A stretch of DNA of 64,000 nt, taken from the IMG/VR virus record IMGVR_UViG_3300031553_000354, positions 1 through 64,000 of that record; one strand, written 5' to 3'. Below the pieces are notes generated by a model. That model ran no database searches, was not told the origin of the DNA, and was given only the letters and a program-made list of their open reading frames with translations. The stretch is from a virus. Made by a program: the position numbers and the translations under genes. This document shows, piece by piece, positions 1 through 64,000 of this stretch (its first letter is position 1; each line of letters begins with the position of its first letter).

Positions 1-1
1 T

Positions 2-2191
2 GTTATTTGGGGCTATCCATTGGATATTTGGGATTTGGATAGAACGCGATCATTTTTATCGATATATAAACTTGGTGAATCCTTAGTTGAATATATTGAA
101 CAGGAATGTGGCCCATATGCAATGAAAATGTTTTTTGATTATGCATGTGGCGAGAATATATCAACCGCCATATCTTATTTATTCGGTTGGGATGAAAGAC
201 AGGCTCTCCAAACATTAAATAAACAATGGAGAAGCTATCTTTTTGAACGTTATCAGATTGATAAAAATGCAACGCAGCTATACAATAATCCGGATTCTAC
301 ATCAAACATTGGCATAGCATCTTGGGCACCACTGTCTAAATATATAACATATACTTGGGATGAATCGCAAGTGAGAATAGCTGATCTTAACAATGTTTAT
401 GCTTCTGATTGCAATCGCCATGTTAATTCGCTTGGAATATTAAGAAAAAATGCGATCATAGAAGGGGACTATCTCATATATGCTAGTATGAAGGATAGGA
501 ATGATTATATTACAATTTATGATTTGAAAAACAAAAAAGAAATTGAAAAAGATCGATTTGAAAATATAGCAAATATTACGTCTCCAGTCTATAAAGATGG
601 AACAACTGTATTCATTGGGCAAAATGTTAATGGATTCAAAAATATTTGTATAAAACCTGGCAATTATTTCTATCGGATTTTGAATTCACACTGTGACATC
701 CAATCATTGGTAACATATGGAAGATTTGTATATTTCATTGGAGATTACGAAGAACGTGGCGTCTATGATATCTATGCCTATATGAAAAATAATGGAAAAG
801 TAGCTCGACTCACTTGGGGCGCGAATGCTAGAGATCTTGGTTTAATTGAAAATGGATCAGGATTATATTTTATCATAGATGGCACAGAATATAATTATGT
901 AGCTATATATGACCTTGACATTCAAATTTTATATATCAGCCAGCCCATAGTTGAATACGTTCAATTTCCTTTTTTGACAAAGAATAATGATCTAATTGCA
1001 ACTATGTATGCAAATGCCCGATATCGGAATTTCAAGATTACAGCAAATACTATGCATACTATCCCATCTTCGGCACAATGGGCCACATCTTGGAAATATT
1101 CTTCTGAAGATCATGAAATTCAAAAAGCGAAATTTAAATGGAATCTTTCAATGGAACCGGTCACAGTAGGATACGACACATATTTTGGTGCCCGGGGAAA
1201 TATGGCATTAGCTTGGATCCGTGAAGATGGAGCAAGAAAATGGCTGTTTGCTGGATCCGAAAATGGGATAGCATTACTATCAAGCTGGCATAAACCATGG
1301 CTTACGAAATTTACAATGTTCCAGTGGTATAATATGTATAGATTTTATACAACTCGCAAGCTTATTCGGGAGCGTTCAGTTGAATTAATCGGGGGATTGC
1401 TGTTTAAAACGTCTGAATATAGTCAAACATACTTCAGTATTGGTGCCGGAAACAGGAAAAGAACCTTATATTTTTCATGGTCAGATTCTCACTATGGAGG
1501 ATTCTATTTTAAATATCCGGGGAAATATGAATATACTCAAAGTTATTTCCCGAAATTCTCCATGTCAAATTCTCTTAATAGAGATGATTATGGATATCAA
1601 CGATTTTCAAGAGGTTGGGTTTCAAATATATATGCCCAATATTACTATGATGACACAAGATACTCTACGTATTGGATGCCGTATTCAGGAACAAAATTTT
1701 GGTTAGCAGGGAATTTTGATGCGGATTGGTCAAATGGGAAAGTTGTTGATTGGAAAACACAGCTAATGCTAACAAAATATGTAAGTCTTGGCGAGCCAGC
1801 ATGCTGGGCAACAAGAATTATTGGCGGAATGACGCTTGGTGTTAATCCATATAAATATGAATTAGGCGGACCGACTTCTTATCGGGGATATGAATGGATG
1901 TCACTTTATACAAGACATTTTTGGTTAGCAAGCACAGAAATAAGATTGCCATTCTCATCCATAGCTGGGATATTTAGTCAGAAATTAGAGGGACCATTCT
2001 TGCATCATATTAAATTAAAATTTTTTGGTGATATAGGACAAGCATGGAATAAAAAACCGGATGACTTGATGTGGGGATTTGGTTTTGGACTTAGTGGATG
2101 GTTTAATTATATGCCAATCCAGTTTTATTGGGTAGCAAATGAAAATAATATGAAATTGCGGCCCTTCTTATCAATCAGTTACGACTTTTGA
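2..2191 (+). CDS. Omp85/BamA-TamA family outer-membrane beta-barrel protein with upstream propeller-like and peptidase-MA-like regions (5' truncated)
   Basis: Frame is open from the window edge. The C-terminus has the Omp85 lid motif LGGPTSYRGY, then STEIRLP, FFGDIGQAW, GFGFGL and a terminal Phe beta-signal (SISYDF). The middle region looks like TolB/PD40 repeats. Confidence 0.8.
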   Translation, partial: VIWGYPLDIWDLDRTRSFLSIYKLGESLVEYIEQECGPYAMKMFFDYACGENISTAISYLFGWDERQALQTLNKQWRSYLFERYQIDKNATQLYNNPDSTSNIGIASWAPLSKYITYTWDESQVRIADLNNVYASDCNRHVNSLGILRKNAIIEGDYLIYASMKDRNDYITIYDLKNKKEIEKDRFENIANITSPVYKDGTTVFIGQNVNGFKNICIKPGNYFYRILNSHCDIQSLVTYGRFVYFIGDYEERGVYDIYAYMKNNGKVARLTWGANARDLGLIENGSGLYFIIDGTEYNYVAIYDLDIQILYISQPIVEYVQFPFLTKNNDLIATMYANARYRNFKITANTMHTIPSSAQWATSWKYSSEDHEIQKAKFKWNLSMEPVTVGYDTYFGARGNMALAWIREDGARKWLFAGSENGIALLSSWHKPWLTKFTMFQWYNMYRFYTTRKLIRERSVELIGGLLFKTSEYSQTYFSIGAGNRKRTLYFSWSDSHYGGFYFKYPGKYEYTQSYFPKFSMSNSLNRDDYGYQRFSRGWVSNIYAQYYYDDTRYSTYWMPYSGTKFWLAGNFDADWSNGKVVDWKTQLMLTKYVSLGEPACWATRIIGGMTLGVNPYKYELGGPTSYRGYEWMSLYTRHFWLASTEIRLPFSSIAGIFSQKLEGPFLHHIKLKFFGDIGQAWNKKPDDLMWGFGFGLSGWFNYMPIQFYWVANENNMKLRPFLSISYDF

Positions 2192-2379
2192 AAATGAATG
2201 TTGAAAGAGAAACTAAACATATCTTGGGTCTAAGCGAAGTTCTGAAGATTCTCGCTAAAGAAATAACAGAAAAGGGTGCTTTTGATAAGGAAGATTTGGA
2301 ATTGCTCAGGAAAGTAGGATCGGATATCCTATTCAAAGGTGTTTCTTTGGAATATAATGAATATGATGAAAAGGGATAG
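2188..2379 (+). CDS. small hypothetical protein
   Basis: 63-aa ORF overlapping the upstream stop, same strand. Confidence 0.55.
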   Translation: MKMNVERETKHILGLSEVLKILAKEITEKGAFDKEDLELLRKVGSDILFKGVSLEYNEYDEKG

Positions 2380-2508
2380 ATATGAAAAAATTTTCATTCT
2401 TTAATTGGATAATAAAATATTCAAATTTCTATATATTTTTGAAAAATAACCAAGAAAATCTATTATTTTTATTCATAATCTTAATTAATTTATAAAAAAA
2501 GGAAAATT

Positions 2509-3150
2509 ATGATTTTCATTATAGGCGCGGGCGGGCATGGCAAAGTTGTGCTTGATGTGCTAAAAGCCAGACGAGAATTTTTTTCCGGAGATCCAGAGTT
2601 AACCCAAATTCCTGAATTATATACTGATAAAATTTGTTTTGCCGATCAAAATTCAGAATTGGCTGGTAAATATTTGAATGGCCACGAAATCCTGTATATG
2701 AAAACATATGCTTTGCGGGATATCAATTTCTTTTTTGTTGCCGTTGGCAATAATGAAATGCGGGCCAAAATTTATAATGAATTGAAATCGCGCGATTACC
2801 CTACAGATGTTCTTGCAAGTCCGTTTGCTTGTATATCTCCAGAAGCAGCCATAGGAAATGGCACATTAATCAATCACGGCGCGATAATTCAGCCTGGAAC
2901 ATTGATTGGAGAAAATTGTATAATCAACACTGGCGCTAAAGTTGACCATGATTGCAAAATCGGATCCCACTGCCATATAGCACCAGGATGTGTACTATGT
3001 GGAAATATTTTTGTTGGGGAGCGAACATTCATTGGGGCAGGATCTATAATTAGACCAGGAATCAAAATTGGCAAAAATTGTTTTATTCAAATGGGATCGG
3101 CGGTAACGCAAAATATCCCGGATAATACGGTATGGAAATTCCGGCAATAA
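2509..3150 (+). CDS. NeuD/PglD/PerB-family sugar N-acetyltransferase
   Basis: IIGAGGHGKVV, AVGNNEMR, hexapeptide repeats with IINTGAKVDHDC. Confidence 0.92.
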   Translation: MIFIIGAGGHGKVVLDVLKARREFFSGDPELTQIPELYTDKICFADQNSELAGKYLNGHEILYMKTYALRDINFFFVAVGNNEMRAKIYNELKSRDYPTDVLASPFACISPEAAIGNGTLINHGAIIQPGTLIGENCIINTGAKVDHDCKIGSHCHIAPGCVLCGNIFVGERTFIGAGSIIRPGIKIGKNCFIQMGSAVTQNIPDNTVWKFRQ

Positions 3151-3164
3151 ATGGAAGGAAGATA

Positions 3165-4145
3165 ATGTCAAAATCTATATTTATAACTGGATGTGCCGGC
3201 TTTATTGGTTCTCATTTTCTCAAGTATATATTTGATAATACAGATTGGAAAATTTTTGGATTAGACTCTTTAACATATGCGGGAAATCCTGAAAATATTC
3301 CAGATTATATCTTTGATAGTGACCGGTTTAAATTTATTTATGGTGATATTCGAGATATTTATTTGGCCCAAAAATATATGAGCCAATGTGAGTATTGTGT
3401 GCATTTTGCTGCAAGTACCCATGTGAGTAAATCGATATACAATACAAATGACTTTATTGATGTTGATGTCAAAGGGACACAAGTACTTCTTGATGTATTA
3501 AAACAGCATAAATTAGAACGATTTATTCATATCTCCACTAGTGAAGTATATGGAACCGCTCAACATTCTCCTATGACAGAATTGCATCCATTAAACCCTA
3601 GATCTCCATATGCTGCATCGAAATGTGGAGCAGATAGACTTTGTTTTTCATATATAACAACGTTTGATTTACCTATAACCATAATTAGACCGTTTAATAA
3701 TTATGGGTCCAATCAACATCCTGAAAAATTAATTCCACATTTGATTACGTCGATTCTGCAAGGAAAAAAAGGCAAGATTTTTGGTTCTGGTGAAGCGCAA
3801 AGGGATTGGCTATATGTGGAAGATACTATCGAAGGCATATTCAAAGCGTTGACTACTAAAAGCGCAAATCAAAAAATTATAAATCTTGCTACGAATAGAT
3901 CCATATCTGTTAATGAAATTGCAAATATGATCATAAAGGAAATCGGCGGAGAAATCGAATATACTGATTTCCGCCCCGGAGAAGTTTCTAAACACGAAGG
4001 ATCATATGAAGGAGCCAGATTACTATTAAATTGGGTTCCAAAAGTTAATATTGAAACAGGAATCAAATTAACAATTGAATGGTATAAAAATAATGAAAAT
4101 TGGTGGAACAATAGGCGGACCAGGCTCGGCTGCCAGATTACTTAA
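3165..4145 (+). CDS. NDP-sugar 4,6-dehydratase (extended SDR, RmlB/GMD-like)
   Basis: ITGCAGFIG, DSLTYAGN, HFAASTHV, STSEVYG, YAASK, NNYG...PEKLIP, RDWLYVED. Start moved to ATG 3165 after a GGAAGGA SD. Confidence 0.92.
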   Translation: MSKSIFITGCAGFIGSHFLKYIFDNTDWKIFGLDSLTYAGNPENIPDYIFDSDRFKFIYGDIRDIYLAQKYMSQCEYCVHFAASTHVSKSIYNTNDFIDVDVKGTQVLLDVLKQHKLERFIHISTSEVYGTAQHSPMTELHPLNPRSPYAASKCGADRLCFSYITTFDLPITIIRPFNNYGSNQHPEKLIPHLITSILQGKKGKIFGSGEAQRDWLYVEDTIEGIFKALTTKSANQKIINLATNRSISVNEIANMIIKEIGGEIEYTDFRPGEVSKHEGSYEGARLLLNWVPKVNIETGIKLTIEWYKNNENWWNNRRTRLGCQIT

Positions 4146-4154
4146 GGAGGACAG

Positions 4155-5231
4155 ATGATTAGATACGTTTATCCGGATCTTCCAAATCTTTCGGAAATCG
4201 AATTTGATTTAAAAGATGCATTGGAAACTGGGTCTATTACCATGTGTGACCAAGTTAAGCAATTTGAACGAACTATTTCAAAATATTTGAATATCCCATA
4301 TGTGCTTTGCATGGGCAATGCAACGTCATGTTTAATGCTCATGCTACGAAATTTAAAAGGTGATATTTTGGTTCCATCCTGGACATTTCATGCTACGTTG
4401 GCAGCATGTGCATGGAACAGATTAAATCCAATATATGTGGATATTAATCCTGATACATGGACAATCGATGTTGAGGATGCAGAACGAAAAATAACAACGA
4501 AAACTCAAGCAATTATGCCCGTCGACATATTTGGTTTACCTCCCGATTTTTCTGACCTATCGGAATTTGCCGATGTTCACAAAATTAAGCTATTATCAGA
4601 TTCCAGCCAAGGATTTGGATCAAAGTATAATGGCCAGTATATTGGTGGTTTTGGCGACGGAGAATGTTTTAGTCTTAGCGCTACTAAAGTGTTTACCGCG
4701 GGAGAAGGTGGAATATTTACTACCCGGGATAAATTTATGTATGAATCAATGAAAGCTGGTCGTCATTGGGGCGATTCTGGATTTTCTTATTTTGAAAGTA
4801 ATTATAACCCGTCTTCGATAGGATTGAATGGTCACATGACAGAATTTCAAGCCATATTAGGACAATGGGGGTTAAAACATTTAGATGAATCAATTGCAAT
4901 AAAACACAAATTAGTTGCACTATATAAAAAATATTTAGGCAATTCGGTCATTTATCAAAAAATCCCAAAAGATAGAACTACAACATATAAAGATTTTTCC
5001 ATATTAGTTCCTATTGAAAAACATAAACAAATTATGAAAAATTTGAATCATAATGAAATTCAATTCAAAAATTATTTTTATCCTTGTCATATGACCAATG
5101 CATATAAGAAAAATGTAAAACTTCCTGTTACAGAAGAATACTATAATAGATCTATTTCTCTCCCGATTCATAATAAGCTTATGGAAGAGGAAGTAAGATT
5201 TATATGCAATGTCATTTTGGAGATTTTATGA
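4155..5231 (+). CDS. DegT/DnrJ/EryC1/StrS PLP-dependent sugar aminotransferase
   Basis: VPSWTF, VDINPDTW, DSSQGFGS, FSLSATKVFTAGEGG (PLP Lys), SLPIH. AAGGAGG SD. Confidence 0.93.
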   Translation: MIRYVYPDLPNLSEIEFDLKDALETGSITMCDQVKQFERTISKYLNIPYVLCMGNATSCLMLMLRNLKGDILVPSWTFHATLAACAWNRLNPIYVDINPDTWTIDVEDAERKITTKTQAIMPVDIFGLPPDFSDLSEFADVHKIKLLSDSSQGFGSKYNGQYIGGFGDGECFSLSATKVFTAGEGGIFTTRDKFMYESMKAGRHWGDSGFSYFESNYNPSSIGLNGHMTEFQAILGQWGLKHLDESIAIKHKLVALYKKYLGNSVIYQKIPKDRTTTYKDFSILVPIEKHKQIMKNLNHNEIQFKNYFYPCHMTNAYKKNVKLPVTEEYYNRSISLPIHNKLMEEEVRFICNVILEIL

Positions 5232-6289
5232 GAATTATGATTATAGGATTTTATGGAATGGGCAACTGTGGAGACGAAGCCATTTTAAATGGACTAATTA
5301 CAACCATTCGGAAAATTAATCCGGATATTGGAATTGACGTAGCGACAGAATTGCCATTTATATATCATGATCAGTATAATGAATGGAAGAGCAAAGGCGT
5401 TCCATTAAAAAGGAATGGAATTTATTATGATGTGGGAATCCGCACACTAACTAATTATAATTTTGGAAAAGGAAAAGAACAATATGGTTTGATCATACTC
5501 GGAGGTGGTGGACTTGCAATTGGATATGGTTATGGTTTGGTGCTCTTTGCTATGAATGCTGGAATCCCGGTCATAAATATGGGAATTGAATATAAAAAGG
5601 GTGAACTTAGGAATTCAGATCTTTTTCATGAATTTCTTAAACGATTTTCTGATATTGCAGTTCGATCTAGAGATTCAAGCGATTTCTTAGTTTCTTTGGG
5701 AATTGAGCATAATCTTACATTTTGTCCCAGCTTACAAATTGATCCTATAGCATATGGACCACTGCCGGATGATTATATTGTAGTAACACCAAGAAGGACA
5801 AATGATATAGATGATGGAAAACAAATACAAATAATAATTAATAAATTAAGAGAATTAAATAAACCGGCAATCCTACTTCCATTCAGTAAATATGATTTAA
5901 CTCAACAGCCGATAGATATGAAAATATGTAATGAAATCAATTCACAATATTCAAATTCAATGGTGCTTCCTGTCGACGGATATACGCCCGAAGCATATAA
6001 ATTTATTATTTCCAAAGCATCACTTCTTATAAATTCCGGAAGATTCCATGCATCCATATTTGCTGCCGAAGCTGGAATTCCAACAATTCATAGTTATCCA
6101 ATAGAAAGTTCTGGTAAAATTTATAATTTTCTATCTGAATTTGGAATTGAAAAACTAAATCCATGGTCAGAAGGATTTGGCTCCTTGATTAATTTTGGCA
6201 GTCCGGAAAATAAAGTGATTATGGATAGATTTCGTGAATTGGAGAAAATGAATTCAAAAATACTGAGGAAGTATATTCCCAATTCTTAA
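5228..6289 (+). CDS. polysaccharide pyruvyltransferase (CsaB/WcaK-like)
   Basis: GFYGMGNCGDEAIL, LGGGG, VRSRDS, SGRFHASIFA. ATG 5228 overlaps the upstream stop. Confidence 0.88.
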   Translation: MRIMIIGFYGMGNCGDEAILNGLITTIRKINPDIGIDVATELPFIYHDQYNEWKSKGVPLKRNGIYYDVGIRTLTNYNFGKGKEQYGLIILGGGGLAIGYGYGLVLFAMNAGIPVINMGIEYKKGELRNSDLFHEFLKRFSDIAVRSRDSSDFLVSLGIEHNLTFCPSLQIDPIAYGPLPDDYIVVTPRRTNDIDDGKQIQIIINKLRELNKPAILLPFSKYDLTQQPIDMKICNEINSQYSNSMVLPVDGYTPEAYKFIISKASLLINSGRFHASIFAAEAGIPTIHSYPIESSGKIYNFLSEFGIEKLNPWSEGFGSLINFGSPENKVIMDRFRELEKMNSKILRKYIPNS

Positions 6290-6336
6290 AAATTTTTCTG
6301 GGAAAAAATATAGTTAACGCGCGAAGAGGAAAGCAA

Positions 6337-7299
6337 ATGAAAATATCAGTTGTGATTCCAACATATAATCGAGGCCATTTTTTAGCATATTCATTATATT
6401 TATATGCAAAACAAACTATGAGGGATTTTGAAATCATTGTCATTGATGATGGATCAATTGATAATACTTTTGAAATATGCAAAGCGTTCGGTAAATTTCT
6501 TAATATCCGATATTTCCAAAGTGATAGAAAGTCTGAATCAATTTATCAAAGTGGCGGACCATTAATAAATTTTGCAGTAAAAAATATTGCTCTCGGCAGT
6601 ATTATTTTATATTCTGATCCAGAAGTTATGCCATTTCCAAATTTTGTTGAATCCCACTATGGTTCTCATCAAATTGATACAGTTATTACTGAACCAATGT
6701 ATATCGCTTCAGGAGTTCCCGGCAAGATTCGTGATAATGTTATTATTAGGGATGGAACTAAGAATTGTGTTAAAGGTTTAACACTTAAAACCTGGATAGA
6801 TCATGTGCGGATTTTAGGATATTGGGAAGACTGGAAAAATTCAGGAGCAATTAAAAATATAAAAGAATTTTGGAATGACATGTGGGCAAAAATAATGCAA
6901 CTTCCAATGAACTATATTGGCGACCCAAATATGGGATATGGATATGCTGATGGGGAACAACATTTTTGGGGATTTCAAGGATCTCAAGCCGGACTTTCAT
7001 TTCCAAAGGATATTTTTATCCAAATACACGGCTGGGATGAATCTATTGAAAAACCCGGATATTGGATGGGAGAAGATGGGGAATTCGGGGCCCGAATGAT
7101 AAAGCATGGAGTGGGTGTGATTGAAAACCCAAACATAAAAGCAGTTCATATTTACCATCCAAAACCACAAACATATACGGATGAGGAACGCAAGAAATAT
7201 GTAGTTAAAAAATGCGAAGATCCAGATTATAAAATAGCTAATCAAGATATAGATTGGGGGAGTGCAGAAAGATTAAAAATCAAGGAAATTGAATTATGA
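6337..7299 (+). CDS. GT2 family glycosyltransferase
   Basis: SVVIPTYNR, IIVIDDGSID, GWDE...WMGEDGEF, AVHIYH. Confidence 0.9.
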   Translation: MKISVVIPTYNRGHFLAYSLYLYAKQTMRDFEIIVIDDGSIDNTFEICKAFGKFLNIRYFQSDRKSESIYQSGGPLINFAVKNIALGSIILYSDPEVMPFPNFVESHYGSHQIDTVITEPMYIASGVPGKIRDNVIIRDGTKNCVKGLTLKTWIDHVRILGYWEDWKNSGAIKNIKEFWNDMWAKIMQLPMNYIGDPNMGYGYADGEQHFWGFQGSQAGLSFPKDIFIQIHGWDESIEKPGYWMGEDGEFGARMIKHGVGVIENPNIKAVHIYHPKPQTYTDEERKKYVVKKCEDPDYKIANQDIDWGSAERLKIKEIEL

Positions 7300-8342
7300 A
7301 ACCGAAAATGTCTGTAATATTGGAAACTGCCAGATATGGCGGTCTAGATTGGCAATTTAAATTATTTGCCAATCAAACATTTCAAGATTTTGAATTGATA
7401 CTTATTGACGGATGTTGGGAACAAAGGGAAACGGAAATTATTGATTTGGCGCGAAAATTGAATATAAAAATGAAATATCTTCGAGAACAATATCCATTCA
7501 AAACTGAACATACGCGCCCAATAAATGTGAACACATGTATGATGCAAGCAAACGGAGATTACTTTGTATTTCTTGATGATTTCCACATTTTTCCAAATAA
7601 TTTTTTGGAAGAACATTACAAAATCTGTGAAAAGGGATATGCCGGAATGGTAAGATGGGACATCGTCAAATGTGATGGGGAACTTGACTATTCGACATAT
7701 ATACCGACGGTTGATAGTATAGATCCCAGATGGAATTATTTTATGGATCATAAGTGGGAATTTGAACAATATGGAAATTGGTTTATTGGTGTTCCTTGGG
7801 ATTGGTGGTGGCCCAATTCAACAAGTGTTCCAAGAAAATGGATTGAAATGGTAAATGGATTTAATGAACTTTATTGTGGCGGTACTGGAAGCGAAGATAA
7901 TGATACTGCTTATAGAATGGCTGCATCAGGTATGAAATTTGCATACAATCCGACAATTACTGCTTATCATATTCAACATGGGAAAATATCAAATAAATCA
8001 AGATCTCACGGCGAAAAAAACACAAATTTATTTTTATCAATGAGAAAATTAAAGCATAGAATTGGAGCCCCATGTAACTATCGACATGATAGGCGACCAT
8101 TTACTAAGAATGAATATTATAAAGATGGGGATCCTAATTTAATTGAAAATGAATTATTATTTACATGGTTCCAGGATGGTTATAAAGTATTTCAATGTAA
8201 ACATTGTGGCGAATTCGGAGCCATAGATGGACAGCAAATGTTAACGAACACAAAAAACAGATGCAATTCAAATATTTATATTCCACCATCTAAAATTCAT
8301 TTTCCAGATGGGCCTGTTTATAATTGTACAAATATAAAATGA
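7296..8342 (+). CDS. GT2 family glycosyltransferase with C-terminal CxxC
   Basis: FELILIDG, FLDD, NGFNE...GSEDND, AYHIQH, CKHCG. Paralog of 10567-11619. Confidence 0.85.
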   Translation: MKPKMSVILETARYGGLDWQFKLFANQTFQDFELILIDGCWEQRETEIIDLARKLNIKMKYLREQYPFKTEHTRPINVNTCMMQANGDYFVFLDDFHIFPNNFLEEHYKICEKGYAGMVRWDIVKCDGELDYSTYIPTVDSIDPRWNYFMDHKWEFEQYGNWFIGVPWDWWWPNSTSVPRKWIEMVNGFNELYCGGTGSEDNDTAYRMAASGMKFAYNPTITAYHIQHGKISNKSRSHGEKNTNLFLSMRKLKHRIGAPCNYRHDRRPFTKNEYYKDGDPNLIENELLFTWFQDGYKVFQCKHCGEFGAIDGQQMLTNTKNRCNSNIYIPPSKIHFPDGPVYNCTNIK

Positions 8343-8363
8343 TCTATCAAGAAAAGGAAAAAT

Positions 8364-8969
8364 ATGAAATTTAATGAAGTAAATCAATTGGTTCCACTTT
8401 TATACAAAGATTTATGGTATAAATTGGAAAAAGAATTTTTATATGGCGCGGCATATAATGCACCTCCTGGTGCGCTTGTGGAAATTGGAACTTCTTGCGG
8501 ATATTCATCTGTATTTTTAGCCGCGGCGGCTCACGAAAAAGGAGCAAAATTTTATACAATAGATCCGTATGGATTGCCTGGCGAAAGAGAAAATCATGAT
8601 ATTGGTAATGATCTACGTATAAATGAATTCCATAAAAATATGGAAAAATTAAATATTCCAAACAACTGGGAATTGATCCAAAATTATTCATATGAGGCAG
8701 CAAAACAATTTCATGAACCGGTAGCTTTTGTATTTATAGATGGATGCCATTGTTATAAATGTGTAAAAAGAGATTACGAATTATGGGCATCTAAATTAAT
8801 GATAAATGGAATTTTAGTGTTCCATGATGCTGGATTTGATGGACCAGCAAAAGTCATAAAATTAGTAGAAAATTCAAACACATTTGGTGATAAAAAAGTT
8901 GGTTCAAATCATCCAATATCTGGATATACTGCATATTTTATAAAAATAAATAAGGAATCGAACAAATGA
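8364..8969 (+). CDS. class I SAM-dependent methyltransferase (Methyltransf_24-like)
   Basis: VEIGTSCGYS, IDPY, FIDGCH, GILVFHD. Confidence 0.88.
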   Translation: MKFNEVNQLVPLLYKDLWYKLEKEFLYGAAYNAPPGALVEIGTSCGYSSVFLAAAAHEKGAKFYTIDPYGLPGERENHDIGNDLRINEFHKNMEKLNIPNNWELIQNYSYEAAKQFHEPVAFVFIDGCHCYKCVKRDYELWASKLMINGILVFHDAGFDGPAKVIKLVENSNTFGDKKVGSNHPISGYTAYFIKINKESNK

Positions 8970-9893
8970 AAATTTCTATAATCACTGTAATAGCCAATAG
9001 ATTGAAGTATCTAAAGCCATTAATGTGGAATCTATTTAATTATCAAGATTTAGATAAATCTGAATTTGAACATATTATCGTTGATGATGGAGGCGTTGAA
9101 AATATTACATCATGGCTAATGGATAATTATCTTGGAAAAAACGTTCGATATATCAAAACCAATCGAAAAAAACGCCGAGGTATGCCAAATGTTTCAGCCG
9201 GACGATCAATTCCAACCAACTTAGGTGTTAAATTTGCGAAAGGCGACATCATACTGATTTGCGATGCAGAAATGTATATGCTCGAATTTAATCATCTATC
9301 TACATTTTGTAGTAAAATTGGTCCAAAACAAATAATGGCGGCAATACCTATTTCGACCAGAAATGAATCAGATTTAATTTTTTATTTAGCTAATTATAAA
9401 AATCCGGACGCATTTGAAAAATATTTGAAAGAAAATTATACTAATAATGGACTATGGAGTTTTCCAGTAGATGCGCCTTTGACTGTTCCCGCTAAAATTA
9501 ATCCTTATGGTCAAATTTATGCAAAGATTAATGGACAAATTCATTTTTTATATCGGGGTTCAGGATATTGGGCACAGCGCCGGGAAGATTATATCAATAT
9601 TGGCGGATTTGATGAAAAAGCGTGGGGAATGGCTGGAGATGATTATGAATTATCTTATCGTTTTGACGCTGATGGATTTTCATATTCCTTCCCCATTGCA
9701 CTTTGTACATAATTTTCATGGGAAAGGATTTGAAAGGCATTCTTGTGAAATTAATAAAGACTTACTTGAAGAAAGTAAAAAAATCAAATTAGATCTTTTT
9801 GAAAAAATTAATAACAAAACACTACCAATACATTTAAAATTTGATCCGCAATTTTATAATGGTGATATTTATATTGATTTATCGAAACCATGA
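8966..9893 (+). pseudogene. GT2 glycosyltransferase interrupted by a +1 frameshift near 9677-9680
   Basis: ORF 8966-9712 has IIVDDGG, ICDAE and GGFDE...GDDYE, but stops before the HxxH motif. That motif (FVHNFH) is in the +1 frame, which runs to 9893. Confidence 0.7.
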
Positions 9894-9907
9894 ATGGAGA
9901 AAAATAA

Positions 9908-10507
9908 ATGAATATAGAGGAAACGAAAAAACTTAGATTACAATTTGGCAGTCAAGTTTCCGAAGCAGAATGCATTGAATTATATGATAAAGTATTAAAC
10001 ACACCCGCTGGCGCAGTAGTTGAAGTTGGATCTGCCACAGGTGGCTCTATTATTTTTCTTATAGCTGCTGCTCAAGAAGTCGGAAAAATGGTATATTCAA
10101 TTGATCCATATCCAGAAGATCTCGAAGATAAAGCTTATGGATATGGCCATGGCATGATGAAATCATGGAAGAATGCATTCAAAAAAAATATTTTGAATGG
10201 AAAATATGATAATATTGTTCAATACAATGAAGATGTGGCAGATTGCATTGATAAAATACCAGATGGTTTATCATTTGTATTCATTGATGGTTGTCATGAA
10301 TACGAATTTGTGAAAAATGATTTTGAACTATTAGTTCCAAAACTCATATCTGGTGGTTGGATTTATTTGCACGATGCTGGCTGGGAAGCTGGATCAATTT
10401 CAAGGGATCCCGAAAAAGGAGTAAATAAGATAGCCAAAAGAATTTGTCCTCCCAAATTCCAAGATTGTAAACCATGTGGTGTGATGTATGGCGGCAGAAA
10501 AACATAA
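9908..10507 (+). CDS. class I SAM-dependent methyltransferase (Methyltransf_24-like)
   Basis: VEVGSATGGS, SIDPY, FIDGCHEY, GWIYLHD. Paralog of 8364-8969. Confidence 0.88.
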   Translation: MNIEETKKLRLQFGSQVSEAECIELYDKVLNTPAGAVVEVGSATGGSIIFLIAAAQEVGKMVYSIDPYPEDLEDKAYGYGHGMMKSWKNAFKKNILNGKYDNIVQYNEDVADCIDKIPDGLSFVFIDGCHEYEFVKNDFELLVPKLISGGWIYLHDAGWEAGSISRDPEKGVNKIAKRICPPKFQDCKPCGVMYGGRKT

Positions 10508-10566
10508 AGAGCTGATAGGAAATTAATATGGCTTGGAGCAGAAAATATAATAAATTGGAGGAATAA

Positions 10567-11619
10567 ATGCGCATAAGTGTTTGTCTTTCGACTAGAAGAT
10601 ATGGCGGATTGCTTCGACAACTTGAATTTTTTAGGCATCAAACATTTCCATTGGATGAATTTGAAATCGTTATAGTTGATGGTTTATATTGGAAACGTGA
10701 ACAAGAAATAAGATCAAAAGCCGCTGAATGGGGACTTAACCTGAAATATTCTGCGCCTAGAAAACTCGACAGAAAAGTCTCAATTGATCATCCATCAATG
10801 AGAAATGATGCTCTTGTTCTTGCCGGGGGGGAATTAATAGTATTTTTTGATGATTATCAAATACCGAGTCCACAATTGTTATCTGAACATTGGAAAATTT
10901 ATAAAAAGGGTTATTGTTGCCAAGGTAGACAATTCTATTTTGATATAGTAGATTTTGATAATCTACCGGCCGGGGCAAATTTATCTTTGAAAAAATCAAA
11001 TAACGTTGATTTAGGATCTATTGAGCAAGAAGTATCATCAACAACGTTTTATACACACAATTGTTCTGCTCCATTGAATGAATTAATCAAGATCAATGGT
11101 TTTGATGAAAGATATAATAGCGGCACTGGCGGAGAAGACTATGACTGTGGGATGCGACTTGGATTGATTGGAAATAGGATGATGTATAATCCAAATGCAT
11201 TGTGTTATCATATGGAGCACCATTCAATTAAAATATATCCAGCTGTCCCCGATATTTGTGGGTTCATACATGGGGCACAAACAAAAGAGAACTTTTTGAA
11301 ATTATATCCGACTATGACCGAGGAAGATATTCAATGGATTGAGTGGAATAATATAAAAAAATATGCGCAAAATGGAGATAATCATAATAGGAATTTAATT
11401 TATAACCATCCAAATTTTACTGGTAAATTTTCCACTGACACACTGGATACTTGGGATGAAAATGGATTGATATTTTGCAAATGCAAAATTTGCGGATGGG
11501 AAGGTATAATTGATAGCATACCCCTATTCCATTGGAATTCTGAAAATAAGAACAATGAAGCGCCCAAAGAATATTTTGATTTGGATTTTGAAAGGCAAAA
11601 AATTGCGAAAAAAAATTAA
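10567..11619 (+). CDS. GT2 family glycosyltransferase with C-terminal CxxC
   Basis: FEIVIVDG, FFDD, NGFDERY...GGEDYD, CYHMEH, CKICG. Confidence 0.85.
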   Translation: MRISVCLSTRRYGGLLRQLEFFRHQTFPLDEFEIVIVDGLYWKREQEIRSKAAEWGLNLKYSAPRKLDRKVSIDHPSMRNDALVLAGGELIVFFDDYQIPSPQLLSEHWKIYKKGYCCQGRQFYFDIVDFDNLPAGANLSLKKSNNVDLGSIEQEVSSTTFYTHNCSAPLNELIKINGFDERYNSGTGGEDYDCGMRLGLIGNRMMYNPNALCYHMEHHSIKIYPAVPDICGFIHGAQTKENFLKLYPTMTEEDIQWIEWNNIKKYAQNGDNHNRNLIYNHPNFTGKFSTDTLDTWDENGLIFCKCKICGWEGIIDSIPLFHWNSENKNNEAPKEYFDLDFERQKIAKKN

Positions 11620-12133
11620 ATTCCTAAAAATAAAGAACTATACAAAATTGAATTTACCAATAGATCTTTGGCAAGAAATCCTGCATCCATATGTAGTAAA
11701 AACAATTGATATTTTGGTTTATCCAGTTTCGATTATAATTCGTCCATCTTCTAAAAACAACGCATGGTATACTGGCAAACCGGAAATTATTATCGAAGTA
11801 TCCTCATCCATGACCCTTGAAGAATTGAATTGGACATTTATGCATGAATTTAGACATCATATGCAAGAAGATCCATTATTAAATGCGCAATTGATGAATT
11901 CAGATAGAGAATATTTAATCAAAATCCTTCAATCATGTGGGAAGTTAACTCGAAGAAAAGTACTTGAAAAATTTCATGATTTGATGCCAGAAGAAATAGA
12001 TGCAAATATGTTTGCTACAGAGATTATGAAATATATTTTTAAACATCGGCGATTCTTACCGTATAGAGGCAAAACACAATATATTGATAAAGTATATAGA
12101 AGAAAAGATTTGGTTGATTTTCCGGAAGGATAA
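11510..12133 (+). CDS. HExxH zincin-like hypothetical protein (true start probably near 11603)
   Basis: FMHEFRHHMQ followed by EEIDANMFA, the ImmA/IrrE-like E-x-x-A-N pattern. Confidence 0.6.
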   Translation: MIAYPYSIGILKIRTMKRPKNILIWILKGKKLRKKIKFLKIKNYTKLNLPIDLWQEILHPYVVKTIDILVYPVSIIIRPSSKNNAWYTGKPEIIIEVSSSMTLEELNWTFMHEFRHHMQEDPLLNAQLMNSDREYLIKILQSCGKLTRRKVLEKFHDLMPEEIDANMFATEIMKYIFKHRRFLPYRGKTQYIDKVYRRKDLVDFPEG

Positions 12134-12226
12134 AATGATGAATATTGTAATTTTTTGGCTATCGGCACTTATAGGGTGTGTAATTTTATATTTCTTATTT
12201 GGTAATCATAATTTGGATGATAAAAA

Positions 12227-12697
12227 ATGAAAGAAAGTATCTTTGCGGGCGAAATGAAAAAAAGTTTATTGCACCATTATCCGGAAGCTTTGTACATTAA
12301 AATTCCCGATAGTATAGGTCAAAGATTCGGAACTGAAAAATTTTTTGATGCGCTTTTCTATATCAATGGACGATTCTTTGCCCTCGAATACAAGCAACAC
12401 AAATCTCATAGAGCGTTCCCGCTATCAAAGATTCGACCCATACAGGAAGAATATTTGCAAAAAACAAAGAATAATCAGGGAGCCGCATATTTCGTTTTTA
12501 ATATTAGATATAAAGAGGCAAAACGTATTGATATAGCAATTTTCATAGATATAGATCGCTGGAACATATTGAAGCAAGAATTGGGTTCGAAAAAATCAAT
12601 TCCCCTGGATATTTTGATGAACGCGGGAATTACAATTTCATATGAGCGCATCGATGGAAAAAAAATATGGCAAGTAAACCAAATCATTCAGGAATGA
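12227..12697 (+). CDS. RecU-like Holliday junction resolvase / PD-(D/E)xK nuclease
   Basis: FDALFYINGRFFALEYK, FPLSKIRPIQ, GAAYFVF, KKSIP. Confidence 0.75.
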   Translation: MKESIFAGEMKKSLLHHYPEALYIKIPDSIGQRFGTEKFFDALFYINGRFFALEYKQHKSHRAFPLSKIRPIQEEYLQKTKNNQGAAYFVFNIRYKEAKRIDIAIFIDIDRWNILKQELGSKKSIPLDILMNAGITISYERIDGKKIWQVNQIIQE

Positions 12698-12746
12698 CAT
12701 ATGAGAAAACAAGTTGTGAAAAACGGATCTGAGATAAATAATAAAC

Positions 12747-13226
12747 TTGGAAATGGCTCTTTGTCCACTTTGCTTATCAGAAACGTCAGATATTTTATGT
12801 AAGCTATGTAGTGCCAATTATTTATGGGACAAAAAATATAAAATATTCAGAAAAAAATTGAACGTGGTGGGCACAAGATATAAATCCCAACACTTGCTCT
12901 ATGAAATTTGTAAATCACTATATGGCACAGTATTCGAAGAAGTTGCGTTCCCGCGATGTTATAGCAAAAAAGGGGCGCTTCTTCGTTTTGATATCTATAT
13001 CCCAAAAAAGAAAATTTTGATAGAATACCAGGGTCGGTGTCATAATGTCTATATAAAACATTTTCATAAATCTATGAAACAGTTTAAAGAAGCCCAACAT
13101 CGTGATTTGAGAAAAAAGATTTTTTGTTCAAAATTTGGTTATAATTTAATAGAATTTTTTCCTACTGATCGAATATTTGCCCATGAAGTAAAAATGAAGA
13201 TAGATAACCCGGAAATGAAAATATGA
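12747..13226 (+). CDS. Zn-ribbon plus Vsr/DUF559-like PD-(D/E)xK endonuclease
   Basis: CPLC...CKLC, LRFDIYIP, IEYQGRCH, RDLRKK. Confidence 0.7.
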   Translation: MEMALCPLCLSETSDILCKLCSANYLWDKKYKIFRKKLNVVGTRYKSQHLLYEICKSLYGTVFEEVAFPRCYSKKGALLRFDIYIPKKKILIEYQGRCHNVYIKHFHKSMKQFKEAQHRDLRKKIFCSKFGYNLIEFFPTDRIFAHEVKMKIDNPEMKI

Positions 13227-13678
13227 GCTTTCACAAAGGCCAATTCAAGGATCTGATAGAGCGTACTTTGATTTCTTATGAACCAAAGCTTTGCGTCGAT
13301 GCCGCAATTAATCTTCTTTTAGGAACTGCCGCACAGGAAAGCCATTTTGGAACATATCTCCGCCAAATAGGTAGCGGACCAGCACTAGGCGTATTTCAAA
13401 TGGAACCATCAACATTTATTTGGCTTAGAGATCATTATGCAAGAAGGCCGCCTTTTAATATGTCGAATCTCGGAGAACGGGTTGCCGAAGAACTTGAATG
13501 GGATCTTCGGTTAGCGACCATTATGGCTCGGCTCCGTTATTGGATTATACCTAAACCATTACCTGATGCAAATGATATTCAGGCTTTAGCCCAATATTGG
13601 AAAAACTATTATAATACTCGTTTTGGTCGAGGCACTATCGAAGAGTTCATTGAAAACTATCGGAAATTCGTAGAATAA
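13223..13678 (+). CDS. lysozyme-fold transglycosylase (candidate endolysin)
   Basis: GTAAQESHFG, GPALGVFQMEP, YWKNYYNT. Confidence 0.75.
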   Translation: MSFHKGQFKDLIERTLISYEPKLCVDAAINLLLGTAAQESHFGTYLRQIGSGPALGVFQMEPSTFIWLRDHYARRPPFNMSNLGERVAEELEWDLRLATIMARLRYWIIPKPLPDANDIQALAQYWKNYYNTRFGRGTIEEFIENYRKFVE

Positions 13679-13688
13679 AGGAATCACC

Positions 13689-14891
13689 ATGAAAGATGAA
13701 TCCAAACGATTATATAAAGACATAATTAGTGATAAATCCATTGAGCCATTTAATAAGCATTTAAAAATTCCGGTTGATAATCAAATAAGTATAGAACTGG
13801 AATTTCCTGGATTAAAAAGCATAATGGCTGCATTGGCTATGGAAAAATTGATTCCACATGCATCAAAGATTATAAGGTATGGCGACAAAGGAGAGGAACT
13901 GAGACCGGTATATAAATCACTCTCCATTGATTATAAAAAAGAAAAAATATTGCCATGGATATTGAGTTTGCATGGAAAATTTGGAGACACACCATATGTG
14001 GCATCTATTTCTCCTAATTGGAATGGATGTTCCATAATTTTTACATTCAATAAAGATTCAAAATTTCAAGCATTTATTGAAAAGTTCCGAAAATCTGTTC
14101 GAGCAAATAATATTTATAAAGGAAAAGTATTTTCTTCAAACGGAGCATTTATTCCAAGAAAGAATCTCACTCTCGATAATATTTATTTGCCTTCGGAAAT
14201 AAAAACACTGATTAAAAATAATATTTTGAATTTTTTTGATAAAAAGGAAATATTTGAAGCCAATGACATACCATTTCGGCGCGGGATTCTTTTGATAGGC
14301 GCGCCCGGAACGGGAAAAACATATTTGGGCGGAATATTACATTCTATTATGAAAGATGTTAGTTTTATTTGGACAAAAGCTGCTGATCTTGACTATAGAG
14401 GTAGTTTTTCATCTTTGGCGGCATTCGCATCTGATGTGAGTCCAAGCATATTATTTTTTGAGGATATAGATTATCTGGAACCTCAAAACCGCACCATCAT
14501 GAGTGAATTTTTAAATGTATTGGATGGACAACCACCATTGGAAAATGTTCTTTTCATAACAACGTGCAATTCTGATAAATTGCCTCCCAATTTGGGCGAC
14601 CGTCCTGGGAGAATCGATTGCAAAATCAACTTTCCTCTTCCGGAAGAGAGCGTCCGATTAAAATATCTGCGAGATCTTGCAAAAGCCAAAAATTTGATTC
14701 TCGATGATTCTGAATTGCAGGAATTGGCAAAAAATACTGAAGGATTTACTCCTGCTCATCTGAAAAATTTTATAGAATTTGCAATCTTAATGGCAATTAA
14801 TGAAGATTCTATCCATGAAGATAAAACCGCGAAAATGACGAATGATATAGCAAAACGGGCGCTCAAAATAATAAAAAGCGGCAGGTCATGA
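13689..14891 (+). CDS. AAA+ ATPase (classic clade, no protease domain)
   Basis: Walker A GAPGTGKT, Walker B FFEDID, LNVLDG, second region of homology DRPGRID, TEGFTPA. Confidence 0.9.
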   Translation: MKDESKRLYKDIISDKSIEPFNKHLKIPVDNQISIELEFPGLKSIMAALAMEKLIPHASKIIRYGDKGEELRPVYKSLSIDYKKEKILPWILSLHGKFGDTPYVASISPNWNGCSIIFTFNKDSKFQAFIEKFRKSVRANNIYKGKVFSSNGAFIPRKNLTLDNIYLPSEIKTLIKNNILNFFDKKEIFEANDIPFRRGILLIGAPGTGKTYLGGILHSIMKDVSFIWTKAADLDYRGSFSSLAAFASDVSPSILFFEDIDYLEPQNRTIMSEFLNVLDGQPPLENVLFITTCNSDKLPPNLGDRPGRIDCKINFPLPEESVRLKYLRDLAKAKNLILDDSELQELAKNTEGFTPAHLKNFIEFAILMAINEDSIHEDKTAKMTNDIAKRALKIIKSGRS

Positions 14892-15655
14892 TAAAATTTC
14901 CAATGGATTCCGCACATTCCGTAAAAATGGGCATATCTTCAATTGTAAAGATGGCAATATCTGGATGTAAGGAACTTGACTTTTTGAAAGATTACTTTCC
15001 GGAAGATTATTTCAACAATTATGTGATACCTAAAGAAAATCAAAAGAAATTGTTGATCCAATTAGAGAATATAACAAATTCCTTATACGGTGGGATCCCT
15101 GTAATTTGCGCTGGACCAAAATGCGAAATGAAACATATTTGTCCGTTTGATAAACAGGGAATCGCGCCGGTTGGTTATTCATGTCCATTGGAAAGAATTT
15201 TTTTGGAAAAAACAATTAGAGAATATATTGAAAGTGAAAGTTTGAATACAAGCAATAAAGATGAAATGGAAAAGGCTAGGGAACTGGCTGAATGCGATTT
15301 ATATATTAAATTTCGCACTCCTGCAATATTATCCAAAAAAGCTACTGCATTTCAAGAACTTTCAAAACGATATCATCCAGAAACCGGACAATTAATTGAA
15401 GAGAAAACAGAAGTTTCGAAAGCGCTGGAAGTGCGCATGAAGATGACGAAAAGGCGGGATCAAATCCTGGAAGAATTGGTATCTACTCGAAAAGGAAAAC
15501 TCAAGCATAAGCTTATTAAACCAGGCGATGATCCGGCAAAAGCGGCCGCTCGGTTATTAAAAAAACTGCAAGAATTAAAAATAAACGCATCGGATGTAGA
15601 ATTTGAAGTAATTGATGATGAAGATGATAAAAATAATGAAGTCGAAAAGAAATAA
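14888..15655 (+). CDS. Cys-cluster hypothetical phage protein
   Basis: C-x4-C-x5-CP...CPLE, helical C-half and acidic tail. ATGA-coupled to the ATPase. Confidence 0.6.
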   Translation: MIKFPMDSAHSVKMGISSIVKMAISGCKELDFLKDYFPEDYFNNYVIPKENQKKLLIQLENITNSLYGGIPVICAGPKCEMKHICPFDKQGIAPVGYSCPLERIFLEKTIREYIESESLNTSNKDEMEKARELAECDLYIKFRTPAILSKKATAFQELSKRYHPETGQLIEEKTEVSKALEVRMKMTKRRDQILEELVSTRKGKLKHKLIKPGDDPAKAAARLLKKLQELKINASDVEFEVIDDEDDKNNEVEKK

Positions 15656-15658
15656 ATT

Positions 15659-15985
15659 ATGAAATTAGCCGGAACATTAAAAGAAATTGCTAAAGGAAAG
15701 CTACTCCAAACTATTCAAACGATTCATAATTTATCACCCGCGGCGAAACGAAAATTAGCAGTATATGGAGGAATTGCCGCAGGATTCGGAACAGTGGGTG
15801 TAATCAGTAGCTGGAGAATGAATCGTTACCGTGGTCAAATGACCCGGGATCAATATCAAAGATTTTTACAAAGTCAGGGATATGTCCAACGATTGTATAA
15901 AGATAGACGAAAATCCCATCTAATGGGCTCGAATCTCCAACAGGACCAACTTCAACGTTTATTTCAAAGTGGGGGCGCTCGATAA
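15659..15985 (+). CDS. basic protein with one hydrophobic Gly-rich segment
   Basis: LAVYGGIAAGFGTVGVIS; Arg/Gln rich. Confidence 0.6.
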   Translation: MKLAGTLKEIAKGKLLQTIQTIHNLSPAAKRKLAVYGGIAAGFGTVGVISSWRMNRYRGQMTRDQYQRFLQSQGYVQRLYKDRRKSHLMGSNLQQDQLQRLFQSGGAR

Positions 15986-16578
15986 TGAGTTTACGCTCAT
16001 CTGCAATCAAATCCATAGGATCTGTATTAAAATCGGCCAAATCCAAGGTTATTAAACCTTCCGCTCAAATTGTTAGTAAACCGAATGAAATGAGATTTGC
16101 TCGCTATTTGAAAAATATGGAAGGGAAATTACCATTTAAAATTGAAGGAAATATTATAAGAACCGAAGGTCGAAATATTAAACTTGTTGAAAAACCAAGA
16201 GATTTTGGCGTGTTGGTAAAACGCAATGAAATGTGGCTTCCATCAAATGCTAGTCCGGCAGAACAGTTAATATCAGCCATGCATGAAATTGGTCACGTCA
16301 AAGATCCATATACAAATATTTATCCGAAAACTGCTTTGGGTTATAGATGGAGAGAATTAGCAGCATGGAAATGGACAAGTCAACTATTGTTAAAAACGGG
16401 ATTATTGAGTAATCCTGAGATTAAAACTGCGCTGATTCGCAGAACTAGGATTTCACTCAAAAGTTACGAGGCCGTAACGAAAGGTATTCAATTATCGTAT
16501 AAAGGTAAAGATAATATGCATGGTTTTATTATGCGACAAGCTAAAGCTAGATATAAAAGAATAGGGCAGGAAATTTAA
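15985..16578 (+). CDS. basic HExxH zincin-like protein
   Basis: AMHEIGH...RELAAW. TAATG coupling. Confidence 0.6.
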   Translation: MSLRSSAIKSIGSVLKSAKSKVIKPSAQIVSKPNEMRFARYLKNMEGKLPFKIEGNIIRTEGRNIKLVEKPRDFGVLVKRNEMWLPSNASPAEQLISAMHEIGHVKDPYTNIYPKTALGYRWRELAAWKWTSQLLLKTGLLSNPEIKTALIRRTRISLKSYEAVTKGIQLSYKGKDNMHGFIMRQAKARYKRIGQEI

Positions 16579-17036
16579 TGGGTATATTTGGACGATCAAC
16601 AGTATCTGTATTTGGGGCAATGCAAAACCAACTGAGGCGAGGATATAGGAAAATTTTACCAATGCAGTCTGAATTTCCAAAATTGATTGAAGAAAGTGTT
16701 AGAAAATTAGCAGCTACGAGAAGGATTCATCCATTTACTATGAGAAAAGGCGCGAGACGGACATATGGTCATGAAATTGCAAATTATACGAAGCCGCCCA
16801 CTGAAGATCGACTGGCTCATGCATTTGCTACTCATATAAATTTGATTAAGGGACGACCATTATATCGACGGCCGATGAATAATCCGGCCGCAATGGGGGG
16901 CCCATGGAGATTCAGAATGGAAAAATATATGAAATTTGGTCAGCATCTATTTCCAACGATGGGCACACATGTTCCTTTGAGTTCTGCTAGTCGTGTGCTA
17001 CAGGGGAAGAAACCATTTGTAACAAAAACAGGATAA
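16578..17036 (+). CDS. basic hypothetical protein
   Basis: Arg-rich 152-aa ORF, TAATG coupling. Confidence 0.6.
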   Translation: MGIFGRSTVSVFGAMQNQLRRGYRKILPMQSEFPKLIEESVRKLAATRRIHPFTMRKGARRTYGHEIANYTKPPTEDRLAHAFATHINLIKGRPLYRRPMNNPAAMGGPWRFRMEKYMKFGQHLFPTMGTHVPLSSASRVLQGKKPFVTKTG

Positions 17037-17040
17037 GTTT

Positions 17041-18066
17041 ATGAAAAGATTTAAACATAAGACGAAATCGGAAATTATTGAAATATGTAAGTTATATACT
17101 GGTGGATCATCAGCAAATGCACTATCTAAACAATTTAATGTGGGTGTGCGCAGTATTAATAGAATTTTGCATAATAATGGAATATCAGCGCATTATCCGA
17201 AGAAATCGATTGATGAAATAAAATTGATATGCAGATTATATGAAAATGGCACGAAAACAAAATATTTGGCTAGAAAATTTAATGTAGTTCAATCAACCAT
17301 AAGGCAAATTCTATATCGTAGTAATGTTCAAATTCGCCGGGATGATAAAACCCACGCTAAGAAATATGATATTGATGAACATTTTTTTGATATAATAAAT
17401 TCACCAGAAAAGGCATATTTTTTGGGGTTACTTTATGCAGATGGATATAATAACGAATCCAAAAATACTGTTGCTGTCCAACTCAAGGAATCAGATAAGC
17501 AGATATTAATTGATCTGAAAAAATTAATCAAAACTAATCGACCGCTATATTATGTTGTTTCAAATACATCATATGGAATAGCAAAATGTTGGAAATTAGT
17601 TATAACAAATAAACATATAAGCCAAAAATTGAACGAATTAGGATGTGTGCAAGCAAAAACATTTAAATTAACATTTCCTGAATGGCTTGAAGAAAATTTA
17701 TATCCTCATTTCATTAGAGGATATTTTGACGGCGATGGGTCGATTGGAATTTACAGAAAAACTCTTCATTTTAGTATTGTTGGTACCATTTCATTTTGTA
17801 ATTTTTTGAAACAATTATTTGCTGGTAACTTCAAAGTAAATTGCTGCATTTCGAAACGACATAAAAATCGAGATAATAATATTAGACAATTAGAAATTCA
17901 AGGCAATAGGCAAGCAATCAAAATTATGAATTGGCTTTATGATAATGCGACCATAAAATTAGAACGAAAATATCAAAAATATATTTCGATTTTTGATATG
18001 AGTATTGGAAAATATAGAGGAGAAAAATTATGTTCAGCCGCGATCTCAACAGTTGGAAAGCCATAG
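17041..18066 (+). mobile_element. free-standing LAGLIDADG homing endonuclease with N-terminal HTH repeats
   Basis: YFLGLLYADG and FIRGYFDGDG motifs; two HTH-like N-terminal repeats; C-terminal WLY...LERKY. Confidence 0.9.
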
Positions 18067-18374
18067 GCCGCTTCGTAAGTAGATGGCTTGGACGACCCGC
18101 GGCGCAAGTTATGAAAGAAAAATGGCCGCGTCGCATGGTTGGATTGGGTGCATTTGGCGCTTGGGCGGGATACCGAGGAATGCGAGGAGTAGTTTCTGGT
18201 TACGATATGATGGTTCAAAGTCCAGAAGATATGGCGAATCGGGCAAGAAATTATGGACTTTACGGAGACGAACAGTTTTTCAGGCGACAAGGGCGTATGC
18301 CATCGAACCATCTTGGCCATTCTGGTATAGGTCTTGCTTCTTGGAGATTAAGACACGGACGTCCATCATTATAA
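18030..18374 (+). CDS. basic Gly/Arg-rich protein with hydrophobic segment
   Basis: GAGGAG SD; MVGLGAFGAWAGY; higher GC than the flanking endonuclease. Confidence 0.65.
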   Translation: MFSRDLNSWKAIGRFVSRWLGRPAAQVMKEKWPRRMVGLGAFGAWAGYRGMRGVVSGYDMMVQSPEDMANRARNYGLYGDEQFFRRQGRMPSNHLGHSGIGLASWRLRHGRPSL

Positions 18375-18415
18375 GGTAATGAATATGAATCCACAATCTG
18401 ATGAAGGATCAGACT

Positions 18416-18574
18416 ATGATAGATGGAATTATAATTGCCGCCGCAATAATTATCTGGGATATTACCCGAGATTGCATAATTGTTCCTCGCAGAGTGGACA
18501 AAAAAGTTGGAACACGTATAGAAAAACTGGAAACGAAAATGGATAAGATATTGAAGAAAATGGAGCTACATTAG
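18416..18574 (+). CDS. small membrane protein (52 aa; not in ORF track)
   Basis: MIDGIIIAAAIIIWDITRDCIIVPRRVDKKVGTRIEKLETKMDKILKKMELH*. AAGGA SD; hydrophobic N-terminus then coiled coil. Confidence 0.55.
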   Translation: MIDGIIIAAAIIIWDITRDCIIVPRRVDKKVGTRIEKLETKMDKILKKMELH

Positions 18575-18583
18575 GAGATAATC

Positions 18584-19423
18584 ATGCTGGGATTTTTAGC
18601 GACGTCATTGATGTACATGAACTTGACGAAATCAAGATCACTTTTCAATACGGCCATGACTGGAAGTCCGGGAATTGTAGGAATGCGATGGCTCGGCGCC
18701 GGCAAATGGTATGATCCGCTCAAATACGCTAAAGGTCTTTTACTTCCTGGCGGGAAGCCGCGGACTGATATTTTTGCCATAAATCCAGAAGGTCGAATAG
18801 GAACAGTATTAACTAGGGGATTCGCCGGCTTAGCAGAACGATTTCCAAGTCCATGGAGTAGAGGCATGGCAACCATGACTGGGGCTCCAATTGGTGGAGG
18901 CCTCCGGTTTGGCGCATTTACCGGAGGAGGAATGATTTCTGCTGGAGAGGCGACAGCTGTCAGAACGGGTTTATCCAAAATGAATTATAAACATTTACTA
19001 AAAATGACAGAGGCGGATGCTGGAAAATTATTAATGAGAACAGCGCCACATAGTCTTACAGTTGCTGGAGCAAAAGGATTGGCCCCATCTTTAGTCAGCA
19101 GTGCCAAGATGGCTGGAAGATTGAAAATCGTAGGTGGGGTTGCCGCACCATTAAATTATTTAGTTTGGGGGTGGCTATTTGGCACATTGGCATATGGCGT
19201 TGGTCGAGGAATTGGCGCTGTTGCTGGTGCAGTCCAAACATCAGCCGAACGAGCAGTTGGCCAAATCCGAAGCTTAGAATTTGGCGGAGGTGCGGCTCCA
19301 GCATTTCAAACCAGATTAGCGATTACTGAAAGACAAAGGGCAGTCCAAGAAATCGGAAGACATAATCTGAATGCAAGAAGACTTCTTGGGAATGAGGGAC
19401 GACAAATGGCAGATATTTACTAA
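18584..19423 (+). CDS. Gly/Ala-rich basic protein, candidate virion core or ejection protein
   Basis: AGGAG SD; hydrophobic LVWGWLFGTLAYGVG; C-terminal TERQRAVQEI...NARRLLGNEG. Confidence 0.65.
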   Translation: MLGFLATSLMYMNLTKSRSLFNTAMTGSPGIVGMRWLGAGKWYDPLKYAKGLLLPGGKPRTDIFAINPEGRIGTVLTRGFAGLAERFPSPWSRGMATMTGAPIGGGLRFGAFTGGGMISAGEATAVRTGLSKMNYKHLLKMTEADAGKLLMRTAPHSLTVAGAKGLAPSLVSSAKMAGRLKIVGGVAAPLNYLVWGWLFGTLAYGVGRGIGAVAGAVQTSAERAVGQIRSLEFGGGAAPAFQTRLAITERQRAVQEIGRHNLNARRLLGNEGRQMADIY

Positions 19424-19433
19424 TGAAATATAA

Positions 19434-19578
19434 TTACAAACTAAATCCAGATGGGAATTAAAAACCAACGGAAATAAACAAACTCGAGAAATTATGAATT
19501 GGCCATATTGCGATTCTATTTATTATCTTGCGAGGAAATATGATAAATATTTGCAATTCAAACGAAAGTTATTCATAA
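19434..19578 (+). pseudogene. C-terminal remnant of a LAGLIDADG homing endonuclease
   Basis: Frame after TAA 19431 reads WELKTNGNKQTREIMNWPYCDSIYYLARKYDKY, matching QLEIQGNRQAIKIMNWLYDNATIKLERKYQKY of 17041-18066. Confidence 0.7.
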
Positions 19579-19588
19579 GGAGATTGTT

Positions 19589-20440
19589 ATGCCACAAAAT
19601 CTTGATCAAAAAATAAAACGGGCACATGACGAAGTGCTCTATCCCACTGTATTAGTTAGAACAAAAAATGCGAGTGGTTCGGGAACCGTTCTTTATTCGA
19701 AACTAAAAGATGAATCTAAATCAGAATATGAAACATATGTTTTGACAAATCATCATGTTATTGATGATTGTATTAAAGTTTCGAAAGAATGGGATCCAAT
19801 GTTGGAAGCGGAAATAAAAAAAGAAACTAGATCAACTGTCAATGTTGAATTTTATCGATATAAACATTATTCAAGATGCATTGGAAGGTTTTCCGTTGAA
19901 GGCGATATAGTTACCTATAATAAGGATTATGACGTTGCTTTGCTAAAACTGCGTTCAGTAGAAAAAGTAGCTTCCGTCGCGCATTTATATTTGTCTGACA
20001 TAAAAGATATTCATGTCTTTGATAAAGTCGTAGCTTGTGGCTGCCAATTAGCACATCCTCCAATCCATACTCGCGGAGAAATTATGTATATGGATGATGA
20101 AATTGAAAATTACAATTTTTGGCTTTCCAATGCCCAAATTATATTTGGTTCGAGTGGCGGAGGAATTTATCTTGACAAAAATGGTAAACATGAATTTATC
20201 GGAATTCCATCTCGCATAGCAATTAGTGGATGGGATGATGCTGTCACCCATATGGGATATTTTATTCCCATAGATCGAATATTTAGTTGGCTTAAAGAAG
20301 AATTTTATCATTTTATTTACGATTCGAAGGTAGATGCCAAAAAATGTGAAAAATTACGGGAAAAGAAAAAGTTGGCAATGAAGAAATCATATCTGGAAAA
20401 GCAAAAATCGGAATTAAATGACGATGACGAAGATGAATAA
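19589..20440 (+). CDS. trypsin-like (S1) serine protease
   Basis: GSGTV, LTNHHV (His), DVALL (Asp), FGSSGGG (Ser). Confidence 0.9.
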   Translation: MPQNLDQKIKRAHDEVLYPTVLVRTKNASGSGTVLYSKLKDESKSEYETYVLTNHHVIDDCIKVSKEWDPMLEAEIKKETRSTVNVEFYRYKHYSRCIGRFSVEGDIVTYNKDYDVALLKLRSVEKVASVAHLYLSDIKDIHVFDKVVACGCQLAHPPIHTRGEIMYMDDEIENYNFWLSNAQIIFGSSGGGIYLDKNGKHEFIGIPSRIAISGWDDAVTHMGYFIPIDRIFSWLKEEFYHFIYDSKVDAKKCEKLREKKKLAMKKSYLEKQKSELNDDDEDE

Positions 20441-20649
20441 TGAAATTCAGATTTGCTAAAAGAATATGTAATTGGGAATTGCTAACGATTGATGTCCCGG
20501 GTGAAAATTGTACGGTCGAAAAATTTTTTGATTCGCTCAATTTGTCTATTGAAGATTGGGATGTTTTCATAAATGGCTTACCAACATCTCCTGAAAATAT
20601 TTTAAAAGAAACAGATAATATTGTTTTGCTTTCAAAACTTGGTATATAA
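20440..20649 (+). CDS. MoaD/ThiS-like beta-grasp (ubiquitin-like) protein lacking C-terminal Gly-Gly
   Basis: TVEKFFDSL...VFING...ILKETDNIVLL, ends LGI. Confidence 0.65.
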   Translation: MKFRFAKRICNWELLTIDVPGENCTVEKFFDSLNLSIEDWDVFINGLPTSPENILKETDNIVLLSKLGI

Positions 20650-22530
20650 ATGTCATTTGAAAAATCAGAAGCTAGAAAAAAATTAACATTATTAAAAAGT
20701 TTAACTCCAGAACAATTAAAATCCGCGAAATTAACACAGCGCGATATAGATTATCTTGAAACATTGTTGGATCCAATAAAATGGGTAAAAACGAATCTTA
20801 AAAATCCAGAGGATCCGACCAAAAATTTTGTACCTTATGTGACCCAAGAATATATTATTTCAGAGGAAGCATCTAAAGTTGCAGTGCGAACTTCAAGGCG
20901 TACTGGAAAAACCGTAGGTATAGCAGCAAAAGCAATTTATTTAGCTTATACTGAACCCAATACTCCAATTTTATTTGTAGCTCCGTATCAAGCTCAAATC
21001 CAAGAAATTTTTAGAGACATACAATTATTAATTTCGGATACACCTCTGCGAGATTCAGTAAAACGTTCCATAGAACATCCTTTCTATCAAATTCATTTAA
21101 AAAATGGCTCTACTCTGTTTGGAATGACTGCTGGAGCCAAATCAAGCAGAAGAGGCACGGTTGTTCGAGGGCAAGGAGCAAAATATCTTTTTCTTGATGA
21201 ATTTGATTTTCTTCCGGAAGATGCCATTGCAGCAACATTGATCATTATGAAATCTAGAAAAGATTCTCATCTGTTTGTTACATCCAATCCATCCGGAGCT
21301 CGTTCATATTTTTATCAATGGTGTACATTTCCGGAAAAGCATGGATTTGCCACCAGACATTTTGGAAAAAAATACATACCAAATTGGACTGAAGAAGATG
21401 ATAAATTTTACAAGGAAAACTATTCCACAAATGCTTGGTATAGAGAGATCCTTGGAGAATTTGGCGAAGAAATGGTCGGAGTATTTCCACATCGATTTAT
21501 AGACCTTTCATTGTTTGAATATGATCATAACATGTTGGCGTATAATCAACAAAACGCATATGTCTTAGGAGTAGATTGGAATGCATCCCAAATAGGAACA
21601 AAAATAGTTATTTTGGAATATATCAAGAACAAAGTTCCAACTCAATCAGATAAATTATTTTTGAAAACTATTAATGGAACAAGGGATGAATTAAATCGGC
21701 AGGAAAAAGTTAAAAAATACGACAGGCTATCTTGGGATTATTTTGTGAATAAATATCGCGTATTTAGAATATATTCAATTGAAGGCCAGCAGTACACGCA
21801 GACCGCCGCCGTTGATAAAATTCTTCGGTTATATAAAGAATATGATCCGGCATTTATCTATGTTGATCAAGGATATGGAGACGTCCAAATTGAATTATTG
21901 CTGAAAAAAGCTGTCGAATGGAAAGACAAAGCACTTGCAAAAAAGATTGTTGGATGCAATTTTAGCAGCACTATAGATGTCAAAGATCCATGGTCAAATA
22001 AACCGGTGAAAAAACGCCTTAAAAATTTTATGGTTAACTTGTCCGTACGAACCCTCGAAGGATATCAACTTGCTCTTCCTTATTCGGAAGACAATAAAGG
22101 GCTATTGATCGGCCAAATGAGAGATTATCGTGTTACAAAAGAAGGTCCAACTCCAACATATTCTTCTGAAAATGATCATTATTTGGATGCTCTTATGTTA
22201 GCAATTCTGGGATTTGAATCTAACTTTGGCGAACTTTCTTCTATTGGTAGAAAAAATGAACCAATTAAGATTCGAAAGTCGCGACTTCCTGTTATGGTAC
22301 AGCCAAAACAAAAGGAAAATAAAATTATGTGCCCCGCCACTCATAGTGGGTTATTGAAACCGTTTGCTGATGAAATGGGGCTTCCATATGAATATAAAGA
22401 AGGCACCATACCGGATCTCACATCAAAGCCACGATCAAAAACAAAAGTGAAACAATTTGCAAAACCATTTAGACGAAGATTCACGGGAATTCAAAGGAAA
22501 AAATGGCCACATTCTCGTTTAATGCCATAA
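20650..22530 (+). CDS. terL: terminase large subunit
   Basis: Walker A SRRTGKT, RGQG, Walker B FLDEFD, SNPSG, RNase H domain LGVDWN...YVDQGYG...DHYLDAL. Confidence 0.95.
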   Translation: MSFEKSEARKKLTLLKSLTPEQLKSAKLTQRDIDYLETLLDPIKWVKTNLKNPEDPTKNFVPYVTQEYIISEEASKVAVRTSRRTGKTVGIAAKAIYLAYTEPNTPILFVAPYQAQIQEIFRDIQLLISDTPLRDSVKRSIEHPFYQIHLKNGSTLFGMTAGAKSSRRGTVVRGQGAKYLFLDEFDFLPEDAIAATLIIMKSRKDSHLFVTSNPSGARSYFYQWCTFPEKHGFATRHFGKKYIPNWTEEDDKFYKENYSTNAWYREILGEFGEEMVGVFPHRFIDLSLFEYDHNMLAYNQQNAYVLGVDWNASQIGTKIVILEYIKNKVPTQSDKLFLKTINGTRDELNRQEKVKKYDRLSWDYFVNKYRVFRIYSIEGQQYTQTAAVDKILRLYKEYDPAFIYVDQGYGDVQIELLLKKAVEWKDKALAKKIVGCNFSSTIDVKDPWSNKPVKKRLKNFMVNLSVRTLEGYQLALPYSEDNKGLLIGQMRDYRVTKEGPTPTYSSENDHYLDALMLAILGFESNFGELSSIGRKNEPIKIRKSRLPVMVQPKQKENKIMCPATHSGLLKPFADEMGLPYEYKEGTIPDLTSKPRSKTKVKQFAKPFRRRFTGIQRKKWPHSRLMP

Positions 22531-24461
22531 TTAATGCGATTAAGTCTTTCAGAAAAGATCCGGAGTATAGAAAGAAAAATACTCTTGGAGAAGAATCTGA
22601 ACGGAAAAAGCGAGTTACAGAAGGAAACAAAAAAGAAATTACCAGATTAATAAGTCCTTCTGTGAAAACTGTCCATTTGGGTATGGACGAATCGCCGTCA
22701 GAAATAAATAAAAAGCGAGAAGCCGAAAAACGCACAGCCAAAATAAACACCGCTAAATGGCTAATCAAATCTATTGATGACAAATTTAGTGATATAGATA
22801 AGCTAATTAATGATAGCGTATCTTCTGAAGGTGCACAATTTTACATATTATTTGATTCTGATAAATATCCATTAGTATCTGATGCGGTTTCATTTTTCAG
22901 CGATGGACAAAAAAACAACTTTATTGACTGGGATATGTATAATAGAGCCAAAGACAATTATTTTATTGAATTAAGAAGGACCGGAAAGCAGTATTCGAAA
23001 GCAATGCGCGAGGGCGGTTCTACCGTGATGTCAATTACACAACAAAGCGATAAAATTAAAAAAACTAACGTGATATTATTGGCATTTAAAGTTTTATTGG
23101 AACATCTAGAAAAATGGTTTTGGGGACTTCCAATTGTCGAGCAAATATGTAAAATTAAAGTTGCGGGAAAGCGATTGTTTAAATGTGACAAAAAAAGAAG
23201 TGCATATACTGGGCGAAATGGACAATTATATATTCCAAAATCTTACGTTACAAGCACAAGTTTGCAAGACGCGGGATTACTTATTTCCAATGCCAAGTAT
23301 ATATTAGAATATGTGCGGGGCGCGGCTTCGGGAGATGAGCAATATATTGAAGCCGAATGGGGGAAAAATAAACAAGTTTTTTTAATTAGTTATCTTCTTG
23401 AACCCACCAAAATGGTTTTTACCAATTCTGTTCATATAGCTTCTGGAATAACAGATGATGATCGAATAACTACTATTGGATCTCAATCTTTATTTTATTC
23501 GCCGGAATTACAAAAAGCTACAGCCAAAATTTCCGCAGATACTAAGGATCTGGAATTGCTTTTGCATGGTGAATATTTAGAGGAATTAGATAGAATATTG
23601 GGTAGAATTATCAAGATATTGCATGGATGGTATTTGGATCCGAGAACGTATTGTTGCCTAATTAATGCATTTGGCGGAATTAATCGAGCCGTGCCGGAAT
23701 GGTTAAAGACTATTAAATATGTTTTAGTTGCCGGAATGGTTTTCTGTGAATTAGAAATGGACTTAAATGAAAAGAAGTTAACAAATATTCTGAATCTATT
23801 AGTTACAAGCGCGATTGGTTCTATAATTAATTCATTAGGGAATTTTCTCAAAGGTTGGGTCAAGAAAAATGAAGTAAAGTTTATGAAATCTTTTTTGGCC
23901 GAAAAATCAAAATTCATGAAATGTTTGCCATTTGATCAATTGATAACGGAATTCGGTTTTTTCTTTGATGAAATGATTAATGATTTGGAAAATCTTTTGA
24001 GACAATATACGGAATATCTTACAATTTCAAATCTAAATTTTGGAATTTATGTAAATGATATAGAACGAAAACAGCGGCTCCAAGTATTGTACGAATTTGT
24101 AGATCGATTTATTAATGCATGGGATTGGGGTTATATATGTTCAGAGAATATTTCGAAATCGGATATAAGATCAACAATTGATAAAGAAAGATATGATCCT
24201 CCAAAAACCGAAGCCGATATAACAATATATGACAAAGATGCAGATGGAAATTTTACAGCCGAGAAAGCTGCGATACAGCCATTCGTATCCAAACGCGAAG
24301 CAAATTATTTTCTAAAGCACGTTTTAAATATTGATCAAGCTGTGGTTGATGAAGTCATGGCAATATATGAAGATCCAGTTCAAATTGCGAAATGCATGGA
24401 GGGATGGACAGAAGGTGATGTCCAAGCTCTGAAAGCCCAATTGAATAAAATTATAAAATGA
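22503..24461 (+). CDS. hypothetical protein between terminase and portal
   Basis: 652-aa helical ORF with no recognised motif. Confidence 0.7.
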   Translation: MATFSFNAIINAIKSFRKDPEYRKKNTLGEESERKKRVTEGNKKEITRLISPSVKTVHLGMDESPSEINKKREAEKRTAKINTAKWLIKSIDDKFSDIDKLINDSVSSEGAQFYILFDSDKYPLVSDAVSFFSDGQKNNFIDWDMYNRAKDNYFIELRRTGKQYSKAMREGGSTVMSITQQSDKIKKTNVILLAFKVLLEHLEKWFWGLPIVEQICKIKVAGKRLFKCDKKRSAYTGRNGQLYIPKSYVTSTSLQDAGLLISNAKYILEYVRGAASGDEQYIEAEWGKNKQVFLISYLLEPTKMVFTNSVHIASGITDDDRITTIGSQSLFYSPELQKATAKISADTKDLELLLHGEYLEELDRILGRIIKILHGWYLDPRTYCCLINAFGGINRAVPEWLKTIKYVLVAGMVFCELEMDLNEKKLTNILNLLVTSAIGSIINSLGNFLKGWVKKNEVKFMKSFLAEKSKFMKCLPFDQLITEFGFFFDEMINDLENLLRQYTEYLTISNLNFGIYVNDIERKQRLQVLYEFVDRFINAWDWGYICSENISKSDIRSTIDKERYDPPKTEADITIYDKDADGNFTAEKAAIQPFVSKREANYFLKHVLNIDQAVVDEVMAIYEDPVQIAKCMEGWTEGDVQALKAQLNKIIK

Positions 24462-24622
24462 ATAAATTTAATCAGGACAATAATCAAAATTATTATTTAA
24501 ATTTTAAAGAAACAACACGATTTTTGTTGCGAAAGTGAATGATCTGTTAAATAATACTAATGAATTGACGAAAAATTGGTCTATTCAAATATTTGGTACC
24601 AAATTTGGAATAGGAGCCACGT

Positions 24623-26047
24623 ATTAAAAAATTCTTTGTTTTCAATCCAAAACAAAAAATCCGTGACAAAGTAAGAACGAGACAATCTGCAGTCGGGAAA
24701 TTTCTGTATGCTCTCGCAAACAGATTCCAGCGAACTAAATTTGAATCTCCAGAATATAATTTTTTTATCATTAGGGATGCTCTTAATGAGGAAAGCTTGT
24801 TCCGGAGAGCTGTTGATAAATATCAAGAGCAAATCTGGAAAAATGGCTGGAAATTCACAGGGAAAAATTCAAGAACTCTCAAATTGGTAAAAAAGAGATT
24901 TCGGGAAATGGAAGTTGTCACCGGCATTTCCATTCAGGAATTATTTGAAAGAATAAGCCGGCAATTAATAACATTTTCGAATTGCATGGTCATCAAGGTT
25001 AGAAACAAGAATTCTACCTCAGCTCACGCTTACAGAACATTTGATGGAAAATTGCGCCAACCGGTGGCCGCATATTTTGTTCAGCCTATGGAATATATGC
25101 AGATTCATCGGGACGAAGCAGGAAATATTAAGAAATATAGACTGGGTTCAGATCCTGACAAAGACTGGATACCAGAAGATGTTATACATATATTAGTTCA
25201 TAAACACGAAGGCTATGCATTCGGAACTCCGATGGTTGTCCCTGTGATGGATGATATCCTATCACTGAGACAAGTTGAAGAAAATCTTCAAGTCCTGGTG
25301 TTCCAGCACGCCATACCTCTTTATCATTTTATAATTGGCACCGAAGCGGAAGAAGGACATACTGATGAAATTGACGAACTGAACGCCCAAGTTGAGCAGA
25401 TGCCCACTTATGGCTCTCTTACAACTACCAATAGAGTAAAGATTGATGTGTTAGGTGCGCGGCGGGAATCCATGGATTTAGAGCCCATACTTGATTATTG
25501 GATGAATAGAGTTTTGGGTGGATTTGGAATGTCAAGTGTTTCTTTTGGTCGTCCTGATACCGCAAATAGAGGCACTGCAACCACTGTAATTAAAGAATTT
25601 CAAACGACCACCGCGATGTTTCAAAGAGCTATTAAACATGCGGTGGAATTTCATATAATCCGTGAAATCTTGGAAGAAGCCGGATATAATTACTTAACTC
25701 TTAAGGATCGTGATAGAGTTGAACTTTATATACCGGAAGTGGACCTCGACGAACAAATAAAGAGAGAGGTTCATGAAGCATATAAATACGAACATAATTC
25801 GATTAGCGAAGCCGAAATGCGAATTGGATTAGGGATGGATCCCATCGATGATGAGAATCGGAAATATATGTATACATGGCTCGTAAGAATTCCATTGGCA
25901 TTGGTTGGCTCCGGAGATGAAACATTGGCATCTTACCCTAGTCTTGCCGAAATTTATGGACTTGGCTCGAAAGAGACCAATAATCTCGAATCCCCCTCTA
26001 ACCAACATGGAACAAAACCCGTCAAGGGGAAGCCAAAAAATGATTGA
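24623..26047 (+). CDS. portal protein (probable ATT start at 24623; ORF track starts at TTG 24797)
   Basis: Lies between TerL and the protease. Portal-like EDVIHI...AFGTP...DDILSLRQVEEN and ISEAEMRIGLGMDP. Frame is open upstream to 24614. Confidence 0.85.
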   Translation: MKKFFVFNPKQKIRDKVRTRQSAVGKFLYALANRFQRTKFESPEYNFFIIRDALNEESLFRRAVDKYQEQIWKNGWKFTGKNSRTLKLVKKRFREMEVVTGISIQELFERISRQLITFSNCMVIKVRNKNSTSAHAYRTFDGKLRQPVAAYFVQPMEYMQIHRDEAGNIKKYRLGSDPDKDWIPEDVIHILVHKHEGYAFGTPMVVPVMDDILSLRQVEENLQVLVFQHAIPLYHFIIGTEAEEGHTDEIDELNAQVEQMPTYGSLTTTNRVKIDVLGARRESMDLEPILDYWMNRVLGGFGMSSVSFGRPDTANRGTATTVIKEFQTTTAMFQRAIKHAVEFHIIREILEEAGYNYLTLKDRDRVELYIPEVDLDEQIKREVHEAYKYEHNSISEAEMRIGLGMDPIDDENRKYMYTWLVRIPLALVGSGDETLASYPSLAEIYGLGSKETNNLESPSNQHGTKPVKGKPKND

Positions 26048-26101
26048 AAAACGAAACTCAAAAACAATTAACCTATTCTATTAAGGAGGTGAGATAGCGA
26101 A

Positions 26102-27676
26102 TTGTTTATCAGAGAATCTTACAGGTTTGGTAAGGATCACATTGTTCGTGCGAAATCCAGTGTTAAGGTAGCCGACGGGGTCTACCCGGATCGACTCCGA
26201 GTTAGGGTACCTGGCACTCATGGTGGATTCGTTAATAAAAATGGATATTTTTATAAAGTTGACGGCATGAAGGAGGCTTATAAATCTTGGGTGTCCCCAT
26301 ATAAAAAACCAGTATTAATTGGTCATGGTGATAATGAAGATCCAATAGGTCGAGTTGTTGCCGCCACACTAGTAGAAGATGATCCCATGGATTATGTAAA
26401 TAAATTTGGACGAACGGATAATATTCCTGCCGCCCATATAGATATGGAACTCGAAATTACAGATCAGGAAAGCATCAAAAAGATATTGGATGGTATATAT
26501 CTTACTGTTTCTCAAGGGGCGGATTGTGACGATGTAAGATGTTCAATTTGTGACCAAGATATTGCTGAAGAAGGCCCGTGCGACCATAAAAGAGGAAAAG
26601 TCTATGACGGCGAATTAGCATATTGGGTTTTCGGACCTTTGAACTATCAAGAACTCAGTATTGTCAATGTCCCTTCTGACGAGTTTGCTATCCTGGAACC
26701 TGTAAAAAATACTAATATGGAAAAACACGAAGTTATGACATTTCAGCCATTAGCAATGGATATGAATTGCGGTTTGGAATTCATAACGGTTAAAGATTCA
26801 AAGGAGGCCAAATCAGTGGCTAAGGAGACTCCGCGTTTCGATGATTGGACTGACGAAGATCTGAAGCTGTGCCAGGAAGTGTGGAAGCAGGTTGACGAAT
26901 TCCTGATGGATGGTCTAGATGAGGAAGATAAGAAACTCACGACCGCCACAAGGAAGAAGTTGCCCGCCAATGTATTTTGCGGACCAGATAGATCTTTTCC
27001 AGTTAATGATTGCATTCACTATCGTGTGGCCAAAACATATCTCGGAAGATATAAAGGGCCCGGCGATAAGAAGAAAATCCTAGCTTGTATTGAACGACGT
27101 GGTAAACTCCTGGGCTGCGGAAAATGGGCAAAGAAAGATGAACTTTTGGATCAGGTCAATGAAGAAATAAGACCCTTTGTAGAAGAAAATTTCGTTGCGA
27201 AAGACGAACTGGTTGATCTGAATGAAAAGTTCGAGGATGTTTCCGCAAAACAAAAAGAGTCTACCAAAGAAGTAGAAACAAAACAAGCTAAGATTGAAGA
27301 ATTCGAAAAACAGGTAGGCGAGTTCGAGGATAAGAAAAAGGAATATGAGTCCAAAGTCAAAGATTCCTTAGCTGGGAGGATTATAGATATCCGAATTCTC
27401 TTTGGCGAGTATCAGTTTACCGAGGAAGACAAGAAAGAACAATATAAAACGTGGCGCGATGCCTTGTCAGAGAGAACTAATGAATCTTTGCAGGATACAT
27501 TGATTGATCTACAAAATAAGATGTTTTCCGAAAAATTAGAGCCAGTTGTAGATCCCGGCGCTCATATTGTGGACAACAATGGCAAACCTATCAAAAAAGT
27601 AGAAAAACCAAAACAATTTGATTCTAATCAAGATTTCCTACATTTTTATTTGTATGGAAAAAAACTAAAAGAATAA
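26102..27676 (+). CDS. prohead protease / scaffold fusion with DUF6582-like insert
   Basis: KPVLIGH...DPIGRV, VSQGA, CSIC...CDH, ELSIVNVPSD; LTTATRKKLPANVFCGPDRSFP; acidic coiled-coil C-terminus. AGGAGGTG SD, TTG start. Confidence 0.88.
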   Translation: MFIRESYRFGKDHIVRAKSSVKVADGVYPDRLRVRVPGTHGGFVNKNGYFYKVDGMKEAYKSWVSPYKKPVLIGHGDNEDPIGRVVAATLVEDDPMDYVNKFGRTDNIPAAHIDMELEITDQESIKKILDGIYLTVSQGADCDDVRCSICDQDIAEEGPCDHKRGKVYDGELAYWVFGPLNYQELSIVNVPSDEFAILEPVKNTNMEKHEVMTFQPLAMDMNCGLEFITVKDSKEAKSVAKETPRFDDWTDEDLKLCQEVWKQVDEFLMDGLDEEDKKLTTATRKKLPANVFCGPDRSFPVNDCIHYRVAKTYLGRYKGPGDKKKILACIERRGKLLGCGKWAKKDELLDQVNEEIRPFVEENFVAKDELVDLNEKFEDVSAKQKESTKEVETKQAKIEEFEKQVGEFEDKKKEYESKVKDSLAGRIIDIRILFGEYQFTEEDKKEQYKTWRDALSERTNESLQDTLIDLQNKMFSEKLEPVVDPGAHIVDNNGKPIKKVEKPKQFDSNQDFLHFYLYGKKLKE

Positions 27677-27707
27677 AATTTAATTATTAAAAGGAGGAAA
27701 GCTAGTA

Positions 27708-29018
27708 ATGTCCTTACTCGATTTCCCAGGAAATAGATCAAGAAATATTCCTGCACGGCGAAGGCCAGATAAATATGCGGAAAGTCAGATACGTCCGAAT
27801 ATTTTGACTTCGCCTGGAATTTTTGCTGATCGCCCATTCCCTCCTTACAAATATCTGCCTGTGATGTTTAAAGACGTCACGACCGAAGATTATGTTGCAA
27901 TACTCAAAGGAACTATTGTTTCTTGTTTGTCCAACATGAGTTCGGATCCGAAGTATAATTTTACGGATGAGGCGGGTTTGTCAGGGAAATTTGATCTCAT
28001 GACACCATCTGGCTGTGCCGATGAAGGCCATATTTATACAGGCCTTGGTGCAAACAATGTCATGAGGCAAGCAGGCGTAGATAGTTCTTACTGGGGCTAT
28101 GAGGACAGCATGGCTGGTTTACTCGTTCCTTGTAATGGAGGATTCAATTCCCAAACAGCGTATACTGCTGATGACGTTTTGGCCACAAGTATTAATGTTT
28201 CTGGTACTGTGATCACCACGGTTAATGTCGCCGCTGAATATACACTTCCTTTGGAAGCCAATTTCCCAATCGGTGTTACATATCAGGATGTGTACGCAGA
28301 TATTGATGGAAAATGGTTGAATTATGATTTGAATCCGAAATCAAATTGGGGCGTTGTATTCGATCATGTTATCTCAATTCCCTATGTGGATAACTATCAA
28401 TTGATTCATGGTGAAGGCGCGAAGCCATCTTGGACCAGAAATTGCTATGTGAATGACCAGAATTTCGATGGATCATGGCCATGGCAAACTGATGCAGCAA
28501 ATCCAACTTTGCATAATATCTATGAAAGTCTCAGACGGGAATTTGCATTCCTGTATTCTCCCCTTTTGAGTGACTACTTGCAGACTGATGATGCAGCGGA
28601 AACGGCATTGCTTTATAAGATGCTGCGTCCGGGAAGCGCATTGACCTCTGATAGATTTGGAAAGTTTGTCCTATTGGACTGTTATGGTACAGATGACGTT
28701 TCACGTACAGAAAGAGGTCCAAGGCCAGCCTTAGATTTTTATTTCTGTCCGCCTTATCACTTTGTTGGAAAGCTTATCACTACCGATTGTAAATTTCCTA
28801 AATCCAGGTTGGATACTGTAGATACATATCCAGGTTCTGGCTTGACGGGAACTGAAACCGGTGGAATAGATTATCATCTATATCAATTTGCATATACTAT
28901 ACTGACTGCGTGCATCTCTGCTAATAGTTTGAGTGAATCTCCGACTATTGAAGATGTCGTAAATTTCATAAAATGCGGTACTGTAGGCATGGCCTACATT
29001 AACCTTCAAGTAGCTTAA
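27708..29018 (+). CDS. capsid-associated structural (decoration) protein
   Basis: Between scaffold and MCP, strong SD. Confidence 0.6.
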   Translation: MSLLDFPGNRSRNIPARRRPDKYAESQIRPNILTSPGIFADRPFPPYKYLPVMFKDVTTEDYVAILKGTIVSCLSNMSSDPKYNFTDEAGLSGKFDLMTPSGCADEGHIYTGLGANNVMRQAGVDSSYWGYEDSMAGLLVPCNGGFNSQTAYTADDVLATSINVSGTVITTVNVAAEYTLPLEANFPIGVTYQDVYADIDGKWLNYDLNPKSNWGVVFDHVISIPYVDNYQLIHGEGAKPSWTRNCYVNDQNFDGSWPWQTDAANPTLHNIYESLRREFAFLYSPLLSDYLQTDDAAETALLYKMLRPGSALTSDRFGKFVLLDCYGTDDVSRTERGPRPALDFYFCPPYHFVGKLITTDCKFPKSRLDTVDTYPGSGLTGTETGGIDYHLYQFAYTILTACISANSLSESPTIEDVVNFIKCGTVGMAYINLQVA

Positions 29019-29032
29019 GGAGGCTAGCAATA

Positions 29033-30406
29033 ATGTCCATAAAGACATTAGATAAATTGATCCTTACTGACGATGAACGGAAACTGCTTGCCAAGGATCA
29101 AGAGATTACGGAGAATATATATCGCATCTTTACAAATGATGGATATATAGTTGATGCTGGCTTCTCTCAGAAGGTTACGATCAAAGACCTTTTGACATTA
29201 CCGGATGTCCAAAGGTTCGTACCTCAAGTTGTTATCAGAATTCTTCACGAAGCTCGGGAACCCGCGCTTGTTATTTCGACTATATTTGATAGGGTTCGAC
29301 TTGAGAGAGGTCAGACTATTCAAATCGGAGCTATTGGCGCAATATCTGTTCACGAAGTGCCCGAAGGTGGAGAATACCAGCCATCTGATATCGTATATGA
29401 CTCCGGGAATATGGTAGGACTTTCTGTCAGAAAATATGGAACTTTACTCCAGTTTACTGAGGAAATGTTCGAAGATTCCCAATGGGATGTCATAGGACTT
29501 TGGTTGAGGGCAGCTGGTCGTGCTTTTGCTCGGAATAGAGAACAAAGGGCGTCTCTGCTTTTGAATGAACAGGGAGTTGTATATTTCGATAATCGCACAC
29601 CTGGTACTGCTATTTCAGGCGTGACCCACGGTAGAAATATTGCGGGTGTCGCAAATGGTAGTGTTACAGCGAACGATGTATTCGATATGTATGCATTTCT
29701 TGCTATGAGAGGCTTTGTACCTGATACTCTTCTGATTCATCCGTTGGCTTGGGCGGTTTTCGCAACCGATCCTGAAATGAAAGAAGTGGTCCTGGAAAAT
29801 GGACGGCTTACTTCTAGAAGGATGCCAGAAGGTGGACCAGATCCGGGTTGGGGAACAGAGTTGAATAAGCTTGGATGGAGAACCACAGCCGAAGGTCTTG
29901 GTTTAGGTTCTACCACCGGAGCAGGCATTGCATATGCGGGTGCGCCCGCTGCTGCTAATGTTCCCCCAGGCCTTGCAGCGCTAGGAAAGATTGGATCTTA
30001 TCCATATACTGCAAATTTAAGTGCCCTTGGGGCCACATTCAATGTCCAACCCCGCTATCTGCCCGGTCCTTTGACCGTTCTTGTATCTCCATTTGTTCCG
30101 TTTACTGCATCGATCAGCGCAACTGGTAATGAGAATACTGTTCCTACATGTTCGCTGATCATGTTGGATTCCAGCGCAGTTGGCGCTTTCATCGAAAAAA
30201 CTCCATTGACCACTGAAGAATTCAACGACCCATTGAGAGATACCCGGAGCATGAAGCTAAGAGAACGTTGGGGATTGGCACTCTATGAGCAAGGTAAAGG
30301 CGTCGTGATTGCTAAGAATGTTGTTGTTACTAGACATTATAACTTCCAAAATACACATAATGTGACTTTGGGTGAAATCAACGACAGAACTGCAATCGTG
30401 TCATAA
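29033..30406 (+). CDS. major capsid protein (HK97 fold)
   Basis: EVPEGGEY, KYGTLLQFTEEMFEDSQWDVI, PDTLLIHPLAW, KLRERWG. Followed by a hairpin. Confidence 0.9.
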   Translation: MSIKTLDKLILTDDERKLLAKDQEITENIYRIFTNDGYIVDAGFSQKVTIKDLLTLPDVQRFVPQVVIRILHEAREPALVISTIFDRVRLERGQTIQIGAIGAISVHEVPEGGEYQPSDIVYDSGNMVGLSVRKYGTLLQFTEEMFEDSQWDVIGLWLRAAGRAFARNREQRASLLLNEQGVVYFDNRTPGTAISGVTHGRNIAGVANGSVTANDVFDMYAFLAMRGFVPDTLLIHPLAWAVFATDPEMKEVVLENGRLTSRRMPEGGPDPGWGTELNKLGWRTTAEGLGLGSTTGAGIAYAGAPAAANVPPGLAALGKIGSYPYTANLSALGATFNVQPRYLPGPLTVLVSPFVPFTASISATGNENTVPTCSLIMLDSSAVGAFIEKTPLTTEEFNDPLRDTRSMKLRERWGLALYEQGKGVVIAKNVVVTRHYNFQNTHNVTLGEINDRTAIVS

Positions 30407-30420
30407 CCATAATGGTAATT

Positions 30421-30454
30421 GGGAGCGGGTTAATCAATACTCGCTCCCTCTTAT
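30421..30454 (+). terminator. hairpin after MCP, probable intrinsic terminator
   Basis: GGGAGCGGGT-taatcaat-ACTCGCTCCC followed by a weak U-tract (tcttat). Confidence 0.65.
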
Positions 30455-30481
30455 CAATAAAATGACTGGAGGAAAATAATT

Positions 30482-30949
30482 ATGGCGGAAGATATGAAAC
30501 TTCAAGGAAAAACTATTCAGCTTAATACCCGGCGAGAAGGAACATTCTATGATCCCTTATCAGGAATTCAATTGGATATTTTTGACAAAGGGACATATAA
30601 AACAATTCCTGAAGATATGGAAGAGGAAAAATTAGAAAATATTGAACGAGGACTACAGTTTGGTATTCTATTCTTAAGAGAAAATGCACCAAAAGTTGTT
30701 ATTGAAGATGATGAAAAAAGGAAGCAACTGAGAGAAACGTTAACAATGAGCGTAGATGCAGTAAGGAATAGAATATATAAAATTAATGATCAGAAACTTT
30801 TGGATTTCTTGATGCAAGAAGAAGAAGCCAATAAAAATAGAGTTTCCATCACTAAATTAATAAGACACAGGAAACAAACTTTGGCTGGTGGAAATATAAC
30901 AAGCAGGAAAGAAGCAAAATTCCAAGTTAATAATATCGTAGAGAAATAA
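30482..30949 (+). CDS. hypothetical head-associated protein
   Basis: GGAGG SD; position directly after MCP. Confidence 0.6.
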   Translation: MAEDMKLQGKTIQLNTRREGTFYDPLSGIQLDIFDKGTYKTIPEDMEEEKLENIERGLQFGILFLRENAPKVVIEDDEKRKQLRETLTMSVDAVRNRIYKINDQKLLDFLMQEEEANKNRVSITKLIRHRKQTLAGGNITSRKEAKFQVNNIVEK

Positions 30950-30954
30950 AAAAT

Positions 30955-31815
30955 ATGACCGAAGTATTATCCACGGCCCCAAGTGCTGGTGAAATAGATG
31001 TCCCATTAACTCAAATTGTCGAAATAAAATTCGACGAACCAATGGATCCGTCAACCATAAATGAATTGACGATCTTATTATATTATGGGGATAATCTGGT
31101 TGTTCCCAGCGTAGTCAATTATTCAGGTTCCACAAAAATTGCATATTTGACACCATCAACATATTTACTTCCGAGTACGGAATATGGTGTGATGATAATT
31201 GGGGACTTTGGAGGATTAGGTTCCGGCGTTAGATCGATAGCGGGAGTTGGATTAGCTTCCAACTATTTATTTTCATTTACTACTGCTCCCGAATTGCCGG
31301 AAACTTCGGGTTTATATGTTGCAAATGTCGAATGTTGGATTGATACAACTGGCGTATATGGCACAGGATTATCTTGTAATCCGACTGATGGTTTATTTGA
31401 TTCGGATTGGGAAAATTTTTATGCAAATATTGATATTTCCCCATTGGGCATTGGCGACCATTTAGTTTACGTTCATGGTCAAGATTCGTTTGCCAATTGG
31501 GGAATGATGCAATCAATTCCGTTCACGGCAACATCTGGAAGTTATCAAAGTAGTCATACTCAAACGGATTATGATCCTAATTATGAAGGGCCATTTGTAT
31601 TTGGATTAACTGTGACGCCGACTCCTACGGCTGGTGCACCAACGCTCAGTCTTGTTGGAACTGCTACCACAAGGACGGCCTATTGGGAACCTCCAGTAGA
31701 GCCAGAAACTGAACGAAGTGGATATTTACAAATACAATCTGTAAGTCCAGAAGAATACGATAGCCAAGTTTCACCATATGTTTCAATAACAATTATATTC
31801 AGTGATAATTTGTAA
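30955..31815 (+). CDS. Ig-like (Big_5-type) virion protein
   Basis: VLSTAPSAGEIDVP...IKFDEPMDPSTIN...FSFTT. Ends with the first strands of a second Ig domain. Confidence 0.8.
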   Translation: MTEVLSTAPSAGEIDVPLTQIVEIKFDEPMDPSTINELTILLYYGDNLVVPSVVNYSGSTKIAYLTPSTYLLPSTEYGVMIIGDFGGLGSGVRSIAGVGLASNYLFSFTTAPELPETSGLYVANVECWIDTTGVYGTGLSCNPTDGLFDSDWENFYANIDISPLGIGDHLVYVHGQDSFANWGMMQSIPFTATSGSYQSSHTQTDYDPNYEGPFVFGLTVTPTPTAGAPTLSLVGTATTRTAYWEPPVEPETERSGYLQIQSVSPEEYDSQVSPYVSITIIFSDNL

Positions 31816-31817
31816 TC

Positions 31818-32144
31818 ATGAATAATAACGAATTAGATGTAATTTTATCGAAGCTTAATGATCTTAAGGATTATACGACCGAAAAGATCGATCAACTTAA
31901 AGAATTTTATACAGATGCCAGACTTAACATGCGAGGGGACATTGCAGAGATTAAAAAATCCAATGATGACTTATCAGAACAATTGAATACATATATGTTT
32001 AATCATCAGAAGCATCACAATAAAATTCTTAAATGGCAAACTAAAATTATAATTGCCATTGCCATAATTGGATTTCTTGCGTCAATTGGAAATCCTTATG
32101 TATTGCCAATAATTATGAAACTTATTTTTGGAATAGCAATATAA
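31818..32144 (+). CDS. holin-like / XhlA-like membrane protein
   Basis: N-terminal coiled coil plus C-terminal hydrophobic IIIAIAIIGFLASIG...IIMKLIFGIAI. Confidence 0.55.
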   Translation: MNNNELDVILSKLNDLKDYTTEKIDQLKEFYTDARLNMRGDIAEIKKSNDDLSEQLNTYMFNHQKHHNKILKWQTKIIIAIAIIGFLASIGNPYVLPIIMKLIFGIAI

Positions 32145-32149
32145 TATCT

Positions 32150-32905
32150 ATGAATTACCAAGATTATATATCAATCAAACAGTATGGTGTTTTGACGGGA
32201 ATTTATGAGAATGATGTTTCCGGAACATTTTCCCTCGTTGGAAGCATTGTCACATTTACACCTGCTTGCCCGTGGTCATATAATAAAGAAATACACATTA
32301 TTGTTGAAGCGGGTTTAGAAGGCGCAAGTACAAATGCTTTGCAATCTGATTATGAAAGCATTTTTACCACCACATTCTATCCAATGTATTCCAGCGCCAT
32401 ACTTGTAAAAATGACTGGTGGCGCCTTGTTGGATTCTATGAAGGAAGATCCAATTAATAGACTCATCCTTGAGCATTCAATCATAATGCAAAATTTGTGG
32501 TATGAGGATATTGATGATTGTGACATTCCCTGGTTTATTACTCGGTATATTACTTGTAAAGTTGCATATGAGATATTATCCGGAAATATTCAGCAATATG
32601 TTGGAACTGCAATATCAAAACGGCTGGGCGATTTTGAAATTGAAGGAATTCGAGATGTGCCGGGTCTTGTCAGACCCAAATTGCAAGAATTAGATGCTTG
32701 TATTTCTTCAACTATGGCTTTTATCTTGAATCAGGGTAGTTTGCATGCTTCTCCAAAATGGAGCGCTAGGGCAAAACAGGCTCTTGAATCAACTGCACAT
32801 CTCAATAGAGTTCCATTTAGACAGCCAAGTACAAGAGATATGAAAGATATTAGTTCAGAAAAATACTACACAGATGGTGCAGGTCCTAAGCGCCTGCGAT
32901 TCTAA
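32150..32905 (+). CDS. neck / head-tail adaptor with N-terminal partial Ig domain
   Basis: N-terminus IVTFTP...YESIFTT; C-terminus YITCKVAY...SKRLGDFEI, an adaptor-like pattern. Confidence 0.6.
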   Translation: MNYQDYISIKQYGVLTGIYENDVSGTFSLVGSIVTFTPACPWSYNKEIHIIVEAGLEGASTNALQSDYESIFTTTFYPMYSSAILVKMTGGALLDSMKEDPINRLILEHSIIMQNLWYEDIDDCDIPWFITRYITCKVAYEILSGNIQQYVGTAISKRLGDFEIEGIRDVPGLVRPKLQELDACISSTMAFILNQGSLHASPKWSARAKQALESTAHLNRVPFRQPSTRDMKDISSEKYYTDGAGPKRLRF

Positions 32906-32917
32906 GAAAGAAATAAT

Positions 32918-33430
32918 ATGTTTACAAGATATAGTTCACGATACCATCCATTTAAACAATTTAAAGCGGGATTAATCAATTTACGTGCTGAATTGAAGAA
33001 ACTTTTTGAAATTGATAAAACTGCGCATTGGGTGATTTTAAGGCAATTTGATAAAACCAAGAAAACTGAACATTGGAATGAATTAACTCAGGAAGCGGTT
33101 GGGGGTCCCGCATGGGAATATAGTGATCAGTTAATTCTTGCTAGGAAATCTTCGGGTAGGCAAGTTTTTTTCCCAGGAAGTCAAGAAGCATTCATTCCAA
33201 TGGGATTAATGGATAACACTGGATATAGATTTTATTTGACTTCTGATATTATACCGCATTTGGATGATGTAATTTATGAAATTGAATATCAAGGAAATAA
33301 AAAACCAACTATTATTGATTTACCATTTGTAGCTAAATGGAATATCATAACTATAGTACCTATGCGTGACCAGGAATATGGCCGCATAGAATACTTTATA
33401 TGTTTCGTAGAATCTGAAAAACATAAATAA
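32918..33430 (+). CDS. putative head-closure protein
   Basis: Position, plus PMRDQEYGRIEY C-terminus. Confidence 0.55.
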   Translation: MFTRYSSRYHPFKQFKAGLINLRAELKKLFEIDKTAHWVILRQFDKTKKTEHWNELTQEAVGGPAWEYSDQLILARKSSGRQVFFPGSQEAFIPMGLMDNTGYRFYLTSDIIPHLDDVIYEIEYQGNKKPTIIDLPFVAKWNIITIVPMRDQEYGRIEYFICFVESEKHK

Positions 33431-33446
33431 AAAAGGACTTTATCCT

Positions 33447-34139
33447 ATGAGTTATAGAGAATATTTATATAATTTTTTAGTTAAACCGATATTATCAGAC
33501 GAAGCTCTCACCACAACACAAGCTGCAAATATTATTGATCCGGGACGTTTGCGACTTGGTCAAAGTGGGGGAATTCATGATTTTTTTGCGATTTTCTATT
33601 CTATTATGAAACTAGATTCTCCAACTATTGTAACGTGCCCAGCATATCCGGACACGATTATACAGAATAAAAACTTTAATCCTAGTTTGGATAATCCGGT
33701 TCCAAAAATACCTGCAATGATCACTTGGAAAGTTGTTCGAAGGGCTCCTGCAGCGATCCGGGGGAAGCCATTCAATTCACAACGACAAATGAGACCGCGG
33801 GTAATGGAAGAGATTGCAAAAAATGAAAGATATTCTTATATGTCATCTGTAATTCAAGATTTTGATAATATTGTGCAATTTGATTGCTGGGAAAAAACCC
33901 ACTATCAAGCGGAAATTCTGGCTGATTACATTGAACATAGCATGGTTATTTATGCTCCACTATTCAAAGAATTTGGAGTCAAAGAAGTGTTTTTCAGTGA
34001 AAGGCCGGAAGATGAAATATTAAGAGATTTTAAAATTCCAGTAATCCCAATGCGCTACTACGTAAAAACTGAAACTATATATAAATTAGAACAACATAAA
34101 ATTGAAGAAGTAAGATTAAAATTAACTACCAATTCGTAA
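33447..34139 (+). CDS. putative tail terminator / neck protein
   Basis: Immediately before the sheath; PAMITWKVV, FDNIVQFDCW. Confidence 0.55.
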   Translation: MSYREYLYNFLVKPILSDEALTTTQAANIIDPGRLRLGQSGGIHDFFAIFYSIMKLDSPTIVTCPAYPDTIIQNKNFNPSLDNPVPKIPAMITWKVVRRAPAAIRGKPFNSQRQMRPRVMEEIAKNERYSYMSSVIQDFDNIVQFDCWEKTHYQAEILADYIEHSMVIYAPLFKEFGVKEVFFSERPEDEILRDFKIPVIPMRYYVKTETIYKLEQHKIEEVRLKLTTNS

Positions 34140-34155
34140 TAAGGAGGTTTGATTA

Positions 34156-36873
34156 ATGCCTTTTAACGATAGCTCGCTGAATCGAATAGGTTCGAATCTA
34201 ATCGATTTCAATCTTCGAGTTACTGCTCAGGCTGATATTGGAAAGAGTTTGTTGATTATCGGCACATCTAGCGATGGCCCAGTTAATGTTCCAGTTAGAA
34301 TAGCTGAAATAGGTGGACTAGGTGTCGCAGTTGATGTGTTTGGTGACGTTAGCAAAGGTTCTCTTTTACACACAGCCATGGAAGCTAATCGTGCGAACAG
34401 GCGCGCAAAAGATATCCGTCTCATGAGAATTAGTAATGGAAATCAAGCAGAATTATGCTTTAAGGAAGTTACTATTTCTGGTGAATATGGGACATCTCCT
34501 CCAGCGAAAAGTGTTGACGAGGAATCTTATTATTGCACATCAGTTCCAGCAATTCAAATGGTAGACGTGCTATGTTTAACTGCAAAATATCCGGGCCAGA
34601 TTTATAATCAGGTTTCGGTCAGAGCTGAAACAGGTGATGGCGATTTACATCCGGCATCTCAATATGTCGTGATTTATAATCCGAAAACCGCGAAGGAATC
34701 TTGGTTTTCTTACAATTATGTGGATTTCGACGCAATTGTTGATTGCCACACCGTTGAAGATTTAGCTAGTGCTATTAATGCTGATTCGAATTTGAATAGC
34801 ATAATTACAGCAACAGTTAAAGATCTGAGAGCAATTTTTGAGCTCACCGTTTCTGATCCAACTGACCCAGCAAACACCAGATGTGATAGGGGCATTTCGT
34901 ATGACAGTAATGGATATTTAAAGATTCAACTTAGCGAAATAACTCCAGTGTTTTATAATGACAATGCGAACTGTTGTATAGCGAATGTTACCACCACTGG
35001 TGGAACATGCAACGTGCCTACGGCTGGTGATTTGATTGTGCAATTTAATGAGCTTTATGAGATTCGCGAATACAAAGAATCAAATAAAACGCTTAAAGGA
35101 TTTACTAACTGCATTCTTGATCACATTCCTGTAAAAGGTGTTGCTACAATTCCAACAACTACTCTGATTAAATATCGGAGTCTTACCGATAATGAATATG
35201 CAACTCCGCAAATTGTGTTGCATTATCGAGGAATTGTTATAGCAACTATAACTGATACGGGAACTTTGGCTTTTGAATTTGCATCTGAAATTTGTCCAGA
35301 CGATGGTCGTGTAACTGACCTTTATTGTGATGCGACCGACAGCATGTATAGAATGAATCATGCACAAGTTGGTGCTGATCGCTCTAATGTTCAATTGGAT
35401 GATCTTCAAAGTTCATTTCATTTGTATGGAACAAAAAGTAGTTTGAAATATGAAATTCCATCTGGATATTACAAATGCGATTATGATTATGCGAATGAAA
35501 TAGTCACTGTGACTTTTTGTTCCGGAGACGTTTTGCCCGCAGTTGGAACTATATTAAGTTGCGATTATGATTCTTGTATCGAAGATTTGTCGTCAGAAGC
35601 TGGTACTTTGACCGCTTGTTTGAACAGCAATGATTGGCACACATGGTTTGTGAGCGGAAAGACACTAACATTCGGTAAATCTCTTCCTGGAAATGCGTCT
35701 TTTAGATATAGATACAAAAATAAATTAGAAGAGGGAGCCGATTTTGTTATTACAAGTTCGACTGGAAGAAAGAATGACGTCATTCAATTCACAAGTTTCG
35801 AAACTCAGCCAGATCTGAGTGGAGCTATGGACACTTCCGGAATATTGCTTGGATTTGATTATATTTATCTTCCGGAATGGATAGATGTCGGCGCAGTTGA
35901 AACACTCACCGGTGGCACGAATGGAATCGATATGAACAATTTTGAGAAATATGAAGTTTTGAATGAAGCTCTTGAAGTTATTCAAGATTATCCAGTGTCG
36001 TATATAGTTTTGGCTGGAATGTATTTCGATGATATCAAAACAGTATACGATCCGGAAACCGGCACACCATTGGAAACTAGTGCTGGATTTCATACATTAC
36101 TTCATAATCATCTTGAGGAATTAACAGGATCGACAAGCGAAACCATTGGAATTATGTCGGTTAAACCCGCTGATGGAAATACTCCTGCAGATATCAAAGC
36201 TTGGGTTGAAAAACTCACAGTAACAGATGCTAGTGATCCGAATCGGGCAGCTAATATCTTATCGAGCTTTGGAAGTAAATATATGACCATTGTTGCTGGA
36301 GAATTAATTTTCTCCAATGAAGCGGCATATATTCCTTATGCAAATACTGCTGACGGCTTGTATGGAGGTTTGCTTTCTGCATTGCCAGTAAACACGGCTC
36401 CGAGCAATAAGACAGTATTTGGGGTAACAAATGTAAGATATTTGATGTCCGGCGGAGAAAATGGCCAATTGGATCGATTGACAAAAGCCAGATTGGTAAC
36501 ATTTAGACAAAAACAGGATGGCGATATTGCAATCGTTTCCGGAATTACTGCGGCACCATCAGGAAGTGATTACCAACGTGAAATGACCAGAAACACCGTG
36601 TTTGAATCGATGGCATTGATCCGTGCGGTTTGCGAACCATTTTTGGGCGAAGGTAATAGTCCACAAATTCGAGCTGCTATGGAAACTGCCATTAATTCAG
36701 CACTTCAAAAAATGGTTGAAATGAATCCCCCAGCTCTTAGAGAATATGATTTTACTATAAGATCTACCGCTGCTGATCAAGTATTAGGAATTTTAAACAT
36801 TGATCTCGTGCTCGTTCCTGTGTTCGAGCTCAGAGAGATTCGCGTAACTGTAAAGTTGCAAACTGAATTATAA
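34156..36873 (+). CDS. contractile tail sheath protein with large insertion
   Basis: IIGTSSDGPVNVPV, LTAKYPG, LTGGTNG, C-terminal sheath domain PFLGEGN...LVPVFELREIRVTV. Confidence 0.9.
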   Translation: MPFNDSSLNRIGSNLIDFNLRVTAQADIGKSLLIIGTSSDGPVNVPVRIAEIGGLGVAVDVFGDVSKGSLLHTAMEANRANRRAKDIRLMRISNGNQAELCFKEVTISGEYGTSPPAKSVDEESYYCTSVPAIQMVDVLCLTAKYPGQIYNQVSVRAETGDGDLHPASQYVVIYNPKTAKESWFSYNYVDFDAIVDCHTVEDLASAINADSNLNSIITATVKDLRAIFELTVSDPTDPANTRCDRGISYDSNGYLKIQLSEITPVFYNDNANCCIANVTTTGGTCNVPTAGDLIVQFNELYEIREYKESNKTLKGFTNCILDHIPVKGVATIPTTTLIKYRSLTDNEYATPQIVLHYRGIVIATITDTGTLAFEFASEICPDDGRVTDLYCDATDSMYRMNHAQVGADRSNVQLDDLQSSFHLYGTKSSLKYEIPSGYYKCDYDYANEIVTVTFCSGDVLPAVGTILSCDYDSCIEDLSSEAGTLTACLNSNDWHTWFVSGKTLTFGKSLPGNASFRYRYKNKLEEGADFVITSSTGRKNDVIQFTSFETQPDLSGAMDTSGILLGFDYIYLPEWIDVGAVETLTGGTNGIDMNNFEKYEVLNEALEVIQDYPVSYIVLAGMYFDDIKTVYDPETGTPLETSAGFHTLLHNHLEELTGSTSETIGIMSVKPADGNTPADIKAWVEKLTVTDASDPNRAANILSSFGSKYMTIVAGELIFSNEAAYIPYANTADGLYGGLLSALPVNTAPSNKTVFGVTNVRYLMSGGENGQLDRLTKARLVTFRQKQDGDIAIVSGITAAPSGSDYQREMTRNTVFESMALIRAVCEPFLGEGNSPQIRAAMETAINSALQKMVEMNPPALREYDFTIRSTAADQVLGILNIDLVLVPVFELREIRVTVKLQTEL

Positions 36874-36891
36874 TAAGGAGGTTAATAAATT

Positions 36892-37545
36892 ATGCCAGTT
36901 GGATTAGAAACTAGTTCAGTAACACGCACATACACGACTTTCACGGGCGCGGATCTTAAAGCAGTCTTCCATAATATCGTAATTGCCGAACTCATCGGCA
37001 TTTCCTATACTATTACTAGGGAAATTGCTCCTATCTATACCTGTGGCAATCCAGATCCCAGAAGCTTTAGCAAAGGCAAAAGGGGAATAGCTGGAACTAT
37101 GGTGATGCATAATTTTGATAGACATGCATTGCGGCGCATCATGGATAAAGCAATTTACGTAGCCAAAAATGACGATTTTCAGAGTATAGGTTGGAAACCA
37201 GTAGATGAGATTAGCGGAGTTGCTGATGAAGGAAGATTGGGAGTCAGGCTTGCAAATCCAATATATGTTGATCAAATTCCGCCATTTGATATCACTATCA
37301 CATATGTGAATGAAGTGGGACAAATGGCAACTGAGAGATTGCTGGCGGTGCAAATTCTGAATGAAGGTCATGGAATTTCTATTGACGATTTAACGAATGA
37401 AACCAATATGACCTTTGTGTGCAGACACGTTCAGGGTATGATACCGGCGGAAACCGTTAGCCCGTCAACTCAAGACCTGGAAAGGCCTAATTACAGCCCT
37501 TGGGAAAATTTGGGAACTGAGGCATTTAAAGGTCCTGGAGCGTAA
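36892..37545 (+). CDS. tail tube protein
   Basis: Follows the sheath; FTGADL, ISYTITRE, GKRGIAGTMV, DQIPPFDITI. Confidence 0.8.
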   Translation: MPVGLETSSVTRTYTTFTGADLKAVFHNIVIAELIGISYTITREIAPIYTCGNPDPRSFSKGKRGIAGTMVMHNFDRHALRRIMDKAIYVAKNDDFQSIGWKPVDEISGVADEGRLGVRLANPIYVDQIPPFDITITYVNEVGQMATERLLAVQILNEGHGISIDDLTNETNMTFVCRHVQGMIPAETVSPSTQDLERPNYSPWENLGTEAFKGPGA

Positions 37546-37600
37546 CTATTTGGAGGTATTGTGATAAAAAGAAGAAACATTTCATAGCCCTCCAGCCAAA

Positions 37601-37639
37601 GTTGCAGGGGGGGCTAATTTCCCACAGCCCCTCTGCAAC
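37601..37639 (+). terminator. GC-rich hairpin after tail tube gene
   Basis: GTTGCAGGGGGGGCT-aatttcccac-AGCCCCTCTGCAAC, with no clear U-tract. Confidence 0.55.
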
Positions 37640-37684
37640 TGAAATAAAATTATGAAAAAAATGGTTTAAAAAATATAATAATTT

Positions 37685-38563
37685 ATGAAAACACAACGAA
37701 GACAATATGGAAAAGTAGGGAACTTAAATCCTGCATCATATGGATCGCCCCAATCTATAACTACATTTACCGGAGCGGATATTACAGCGGTTGCATATAT
37801 TCATGATCAACTCAAAGTATTGGGCGAATTGCAAACAATTTCGTATTCAATTCACCGGGAAAAAAGCGCTGTTATGCTTTTAGGAAGAATAGATCCGCCA
37901 TGTTTTACCCGGGGACCAAGAACCATAGCTGGATCATTGATTTTCACAGTTTTTGAGCGGGAAGTATTAGAGGAACTTATTAATACATATCCAGACGATA
38001 CCGTCGATAATGATTTCAGTACGATCTTATTGGATCAGATTCCCCCATTTGATGTAACAATTTCATTTATGAATGAAGATGGATATTTATCTTCCATGGT
38101 TATTTATGGATTAGAAATCGTTGATGATGGGCAAGTTATGTCAATCAACGATATGATTATAGAGAATGTCAAATCATATAAAGCTCGCGGCATCGATCTG
38201 ATGTATAAAAAGTCTGGAGGAGTTTGGACTCCGGCCAGAAAATTCAATCCGTCTGCTCGATTTGAATCTCTGAATCCAATGAAAGTCAGGAACATCGAAG
38301 GAGATTATACAAAATATATTGAAGAATTACAAGGCCAAATTGATGATTTATATGCACAAACGATAGTGTTTAGTTCTGAAAATGCCAAACTTGAACTTAC
38401 AGAAGGAAATCAAAATAAAATCGACGCAAATAAATTAGAAATTGCGAAGTTGGAAGCTCAAATTGAAGATTTAAAAAGAGAAAAGAAGTCTATGGAAATT
38501 AAACTTGGAATTGAAAAAAGGAGGGAAGATTTGGGACTATTGGGAACGAGCCGGTCTTTGTAA
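37685..38563 (+). CDS. tail tube paralog 2 with C-terminal coiled coil
   Basis: FTGADI, ISYSIHRE, RGPRTIAGSL, DQIPPFDVTI; clear paralog of 36892. Confidence 0.8.
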   Translation: MKTQRRQYGKVGNLNPASYGSPQSITTFTGADITAVAYIHDQLKVLGELQTISYSIHREKSAVMLLGRIDPPCFTRGPRTIAGSLIFTVFEREVLEELINTYPDDTVDNDFSTILLDQIPPFDVTISFMNEDGYLSSMVIYGLEIVDDGQVMSINDMIIENVKSYKARGIDLMYKKSGGVWTPARKFNPSARFESLNPMKVRNIEGDYTKYIEELQGQIDDLYAQTIVFSSENAKLELTEGNQNKIDANKLEIAKLEAQIEDLKREKKSMEIKLGIEKRREDLGLLGTSRSL

Positions 38564-38596
38564 ATTTATAACTTATTCATATTCAACGATTTATTA

Positions 38597-38638
38597 GGTG
38601 GATACAAATTTTGGTATCCGCCATTTTTTATTCTTTTT
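38597..38638 (+). terminator. Rho-independent terminator
   Basis: GGTGGATAC-aaattttg-GTATCCGCC followed by ATTTTTTATTCTTTTT. Confidence 0.75.
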
Positions 38639-38688
38639 GTGGGGAATTTGGTAATTTTGATAAATAATATTCATTAGAGGTATAAATC

Positions 38689-40011
38689 ATGACTAATATC
38701 TATAAATCTGGAGAGACCAAATCATCCGTTGATATAACCAGCGAACGCAAGTTCGAACTTAGCCAAATTCAACTTCGTCAACTTCGAAAAATGCGTGAAT
38801 ATTACACCGAATTCTATTCTGGACAGCAAGTTCAAGTATATATCAATGATGTTCTTCTTGATTTGGTAGCTATTGGTTGGAATGCTACACAAAATAAAAT
38901 GCCAGTATATGGATTTGCGTCGCAAATTTATGATGCAGTTGCAGAAGGAACTTTTCTTATTAATGGAGAATTCACTCTTGCATTTAAAGATGTTGCGATG
39001 ATGCATTTCATTAGTCGGCATATTAAGGGACAAGAATATGACGCTGAAACTCATGCGGCAAACATTAAAAAATTGAGAGCACTTCCTAGTGCCTCGGTCA
39101 TATATGAAATGGGACCAGGATCCATTGGACTTACGCCAGTAGTTGCTCGAACTCAAGAACTTACAGTAGACGAAGAAGGAAATGTTGTGTCTGATGGAAC
39201 CAAAGGCAAGATATATGTATCAAAAAATAGGATAGAAGATCTATTTGGCGGATCAGATAATTTTGATGACTTATGTGATGCATTAGAAGATTCTATTTGG
39301 GGAATCGGGGATTATTATAAAAACAAATATAAAAGGGCGGACGAAACCGATAAAGAACAGAAACATGATTCATATGGAATAAGTCATGATGTTGCAGGAA
39401 AAGGATTTAATTTGTTGATAACTTATGGAAATCCAAATAATTCCGAATCTGAACACACAATGAAAGTTCTAAATGACGTGCATATTCTGAGCAGCGCCCA
39501 ATCTATAGATCCGAATGCCGGATTTATTATTGAAACTTTTTCATTCTTTGCAAGAAATATGGATCAGCCCGCATCCAATTATAAGGGATTCGATAAGCCA
39601 AATATTCCTACTGATAGAATTGGAAGAAATGCAACTGTTCTTAGCTTTACAATTCCTCTTACTACATTTGACCATTGCAATAGGAAATTTTTTGAAGAAC
39701 CAACAAGTATGGTTTTATCCATAAAAGATAAAATTCGAACTTTGACGAATGAAGACAAGAATGCATTAACTTATTATGTAAAATCGGAAATATTAATTCC
39801 AAGCGATTGGATTACTGATAGTGTCGAAAATGAGACTAGAATTATTGAAAAAGGTCCAATTGTTAGAAAAAATCTCCTCAATTATTTTGCCAGCAAAATA
39901 CATGAAATTATCAAATCTGCAGCGGGGGCAACAGATACTACTTTTTCCTTCGTTACTAATACATCTTCATCTCTCAAAGAAAATTTTGTTATTAACTTTA
40001 TGGTCGAATAA
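38689..40011 (+). CDS. tube-fold protein (paralog 3, tube initiator-like)
   Basis: FYSGQQV, PVYGFASQIYDAVAEG, GFNLLITYG, ETFSFFARN. Confidence 0.65.
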   Translation: MTNIYKSGETKSSVDITSERKFELSQIQLRQLRKMREYYTEFYSGQQVQVYINDVLLDLVAIGWNATQNKMPVYGFASQIYDAVAEGTFLINGEFTLAFKDVAMMHFISRHIKGQEYDAETHAANIKKLRALPSASVIYEMGPGSIGLTPVVARTQELTVDEEGNVVSDGTKGKIYVSKNRIEDLFGGSDNFDDLCDALEDSIWGIGDYYKNKYKRADETDKEQKHDSYGISHDVAGKGFNLLITYGNPNNSESEHTMKVLNDVHILSSAQSIDPNAGFIIETFSFFARNMDQPASNYKGFDKPNIPTDRIGRNATVLSFTIPLTTFDHCNRKFFEEPTSMVLSIKDKIRTLTNEDKNALTYYVKSEILIPSDWITDSVENETRIIEKGPIVRKNLLNYFASKIHEIIKSAAGATDTTFSFVTNTSSSLKENFVINFMVE

Positions 40012-40589
40012 TGCCGGATAGAATCGCAGAGCTTCAAAAAAAGTATAAAGATATTTATTTATTGAATTTGCGCGATAAGACTTATATCTTTAGGGACCCA
40101 ACTTTAGATGAATGGATGAGATTGGAAAAATTTGAATTTTCAAAACTAAATGCCAGCTCATATTTGGTTGAAACTTTATTGCTTTATCCTCCAAAAGAAA
40201 ATTTATTGGCTGGGGAAATTTTATCATTGGGAAATGAAATTTATAAAGTTGCTTCTAAATTTGCAGATGATAACATAATTGCAAAATCCCTTGATACAAT
40301 ATCAAGAGATTTAGATAGTGGAGATAGCATAGAGAGCGTTGTCATGGTTATTTGTTCTGCATTCCCATCTTATAAGCCCGAAGATATATATGAATTTAAT
40401 TTCGATAGGTTAATGACAAGGTTGGCTCAGGCTAAAAAGATTCTTTCTCCCACAGAAGCTCCTGGGACTTTATCTTCACAGACGATGGGAATTGATGCAT
40501 CGAGAAATAATTTGCAAGCTGAATTAGCAAAGCATAGACAAGAAATAAAAAAATTCAAACCATTTAAAGATTCGAAAAAGGGGGAATGA
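40011..40589 (+). CDS. tail assembly chaperone-like protein (long form)
   Basis: ELQKKYKDIY...YIFRDPTLDEW...LLYP...AG; C-terminal ICSAFPSYKPEDI. Confidence 0.55.
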   Translation: MPDRIAELQKKYKDIYLLNLRDKTYIFRDPTLDEWMRLEKFEFSKLNASSYLVETLLLYPPKENLLAGEILSLGNEIYKVASKFADDNIIAKSLDTISRDLDSGDSIESVVMVICSAFPSYKPEDIYEFNFDRLMTRLAQAKKILSPTEAPGTLSSQTMGIDASRNNLQAELAKHRQEIKKFKPFKDSKKGE

Positions 40590-40590
40590 G

Positions 40591-40860
40591 ATGAGTTTTC
40601 AGAAATGTCATGGATGTGGAGGGAAAGGATATGTGATACTAAAAGATAAAGATGGGAATGAAATCATGAATAAATGTGTAATTTGCAATGGCGCGGGTGT
40701 AGTTCTCATTCCTAAGATTCGGACTCCATGGGAATGTCCTCATGATTCAAATGGAACGCCAGCTTATCCTAATGTTCAGTTTAGTGCAAATGATGTGATA
40801 AATTGGGGACTTTGCGATCTATATGGTGCAAATGCCTACGTCCAGATGCCAATGCGATAA
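40591..40860 (+). CDS. small DnaJ-type Zn-finger protein
   Basis: CHGCGGKG and CVICNGAG. Confidence 0.6.
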   Translation: MSFQKCHGCGGKGYVILKDKDGNEIMNKCVICNGAGVVLIPKIRTPWECPHDSNGTPAYPNVQFSANDVINWGLCDLYGANAYVQMPMR

Positions 40861-40873
40861 AGGAGACGAAATT

Positions 40874-41104
40874 ATGGATTTACGAATTGGAATGTGCTAT
40901 TATAATTTAAAAGAAAAAAGAAACTACCTATGCGTTGGAATTGATAAGCATCCACAATGGTGCGAACCGGAAAAGCACGCCGTGGACGAAGTGCTTTATT
41001 CATTTATGAGATGCATAAAAGATAGTATTGCAGTTAAAAATGACGAAATCCGCAGTTGGATATCCGATAAACAATGGCTCAATCAATTAAGGAGGGTGAA
41101 ATAA
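40874..41104 (+). CDS. hypothetical protein
   Basis: AGGAG SD before ATG 40874. Confidence 0.5.
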   Translation: MDLRIGMCYYNLKEKRNYLCVGIDKHPQWCEPEKHAVDEVLYSFMRCIKDSIAVKNDEIRSWISDKQWLNQLRRVK

Positions 41105-41508
41105 TGGACGGGATTCAAGATGTAGAACAAACAGAATGGCTATATCCATTTACCAAAGAACAAATGGATGGCTGGAAAGCAAAATTTCAAGATGTTTTTT
41201 GTCTCAAAATTAACGACAAATTTTATGTTTATAAACCTCTGAGCGTGGGAGAGCTCAGGGAATTGCAAGTCGCGGAAATGAAAACAATTAGGGAATTAGA
41301 GACGAACAACAAATTGGATGATGACCAAAAAATGGCTCTTGTGCAAAGTGCATCGATGGAACGAACGGTCGCTACTTGTGTGCTTTGGCCAGAAAATTTT
41401 AGTTCACAGCTAAATAATGTACCGTGTGGAGTTGTTGATAGGTTGAATGCGGAAATATTTAAAGTTTCCGGCTATGAGGAAGCTACAGAATCGCCGATGA
41501 AACTATAA
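41104..41508 (+). CDS. tail assembly chaperone-like protein (short form)
   Basis: WKAKFQDVF...YVYKPLS...CVLWP...GVVDRL...VSGY; paralog of 40011. AGGAGGG SD. Confidence 0.6.
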   Translation: MDGIQDVEQTEWLYPFTKEQMDGWKAKFQDVFCLKINDKFYVYKPLSVGELRELQVAEMKTIRELETNNKLDDDQKMALVQSASMERTVATCVLWPENFSSQLNNVPCGVVDRLNAEIFKVSGYEEATESPMKL

Positions 41509-41602
41509 TGGATAGAAAACCGGCGGAACTTTTTAAAGGAAATTCTCGATCACGGAAAAAATTATCTTCGCTTTAATCTGCCATCCCATGGTATAAAATT
41601 AT

Positions 41603-41639
41603 GGCGGGAGAATTATACGAATTTCCCGCCTTTTTTCTT
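41603..41639 (+). terminator. Rho-independent terminator-like hairpin
   Basis: GGCGGGAG...TTTCCCGCC followed by TTTTTTCTT. Confidence 0.7.
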
Positions 41640-41653
41640 ATTGGAGGGATCAT

Positions 41654-42166
41654 ATGCCCAGTGGAATATATGATCATAAAAAATTGAAAGAATTTTGGAA
41701 ATCTTGGAGTCGTTGGTCAAGAAAATATCCACGTTGTCAAAAATGCGGAACAACTAAAATTCGGCATCATTCCAAAGGACTATGCCAAAAATGCTATTCT
41801 GCAGAATATCTACAATCTGATACATACAAAAATTATTATGAAAAAAGCAAGTATTGTAGATGGAGTAAACATACTCTTAGGGGACATAGATTGCATGGTT
41901 ATATAATTGATATTTCCATAAATGAACTTGAAGAAATAGCCAAAATTGCAACTCATTGTCCAATTTGTGGGCGCGAATTAAGTTGGAATAATTCCAAACT
42001 TTTACCAAATTCTCCGAGTTTAGATCGGAAGAATAATGGAAAAATTATTGATAAAAGTTCAATTTGGATTATTTGCCATTTATGCAATGCCACAAAACAA
42101 AATAGAACTTTTAAGCAATTTATTGAATATTGTGAAATGGTATCTCAAAAATTTATAGGGAAATAA
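41654..42166 (+). mobile_element. free-standing HNH (His-Me) homing endonuclease with Zn fingers
   Basis: CQKC...GLCQKCY, CPICG, SLDRKNN, ICHLCNATK. Confidence 0.8.
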
Positions 42167-42179
42167 ACTAAAAAGTAGC

Positions 42180-45100
42180 ATGTATCAAAATTATTCATAC
42201 GAACAAAGAGAAAATCTAGATTATAGGGATCGACAACTGCCCAGTCCTTTGAAAACTATAGGAGCTGGAGCATTTTCGCTTTTGGCTTTTGTAGTTATCA
42301 GAGGAGCTGCAATTCGTGGTTCTTCTGCTGCGAGTAAAGCTCTGTCTCGCAACTTGGGAAGAGTAGTAAGGTCGGTTGAAGGTGTGGCTTGGACAAAATC
42401 TTATAGAAATTTAAGAGCCGCCGCACTAACGAATGCCCGGGCTGAGGCTAGGCAATTCGGAGTATTAACTCCAAAAGATGTTGGAATTGCTGCTACGGTT
42501 AAAGAAATACCTTTAATTCAAAGAGCTCGAGCTAAATTCACAACTACTTTTGCTAAACAATTCAAAGCTAGACGGCAATATTATTATAGAGATTTAGGTC
42601 TGCGAGAAAAAGAATTATACGCAGCTCTAAAAGATGGTTATCATCCAAGAGCGCTTGATCAAAGACTGAAAGCATTAAAAACATTTATGAAGCCTGATGG
42701 AGCATTTTCTGCTCGTTTCATGGCTGCGGCTGGAAAATGGGGCGAGCGGTATGCGAAAATGATCCCAGGATTTTACGTTGCAGATCAAGCATTGGGATTG
42801 TTCGAAAAAGAAAGACCGGAACATCCAAAGCCGGCATGGTATAACATACCTGGACATGTTGCCGGAATGGTTAGATTTGGAATAGGATTTGCACCAATTG
42901 ATTTGGCATTTTGTGGCGCTCTTCGTTTTTTCAGATATGGTAGAGCTGTGGCGGCAAAAAGTGCTCAATTAGGAGTTCGTGAATTTCCACACGTAAGAGA
43001 AGGATTTACAAAAGCCGTTGAAACATTGCACGTAAAGGGTGCTCAATGGCATGCATCCATTTCCAAACATTGGGCCGCCCGCAGACATGGAGCTTGGCCT
43101 TCGATTCAAGAACTCAAACGGAGTATTAAAGAACGCAAAGCTCCGCATTCAATGGATATTGCTAGGCTGTATTCTGATATTGTGAAAGATGCTAAGGTCC
43201 AAAGGAAACCATATTTCCGAATGGAACAGCAGCTCAATCAAATTCTTGGCGTTCTTGGTATGAGAAAAGATCCCGAATTGCTTCGCGAAATGGCAGGAAG
43301 TACTGAAATCAAAAAAGCATTTCATGAAGTCCTTGGCAAATATGAGCGCCGTCCAACCCAAACATTTATAGAATATGCTCTTAAAACTCCACAACGCCCG
43401 GCAGATTGGGGCCCACGTAGGCTTTCAACTACGGCGCACATTAAAAGATATGCAAAGGAGGCTCATTGGGATCCGGAAACCACAAATAATGCTTTAAAAC
43501 TGCTTGGAGGGAAAGAATTATATTATGGTAAGAACATTCTTAGGAAGGGCAACTTTTCAATGTTCAATGCCAGTTTTACCGCTGGTAAGATAATAGATGT
43601 AATGGGGAAATGGAAGATGCCATTTATTAATTGGCATCCTTTCGAACGAATGATGATTACCGGAATTCCCAAGATAGGAATTCCGAGCAAAGGTTCCGCA
43701 TTTAGGATTCTTGATGAAAAACAATCTGCATTAATGGCCGAAGCAGCCATCGGTGCCGATTTAAATGTTACCAGATCTCCGCAACTTAAAATTGGGGAAT
43801 ATTTTATGAGGATTGGAGATCATGTTTTTAGATTTAGTCCTGAAAAACTTATTAAACGAATTAGCGGACATTGGAAAGTTAGCGTTGATACAATTACTGC
43901 TGGAGAAAGAAGACATTTCCAAGGTTTGGTTGAAAGCCAAACCGATTATAAACATACTGGCTGGCTAGGACATTTACGTCAAAAATTTGAATTAGGTCAA
44001 TCCCCCCATTTCATAGGACGACGACTTAAAGAGTTTGTGATCCAAGATTTTAACCCCGAAAGTCCGCATGTATTGATGAATGAAAAAGGAAAATTTGTGA
44101 ATATGCTCAAGCAGCTCCAAGGAGATAAGATCCTTAGTCCCAGGGAGCAAAAAGAATTCATAAATTATTCAAGGGCAGTGGGTCGGCATTTATATGGATC
44201 AGAACAAACAGCTTTAGAAATTTTCCATAATAATCAAGGTCTTAGAGGAAAAGTTCTTGATGTCTTAGGTGGCGTTGATGCAAAGAAAGCTAAAAAGATT
44301 TTAAATGATACAAATATAGATAAGGTAATTGATGATTTATCGCTATTTGATTATGCTTTGCCGGAAACATATTCCCAAAGAACTGTTCAGGAAGTGCGTA
44401 GAGCTCTCCATGATGTACAAAATCTCGTAGGGGCTGATCGAGAATTTTTATTGAGATCAAGAGCAACAGTTGTTGGTCAGGCTAGCAATTTGACTGTGCA
44501 AGATTATCTTATGGGACAATATTTTAAAAAAACATTAGAAAATTATAGTCAGGTCGGAAAAATTACCGAAGGCATGTATGATAAGATTTTCAAGTCAATT
44601 GATGATGCATTCATATCTAAAACAGAAAAGTCTAAGGCGAAATCACTGTTTGTTAGTATGAAAATTAATCATCCCATGGCTGATTATTTGAATCAAGAAG
44701 TTATCAATAGTTTGGATACTGTTGGACATCTTAAAGATATCATTGCTCCAAATGAAAATTTGCTTAGAGAAGTATTTAAACTGGATTATAAATCTCTTCG
44801 GGAATCTGTCAAGATAAATAGATTTATGCGGGATACTCTTATTCCTCTTGAAGTCCGAGGATATATGGGTCCCATAAATGAAATATGGAGAGTTCACGGC
44901 CGTGGAGCTCCATCTGCTCCGAAAGATCTTTTTGGTGCAGCCCCAGGATTCGGGGACATGATCAAAAGTGATTTTAAGAAATTTTTTAAAATTTCTGACT
45001 CCGCAACCCAAATAAATTATGAACCATATATTACTAAACAAAGTATGCTTCTCAATCGATGGGCAATTAGGCCATTCAATATGACATTAGGATGGATTGG

Positions 45101-48100
45101 TCTGGATTTACAATATAGGTCAAACGCTGAATTTATGAAAAAATTCCTGTGGAAACGCGCTTTGGCTATTCCCGCTGCTATTTATGGTTACCGCGCTATT
45201 GATACTTTCCTAACCGTAAATCCACTTTTAGACCATACCATCTTTGATGACGGATTGACATCTGCTGGAGCCCAGGCAATTGGAAAAGCAAATATTGCAA
45301 GAGCCGAAGTATTTGATACATTGGGAATAACAGATTTTGCCCAATATATGGAAGGCCTCATGCCTGGATCCGTGGAATCTCCTGCCGCAAAATTAATCAG
45401 AGGAGCCGTCCTTCCAATTTTGGGGAGAAGATTTGGTGGGGGACCAGGGCTTATGATTGGATTAGGAGCTTCTGCTGCAACAGGATTTGGGCTTCCCGAT
45501 TTGACAAACACGGCAGATGAACTTCGAGATATATATTCAGGAAGAAAGCTAACCCCGGTTCGCAGCGGCAGGTTCTGGGAAACTTCCAAGCTATCTTATT
45601 TTGGAGGAAGAATATCGTCATTCCAGCCATCGTGGTACACAAAGATTGTAAGCCAATATAAATATACGGACGCCGCATTGGGAACCAAATTGGAATCACT
45701 GCTTTATACCGGCCCATTGCAAGTATTAACTGATCCATATCATTATGAACGTTGCGTTACGCAGGATGCGAAAATTGTTATGGATGATGGAATTCCCAAA
45801 CCAATAAAAAAATTAGATATTGGTGATTATGTTTTGTCTCATGATGGCTATCCACATAAAATATTGAACATTTGGGATGCCAATATTGATGAACAAATAA
45901 TCAAAATTGTTACACATGGAGCCTGCAAATATCCAATATGTTCAACGAATGAACATCGGTATCTTACTATTAGAACGAAACAATGTCCGAAACGAAATAA
46001 CAGAATTGCTTATTGTAAAAAGCAATCATGGACAAAATGTAAAAATTGTAAATATAAATATTTTGAAAATTATGAAGTTCAATGGCTGCGCGCAGACGAA
46101 TTAAAATGTGGCGATTATTTAGCATATCCAAAACCTAAATTGTCGGAAAATTTATTTGAATTAGACATACCAAAGTTGCATAAACATTGGAATGGTCGGG
46201 CATGGATTCGTCCCCGGCAAAAATATGATATTCCAAACAAAGTTAAAATTACTCCAGAATTGTTTCGTCTATTTGGATATTATTTGGCTGAAGGTTGTAT
46301 ACAACAAAAACGTACTATAAAATTTTCGCTATGCATAGATGAAATGGATATTGTCAAGGATATTGACAATATTTGCAATAAATTATTTGGACTTAATATA
46401 ACTTATAGGAATACACCAGAACATAAAAGAATAGATGTATATCTAAGTAATTCTAGATTAGCAAAATGGTTTGAAATGTTTGGCCGTGGCGCAATCAATA
46501 AATCCATACCATCTGATTTGCTCAATGCGCCCAAAGATTGTTTGGAACAATTTATCGTGGGATTTTATCGTGGAGACGGAACATATAAAGGACATAATAT
46601 ATCAATTTCTGCTGCTACAATATCTGAACAACTCATAATGCAATTACGATATATCTTATTAGGTTTGGGGTATGTTCCCCACCTTAATGGCGCCAACGCA
46701 AATTCCAATAGTCGACCAAATAATATATATATGCTGGAAATTCATGGACAAGATGCCAATAAATTACGACAAATTATTGGCTGGCCAATCTCAAAAAATC
46801 CAATGCCGGATAAATATCATTGGTCGGATGAAAACTATATTTATTTTAAAATCAAAAATGTTGAACATATTGATTATATCGGTAAAATTTATGATTTAAA
46901 AATTGAAAATTCTCATTCATTTGTTTCTGTAAATGCCATATTACATAATACCCATTACTACGACCGACCATACCCAACAACGGCACCATTGTTTAGCGAT
47001 ATTCCGGTTGTCGGATCGCTCGCGGATATGACGATTGGTAGACTTTTAAAACCGCAGACCATGATGCACGAAGATGAATTAGAAGCGGCCCAGATGGGAT
47101 TTGATGTAGAAACGAAAGATCGGATTCTGCCCGGATATAATAGAAATACGATGCCACCGCTTCATGAAGCGCGTCCAGGCTATTTTGCTCCAAGACATAC
47201 GGTTCCATCAGTAAGTATGAAAGGAATGCTGGGAGAATCATTTTATAGACTTACTGAAGGTGCTGGATTGCGTGGGTTTATGACCCAATCATTGTTGGGA
47301 GTTGAAGGAATTGGCCAATATGCGCCGGTGTATGACGACGCATCTGCAATTACCAGTTTTGGACATCAATTTTGGGACATGCAGATTGGCGGAGGTTTGG
47401 CCACAGAAGCTTGGCGTCGTTTATATCCGCGGGAAAGATTTAAAAATTTGGTGAATCCGATCAGGAACCTCATGCCCACATGGTTACCCGAAGACTTTCA
47501 TTTTGGTGATCCATTCACTAAGATTAAAGGTGGATTAATCTTACTTCCTTCCCGAGCCCATGAAAAAATGTATAGAGTGAAGCGCGATTTTCCCATTTCT
47601 TTGGAATATTTTGGATATGAGCCAGGGGAAGCAGCCGGAAGACTATTGAAGTTAATTAGACCGGAAAGAGAAGAAGAATATCATTATTCATTTATTAAAG
47701 AATTGGTTCAAAAACAATTATTAATGAATCGGCAATTACTTACCAAAGATGTTCCACTTTTTGACCCTTGGTCCAAGTTGGAAGGGGCCGTTGATGCAGT
47801 AATCATGAATCAAAGCGGGCAACCAGAATTGATGCAAATAAAAGCAACAACTGCAGAAAAACTTGGATTTATGCAGCAGCCAAAACCGGCACATGTGTCT
47901 CAACTCAATTTTGCTATGAGGCAAATGAAGAAGCGATATGGTCAAATACTTTATGTCGCTGCAGATAATCCGGAATTGACTCAATCTTTTTATGTGGAAT
48001 ATAGTGCGGAACGATTTCATAATGATATGTTAAGAATGAATGAAGCCCGAAAATTAGCATCAGATATGCTACTTAAGGGAATTGGGCAAGTTGGTGAATC

Positions 48101-49391
48101 TTATTCCTATCCCGATAGGTTGCAAGTGCTTGCGAATACGGCGCCATGGTCAGACGAATACAAAAAAGTTTTGAAACAATGTAAATTATTAAAAAGGCAC
48201 GGCCTATTAGATGAAGAAGACCAGGTTAAAGTGGATGAATCTCAGAGACAACATGATGCAATTATGAGAAAATATGATTTTTATGAACACCGATTTTCCC
48301 ACAGCAAATGGCTAACTCCTAGTTCCGAATATAATTTAATGTCCCAAAATGAAAATATTAAAGCCGCCGCAAAATATAATATTGTTGAAAGATTAATGGG
48401 CGCGGCATGGGAACGACTACAAGAATTTAAAATGCCCGTTATATCTAGCAAACTTTTTCCATATTATACAAGTGAAGAAATGTACGAGCGTCAAATTGGA
48501 GGTAGTTTTTCTGGAAATTGGTCTAGACCCATTCATGATTATATAAGACCATGGTGGCATAGTTTTTTGCTATCAACGGGTCCTGTCGAATCTGCAGCGA
48601 AACTCGGATTCGCAGGAGGAATGTTTGGGGGACCCCCAGGTGCTGCTATTGGTGTAGGGGCGGGACTGTTGTATGGCGCTGGAAGAAGTGCTACCGGAGC
48701 GGGCACTTGGGTTCCAGGAGAAGTTAAAAGAATTCGGGAAATTGATGAATATTTCGATGCTTTAGAATATATAAAAAATCAACAATTGTATGAACAAACC
48801 GGAGATCCGGAATATCTTAAACGCTCAAGAGAAACAATTTATGGCGTTACTCCAATGAGCACTCCGGCGGAATTTTATAGATCAGCCCCATATATGGAAC
48901 GACCATTTTTCTGGTCATTTGCTTCCGTTCGAGACAAAACTCAACAAGATAGAATTAAACAAAGAGTTTCGCCAACTATGAGAAAACTTTTAGAATTTTA
49001 TTGGTCTGGAGATAAGAAATTTACCAATCCCATGATAGAAGATTACAATCCAGGATTTCGAATGCCAGCAGAAGATTGGATGGGATGGAGAGAAGATATC
49101 CCATTGGAAGATATCCAGGTTAAAACTGTTAAAATGGAGGGCTACGATGCCCACGATTTTGGATTGGGATGGAAGCCTCAAGAATTAAGAATGCATAATT
49201 CTCCATATGCGATCAAGCCAATAGATATTTCCAGTCCTTCGGGGATTTCTTATGGCCAAGAAAATTTGGATGCCATTGATATAAAGAATTTCATTCAGAA
49301 TGTTTTACAGAGATATGGCATAACGAATGCAAATATAACTGTTACAAAATCACAAGGCAAAGGCGCCACCATTTCTTTGAATATTAGTTAA
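42180..49391 (+). CDS. giant tape-measure-position virion protein with intein and degenerate PD-(D/E)xK domain
   Basis: Follows the tail chaperones; Gly-rich hydrophobic stretches; intein at 45753-46949; about 2004 aa after splicing. Confidence 0.7.
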   Translation: MYQNYSYEQRENLDYRDRQLPSPLKTIGAGAFSLLAFVVIRGAAIRGSSAASKALSRNLGRVVRSVEGVAWTKSYRNLRAAALTNARAEARQFGVLTPKDVGIAATVKEIPLIQRARAKFTTTFAKQFKARRQYYYRDLGLREKELYAALKDGYHPRALDQRLKALKTFMKPDGAFSARFMAAAGKWGERYAKMIPGFYVADQALGLFEKERPEHPKPAWYNIPGHVAGMVRFGIGFAPIDLAFCGALRFFRYGRAVAAKSAQLGVREFPHVREGFTKAVETLHVKGAQWHASISKHWAARRHGAWPSIQELKRSIKERKAPHSMDIARLYSDIVKDAKVQRKPYFRMEQQLNQILGVLGMRKDPELLREMAGSTEIKKAFHEVLGKYERRPTQTFIEYALKTPQRPADWGPRRLSTTAHIKRYAKEAHWDPETTNNALKLLGGKELYYGKNILRKGNFSMFNASFTAGKIIDVMGKWKMPFINWHPFERMMITGIPKIGIPSKGSAFRILDEKQSALMAEAAIGADLNVTRSPQLKIGEYFMRIGDHVFRFSPEKLIKRISGHWKVSVDTITAGERRHFQGLVESQTDYKHTGWLGHLRQKFELGQSPHFIGRRLKEFVIQDFNPESPHVLMNEKGKFVNMLKQLQGDKILSPREQKEFINYSRAVGRHLYGSEQTALEIFHNNQGLRGKVLDVLGGVDAKKAKKILNDTNIDKVIDDLSLFDYALPETYSQRTVQEVRRALHDVQNLVGADREFLLRSRATVVGQASNLTVQDYLMGQYFKKTLENYSQVGKITEGMYDKIFKSIDDAFISKTEKSKAKSLFVSMKINHPMADYLNQEVINSLDTVGHLKDIIAPNENLLREVFKLDYKSLRESVKINRFMRDTLIPLEVRGYMGPINEIWRVHGRGAPSAPKDLFGAAPGFGDMIKSDFKKFFKISDSATQINYEPYITKQSMLLNRWAIRPFNMTLGWIGLDLQYRSNAEFMKKFLWKRALAIPAAIYGYRAIDTFLTVNPLLDHTIFDDGLTSAGAQAIGKANIARAEVFDTLGITDFAQYMEGLMPGSVESPAAKLIRGAVLPILGRRFGGGPGLMIGLGASAATGFGLPDLTNTADELRDIYSGRKLTPVRSGRFWETSKLSYFGGRISSFQPSWYTKIVSQYKYTDAALGTKLESLLYTGPLQVLTDPYHYERCVTQDAKIVMDDGIPKPIKKLDIGDYVLSHDGYPHKILNIWDANIDEQIIKIVTHGACKYPICSTNEHRYLTIRTKQCPKRNNRIAYCKKQSWTKCKNCKYKYFENYEVQWLRADELKCGDYLAYPKPKLSENLFELDIPKLHKHWNGRAWIRPRQKYDIPNKVKITPELFRLFGYYLAEGCIQQKRTIKFSLCIDEMDIVKDIDNICNKLFGLNITYRNTPEHKRIDVYLSNSRLAKWFEMFGRGAINKSIPSDLLNAPKDCLEQFIVGFYRGDGTYKGHNISISAATISEQLIMQLRYILLGLGYVPHLNGANANSNSRPNNIYMLEIHGQDANKLRQIIGWPISKNPMPDKYHWSDENYIYFKIKNVEHIDYIGKIYDLKIENSHSFVSVNAILHNTHYYDRPYPTTAPLFSDIPVVGSLADMTIGRLLKPQTMMHEDELEAAQMGFDVETKDRILPGYNRNTMPPLHEARPGYFAPRHTVPSVSMKGMLGESFYRLTEGAGLRGFMTQSLLGVEGIGQYAPVYDDASAITSFGHQFWDMQIGGGLATEAWRRLYPRERFKNLVNPIRNLMPTWLPEDFHFGDPFTKIKGGLILLPSRAHEKMYRVKRDFPISLEYFGYEPGEAAGRLLKLIRPEREEEYHYSFIKELVQKQLLMNRQLLTKDVPLFDPWSKLEGAVDAVIMNQSGQPELMQIKATTAEKLGFMQQPKPAHVSQLNFAMRQMKKRYGQILYVAADNPELTQSFYVEYSAERFHNDMLRMNEARKLASDMLLKGIGQVGESYSYPDRLQVLANTAPWSDEYKKVLKQCKLLKRHGLLDEEDQVKVDESQRQHDAIMRKYDFYEHRFSHSKWLTPSSEYNLMSQNENIKAAAKYNIVERLMGAAWERLQEFKMPVISSKLFPYYTSEEMYERQIGGSFSGNWSRPIHDYIRPWWHSFLLSTGPVESAAKLGFAGGMFGGPPGAAIGVGAGLLYGAGRSATGAGTWVPGEVKRIREIDEYFDALEYIKNQQLYEQTGDPEYLKRSRETIYGVTPMSTPAEFYRSAPYMERPFFWSFASVRDKTQQDRIKQRVSPTMRKLLEFYWSGDKKFTNPMIEDYNPGFRMPAEDWMGWREDIPLEDIQVKTVKMEGYDAHDFGLGWKPQELRMHNSPYAIKPIDISSPSGISYGQENLDAIDIKNFIQNVLQRYGITNANITVTKSQGKGATISLNIS
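45753..46949 (+). mobile_element. intein with LAGLIDADG homing endonuclease (399 aa)
   Basis: Block A CVTQDAKIVM, block B TNEHRYL, LFGYYLAEG and FIVGFYRGDG, block F/G IYDLKIENSHSFV...LHN, +1 Thr. Confidence 0.95.
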
Positions 49392-49393
49392 TT

Positions 49394-52300
49394 ATGCCAA
49401 TTATTTACGATTCAGAAGAAGACCAGTTTCACGACAGGCATGGATATCTATTTCCATCTGTCTTATTGGGTGGCGGGTTCATGGCGTGGAAAAAATATTA
49501 TGGATCTCCACAGCTTGGAAGAAAATTTTCTCCCCGCGCATTCATAGGATTTGTCAAAGATCTAAGCCCCCAAGATTATATGAGGAAATATCTTACAAGG
49601 CCGGATAAACCAGAGCTCCCACTTCAACGCAGGCTGGTGGAAACAGCAGTAGAATACGAAAAAAGCAAATCGGTAGTGGAGTTTCTTACCGACGCGGATT
49701 TGAAAACTATTCGCGAAATCGGCAAAGCCATACCAACTCCAATTAAAGCAGAGGAGATGGAATTTAAACGCCAAGTAATTAGGCGATTTAATCCAGCAAC
49801 TTATGATTTGGTAAGAACTAATTTGGAAAAAACTCAGGAAGTTTTTAATGAATTGCTCGAAAATGTCGAAGAATCTAAACATTTGCAAAGTGTTCTCAAA
49901 CAACAACTTGAGCGATATAGATTTAGAAAATCCCGCCTACTTATACATTCAAAATTTTCTGAAATTATTAATCCAGAAATGTTGAAAAGCGAAGCAGAAC
50001 AAGCAGTTTTGATGAGACAATTGCAGGATACGCAAAAGAAACAAACTCAGGAAGCTAGAAGGCTCGCACAAATACTTCAAAGGGAATCTCCAGAAACTAT
50101 AGTAAATCTAAAAATTCCAAAAGTTTTGGAGCGAGTTGATCCAGCTATTATGATAGATGAAAGACGAGCAAGATTCCAACCTGCAGGTAAAACAATTAGT
50201 GATACGGGTGTTAAATTATCTTATACAGGATATAAATCATTTCTTCAGAAGCTCAGAAGGGCAAGAGTTGATTCCAAAGCTATCGCCGCAATTGAAACTA
50301 TAGATCCGCTATTGAAACAGCATTTAAATGAGCTTGCTCACACAAAAGCCCAAATTACATATGCATTGCGAGATAATGCGTTCAATTTGCAAGCTGTAAT
50401 CAAATTATCTATTCAGGTCAAAGAAGAAGGCAAAAGAGAAGTTGTTAATTTGAAAATCCCCCTTACTCGCGGCGGAAGATTAAGAATCAATGGGACGGGC
50501 TATATCCCCCAAAGATATAAGGGCATTAGGCCACTCATTCCTGAAATAGAACGAATTGAATCCGATATTTATGAATCGATGATTCGCAATTTGAATAAAA
50601 GATTTAAAAGCGAAGTTTGGCATAAAGTAATGGAAGGAGATGTTCAGGGTGGAGAGCGATCTATTAATGCATTAATTAAAGAACCAATTGGTGAAAGATT
50701 AATCATGGAATCTGGGCGTCCGGCGCACGATTTTATTGAACAAAATATAGTTCAGGATGCTAGGCTCGGCTACCTATCACAACAATTTGGAAATGACGAA
50801 CATATTGTTCTTGATCGGTTCAAAAAAATGCAAAAACTTAAATTGCTTTTATTGGAAGGCGATGGAAAATTAAAACTGCCAAATAGATATGCATTTATAG
50901 ATTTTGAAACATTTGGAACGAAAACAAATTTCCTTCCGCATCAAGTGACTGTGGGCATAATCGAAAATGGTGCAGTTGTTGATTGGTATACAGGAAAAAT
51001 TGATCCTCGAAGTATTAATATCAATTATACTTTCCCGGAAGTTGATTTAAAACTATCATTCAAAGGAAAAACAAGAGAACAGGTCATAAAAGAATTTACC
51101 GAAATGGGTCAACCCATTAGCAAAGTTCGAAGAGATTTAGAGGATTTTTTAAAAAAACATGCAAAAGGGGGAAAGCTTCCAGTTGCTGCATGGAATGCCG
51201 GATTTGATGTTGATAGAGTGATGGGTCAGCAATTTTTAGGAGCCAAAGCATATTTAGGAGAAACTTGGGATCCAATGGATCTCCAAAAAGCTATTGATCC
51301 AGATGTCCAAGCCTCGGTTTCTCTTAAATCTGTTGGACAGTCGCGAAAAATCTTTATTCCAATTTCCTCAAAAAAAGATTTGACTCTTAATAAGAAAATT
51401 ATTGAATTATTTAAAAAAGATCATAATCTGATGTCCATTTTAAAAGATAAGGATCCCGGATTTCATGGTAAATTAATGAAAGCAGTTTCCGAGAAACAGA
51501 TAAGAAATATAGTGATGCATGAAGCATCAATTGATGTACTTATAGCAAACAAAGTTTTCCAAGATATTACGAAAGACATTAATTTGCATTCCGCTGTGGT
51601 GATGCGCGATTTGAATGCAATGTTATTGACTTATCATCGGGCGCTAACCCATTCAATAAATCCCATAGATATTAATCATTGGACTACCAGAGCATTGGGA
51701 CATAATTTTCTATCTCTTTCCCCTCGTCAAATTTTACAAGGTAAATTTACGAAGTTTGATGTCAGAGATTTAGCTCCTCTTTCAAGATTAGGTATAGATC
51801 CAACCCGGCCATTTTATCAGCAATGGGCATCTGCACATTTGATCACCAAAGATGTTCCTGATCTAGTTACAAAAACTTATAAGAAAATTGCCGATAAATA
51901 TGGCGAGCTCTTCAAATCGATGGATACGCTGACAATTTTTAATCCATTAACTGCAGAAAATGCTGGATTAATAGATTTTCAGACCGCAGATGAAATGGCA
52001 ATCAAAACCGGAACAAAAGTCGTTAGAATCCCCCATACAGGCAAATTGAAACTCATACCGGAACTCAAAGAAGCCTTTGAGCAAATAAAATCGGCAAAGA
52101 CTCCGAGAGGTCGCGAAATAGTTTTATCGAAGTTAAGACAGAAGATGGCAAAAAGCTACCAAAAGGGATTTCATTTTAAAGAATGGCTGCCGGGATTTAC
52201 TTTACTTGGAGAAGCAGAAGGATTTACATTTAATACTTCAACGCCGATGATGTCGACAATTGAAAATATCGAATATAATAATGAAAATAAAGAAATAGCT

Positions 52301-64000: not shown

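Follow-up and report, generated by a model that had tools for sequence, protein, structure and literature searches.

A phage gene for a strongly diverged outer-membrane protein of predicted peptidase-propeller-Omp85 architecture

Closest described systems

Omp85 proteins belong to the core machinery of diderm envelopes. A 'WD40-Omp85' cluster of the Omp85/TpsB superfamily was catalogued in 2014, and the portion of that survey available to us describes the propeller of these proteins and not a peptidase domain (Heinz and Lithgow 2014, PMC4104836). The same text covers PlpD, a different Omp85 protein, whose N-terminal domain reaches the cell surface (PMC4104836). Literature searches found neither an experimental study of the peptidase-propeller-Omp85 family nor a report of a phage-encoded Omp85 protein. 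A proteolytic partner of an Omp85 machine is described elsewhere: BepA, a periplasmic zinc metallopeptidase, works at the BAM complex on LptD (PMC8423444).

Outer-membrane barrels as such are not foreign to phages. [quoted passage not shown] The types that it names are OmpA, OmpX, S-layer-associated proteins, and TonB-dependent receptors, and 16-stranded barrels are counted. Receptor interference is proposed there as the role of phage OMPs, with lambda Lom cited. The gene described below belongs to this setting: a strongly diverged bacterial outer-membrane protein carried by a large phage, which suggests that the phage reworks the host cell envelope.

The truncated gene and its features

The window analysed here is a 64,000-nucleotide stretch, bases 1-64000 of a 72,786-bp contig whose start falls inside the gene of interest. 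An earlier note on this DNA had placed an Omp85/BamA-family barrel gene at 2..2191. The place and the motifs stand, but the gene is incomplete, its 5' end lying beyond the contig start. Its product corresponds to the C-terminal three quarters of a peptidase-propeller-Omp85 protein of ~940 aa, and full-length homologues (923-946 aa) align colinearly with it from their residue ~211. Because the contig start cuts the ORF, ~210 N-terminal residues are absent from the window protein, among them those of the signal peptide and of HExxH; the positions of HExxH and of the downstream Glu are upstream of the contig start. The features are listed below, with domains as predicted from the model of a homologue, P0002.

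2..2191, + strand: 5'-truncated ORF, 729 codons plus stop, open frame in frame 2
2..259, + strand: predicted helical C-terminal part of a Peptidase_MA_2-like (zincin) domain, equivalent to P0002 residues 211-296
62-112, + strand: IYKLGESLVEYIEQECG, within the zincin helical part
284..1066, + strand: predicted six-bladed TolB-like beta-propeller, ~24 strands between P0002 residues 316 and 565
1139..2188, + strand: predicted 16-strand Omp85-type beta-barrel, 16 long strands at P0002 residues 590-934
1838..1915, + strand: predicted loop L6, between strands 11 and 12, with ELGGPTSYRGY (model of P0002 and alignment)
1865-1891, + strand: GGPTSYRGY, with YRGY itself at 1880-1891
2021..2047, + strand: FFGDIGQAW, end of strand 13, with FGDIG inside
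2171..2188, + strand: C-terminal strand ending in SISYDF, followed by the stop codon at 2189-2191

The helical segment, GGPTSYRGY, FFGDIGQAW, and the terminal Phe were all found as the earlier note had given them, in frame 2 of the + strand. In the model of P0002, helices occupy residues 200-294 of the zincin region. The YRGY of L6 presumably corresponds to the Omp85 lid-loop motif (V/I)RG(F/Y), and we take FFGDIGQAW to be the Omp85 (F/G)xDxG motif, which contacts L6. BAM substrates typically carry a beta-signal whose last residue is aromatic. As for the surroundings of the ORF, a 63-codon ORF at 2188-2379 has no family match, no hydrophobic segment and no counterpart in the related loci, and a promoter and terminator scan of nt 1-3200 gave sites that do not rise above shuffled sequence.

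Family membership

Direct searches with the window protein gave nothing at E<=1 in Pfam, the PD40 and Omp85 models included, no match in PHROGs, and one NCBIfam match (E 0.021, 14.5 bits against a cut-off of 139) that was treated as noise. PDB sequence searches, both with the protein and with a profile, returned no meaningful match. Because there is no direct family match, the motifs by themselves are weak evidence, and the assignment was sought through homologues. A profile of five full-length homologues and the window protein reached 829 proteins (cluster representatives) at E<=1e-3. These members are ~900-1000 residues long, and many carry Peptidase_MA_2, PD40, and Omp85. A Pfam scan (E<=0.01) of 35 members chosen from the best 150 listed of the 829 detected PD40 in 33, Peptidase_MA_2 in 25, and Omp85 (PF01103) in 21, with a score at or above the gathering score in 19. 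Peptidase_MA_2 is weak in the phage-clade sequences (two of six, best E 7e-6), and Pfam detected POTRA neither in these six nor in the 35 relatives scanned. A search of the ESM Atlas returned only leads of the same family type.

The link between the phage and cellular proteins extends over the whole chain. The phage-clade profile A1, which holds no cellular members, matches cellular members in three or four stretches spanning all three regions, and homology of the barrel is reached via intermediates (positions 746-904 of the phage-clade profile against 760-919 of P0034). With the broad family profile A3, the phage copy on G001:C110 is matched from position 1 to 928 (E 4.7e-207); A3 already includes phage-clade sequences, one being P0005, a member of the same 90% cluster, and the A1 matches are the independent test.

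Conservation follows the same three-part plan. The five full-length phage-clade proteins all have a hydrophobic N-terminus (signal peptide) and all have HExxH (H126, E127, H130) together with E189/E193; the zincin motif reads HELNH, HEINH, or HEITH and is followed by MEGIAEAW, whereas the window copy begins at about residue 211. Across 121 family sequences, the HExxH and downstream Glu positions are nearly invariant, as are G832, G833, R838, and G839 of L6 and F885, D887, and G889 of strand 13. The C-terminal end (Y937, D938, F939) is invariant in the phage clade. Because the catalytic part is absent from the window, the putative activity of the window copy is read from the homologue that is 86% identical to it.

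This homologue, P0002 (626 of 729 residues identical to the window protein, 86%), also stood in for the window's own sequence in structure prediction; its 90% cluster includes a protein encoded on a 130,853-bp contig. Its AlphaFold2 model (mean pLDDT 84.5, pTM 0.84) shows, from N- to C-terminus, a zincin domain (~30-295), a propeller (305-565), and a barrel, with no POTRA domains. The barrel anticipated from the motifs is thus seen in the model, with 16 strands and of BamA type. All the PDB matches listed by Foldseek are Omp85-type barrels, namely TamA, BamA, Sam50, and Toc75 (in a TOC-TIC entry). In structural alignments with VIA-align, model residues 590-939 superpose on Deinococcus radiodurans BamA with Z 23.7 (rmsd 4.2 A, 310 aligned), and Z is about 20-21 for E. 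coli BamA, TamA, and Sam50. The propeller (model residues 323-561) superposes on residues 167-410 of E. coli TolB with Z 21.6, rmsd 2.6 A, and 225 aligned residues.

Judged by profiles and by the predicted model, the window protein belongs to the 'WD40-Omp85' (peptidase-propeller-Omp85) subfamily of the Omp85/TpsB superfamily. Its Omp85 assignment is thereby confirmed indirectly, through homologues and not by a direct match. It is not filed as BamA or TamA because it has no POTRA domains.

Phage origin of the gene

The window carries genes for terminase, portal, capsid, sheath, and baseplate, all of them on the same strand, and the phage is probably a large myovirus, a jumbo phage. The peptidase-propeller-Omp85 gene is co-oriented with its neighbours and GC content is uniform. 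In an independent run, X3, one contig spans nt 1767-2651, including the junction to the downstream genes, and another covers nt 1-1124 and reaches 1496 nt further upstream; neither shows any differences. Homologues with 45-51% identity, found with the phage-clade alignment A1, lie on three phage-like contigs, L001, L002, and L003, which share synteny with a trypsin-like protease gene (19589-20440 in the window). In phylogenetic trees, the phage copies form one long-branched clade (SH-like support 100) apart from all cellular copies.

These results bear on several statements of the earlier note. It had seen no boundary between the barrel gene and the phage genes, and none appears: strand and composition are shared, and the junction is bridged in run X3. 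It had also proposed an Omp85 phylogeny, in which the phage copies prove to have their own clade. The scenario that it held could overturn its reading, that of a host gene at a prophage junction or of an assembly chimera, has some points in its favour, since the gene sits at the extreme end of the contig, the assembly graph branches at nt 98-127 in the possible source runs X1 and X2, and the related record G062 is classed as a provirus by IMG/VR. Against it stand the two X3 contigs that agree with the window, the homologues inside three other phage-like contigs, a clade distinct from every cellular copy, and the uniform composition; it finds no support in these data and is hardly credible. The barrel gene is a genuine phage gene.

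The neighbourhood differs among the related phages. A 9-kb glycan cassette directly follows the barrel gene in the window, and in a close relative, G063, the syntenic cassette is immediately preceded, at the same position, by a PorV/UPF0164-like barrel. Elsewhere the neighbours are endolysin-type genes: L001 and L002 have a muramidase gene (PF11860) just downstream of the homologue, L003 an amidase_2 gene just upstream of it. An endolysin-type gene lies within two genes in all three related loci, which represent only two independent lineages, L001 and L002 being near-identical. L001-L003 also have a conserved gene of ~120 aa. Downstream of the barrel gene in the window, no endolysin-type gene was found; on the other side, the gene itself runs off the contig end. 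Neither PHROGs (all large ORFs) nor Pfam (ORFs up to nt 20440) revealed a further outer-membrane protein in the window. Two close IMG/VR relatives found through the terminase (84-86% identical) show no copy within 98 and 109 kb, which does not show absence because both are fragments (38% and 53% complete by CheckV). A scan of IMG/VR with the phage-clade alignment yielded 73 pattern matches, none of them confirmed, and a scan with P0008, the sister of the phage clade, yielded no match.

Cellular copies and host

Cellular copies of the gene are present in 56 of 61 Cloacimonadota genomes sampled, which, with the 829 family members, bears out the view that this architecture is that of a cellular protein of diderm bacteria. 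The cellular gene follows an MlaD-domain gene in all four Cloacimonadota loci examined (assigned by Pfam in two and by BLAST clustering in two). PorV genes were found in all five Cloacimonadota genomes searched, far from the cellular peptidase-propeller-Omp85 gene.

Since an Omp85 barrel needs an outer membrane, the host should be diderm, as the earlier note had reasoned; the inference is sound in view of the barrel itself, the PorV/UPF0164-like barrel of the close relative, and the binning of contig L003 in a Cloacimonadota MAG. The host phylum is likely Cloacimonadota. A cellular copy is present in the L003-bearing MAG as well; the phage copy is 21-30% identical to it in the best BLASTP segments. 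A comparison of 20 kb of the window with 232 Cloacimonadota genomes gave matches of 25-53 nt in eight of them (E 6e-5 to 1e-3). Three of the eight match sites were checked; they are not CRISPR spacers because they have no direct repeats, and no spacer or other direct host link was found among them.

Cloacimonadota were also considered as a possible donor of the gene: the phage clade and P0008 stand apart from the Cloacimonadota copies in both trees, with long branches involved. Constraining the phage clade together with P0008 to group with the Cloacimonadota copies was not rejected (p-AU 0.28), and the same constraint on the phage clade without P0008 was rejected (p 4e-7).

Possible roles during infection

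The identity of the protein as a diverged, phage-borne member of the WD40-Omp85 subfamily and a general mechanism of envelope remodelling, taken together, appear rather probable. The full-length protein would be exported by way of a Sec signal peptide, as seen in the homologues, and the 16-strand barrel with its terminal aromatic residue would rely on the host BAM machine to enter the outer membrane of the host. The zincin and the TolB-like propeller hold the position of the POTRA domains of BamA and should therefore, by analogy, face the periplasm. There the propeller could capture envelope proteins and the HExxH peptidase could cut them, as the conserved catalytic residues suggest, so that the outer membrane and its wall links would be reworked by the phage during infection. 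The putative function is thus that of a phage-made, outer-membrane-anchored protease remodelling the envelope. That POTRA domains are missing while a zincin and a TolB-like propeller are present points towards outer-membrane proteolysis and not towards BamA-like insertion. A surface-exposed protease is also conceivable, because the N-terminal domain of PlpD reaches the cell surface. Envelope functions recur around the gene: endolysin genes in L001-L003, the glycan cassette in the window, the PorV/UPF0164-like barrel in G063, and the MlaD-domain gene in the cellular loci.

What the phage would gain from such a protease can be stated only tentatively. The leading guess is aid to envelope breakdown together with the neighbouring endolysins. 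A more specific version, which we regard as speculative, makes the protein the outer-membrane step of lysis: the propeller would seize the tethers between outer membrane and wall (lipoproteins, OmpA-like proteins) and the zinc protease would cut them. It comes from the finding that in two phage lineages the gene is close to an endolysin gene, of a different kind in each, and, if true, an Omp85-anchored zinc protease would do the job of the spanins of other phages. Superinfection exclusion or receptor remodelling, whereby the putative outer-membrane protein degrades, masks, or displaces receptors and so blocks further adsorption, is rather unlikely, although the position of the gene directly before a glycan-synthesis cassette would suit it, as would the different outer-membrane barrel at the same spot in G063 and the receptor interference proposed for huge-phage beta-barrel OMPs in the main text of the survey (10.64898/2026.10.24.761521). 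In the more distant relatives, however, the gene does not adjoin glycan genes, and the analogy with Omp85 proteins would put the protease in the periplasm and not on the surface. The glycan cassette of the window possibly acts together with the barrel protein.

Two further readings draw on the cellular relatives. A phage copy of a near-universal outer-membrane housekeeping protein might keep the envelope intact through a long infection once host gene expression is shut off. The wide occurrence of the cellular copy in the sampled Cloacimonadota, its place in a conserved envelope operon after the MlaD-domain gene, and the retention of all catalytic and barrel motifs in the phage clade are consistent with such a replacement of host function, yet the low identity to the cellular copy of L003's MAG, a very long branch unlike that of typical host-like auxiliary genes, and the lack of a copy in the available parts of the two close relatives make it unlikely. 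Far less probable still is a BamA/TamA-like insertase or translocon whose barrel would assemble or export phage-encoded outer-membrane or surface proteins, a reading that we consider very improbable. The L6 and strand-13 motifs, the Z scores of 20-24 to BamA, TamA, and Sam50, and the other outer-membrane barrel encoded by a related phage argue for it; but a zincin and a propeller stand where POTRA would be, the window offers no other recognised outer-membrane protein as a client within the scope of the searches given above, and the host presumably has its own BamA-sized Omp85 proteins, further barrel matches having been obtained in G001 with the broad profile. Proteolytic remodelling of the envelope is the reading retained here. 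Through a long history of its own, the phage version has lost none of the catalytic and barrel motifs, which argues that the activity is useful during infection.

Comparison with known systems

Huge phages were recently observed to encode many envelope proteins, and the case adds a concrete and unusual example. Like the OMPs surveyed in huge phages, the window protein is a host-type outer-membrane barrel encoded near envelope genes such as glycosyltransferases; unlike them, it is of a kind for which the words Omp85, BamA, and TolB do not occur in the main text of that survey, whose supplements might list such proteins (10.64898/2026.10.24.761521). In tblastn searches of 50,697 deposited phage genomes, the phage protein had no match, and a cellular relative had two short matches at the level of the propeller and no barrel match.

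With BamA, TamA, and Sam50 the phage protein shares the barrel fold (Z 20-23.7 over ~290-310 residues), the YRGY of L6, and the FGDIG of strand 13, but it has no POTRA, only ~10-17% identity in the structural alignments, and no PDB sequence match. With TolB it shares the six-bladed propeller (same superposition as above), but it has no TolB N-terminal domain, and its propeller is fused to a protease and a barrel. The likeness to BepA is a functional analogy only, that of a zinc protease at an Omp85 barrel for envelope-protein quality control, BepA being a soluble M48/TPR protein that is not fused to the barrel.

The closest relatives remain the WD40-Omp85 proteins, with which the phage protein has in common the three-part architecture and length, a colinear profile match, a TolB-like propeller, a 16-strand barrel, the conserved L6 and strand-13 motifs, and, in its full-length phage-clade homologues, HExxH...E. 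It differs in being phage-encoded, on a very long branch, and 21-30% identical to a cellular member, a divergence so strong that the protein escapes the Omp85 and PD40 models of Pfam. As the subfamily is widespread, both among the 829 cluster representatives and within Cloacimonadota, the phage version offers a compact handle for finding the substrates of the whole family.

A phage gene of the peptidase-propeller-Omp85 family

The earlier note had recognized an Omp85 protein in the ORF at 2..2191 (+), and the motifs that it quoted were found there in frame:
62-112, +, IYKLGESLVEYIEQECG
1865-1891, +, GGPTSYRGY
2021-2047, +, FFGDIGQAW
2171-2188, +, SISYDF, with the terminal Phe

The frame is open from base 1, and the contig thus begins inside the gene. 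The window protein itself had no match in Pfam (E<=1) or PHROGs, while NCBIfam gave one noise match and a PDB sequence search none that was usable. A word-indexed protein search returned five homologues (923-946 aa) that align with 100% of the query at 45-86% identity. The window lacks their N-terminal part, in which a hydrophobic signal peptide, HExxH (as HELNH, HEINH or HEITH) and, further along, MEGIAEAW are found; Pfam matches to Peptidase_MA_2 were weak (2/6 sequences, best E 7e-6). A profile built from six sequences and searched against 1.84 billion cluster representatives matched 829 proteins at E<=1e-3, of which 383 also passed E<=1e-10; most are 900-1,000 aa long and align in 3-4 stretches spanning all three regions. 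Among 35 members hand-picked from the 150 listed (top ranks plus a spread) and scanned with Pfam at E<=0.01, PD40 was found in 33, Peptidase_MA_2 in 25 and Omp85 (PF01103) in 21, 19 of these at or above the gathering score, with ShlB alone in 2 more. The HExxH residues, downstream Glu residues, the G-G...R-G of L6 and the F-x-D-x-G of strand 13 are at least 90% conserved in 121 aligned family sequences.

The homologue P0002, which shares 626/729 residues (86%) with the window protein, was folded from a 75-row alignment (mean pLDDT 84.5, pTM 0.84). The model has a helical/beta N-domain that reaches roughly residue 295, about 24 strands forming six four-stranded blades at residues 316-565, and 16 long strands at residues 590-934, with the YRGY loop between strands 11 and 12 and FGDIG on strand 13. 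The propeller-like repeats noticed earlier are, in this homologue, modelled as a six-bladed propeller, and the modelled barrel has the 16 strands that had been anticipated.

Phage origin

The window takes up the first 64 kb of one virus contig, which is 72,786 bp long and lacks a terminal repeat. It contains 66 ORFs of at least 100 aa; all long non-overlapping ones lie on the + strand, and those on the - strand are short (100-182 aa), every one overlapping a longer + strand ORF. PHROGs matches include terminase, portal, capsid, tail sheath, baseplate and several homing endonucleases scattered through the genome; these endonucleases and three giant ORFs are:
12747-13226, HNH homing endonuclease
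17041-18066, LAGLIDADG homing endonuclease
41654-42166, endonuclease-VII-type homing endonuclease
42180-61748, three consecutive giant ORFs of 2,000-2,400 codons (2403, 2010 and 2032 aa)

Relatives, too, have copies of the endonuclease VII-like gene, at several sites. The third giant ORF (2032 aa), with its endolysin-like domains (phrog_20474, phrog_894), probably encodes a virion-associated lysin. Since the terminase shares 27-32% identity with its counterparts in phages of 177-235 kb, and two IMG/VR relatives with 84-86% identical terminases reach 98 and 109 kb at CheckV completeness of only 38% and 53%, the phage is probably a jumbo myovirus.

The gene is truly phage-borne, as several lines of evidence indicate. 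Homologues 45-51% identical were found on three more contigs, two from metagenomes (L001, L002) and one in a Cloacimonadota MAG (L003), all with phage genes including prohead protease, exonuclease, HNH endonuclease, RNA ligase and endolysins. In all three, a trypsin-like protease gene lies 1-3 kb downstream of the homologue; its window counterpart (19589-20440) precedes the terminase, with about 17 kb inserted between it and the Omp85 gene compared with these contigs. The earlier note had seen no boundary between this gene and the phage genes, and none appeared: GC content (31-44%) shows no step near it, and in X3, a sequencing run that belongs to another study than the possible source runs do, nt 1-1124 are matched without differences by a contig extending 1,496 nt further upstream, and nt 1767-2651, again without differences, by a second contig that crosses the stop codon into the start of the next gene. 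In the phylogeny that the note had called for, the eight phage sequences group together on a long stem (support 100), and the sister of this clade is the homologue P0008, which may be phage or cellular. Twelve Cloacimonadota cellular copies fall into a separate clade, placed among other cellular members and apart from the phage clade. The MAG holding L003 also has a 998-aa cellular copy bearing all three Pfam domains, whose best BLASTP segments show just 21-30% identity with the phage protein. As regards the donor, a constraint uniting the phage clade with P0008 and the Cloacimonadota copies was not rejected (p-AU 0.28).

The assembly graphs of X1 and X2, possible source runs, branch at window 98-127 into contigs of 55.6 kb and 8.4 kb, respectively, which share just those 30 nt with the window and then diverge; on that path the frame would end after 10 codons. 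The branch could reflect a variant genome or an insertion, and it is probably why the contig starts at this place.

Host

A cellular copy was present at E<=1e-30 in 56/61 sampled Cloacimonadota genomes, PorV in 5/5 genomes searched, and L003 was binned with this phylum. On these grounds Cloacimonadota is a reasonable guess for the host, and the diderm host proposed in the earlier note is very likely. A search for spacer-like matches gave none that was convincing.

Gene neighbourhood and function

All gene contexts seen concern the envelope. In the window, a 63-codon ORF without family match or counterpart in related loci is followed by a glycan cassette; this and the features of related loci are:
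Window 2509-11619, 9-kb glycan-synthesis cassette
L023 (locus of the close IMG/VR relative G063) 6569-7600, UPF0164/PorV-like outer-membrane barrel, 343 aa
L001 4279-4638, L002 157-510, L003 8532-8912, charged protein with WCKxCKSKE motif
L001 7460-7822, L003 12570-12977, predicted lipoproteins

The cassette encodes a PglD-like acetyltransferase, an NDP-sugar 4,6-dehydratase/epimerase, a DegT aminotransferase, a polysaccharide pyruvyl transferase, four GT2-type glycosyltransferases and two methyltransferases (Methyltransf_24); no flippase or polymerase was recognized in it. Its target may be host surface glycan or virion proteins. It is syntenic in G063 (41-72% aa identity), where the gene just before it encodes, in place of the Omp85 protein, the 343-aa barrel (UPF0164 33.7 bits, above gathering score; PorV 25.1 bits, short of its own). 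That gene comes after those of two small membrane proteins and a trypsin-like protease. In the more distant relatives L001, L002 and L003, the gene immediately before the Omp85 gene encodes the conserved, highly charged protein (117-126 aa, no signal peptide or Pfam match). Small lipoproteins, predicted from a signal peptide followed by Cys, are encoded just downstream of the Omp85 gene in L001, beginning at the base after the Omp85 stop codon, and in L003; they have no obvious relation to each other, and L002 has none.

The best-supported mechanism, given the conserved catalytic and barrel motifs, is that of a zinc protease, made by the phage, which the host outer membrane would anchor, with propeller and peptidase probably facing the periplasm, and which would act on envelope proteins. 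What the phage would gain is more tentative. Help with envelope breakdown at lysis is the leading possibility, though less likely than not; cell-wall hydrolase genes flank the homologue (PF11860 muramidase downstream in L001 and L002, amidase_2 upstream in L003), in loci that represent two independent lineages, as L001 and L002 are near-identical. Exclusion or receptor remodelling is unlikely, if less so than the readings that follow; the available part of an October 2026 preprint (10.64898/2026.10.24.761521) reports envelope genes near phage outer-membrane proteins (OMPs) and proposes receptor interference. Replacement of a host function is slightly less probable again. The cellular gene has an MlaD-domain (MCE) gene immediately before it in 4/4 Cloacimonadota loci (L026-L029, from G020, G050, G034 and G013) and ends a conserved gene run with signal peptidase I, a radical-SAM protein and an unknown 416-aa protein further upstream in 3/4, a possible clue to a cellular function in lipid or envelope homeostasis. 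A BamA-like insertase role is very improbable; unlike BamA, the P0002 model has no POTRA domains.

Comparison with known systems

The same preprint counts 1,603 beta-barrel OMPs, some of them 16-stranded, among 1,303 huge phages (18.1%), so phage-borne OMPs are a known kind; its main text never names Omp85, BamA or TolB. Our literature search found no phage-encoded Omp85 protease of this type, and 50,697 phage records gave no barrel match; what appears to be new is therefore such an Omp85-superfamily protease as a conserved phage gene. The PDB matches that Foldseek listed, with E values from 8.6e-12, are TamA, BamA, Sam50 and a TOC-TIC entry. In VIA-align, model residues 590-939 superpose on the Deinococcus BamA barrel with Z 23.7 (rmsd 4.2 A, 310 residues), the barrel on E. 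coli BamA, TamA and Sam50 with Z about 20-21, and residues 323-561 on the TolB propeller with Z 21.6 (rmsd 2.6 A, 225 residues). The family itself is already catalogued, as WD40-Omp85. Experimental work on this cluster was not found in the literature search; the available sections of its description place a TolB-like propeller ahead of the barrel and liken the arrangement to a BamA-BamB fusion (Heinz & Lithgow 2014, PMC4104836).
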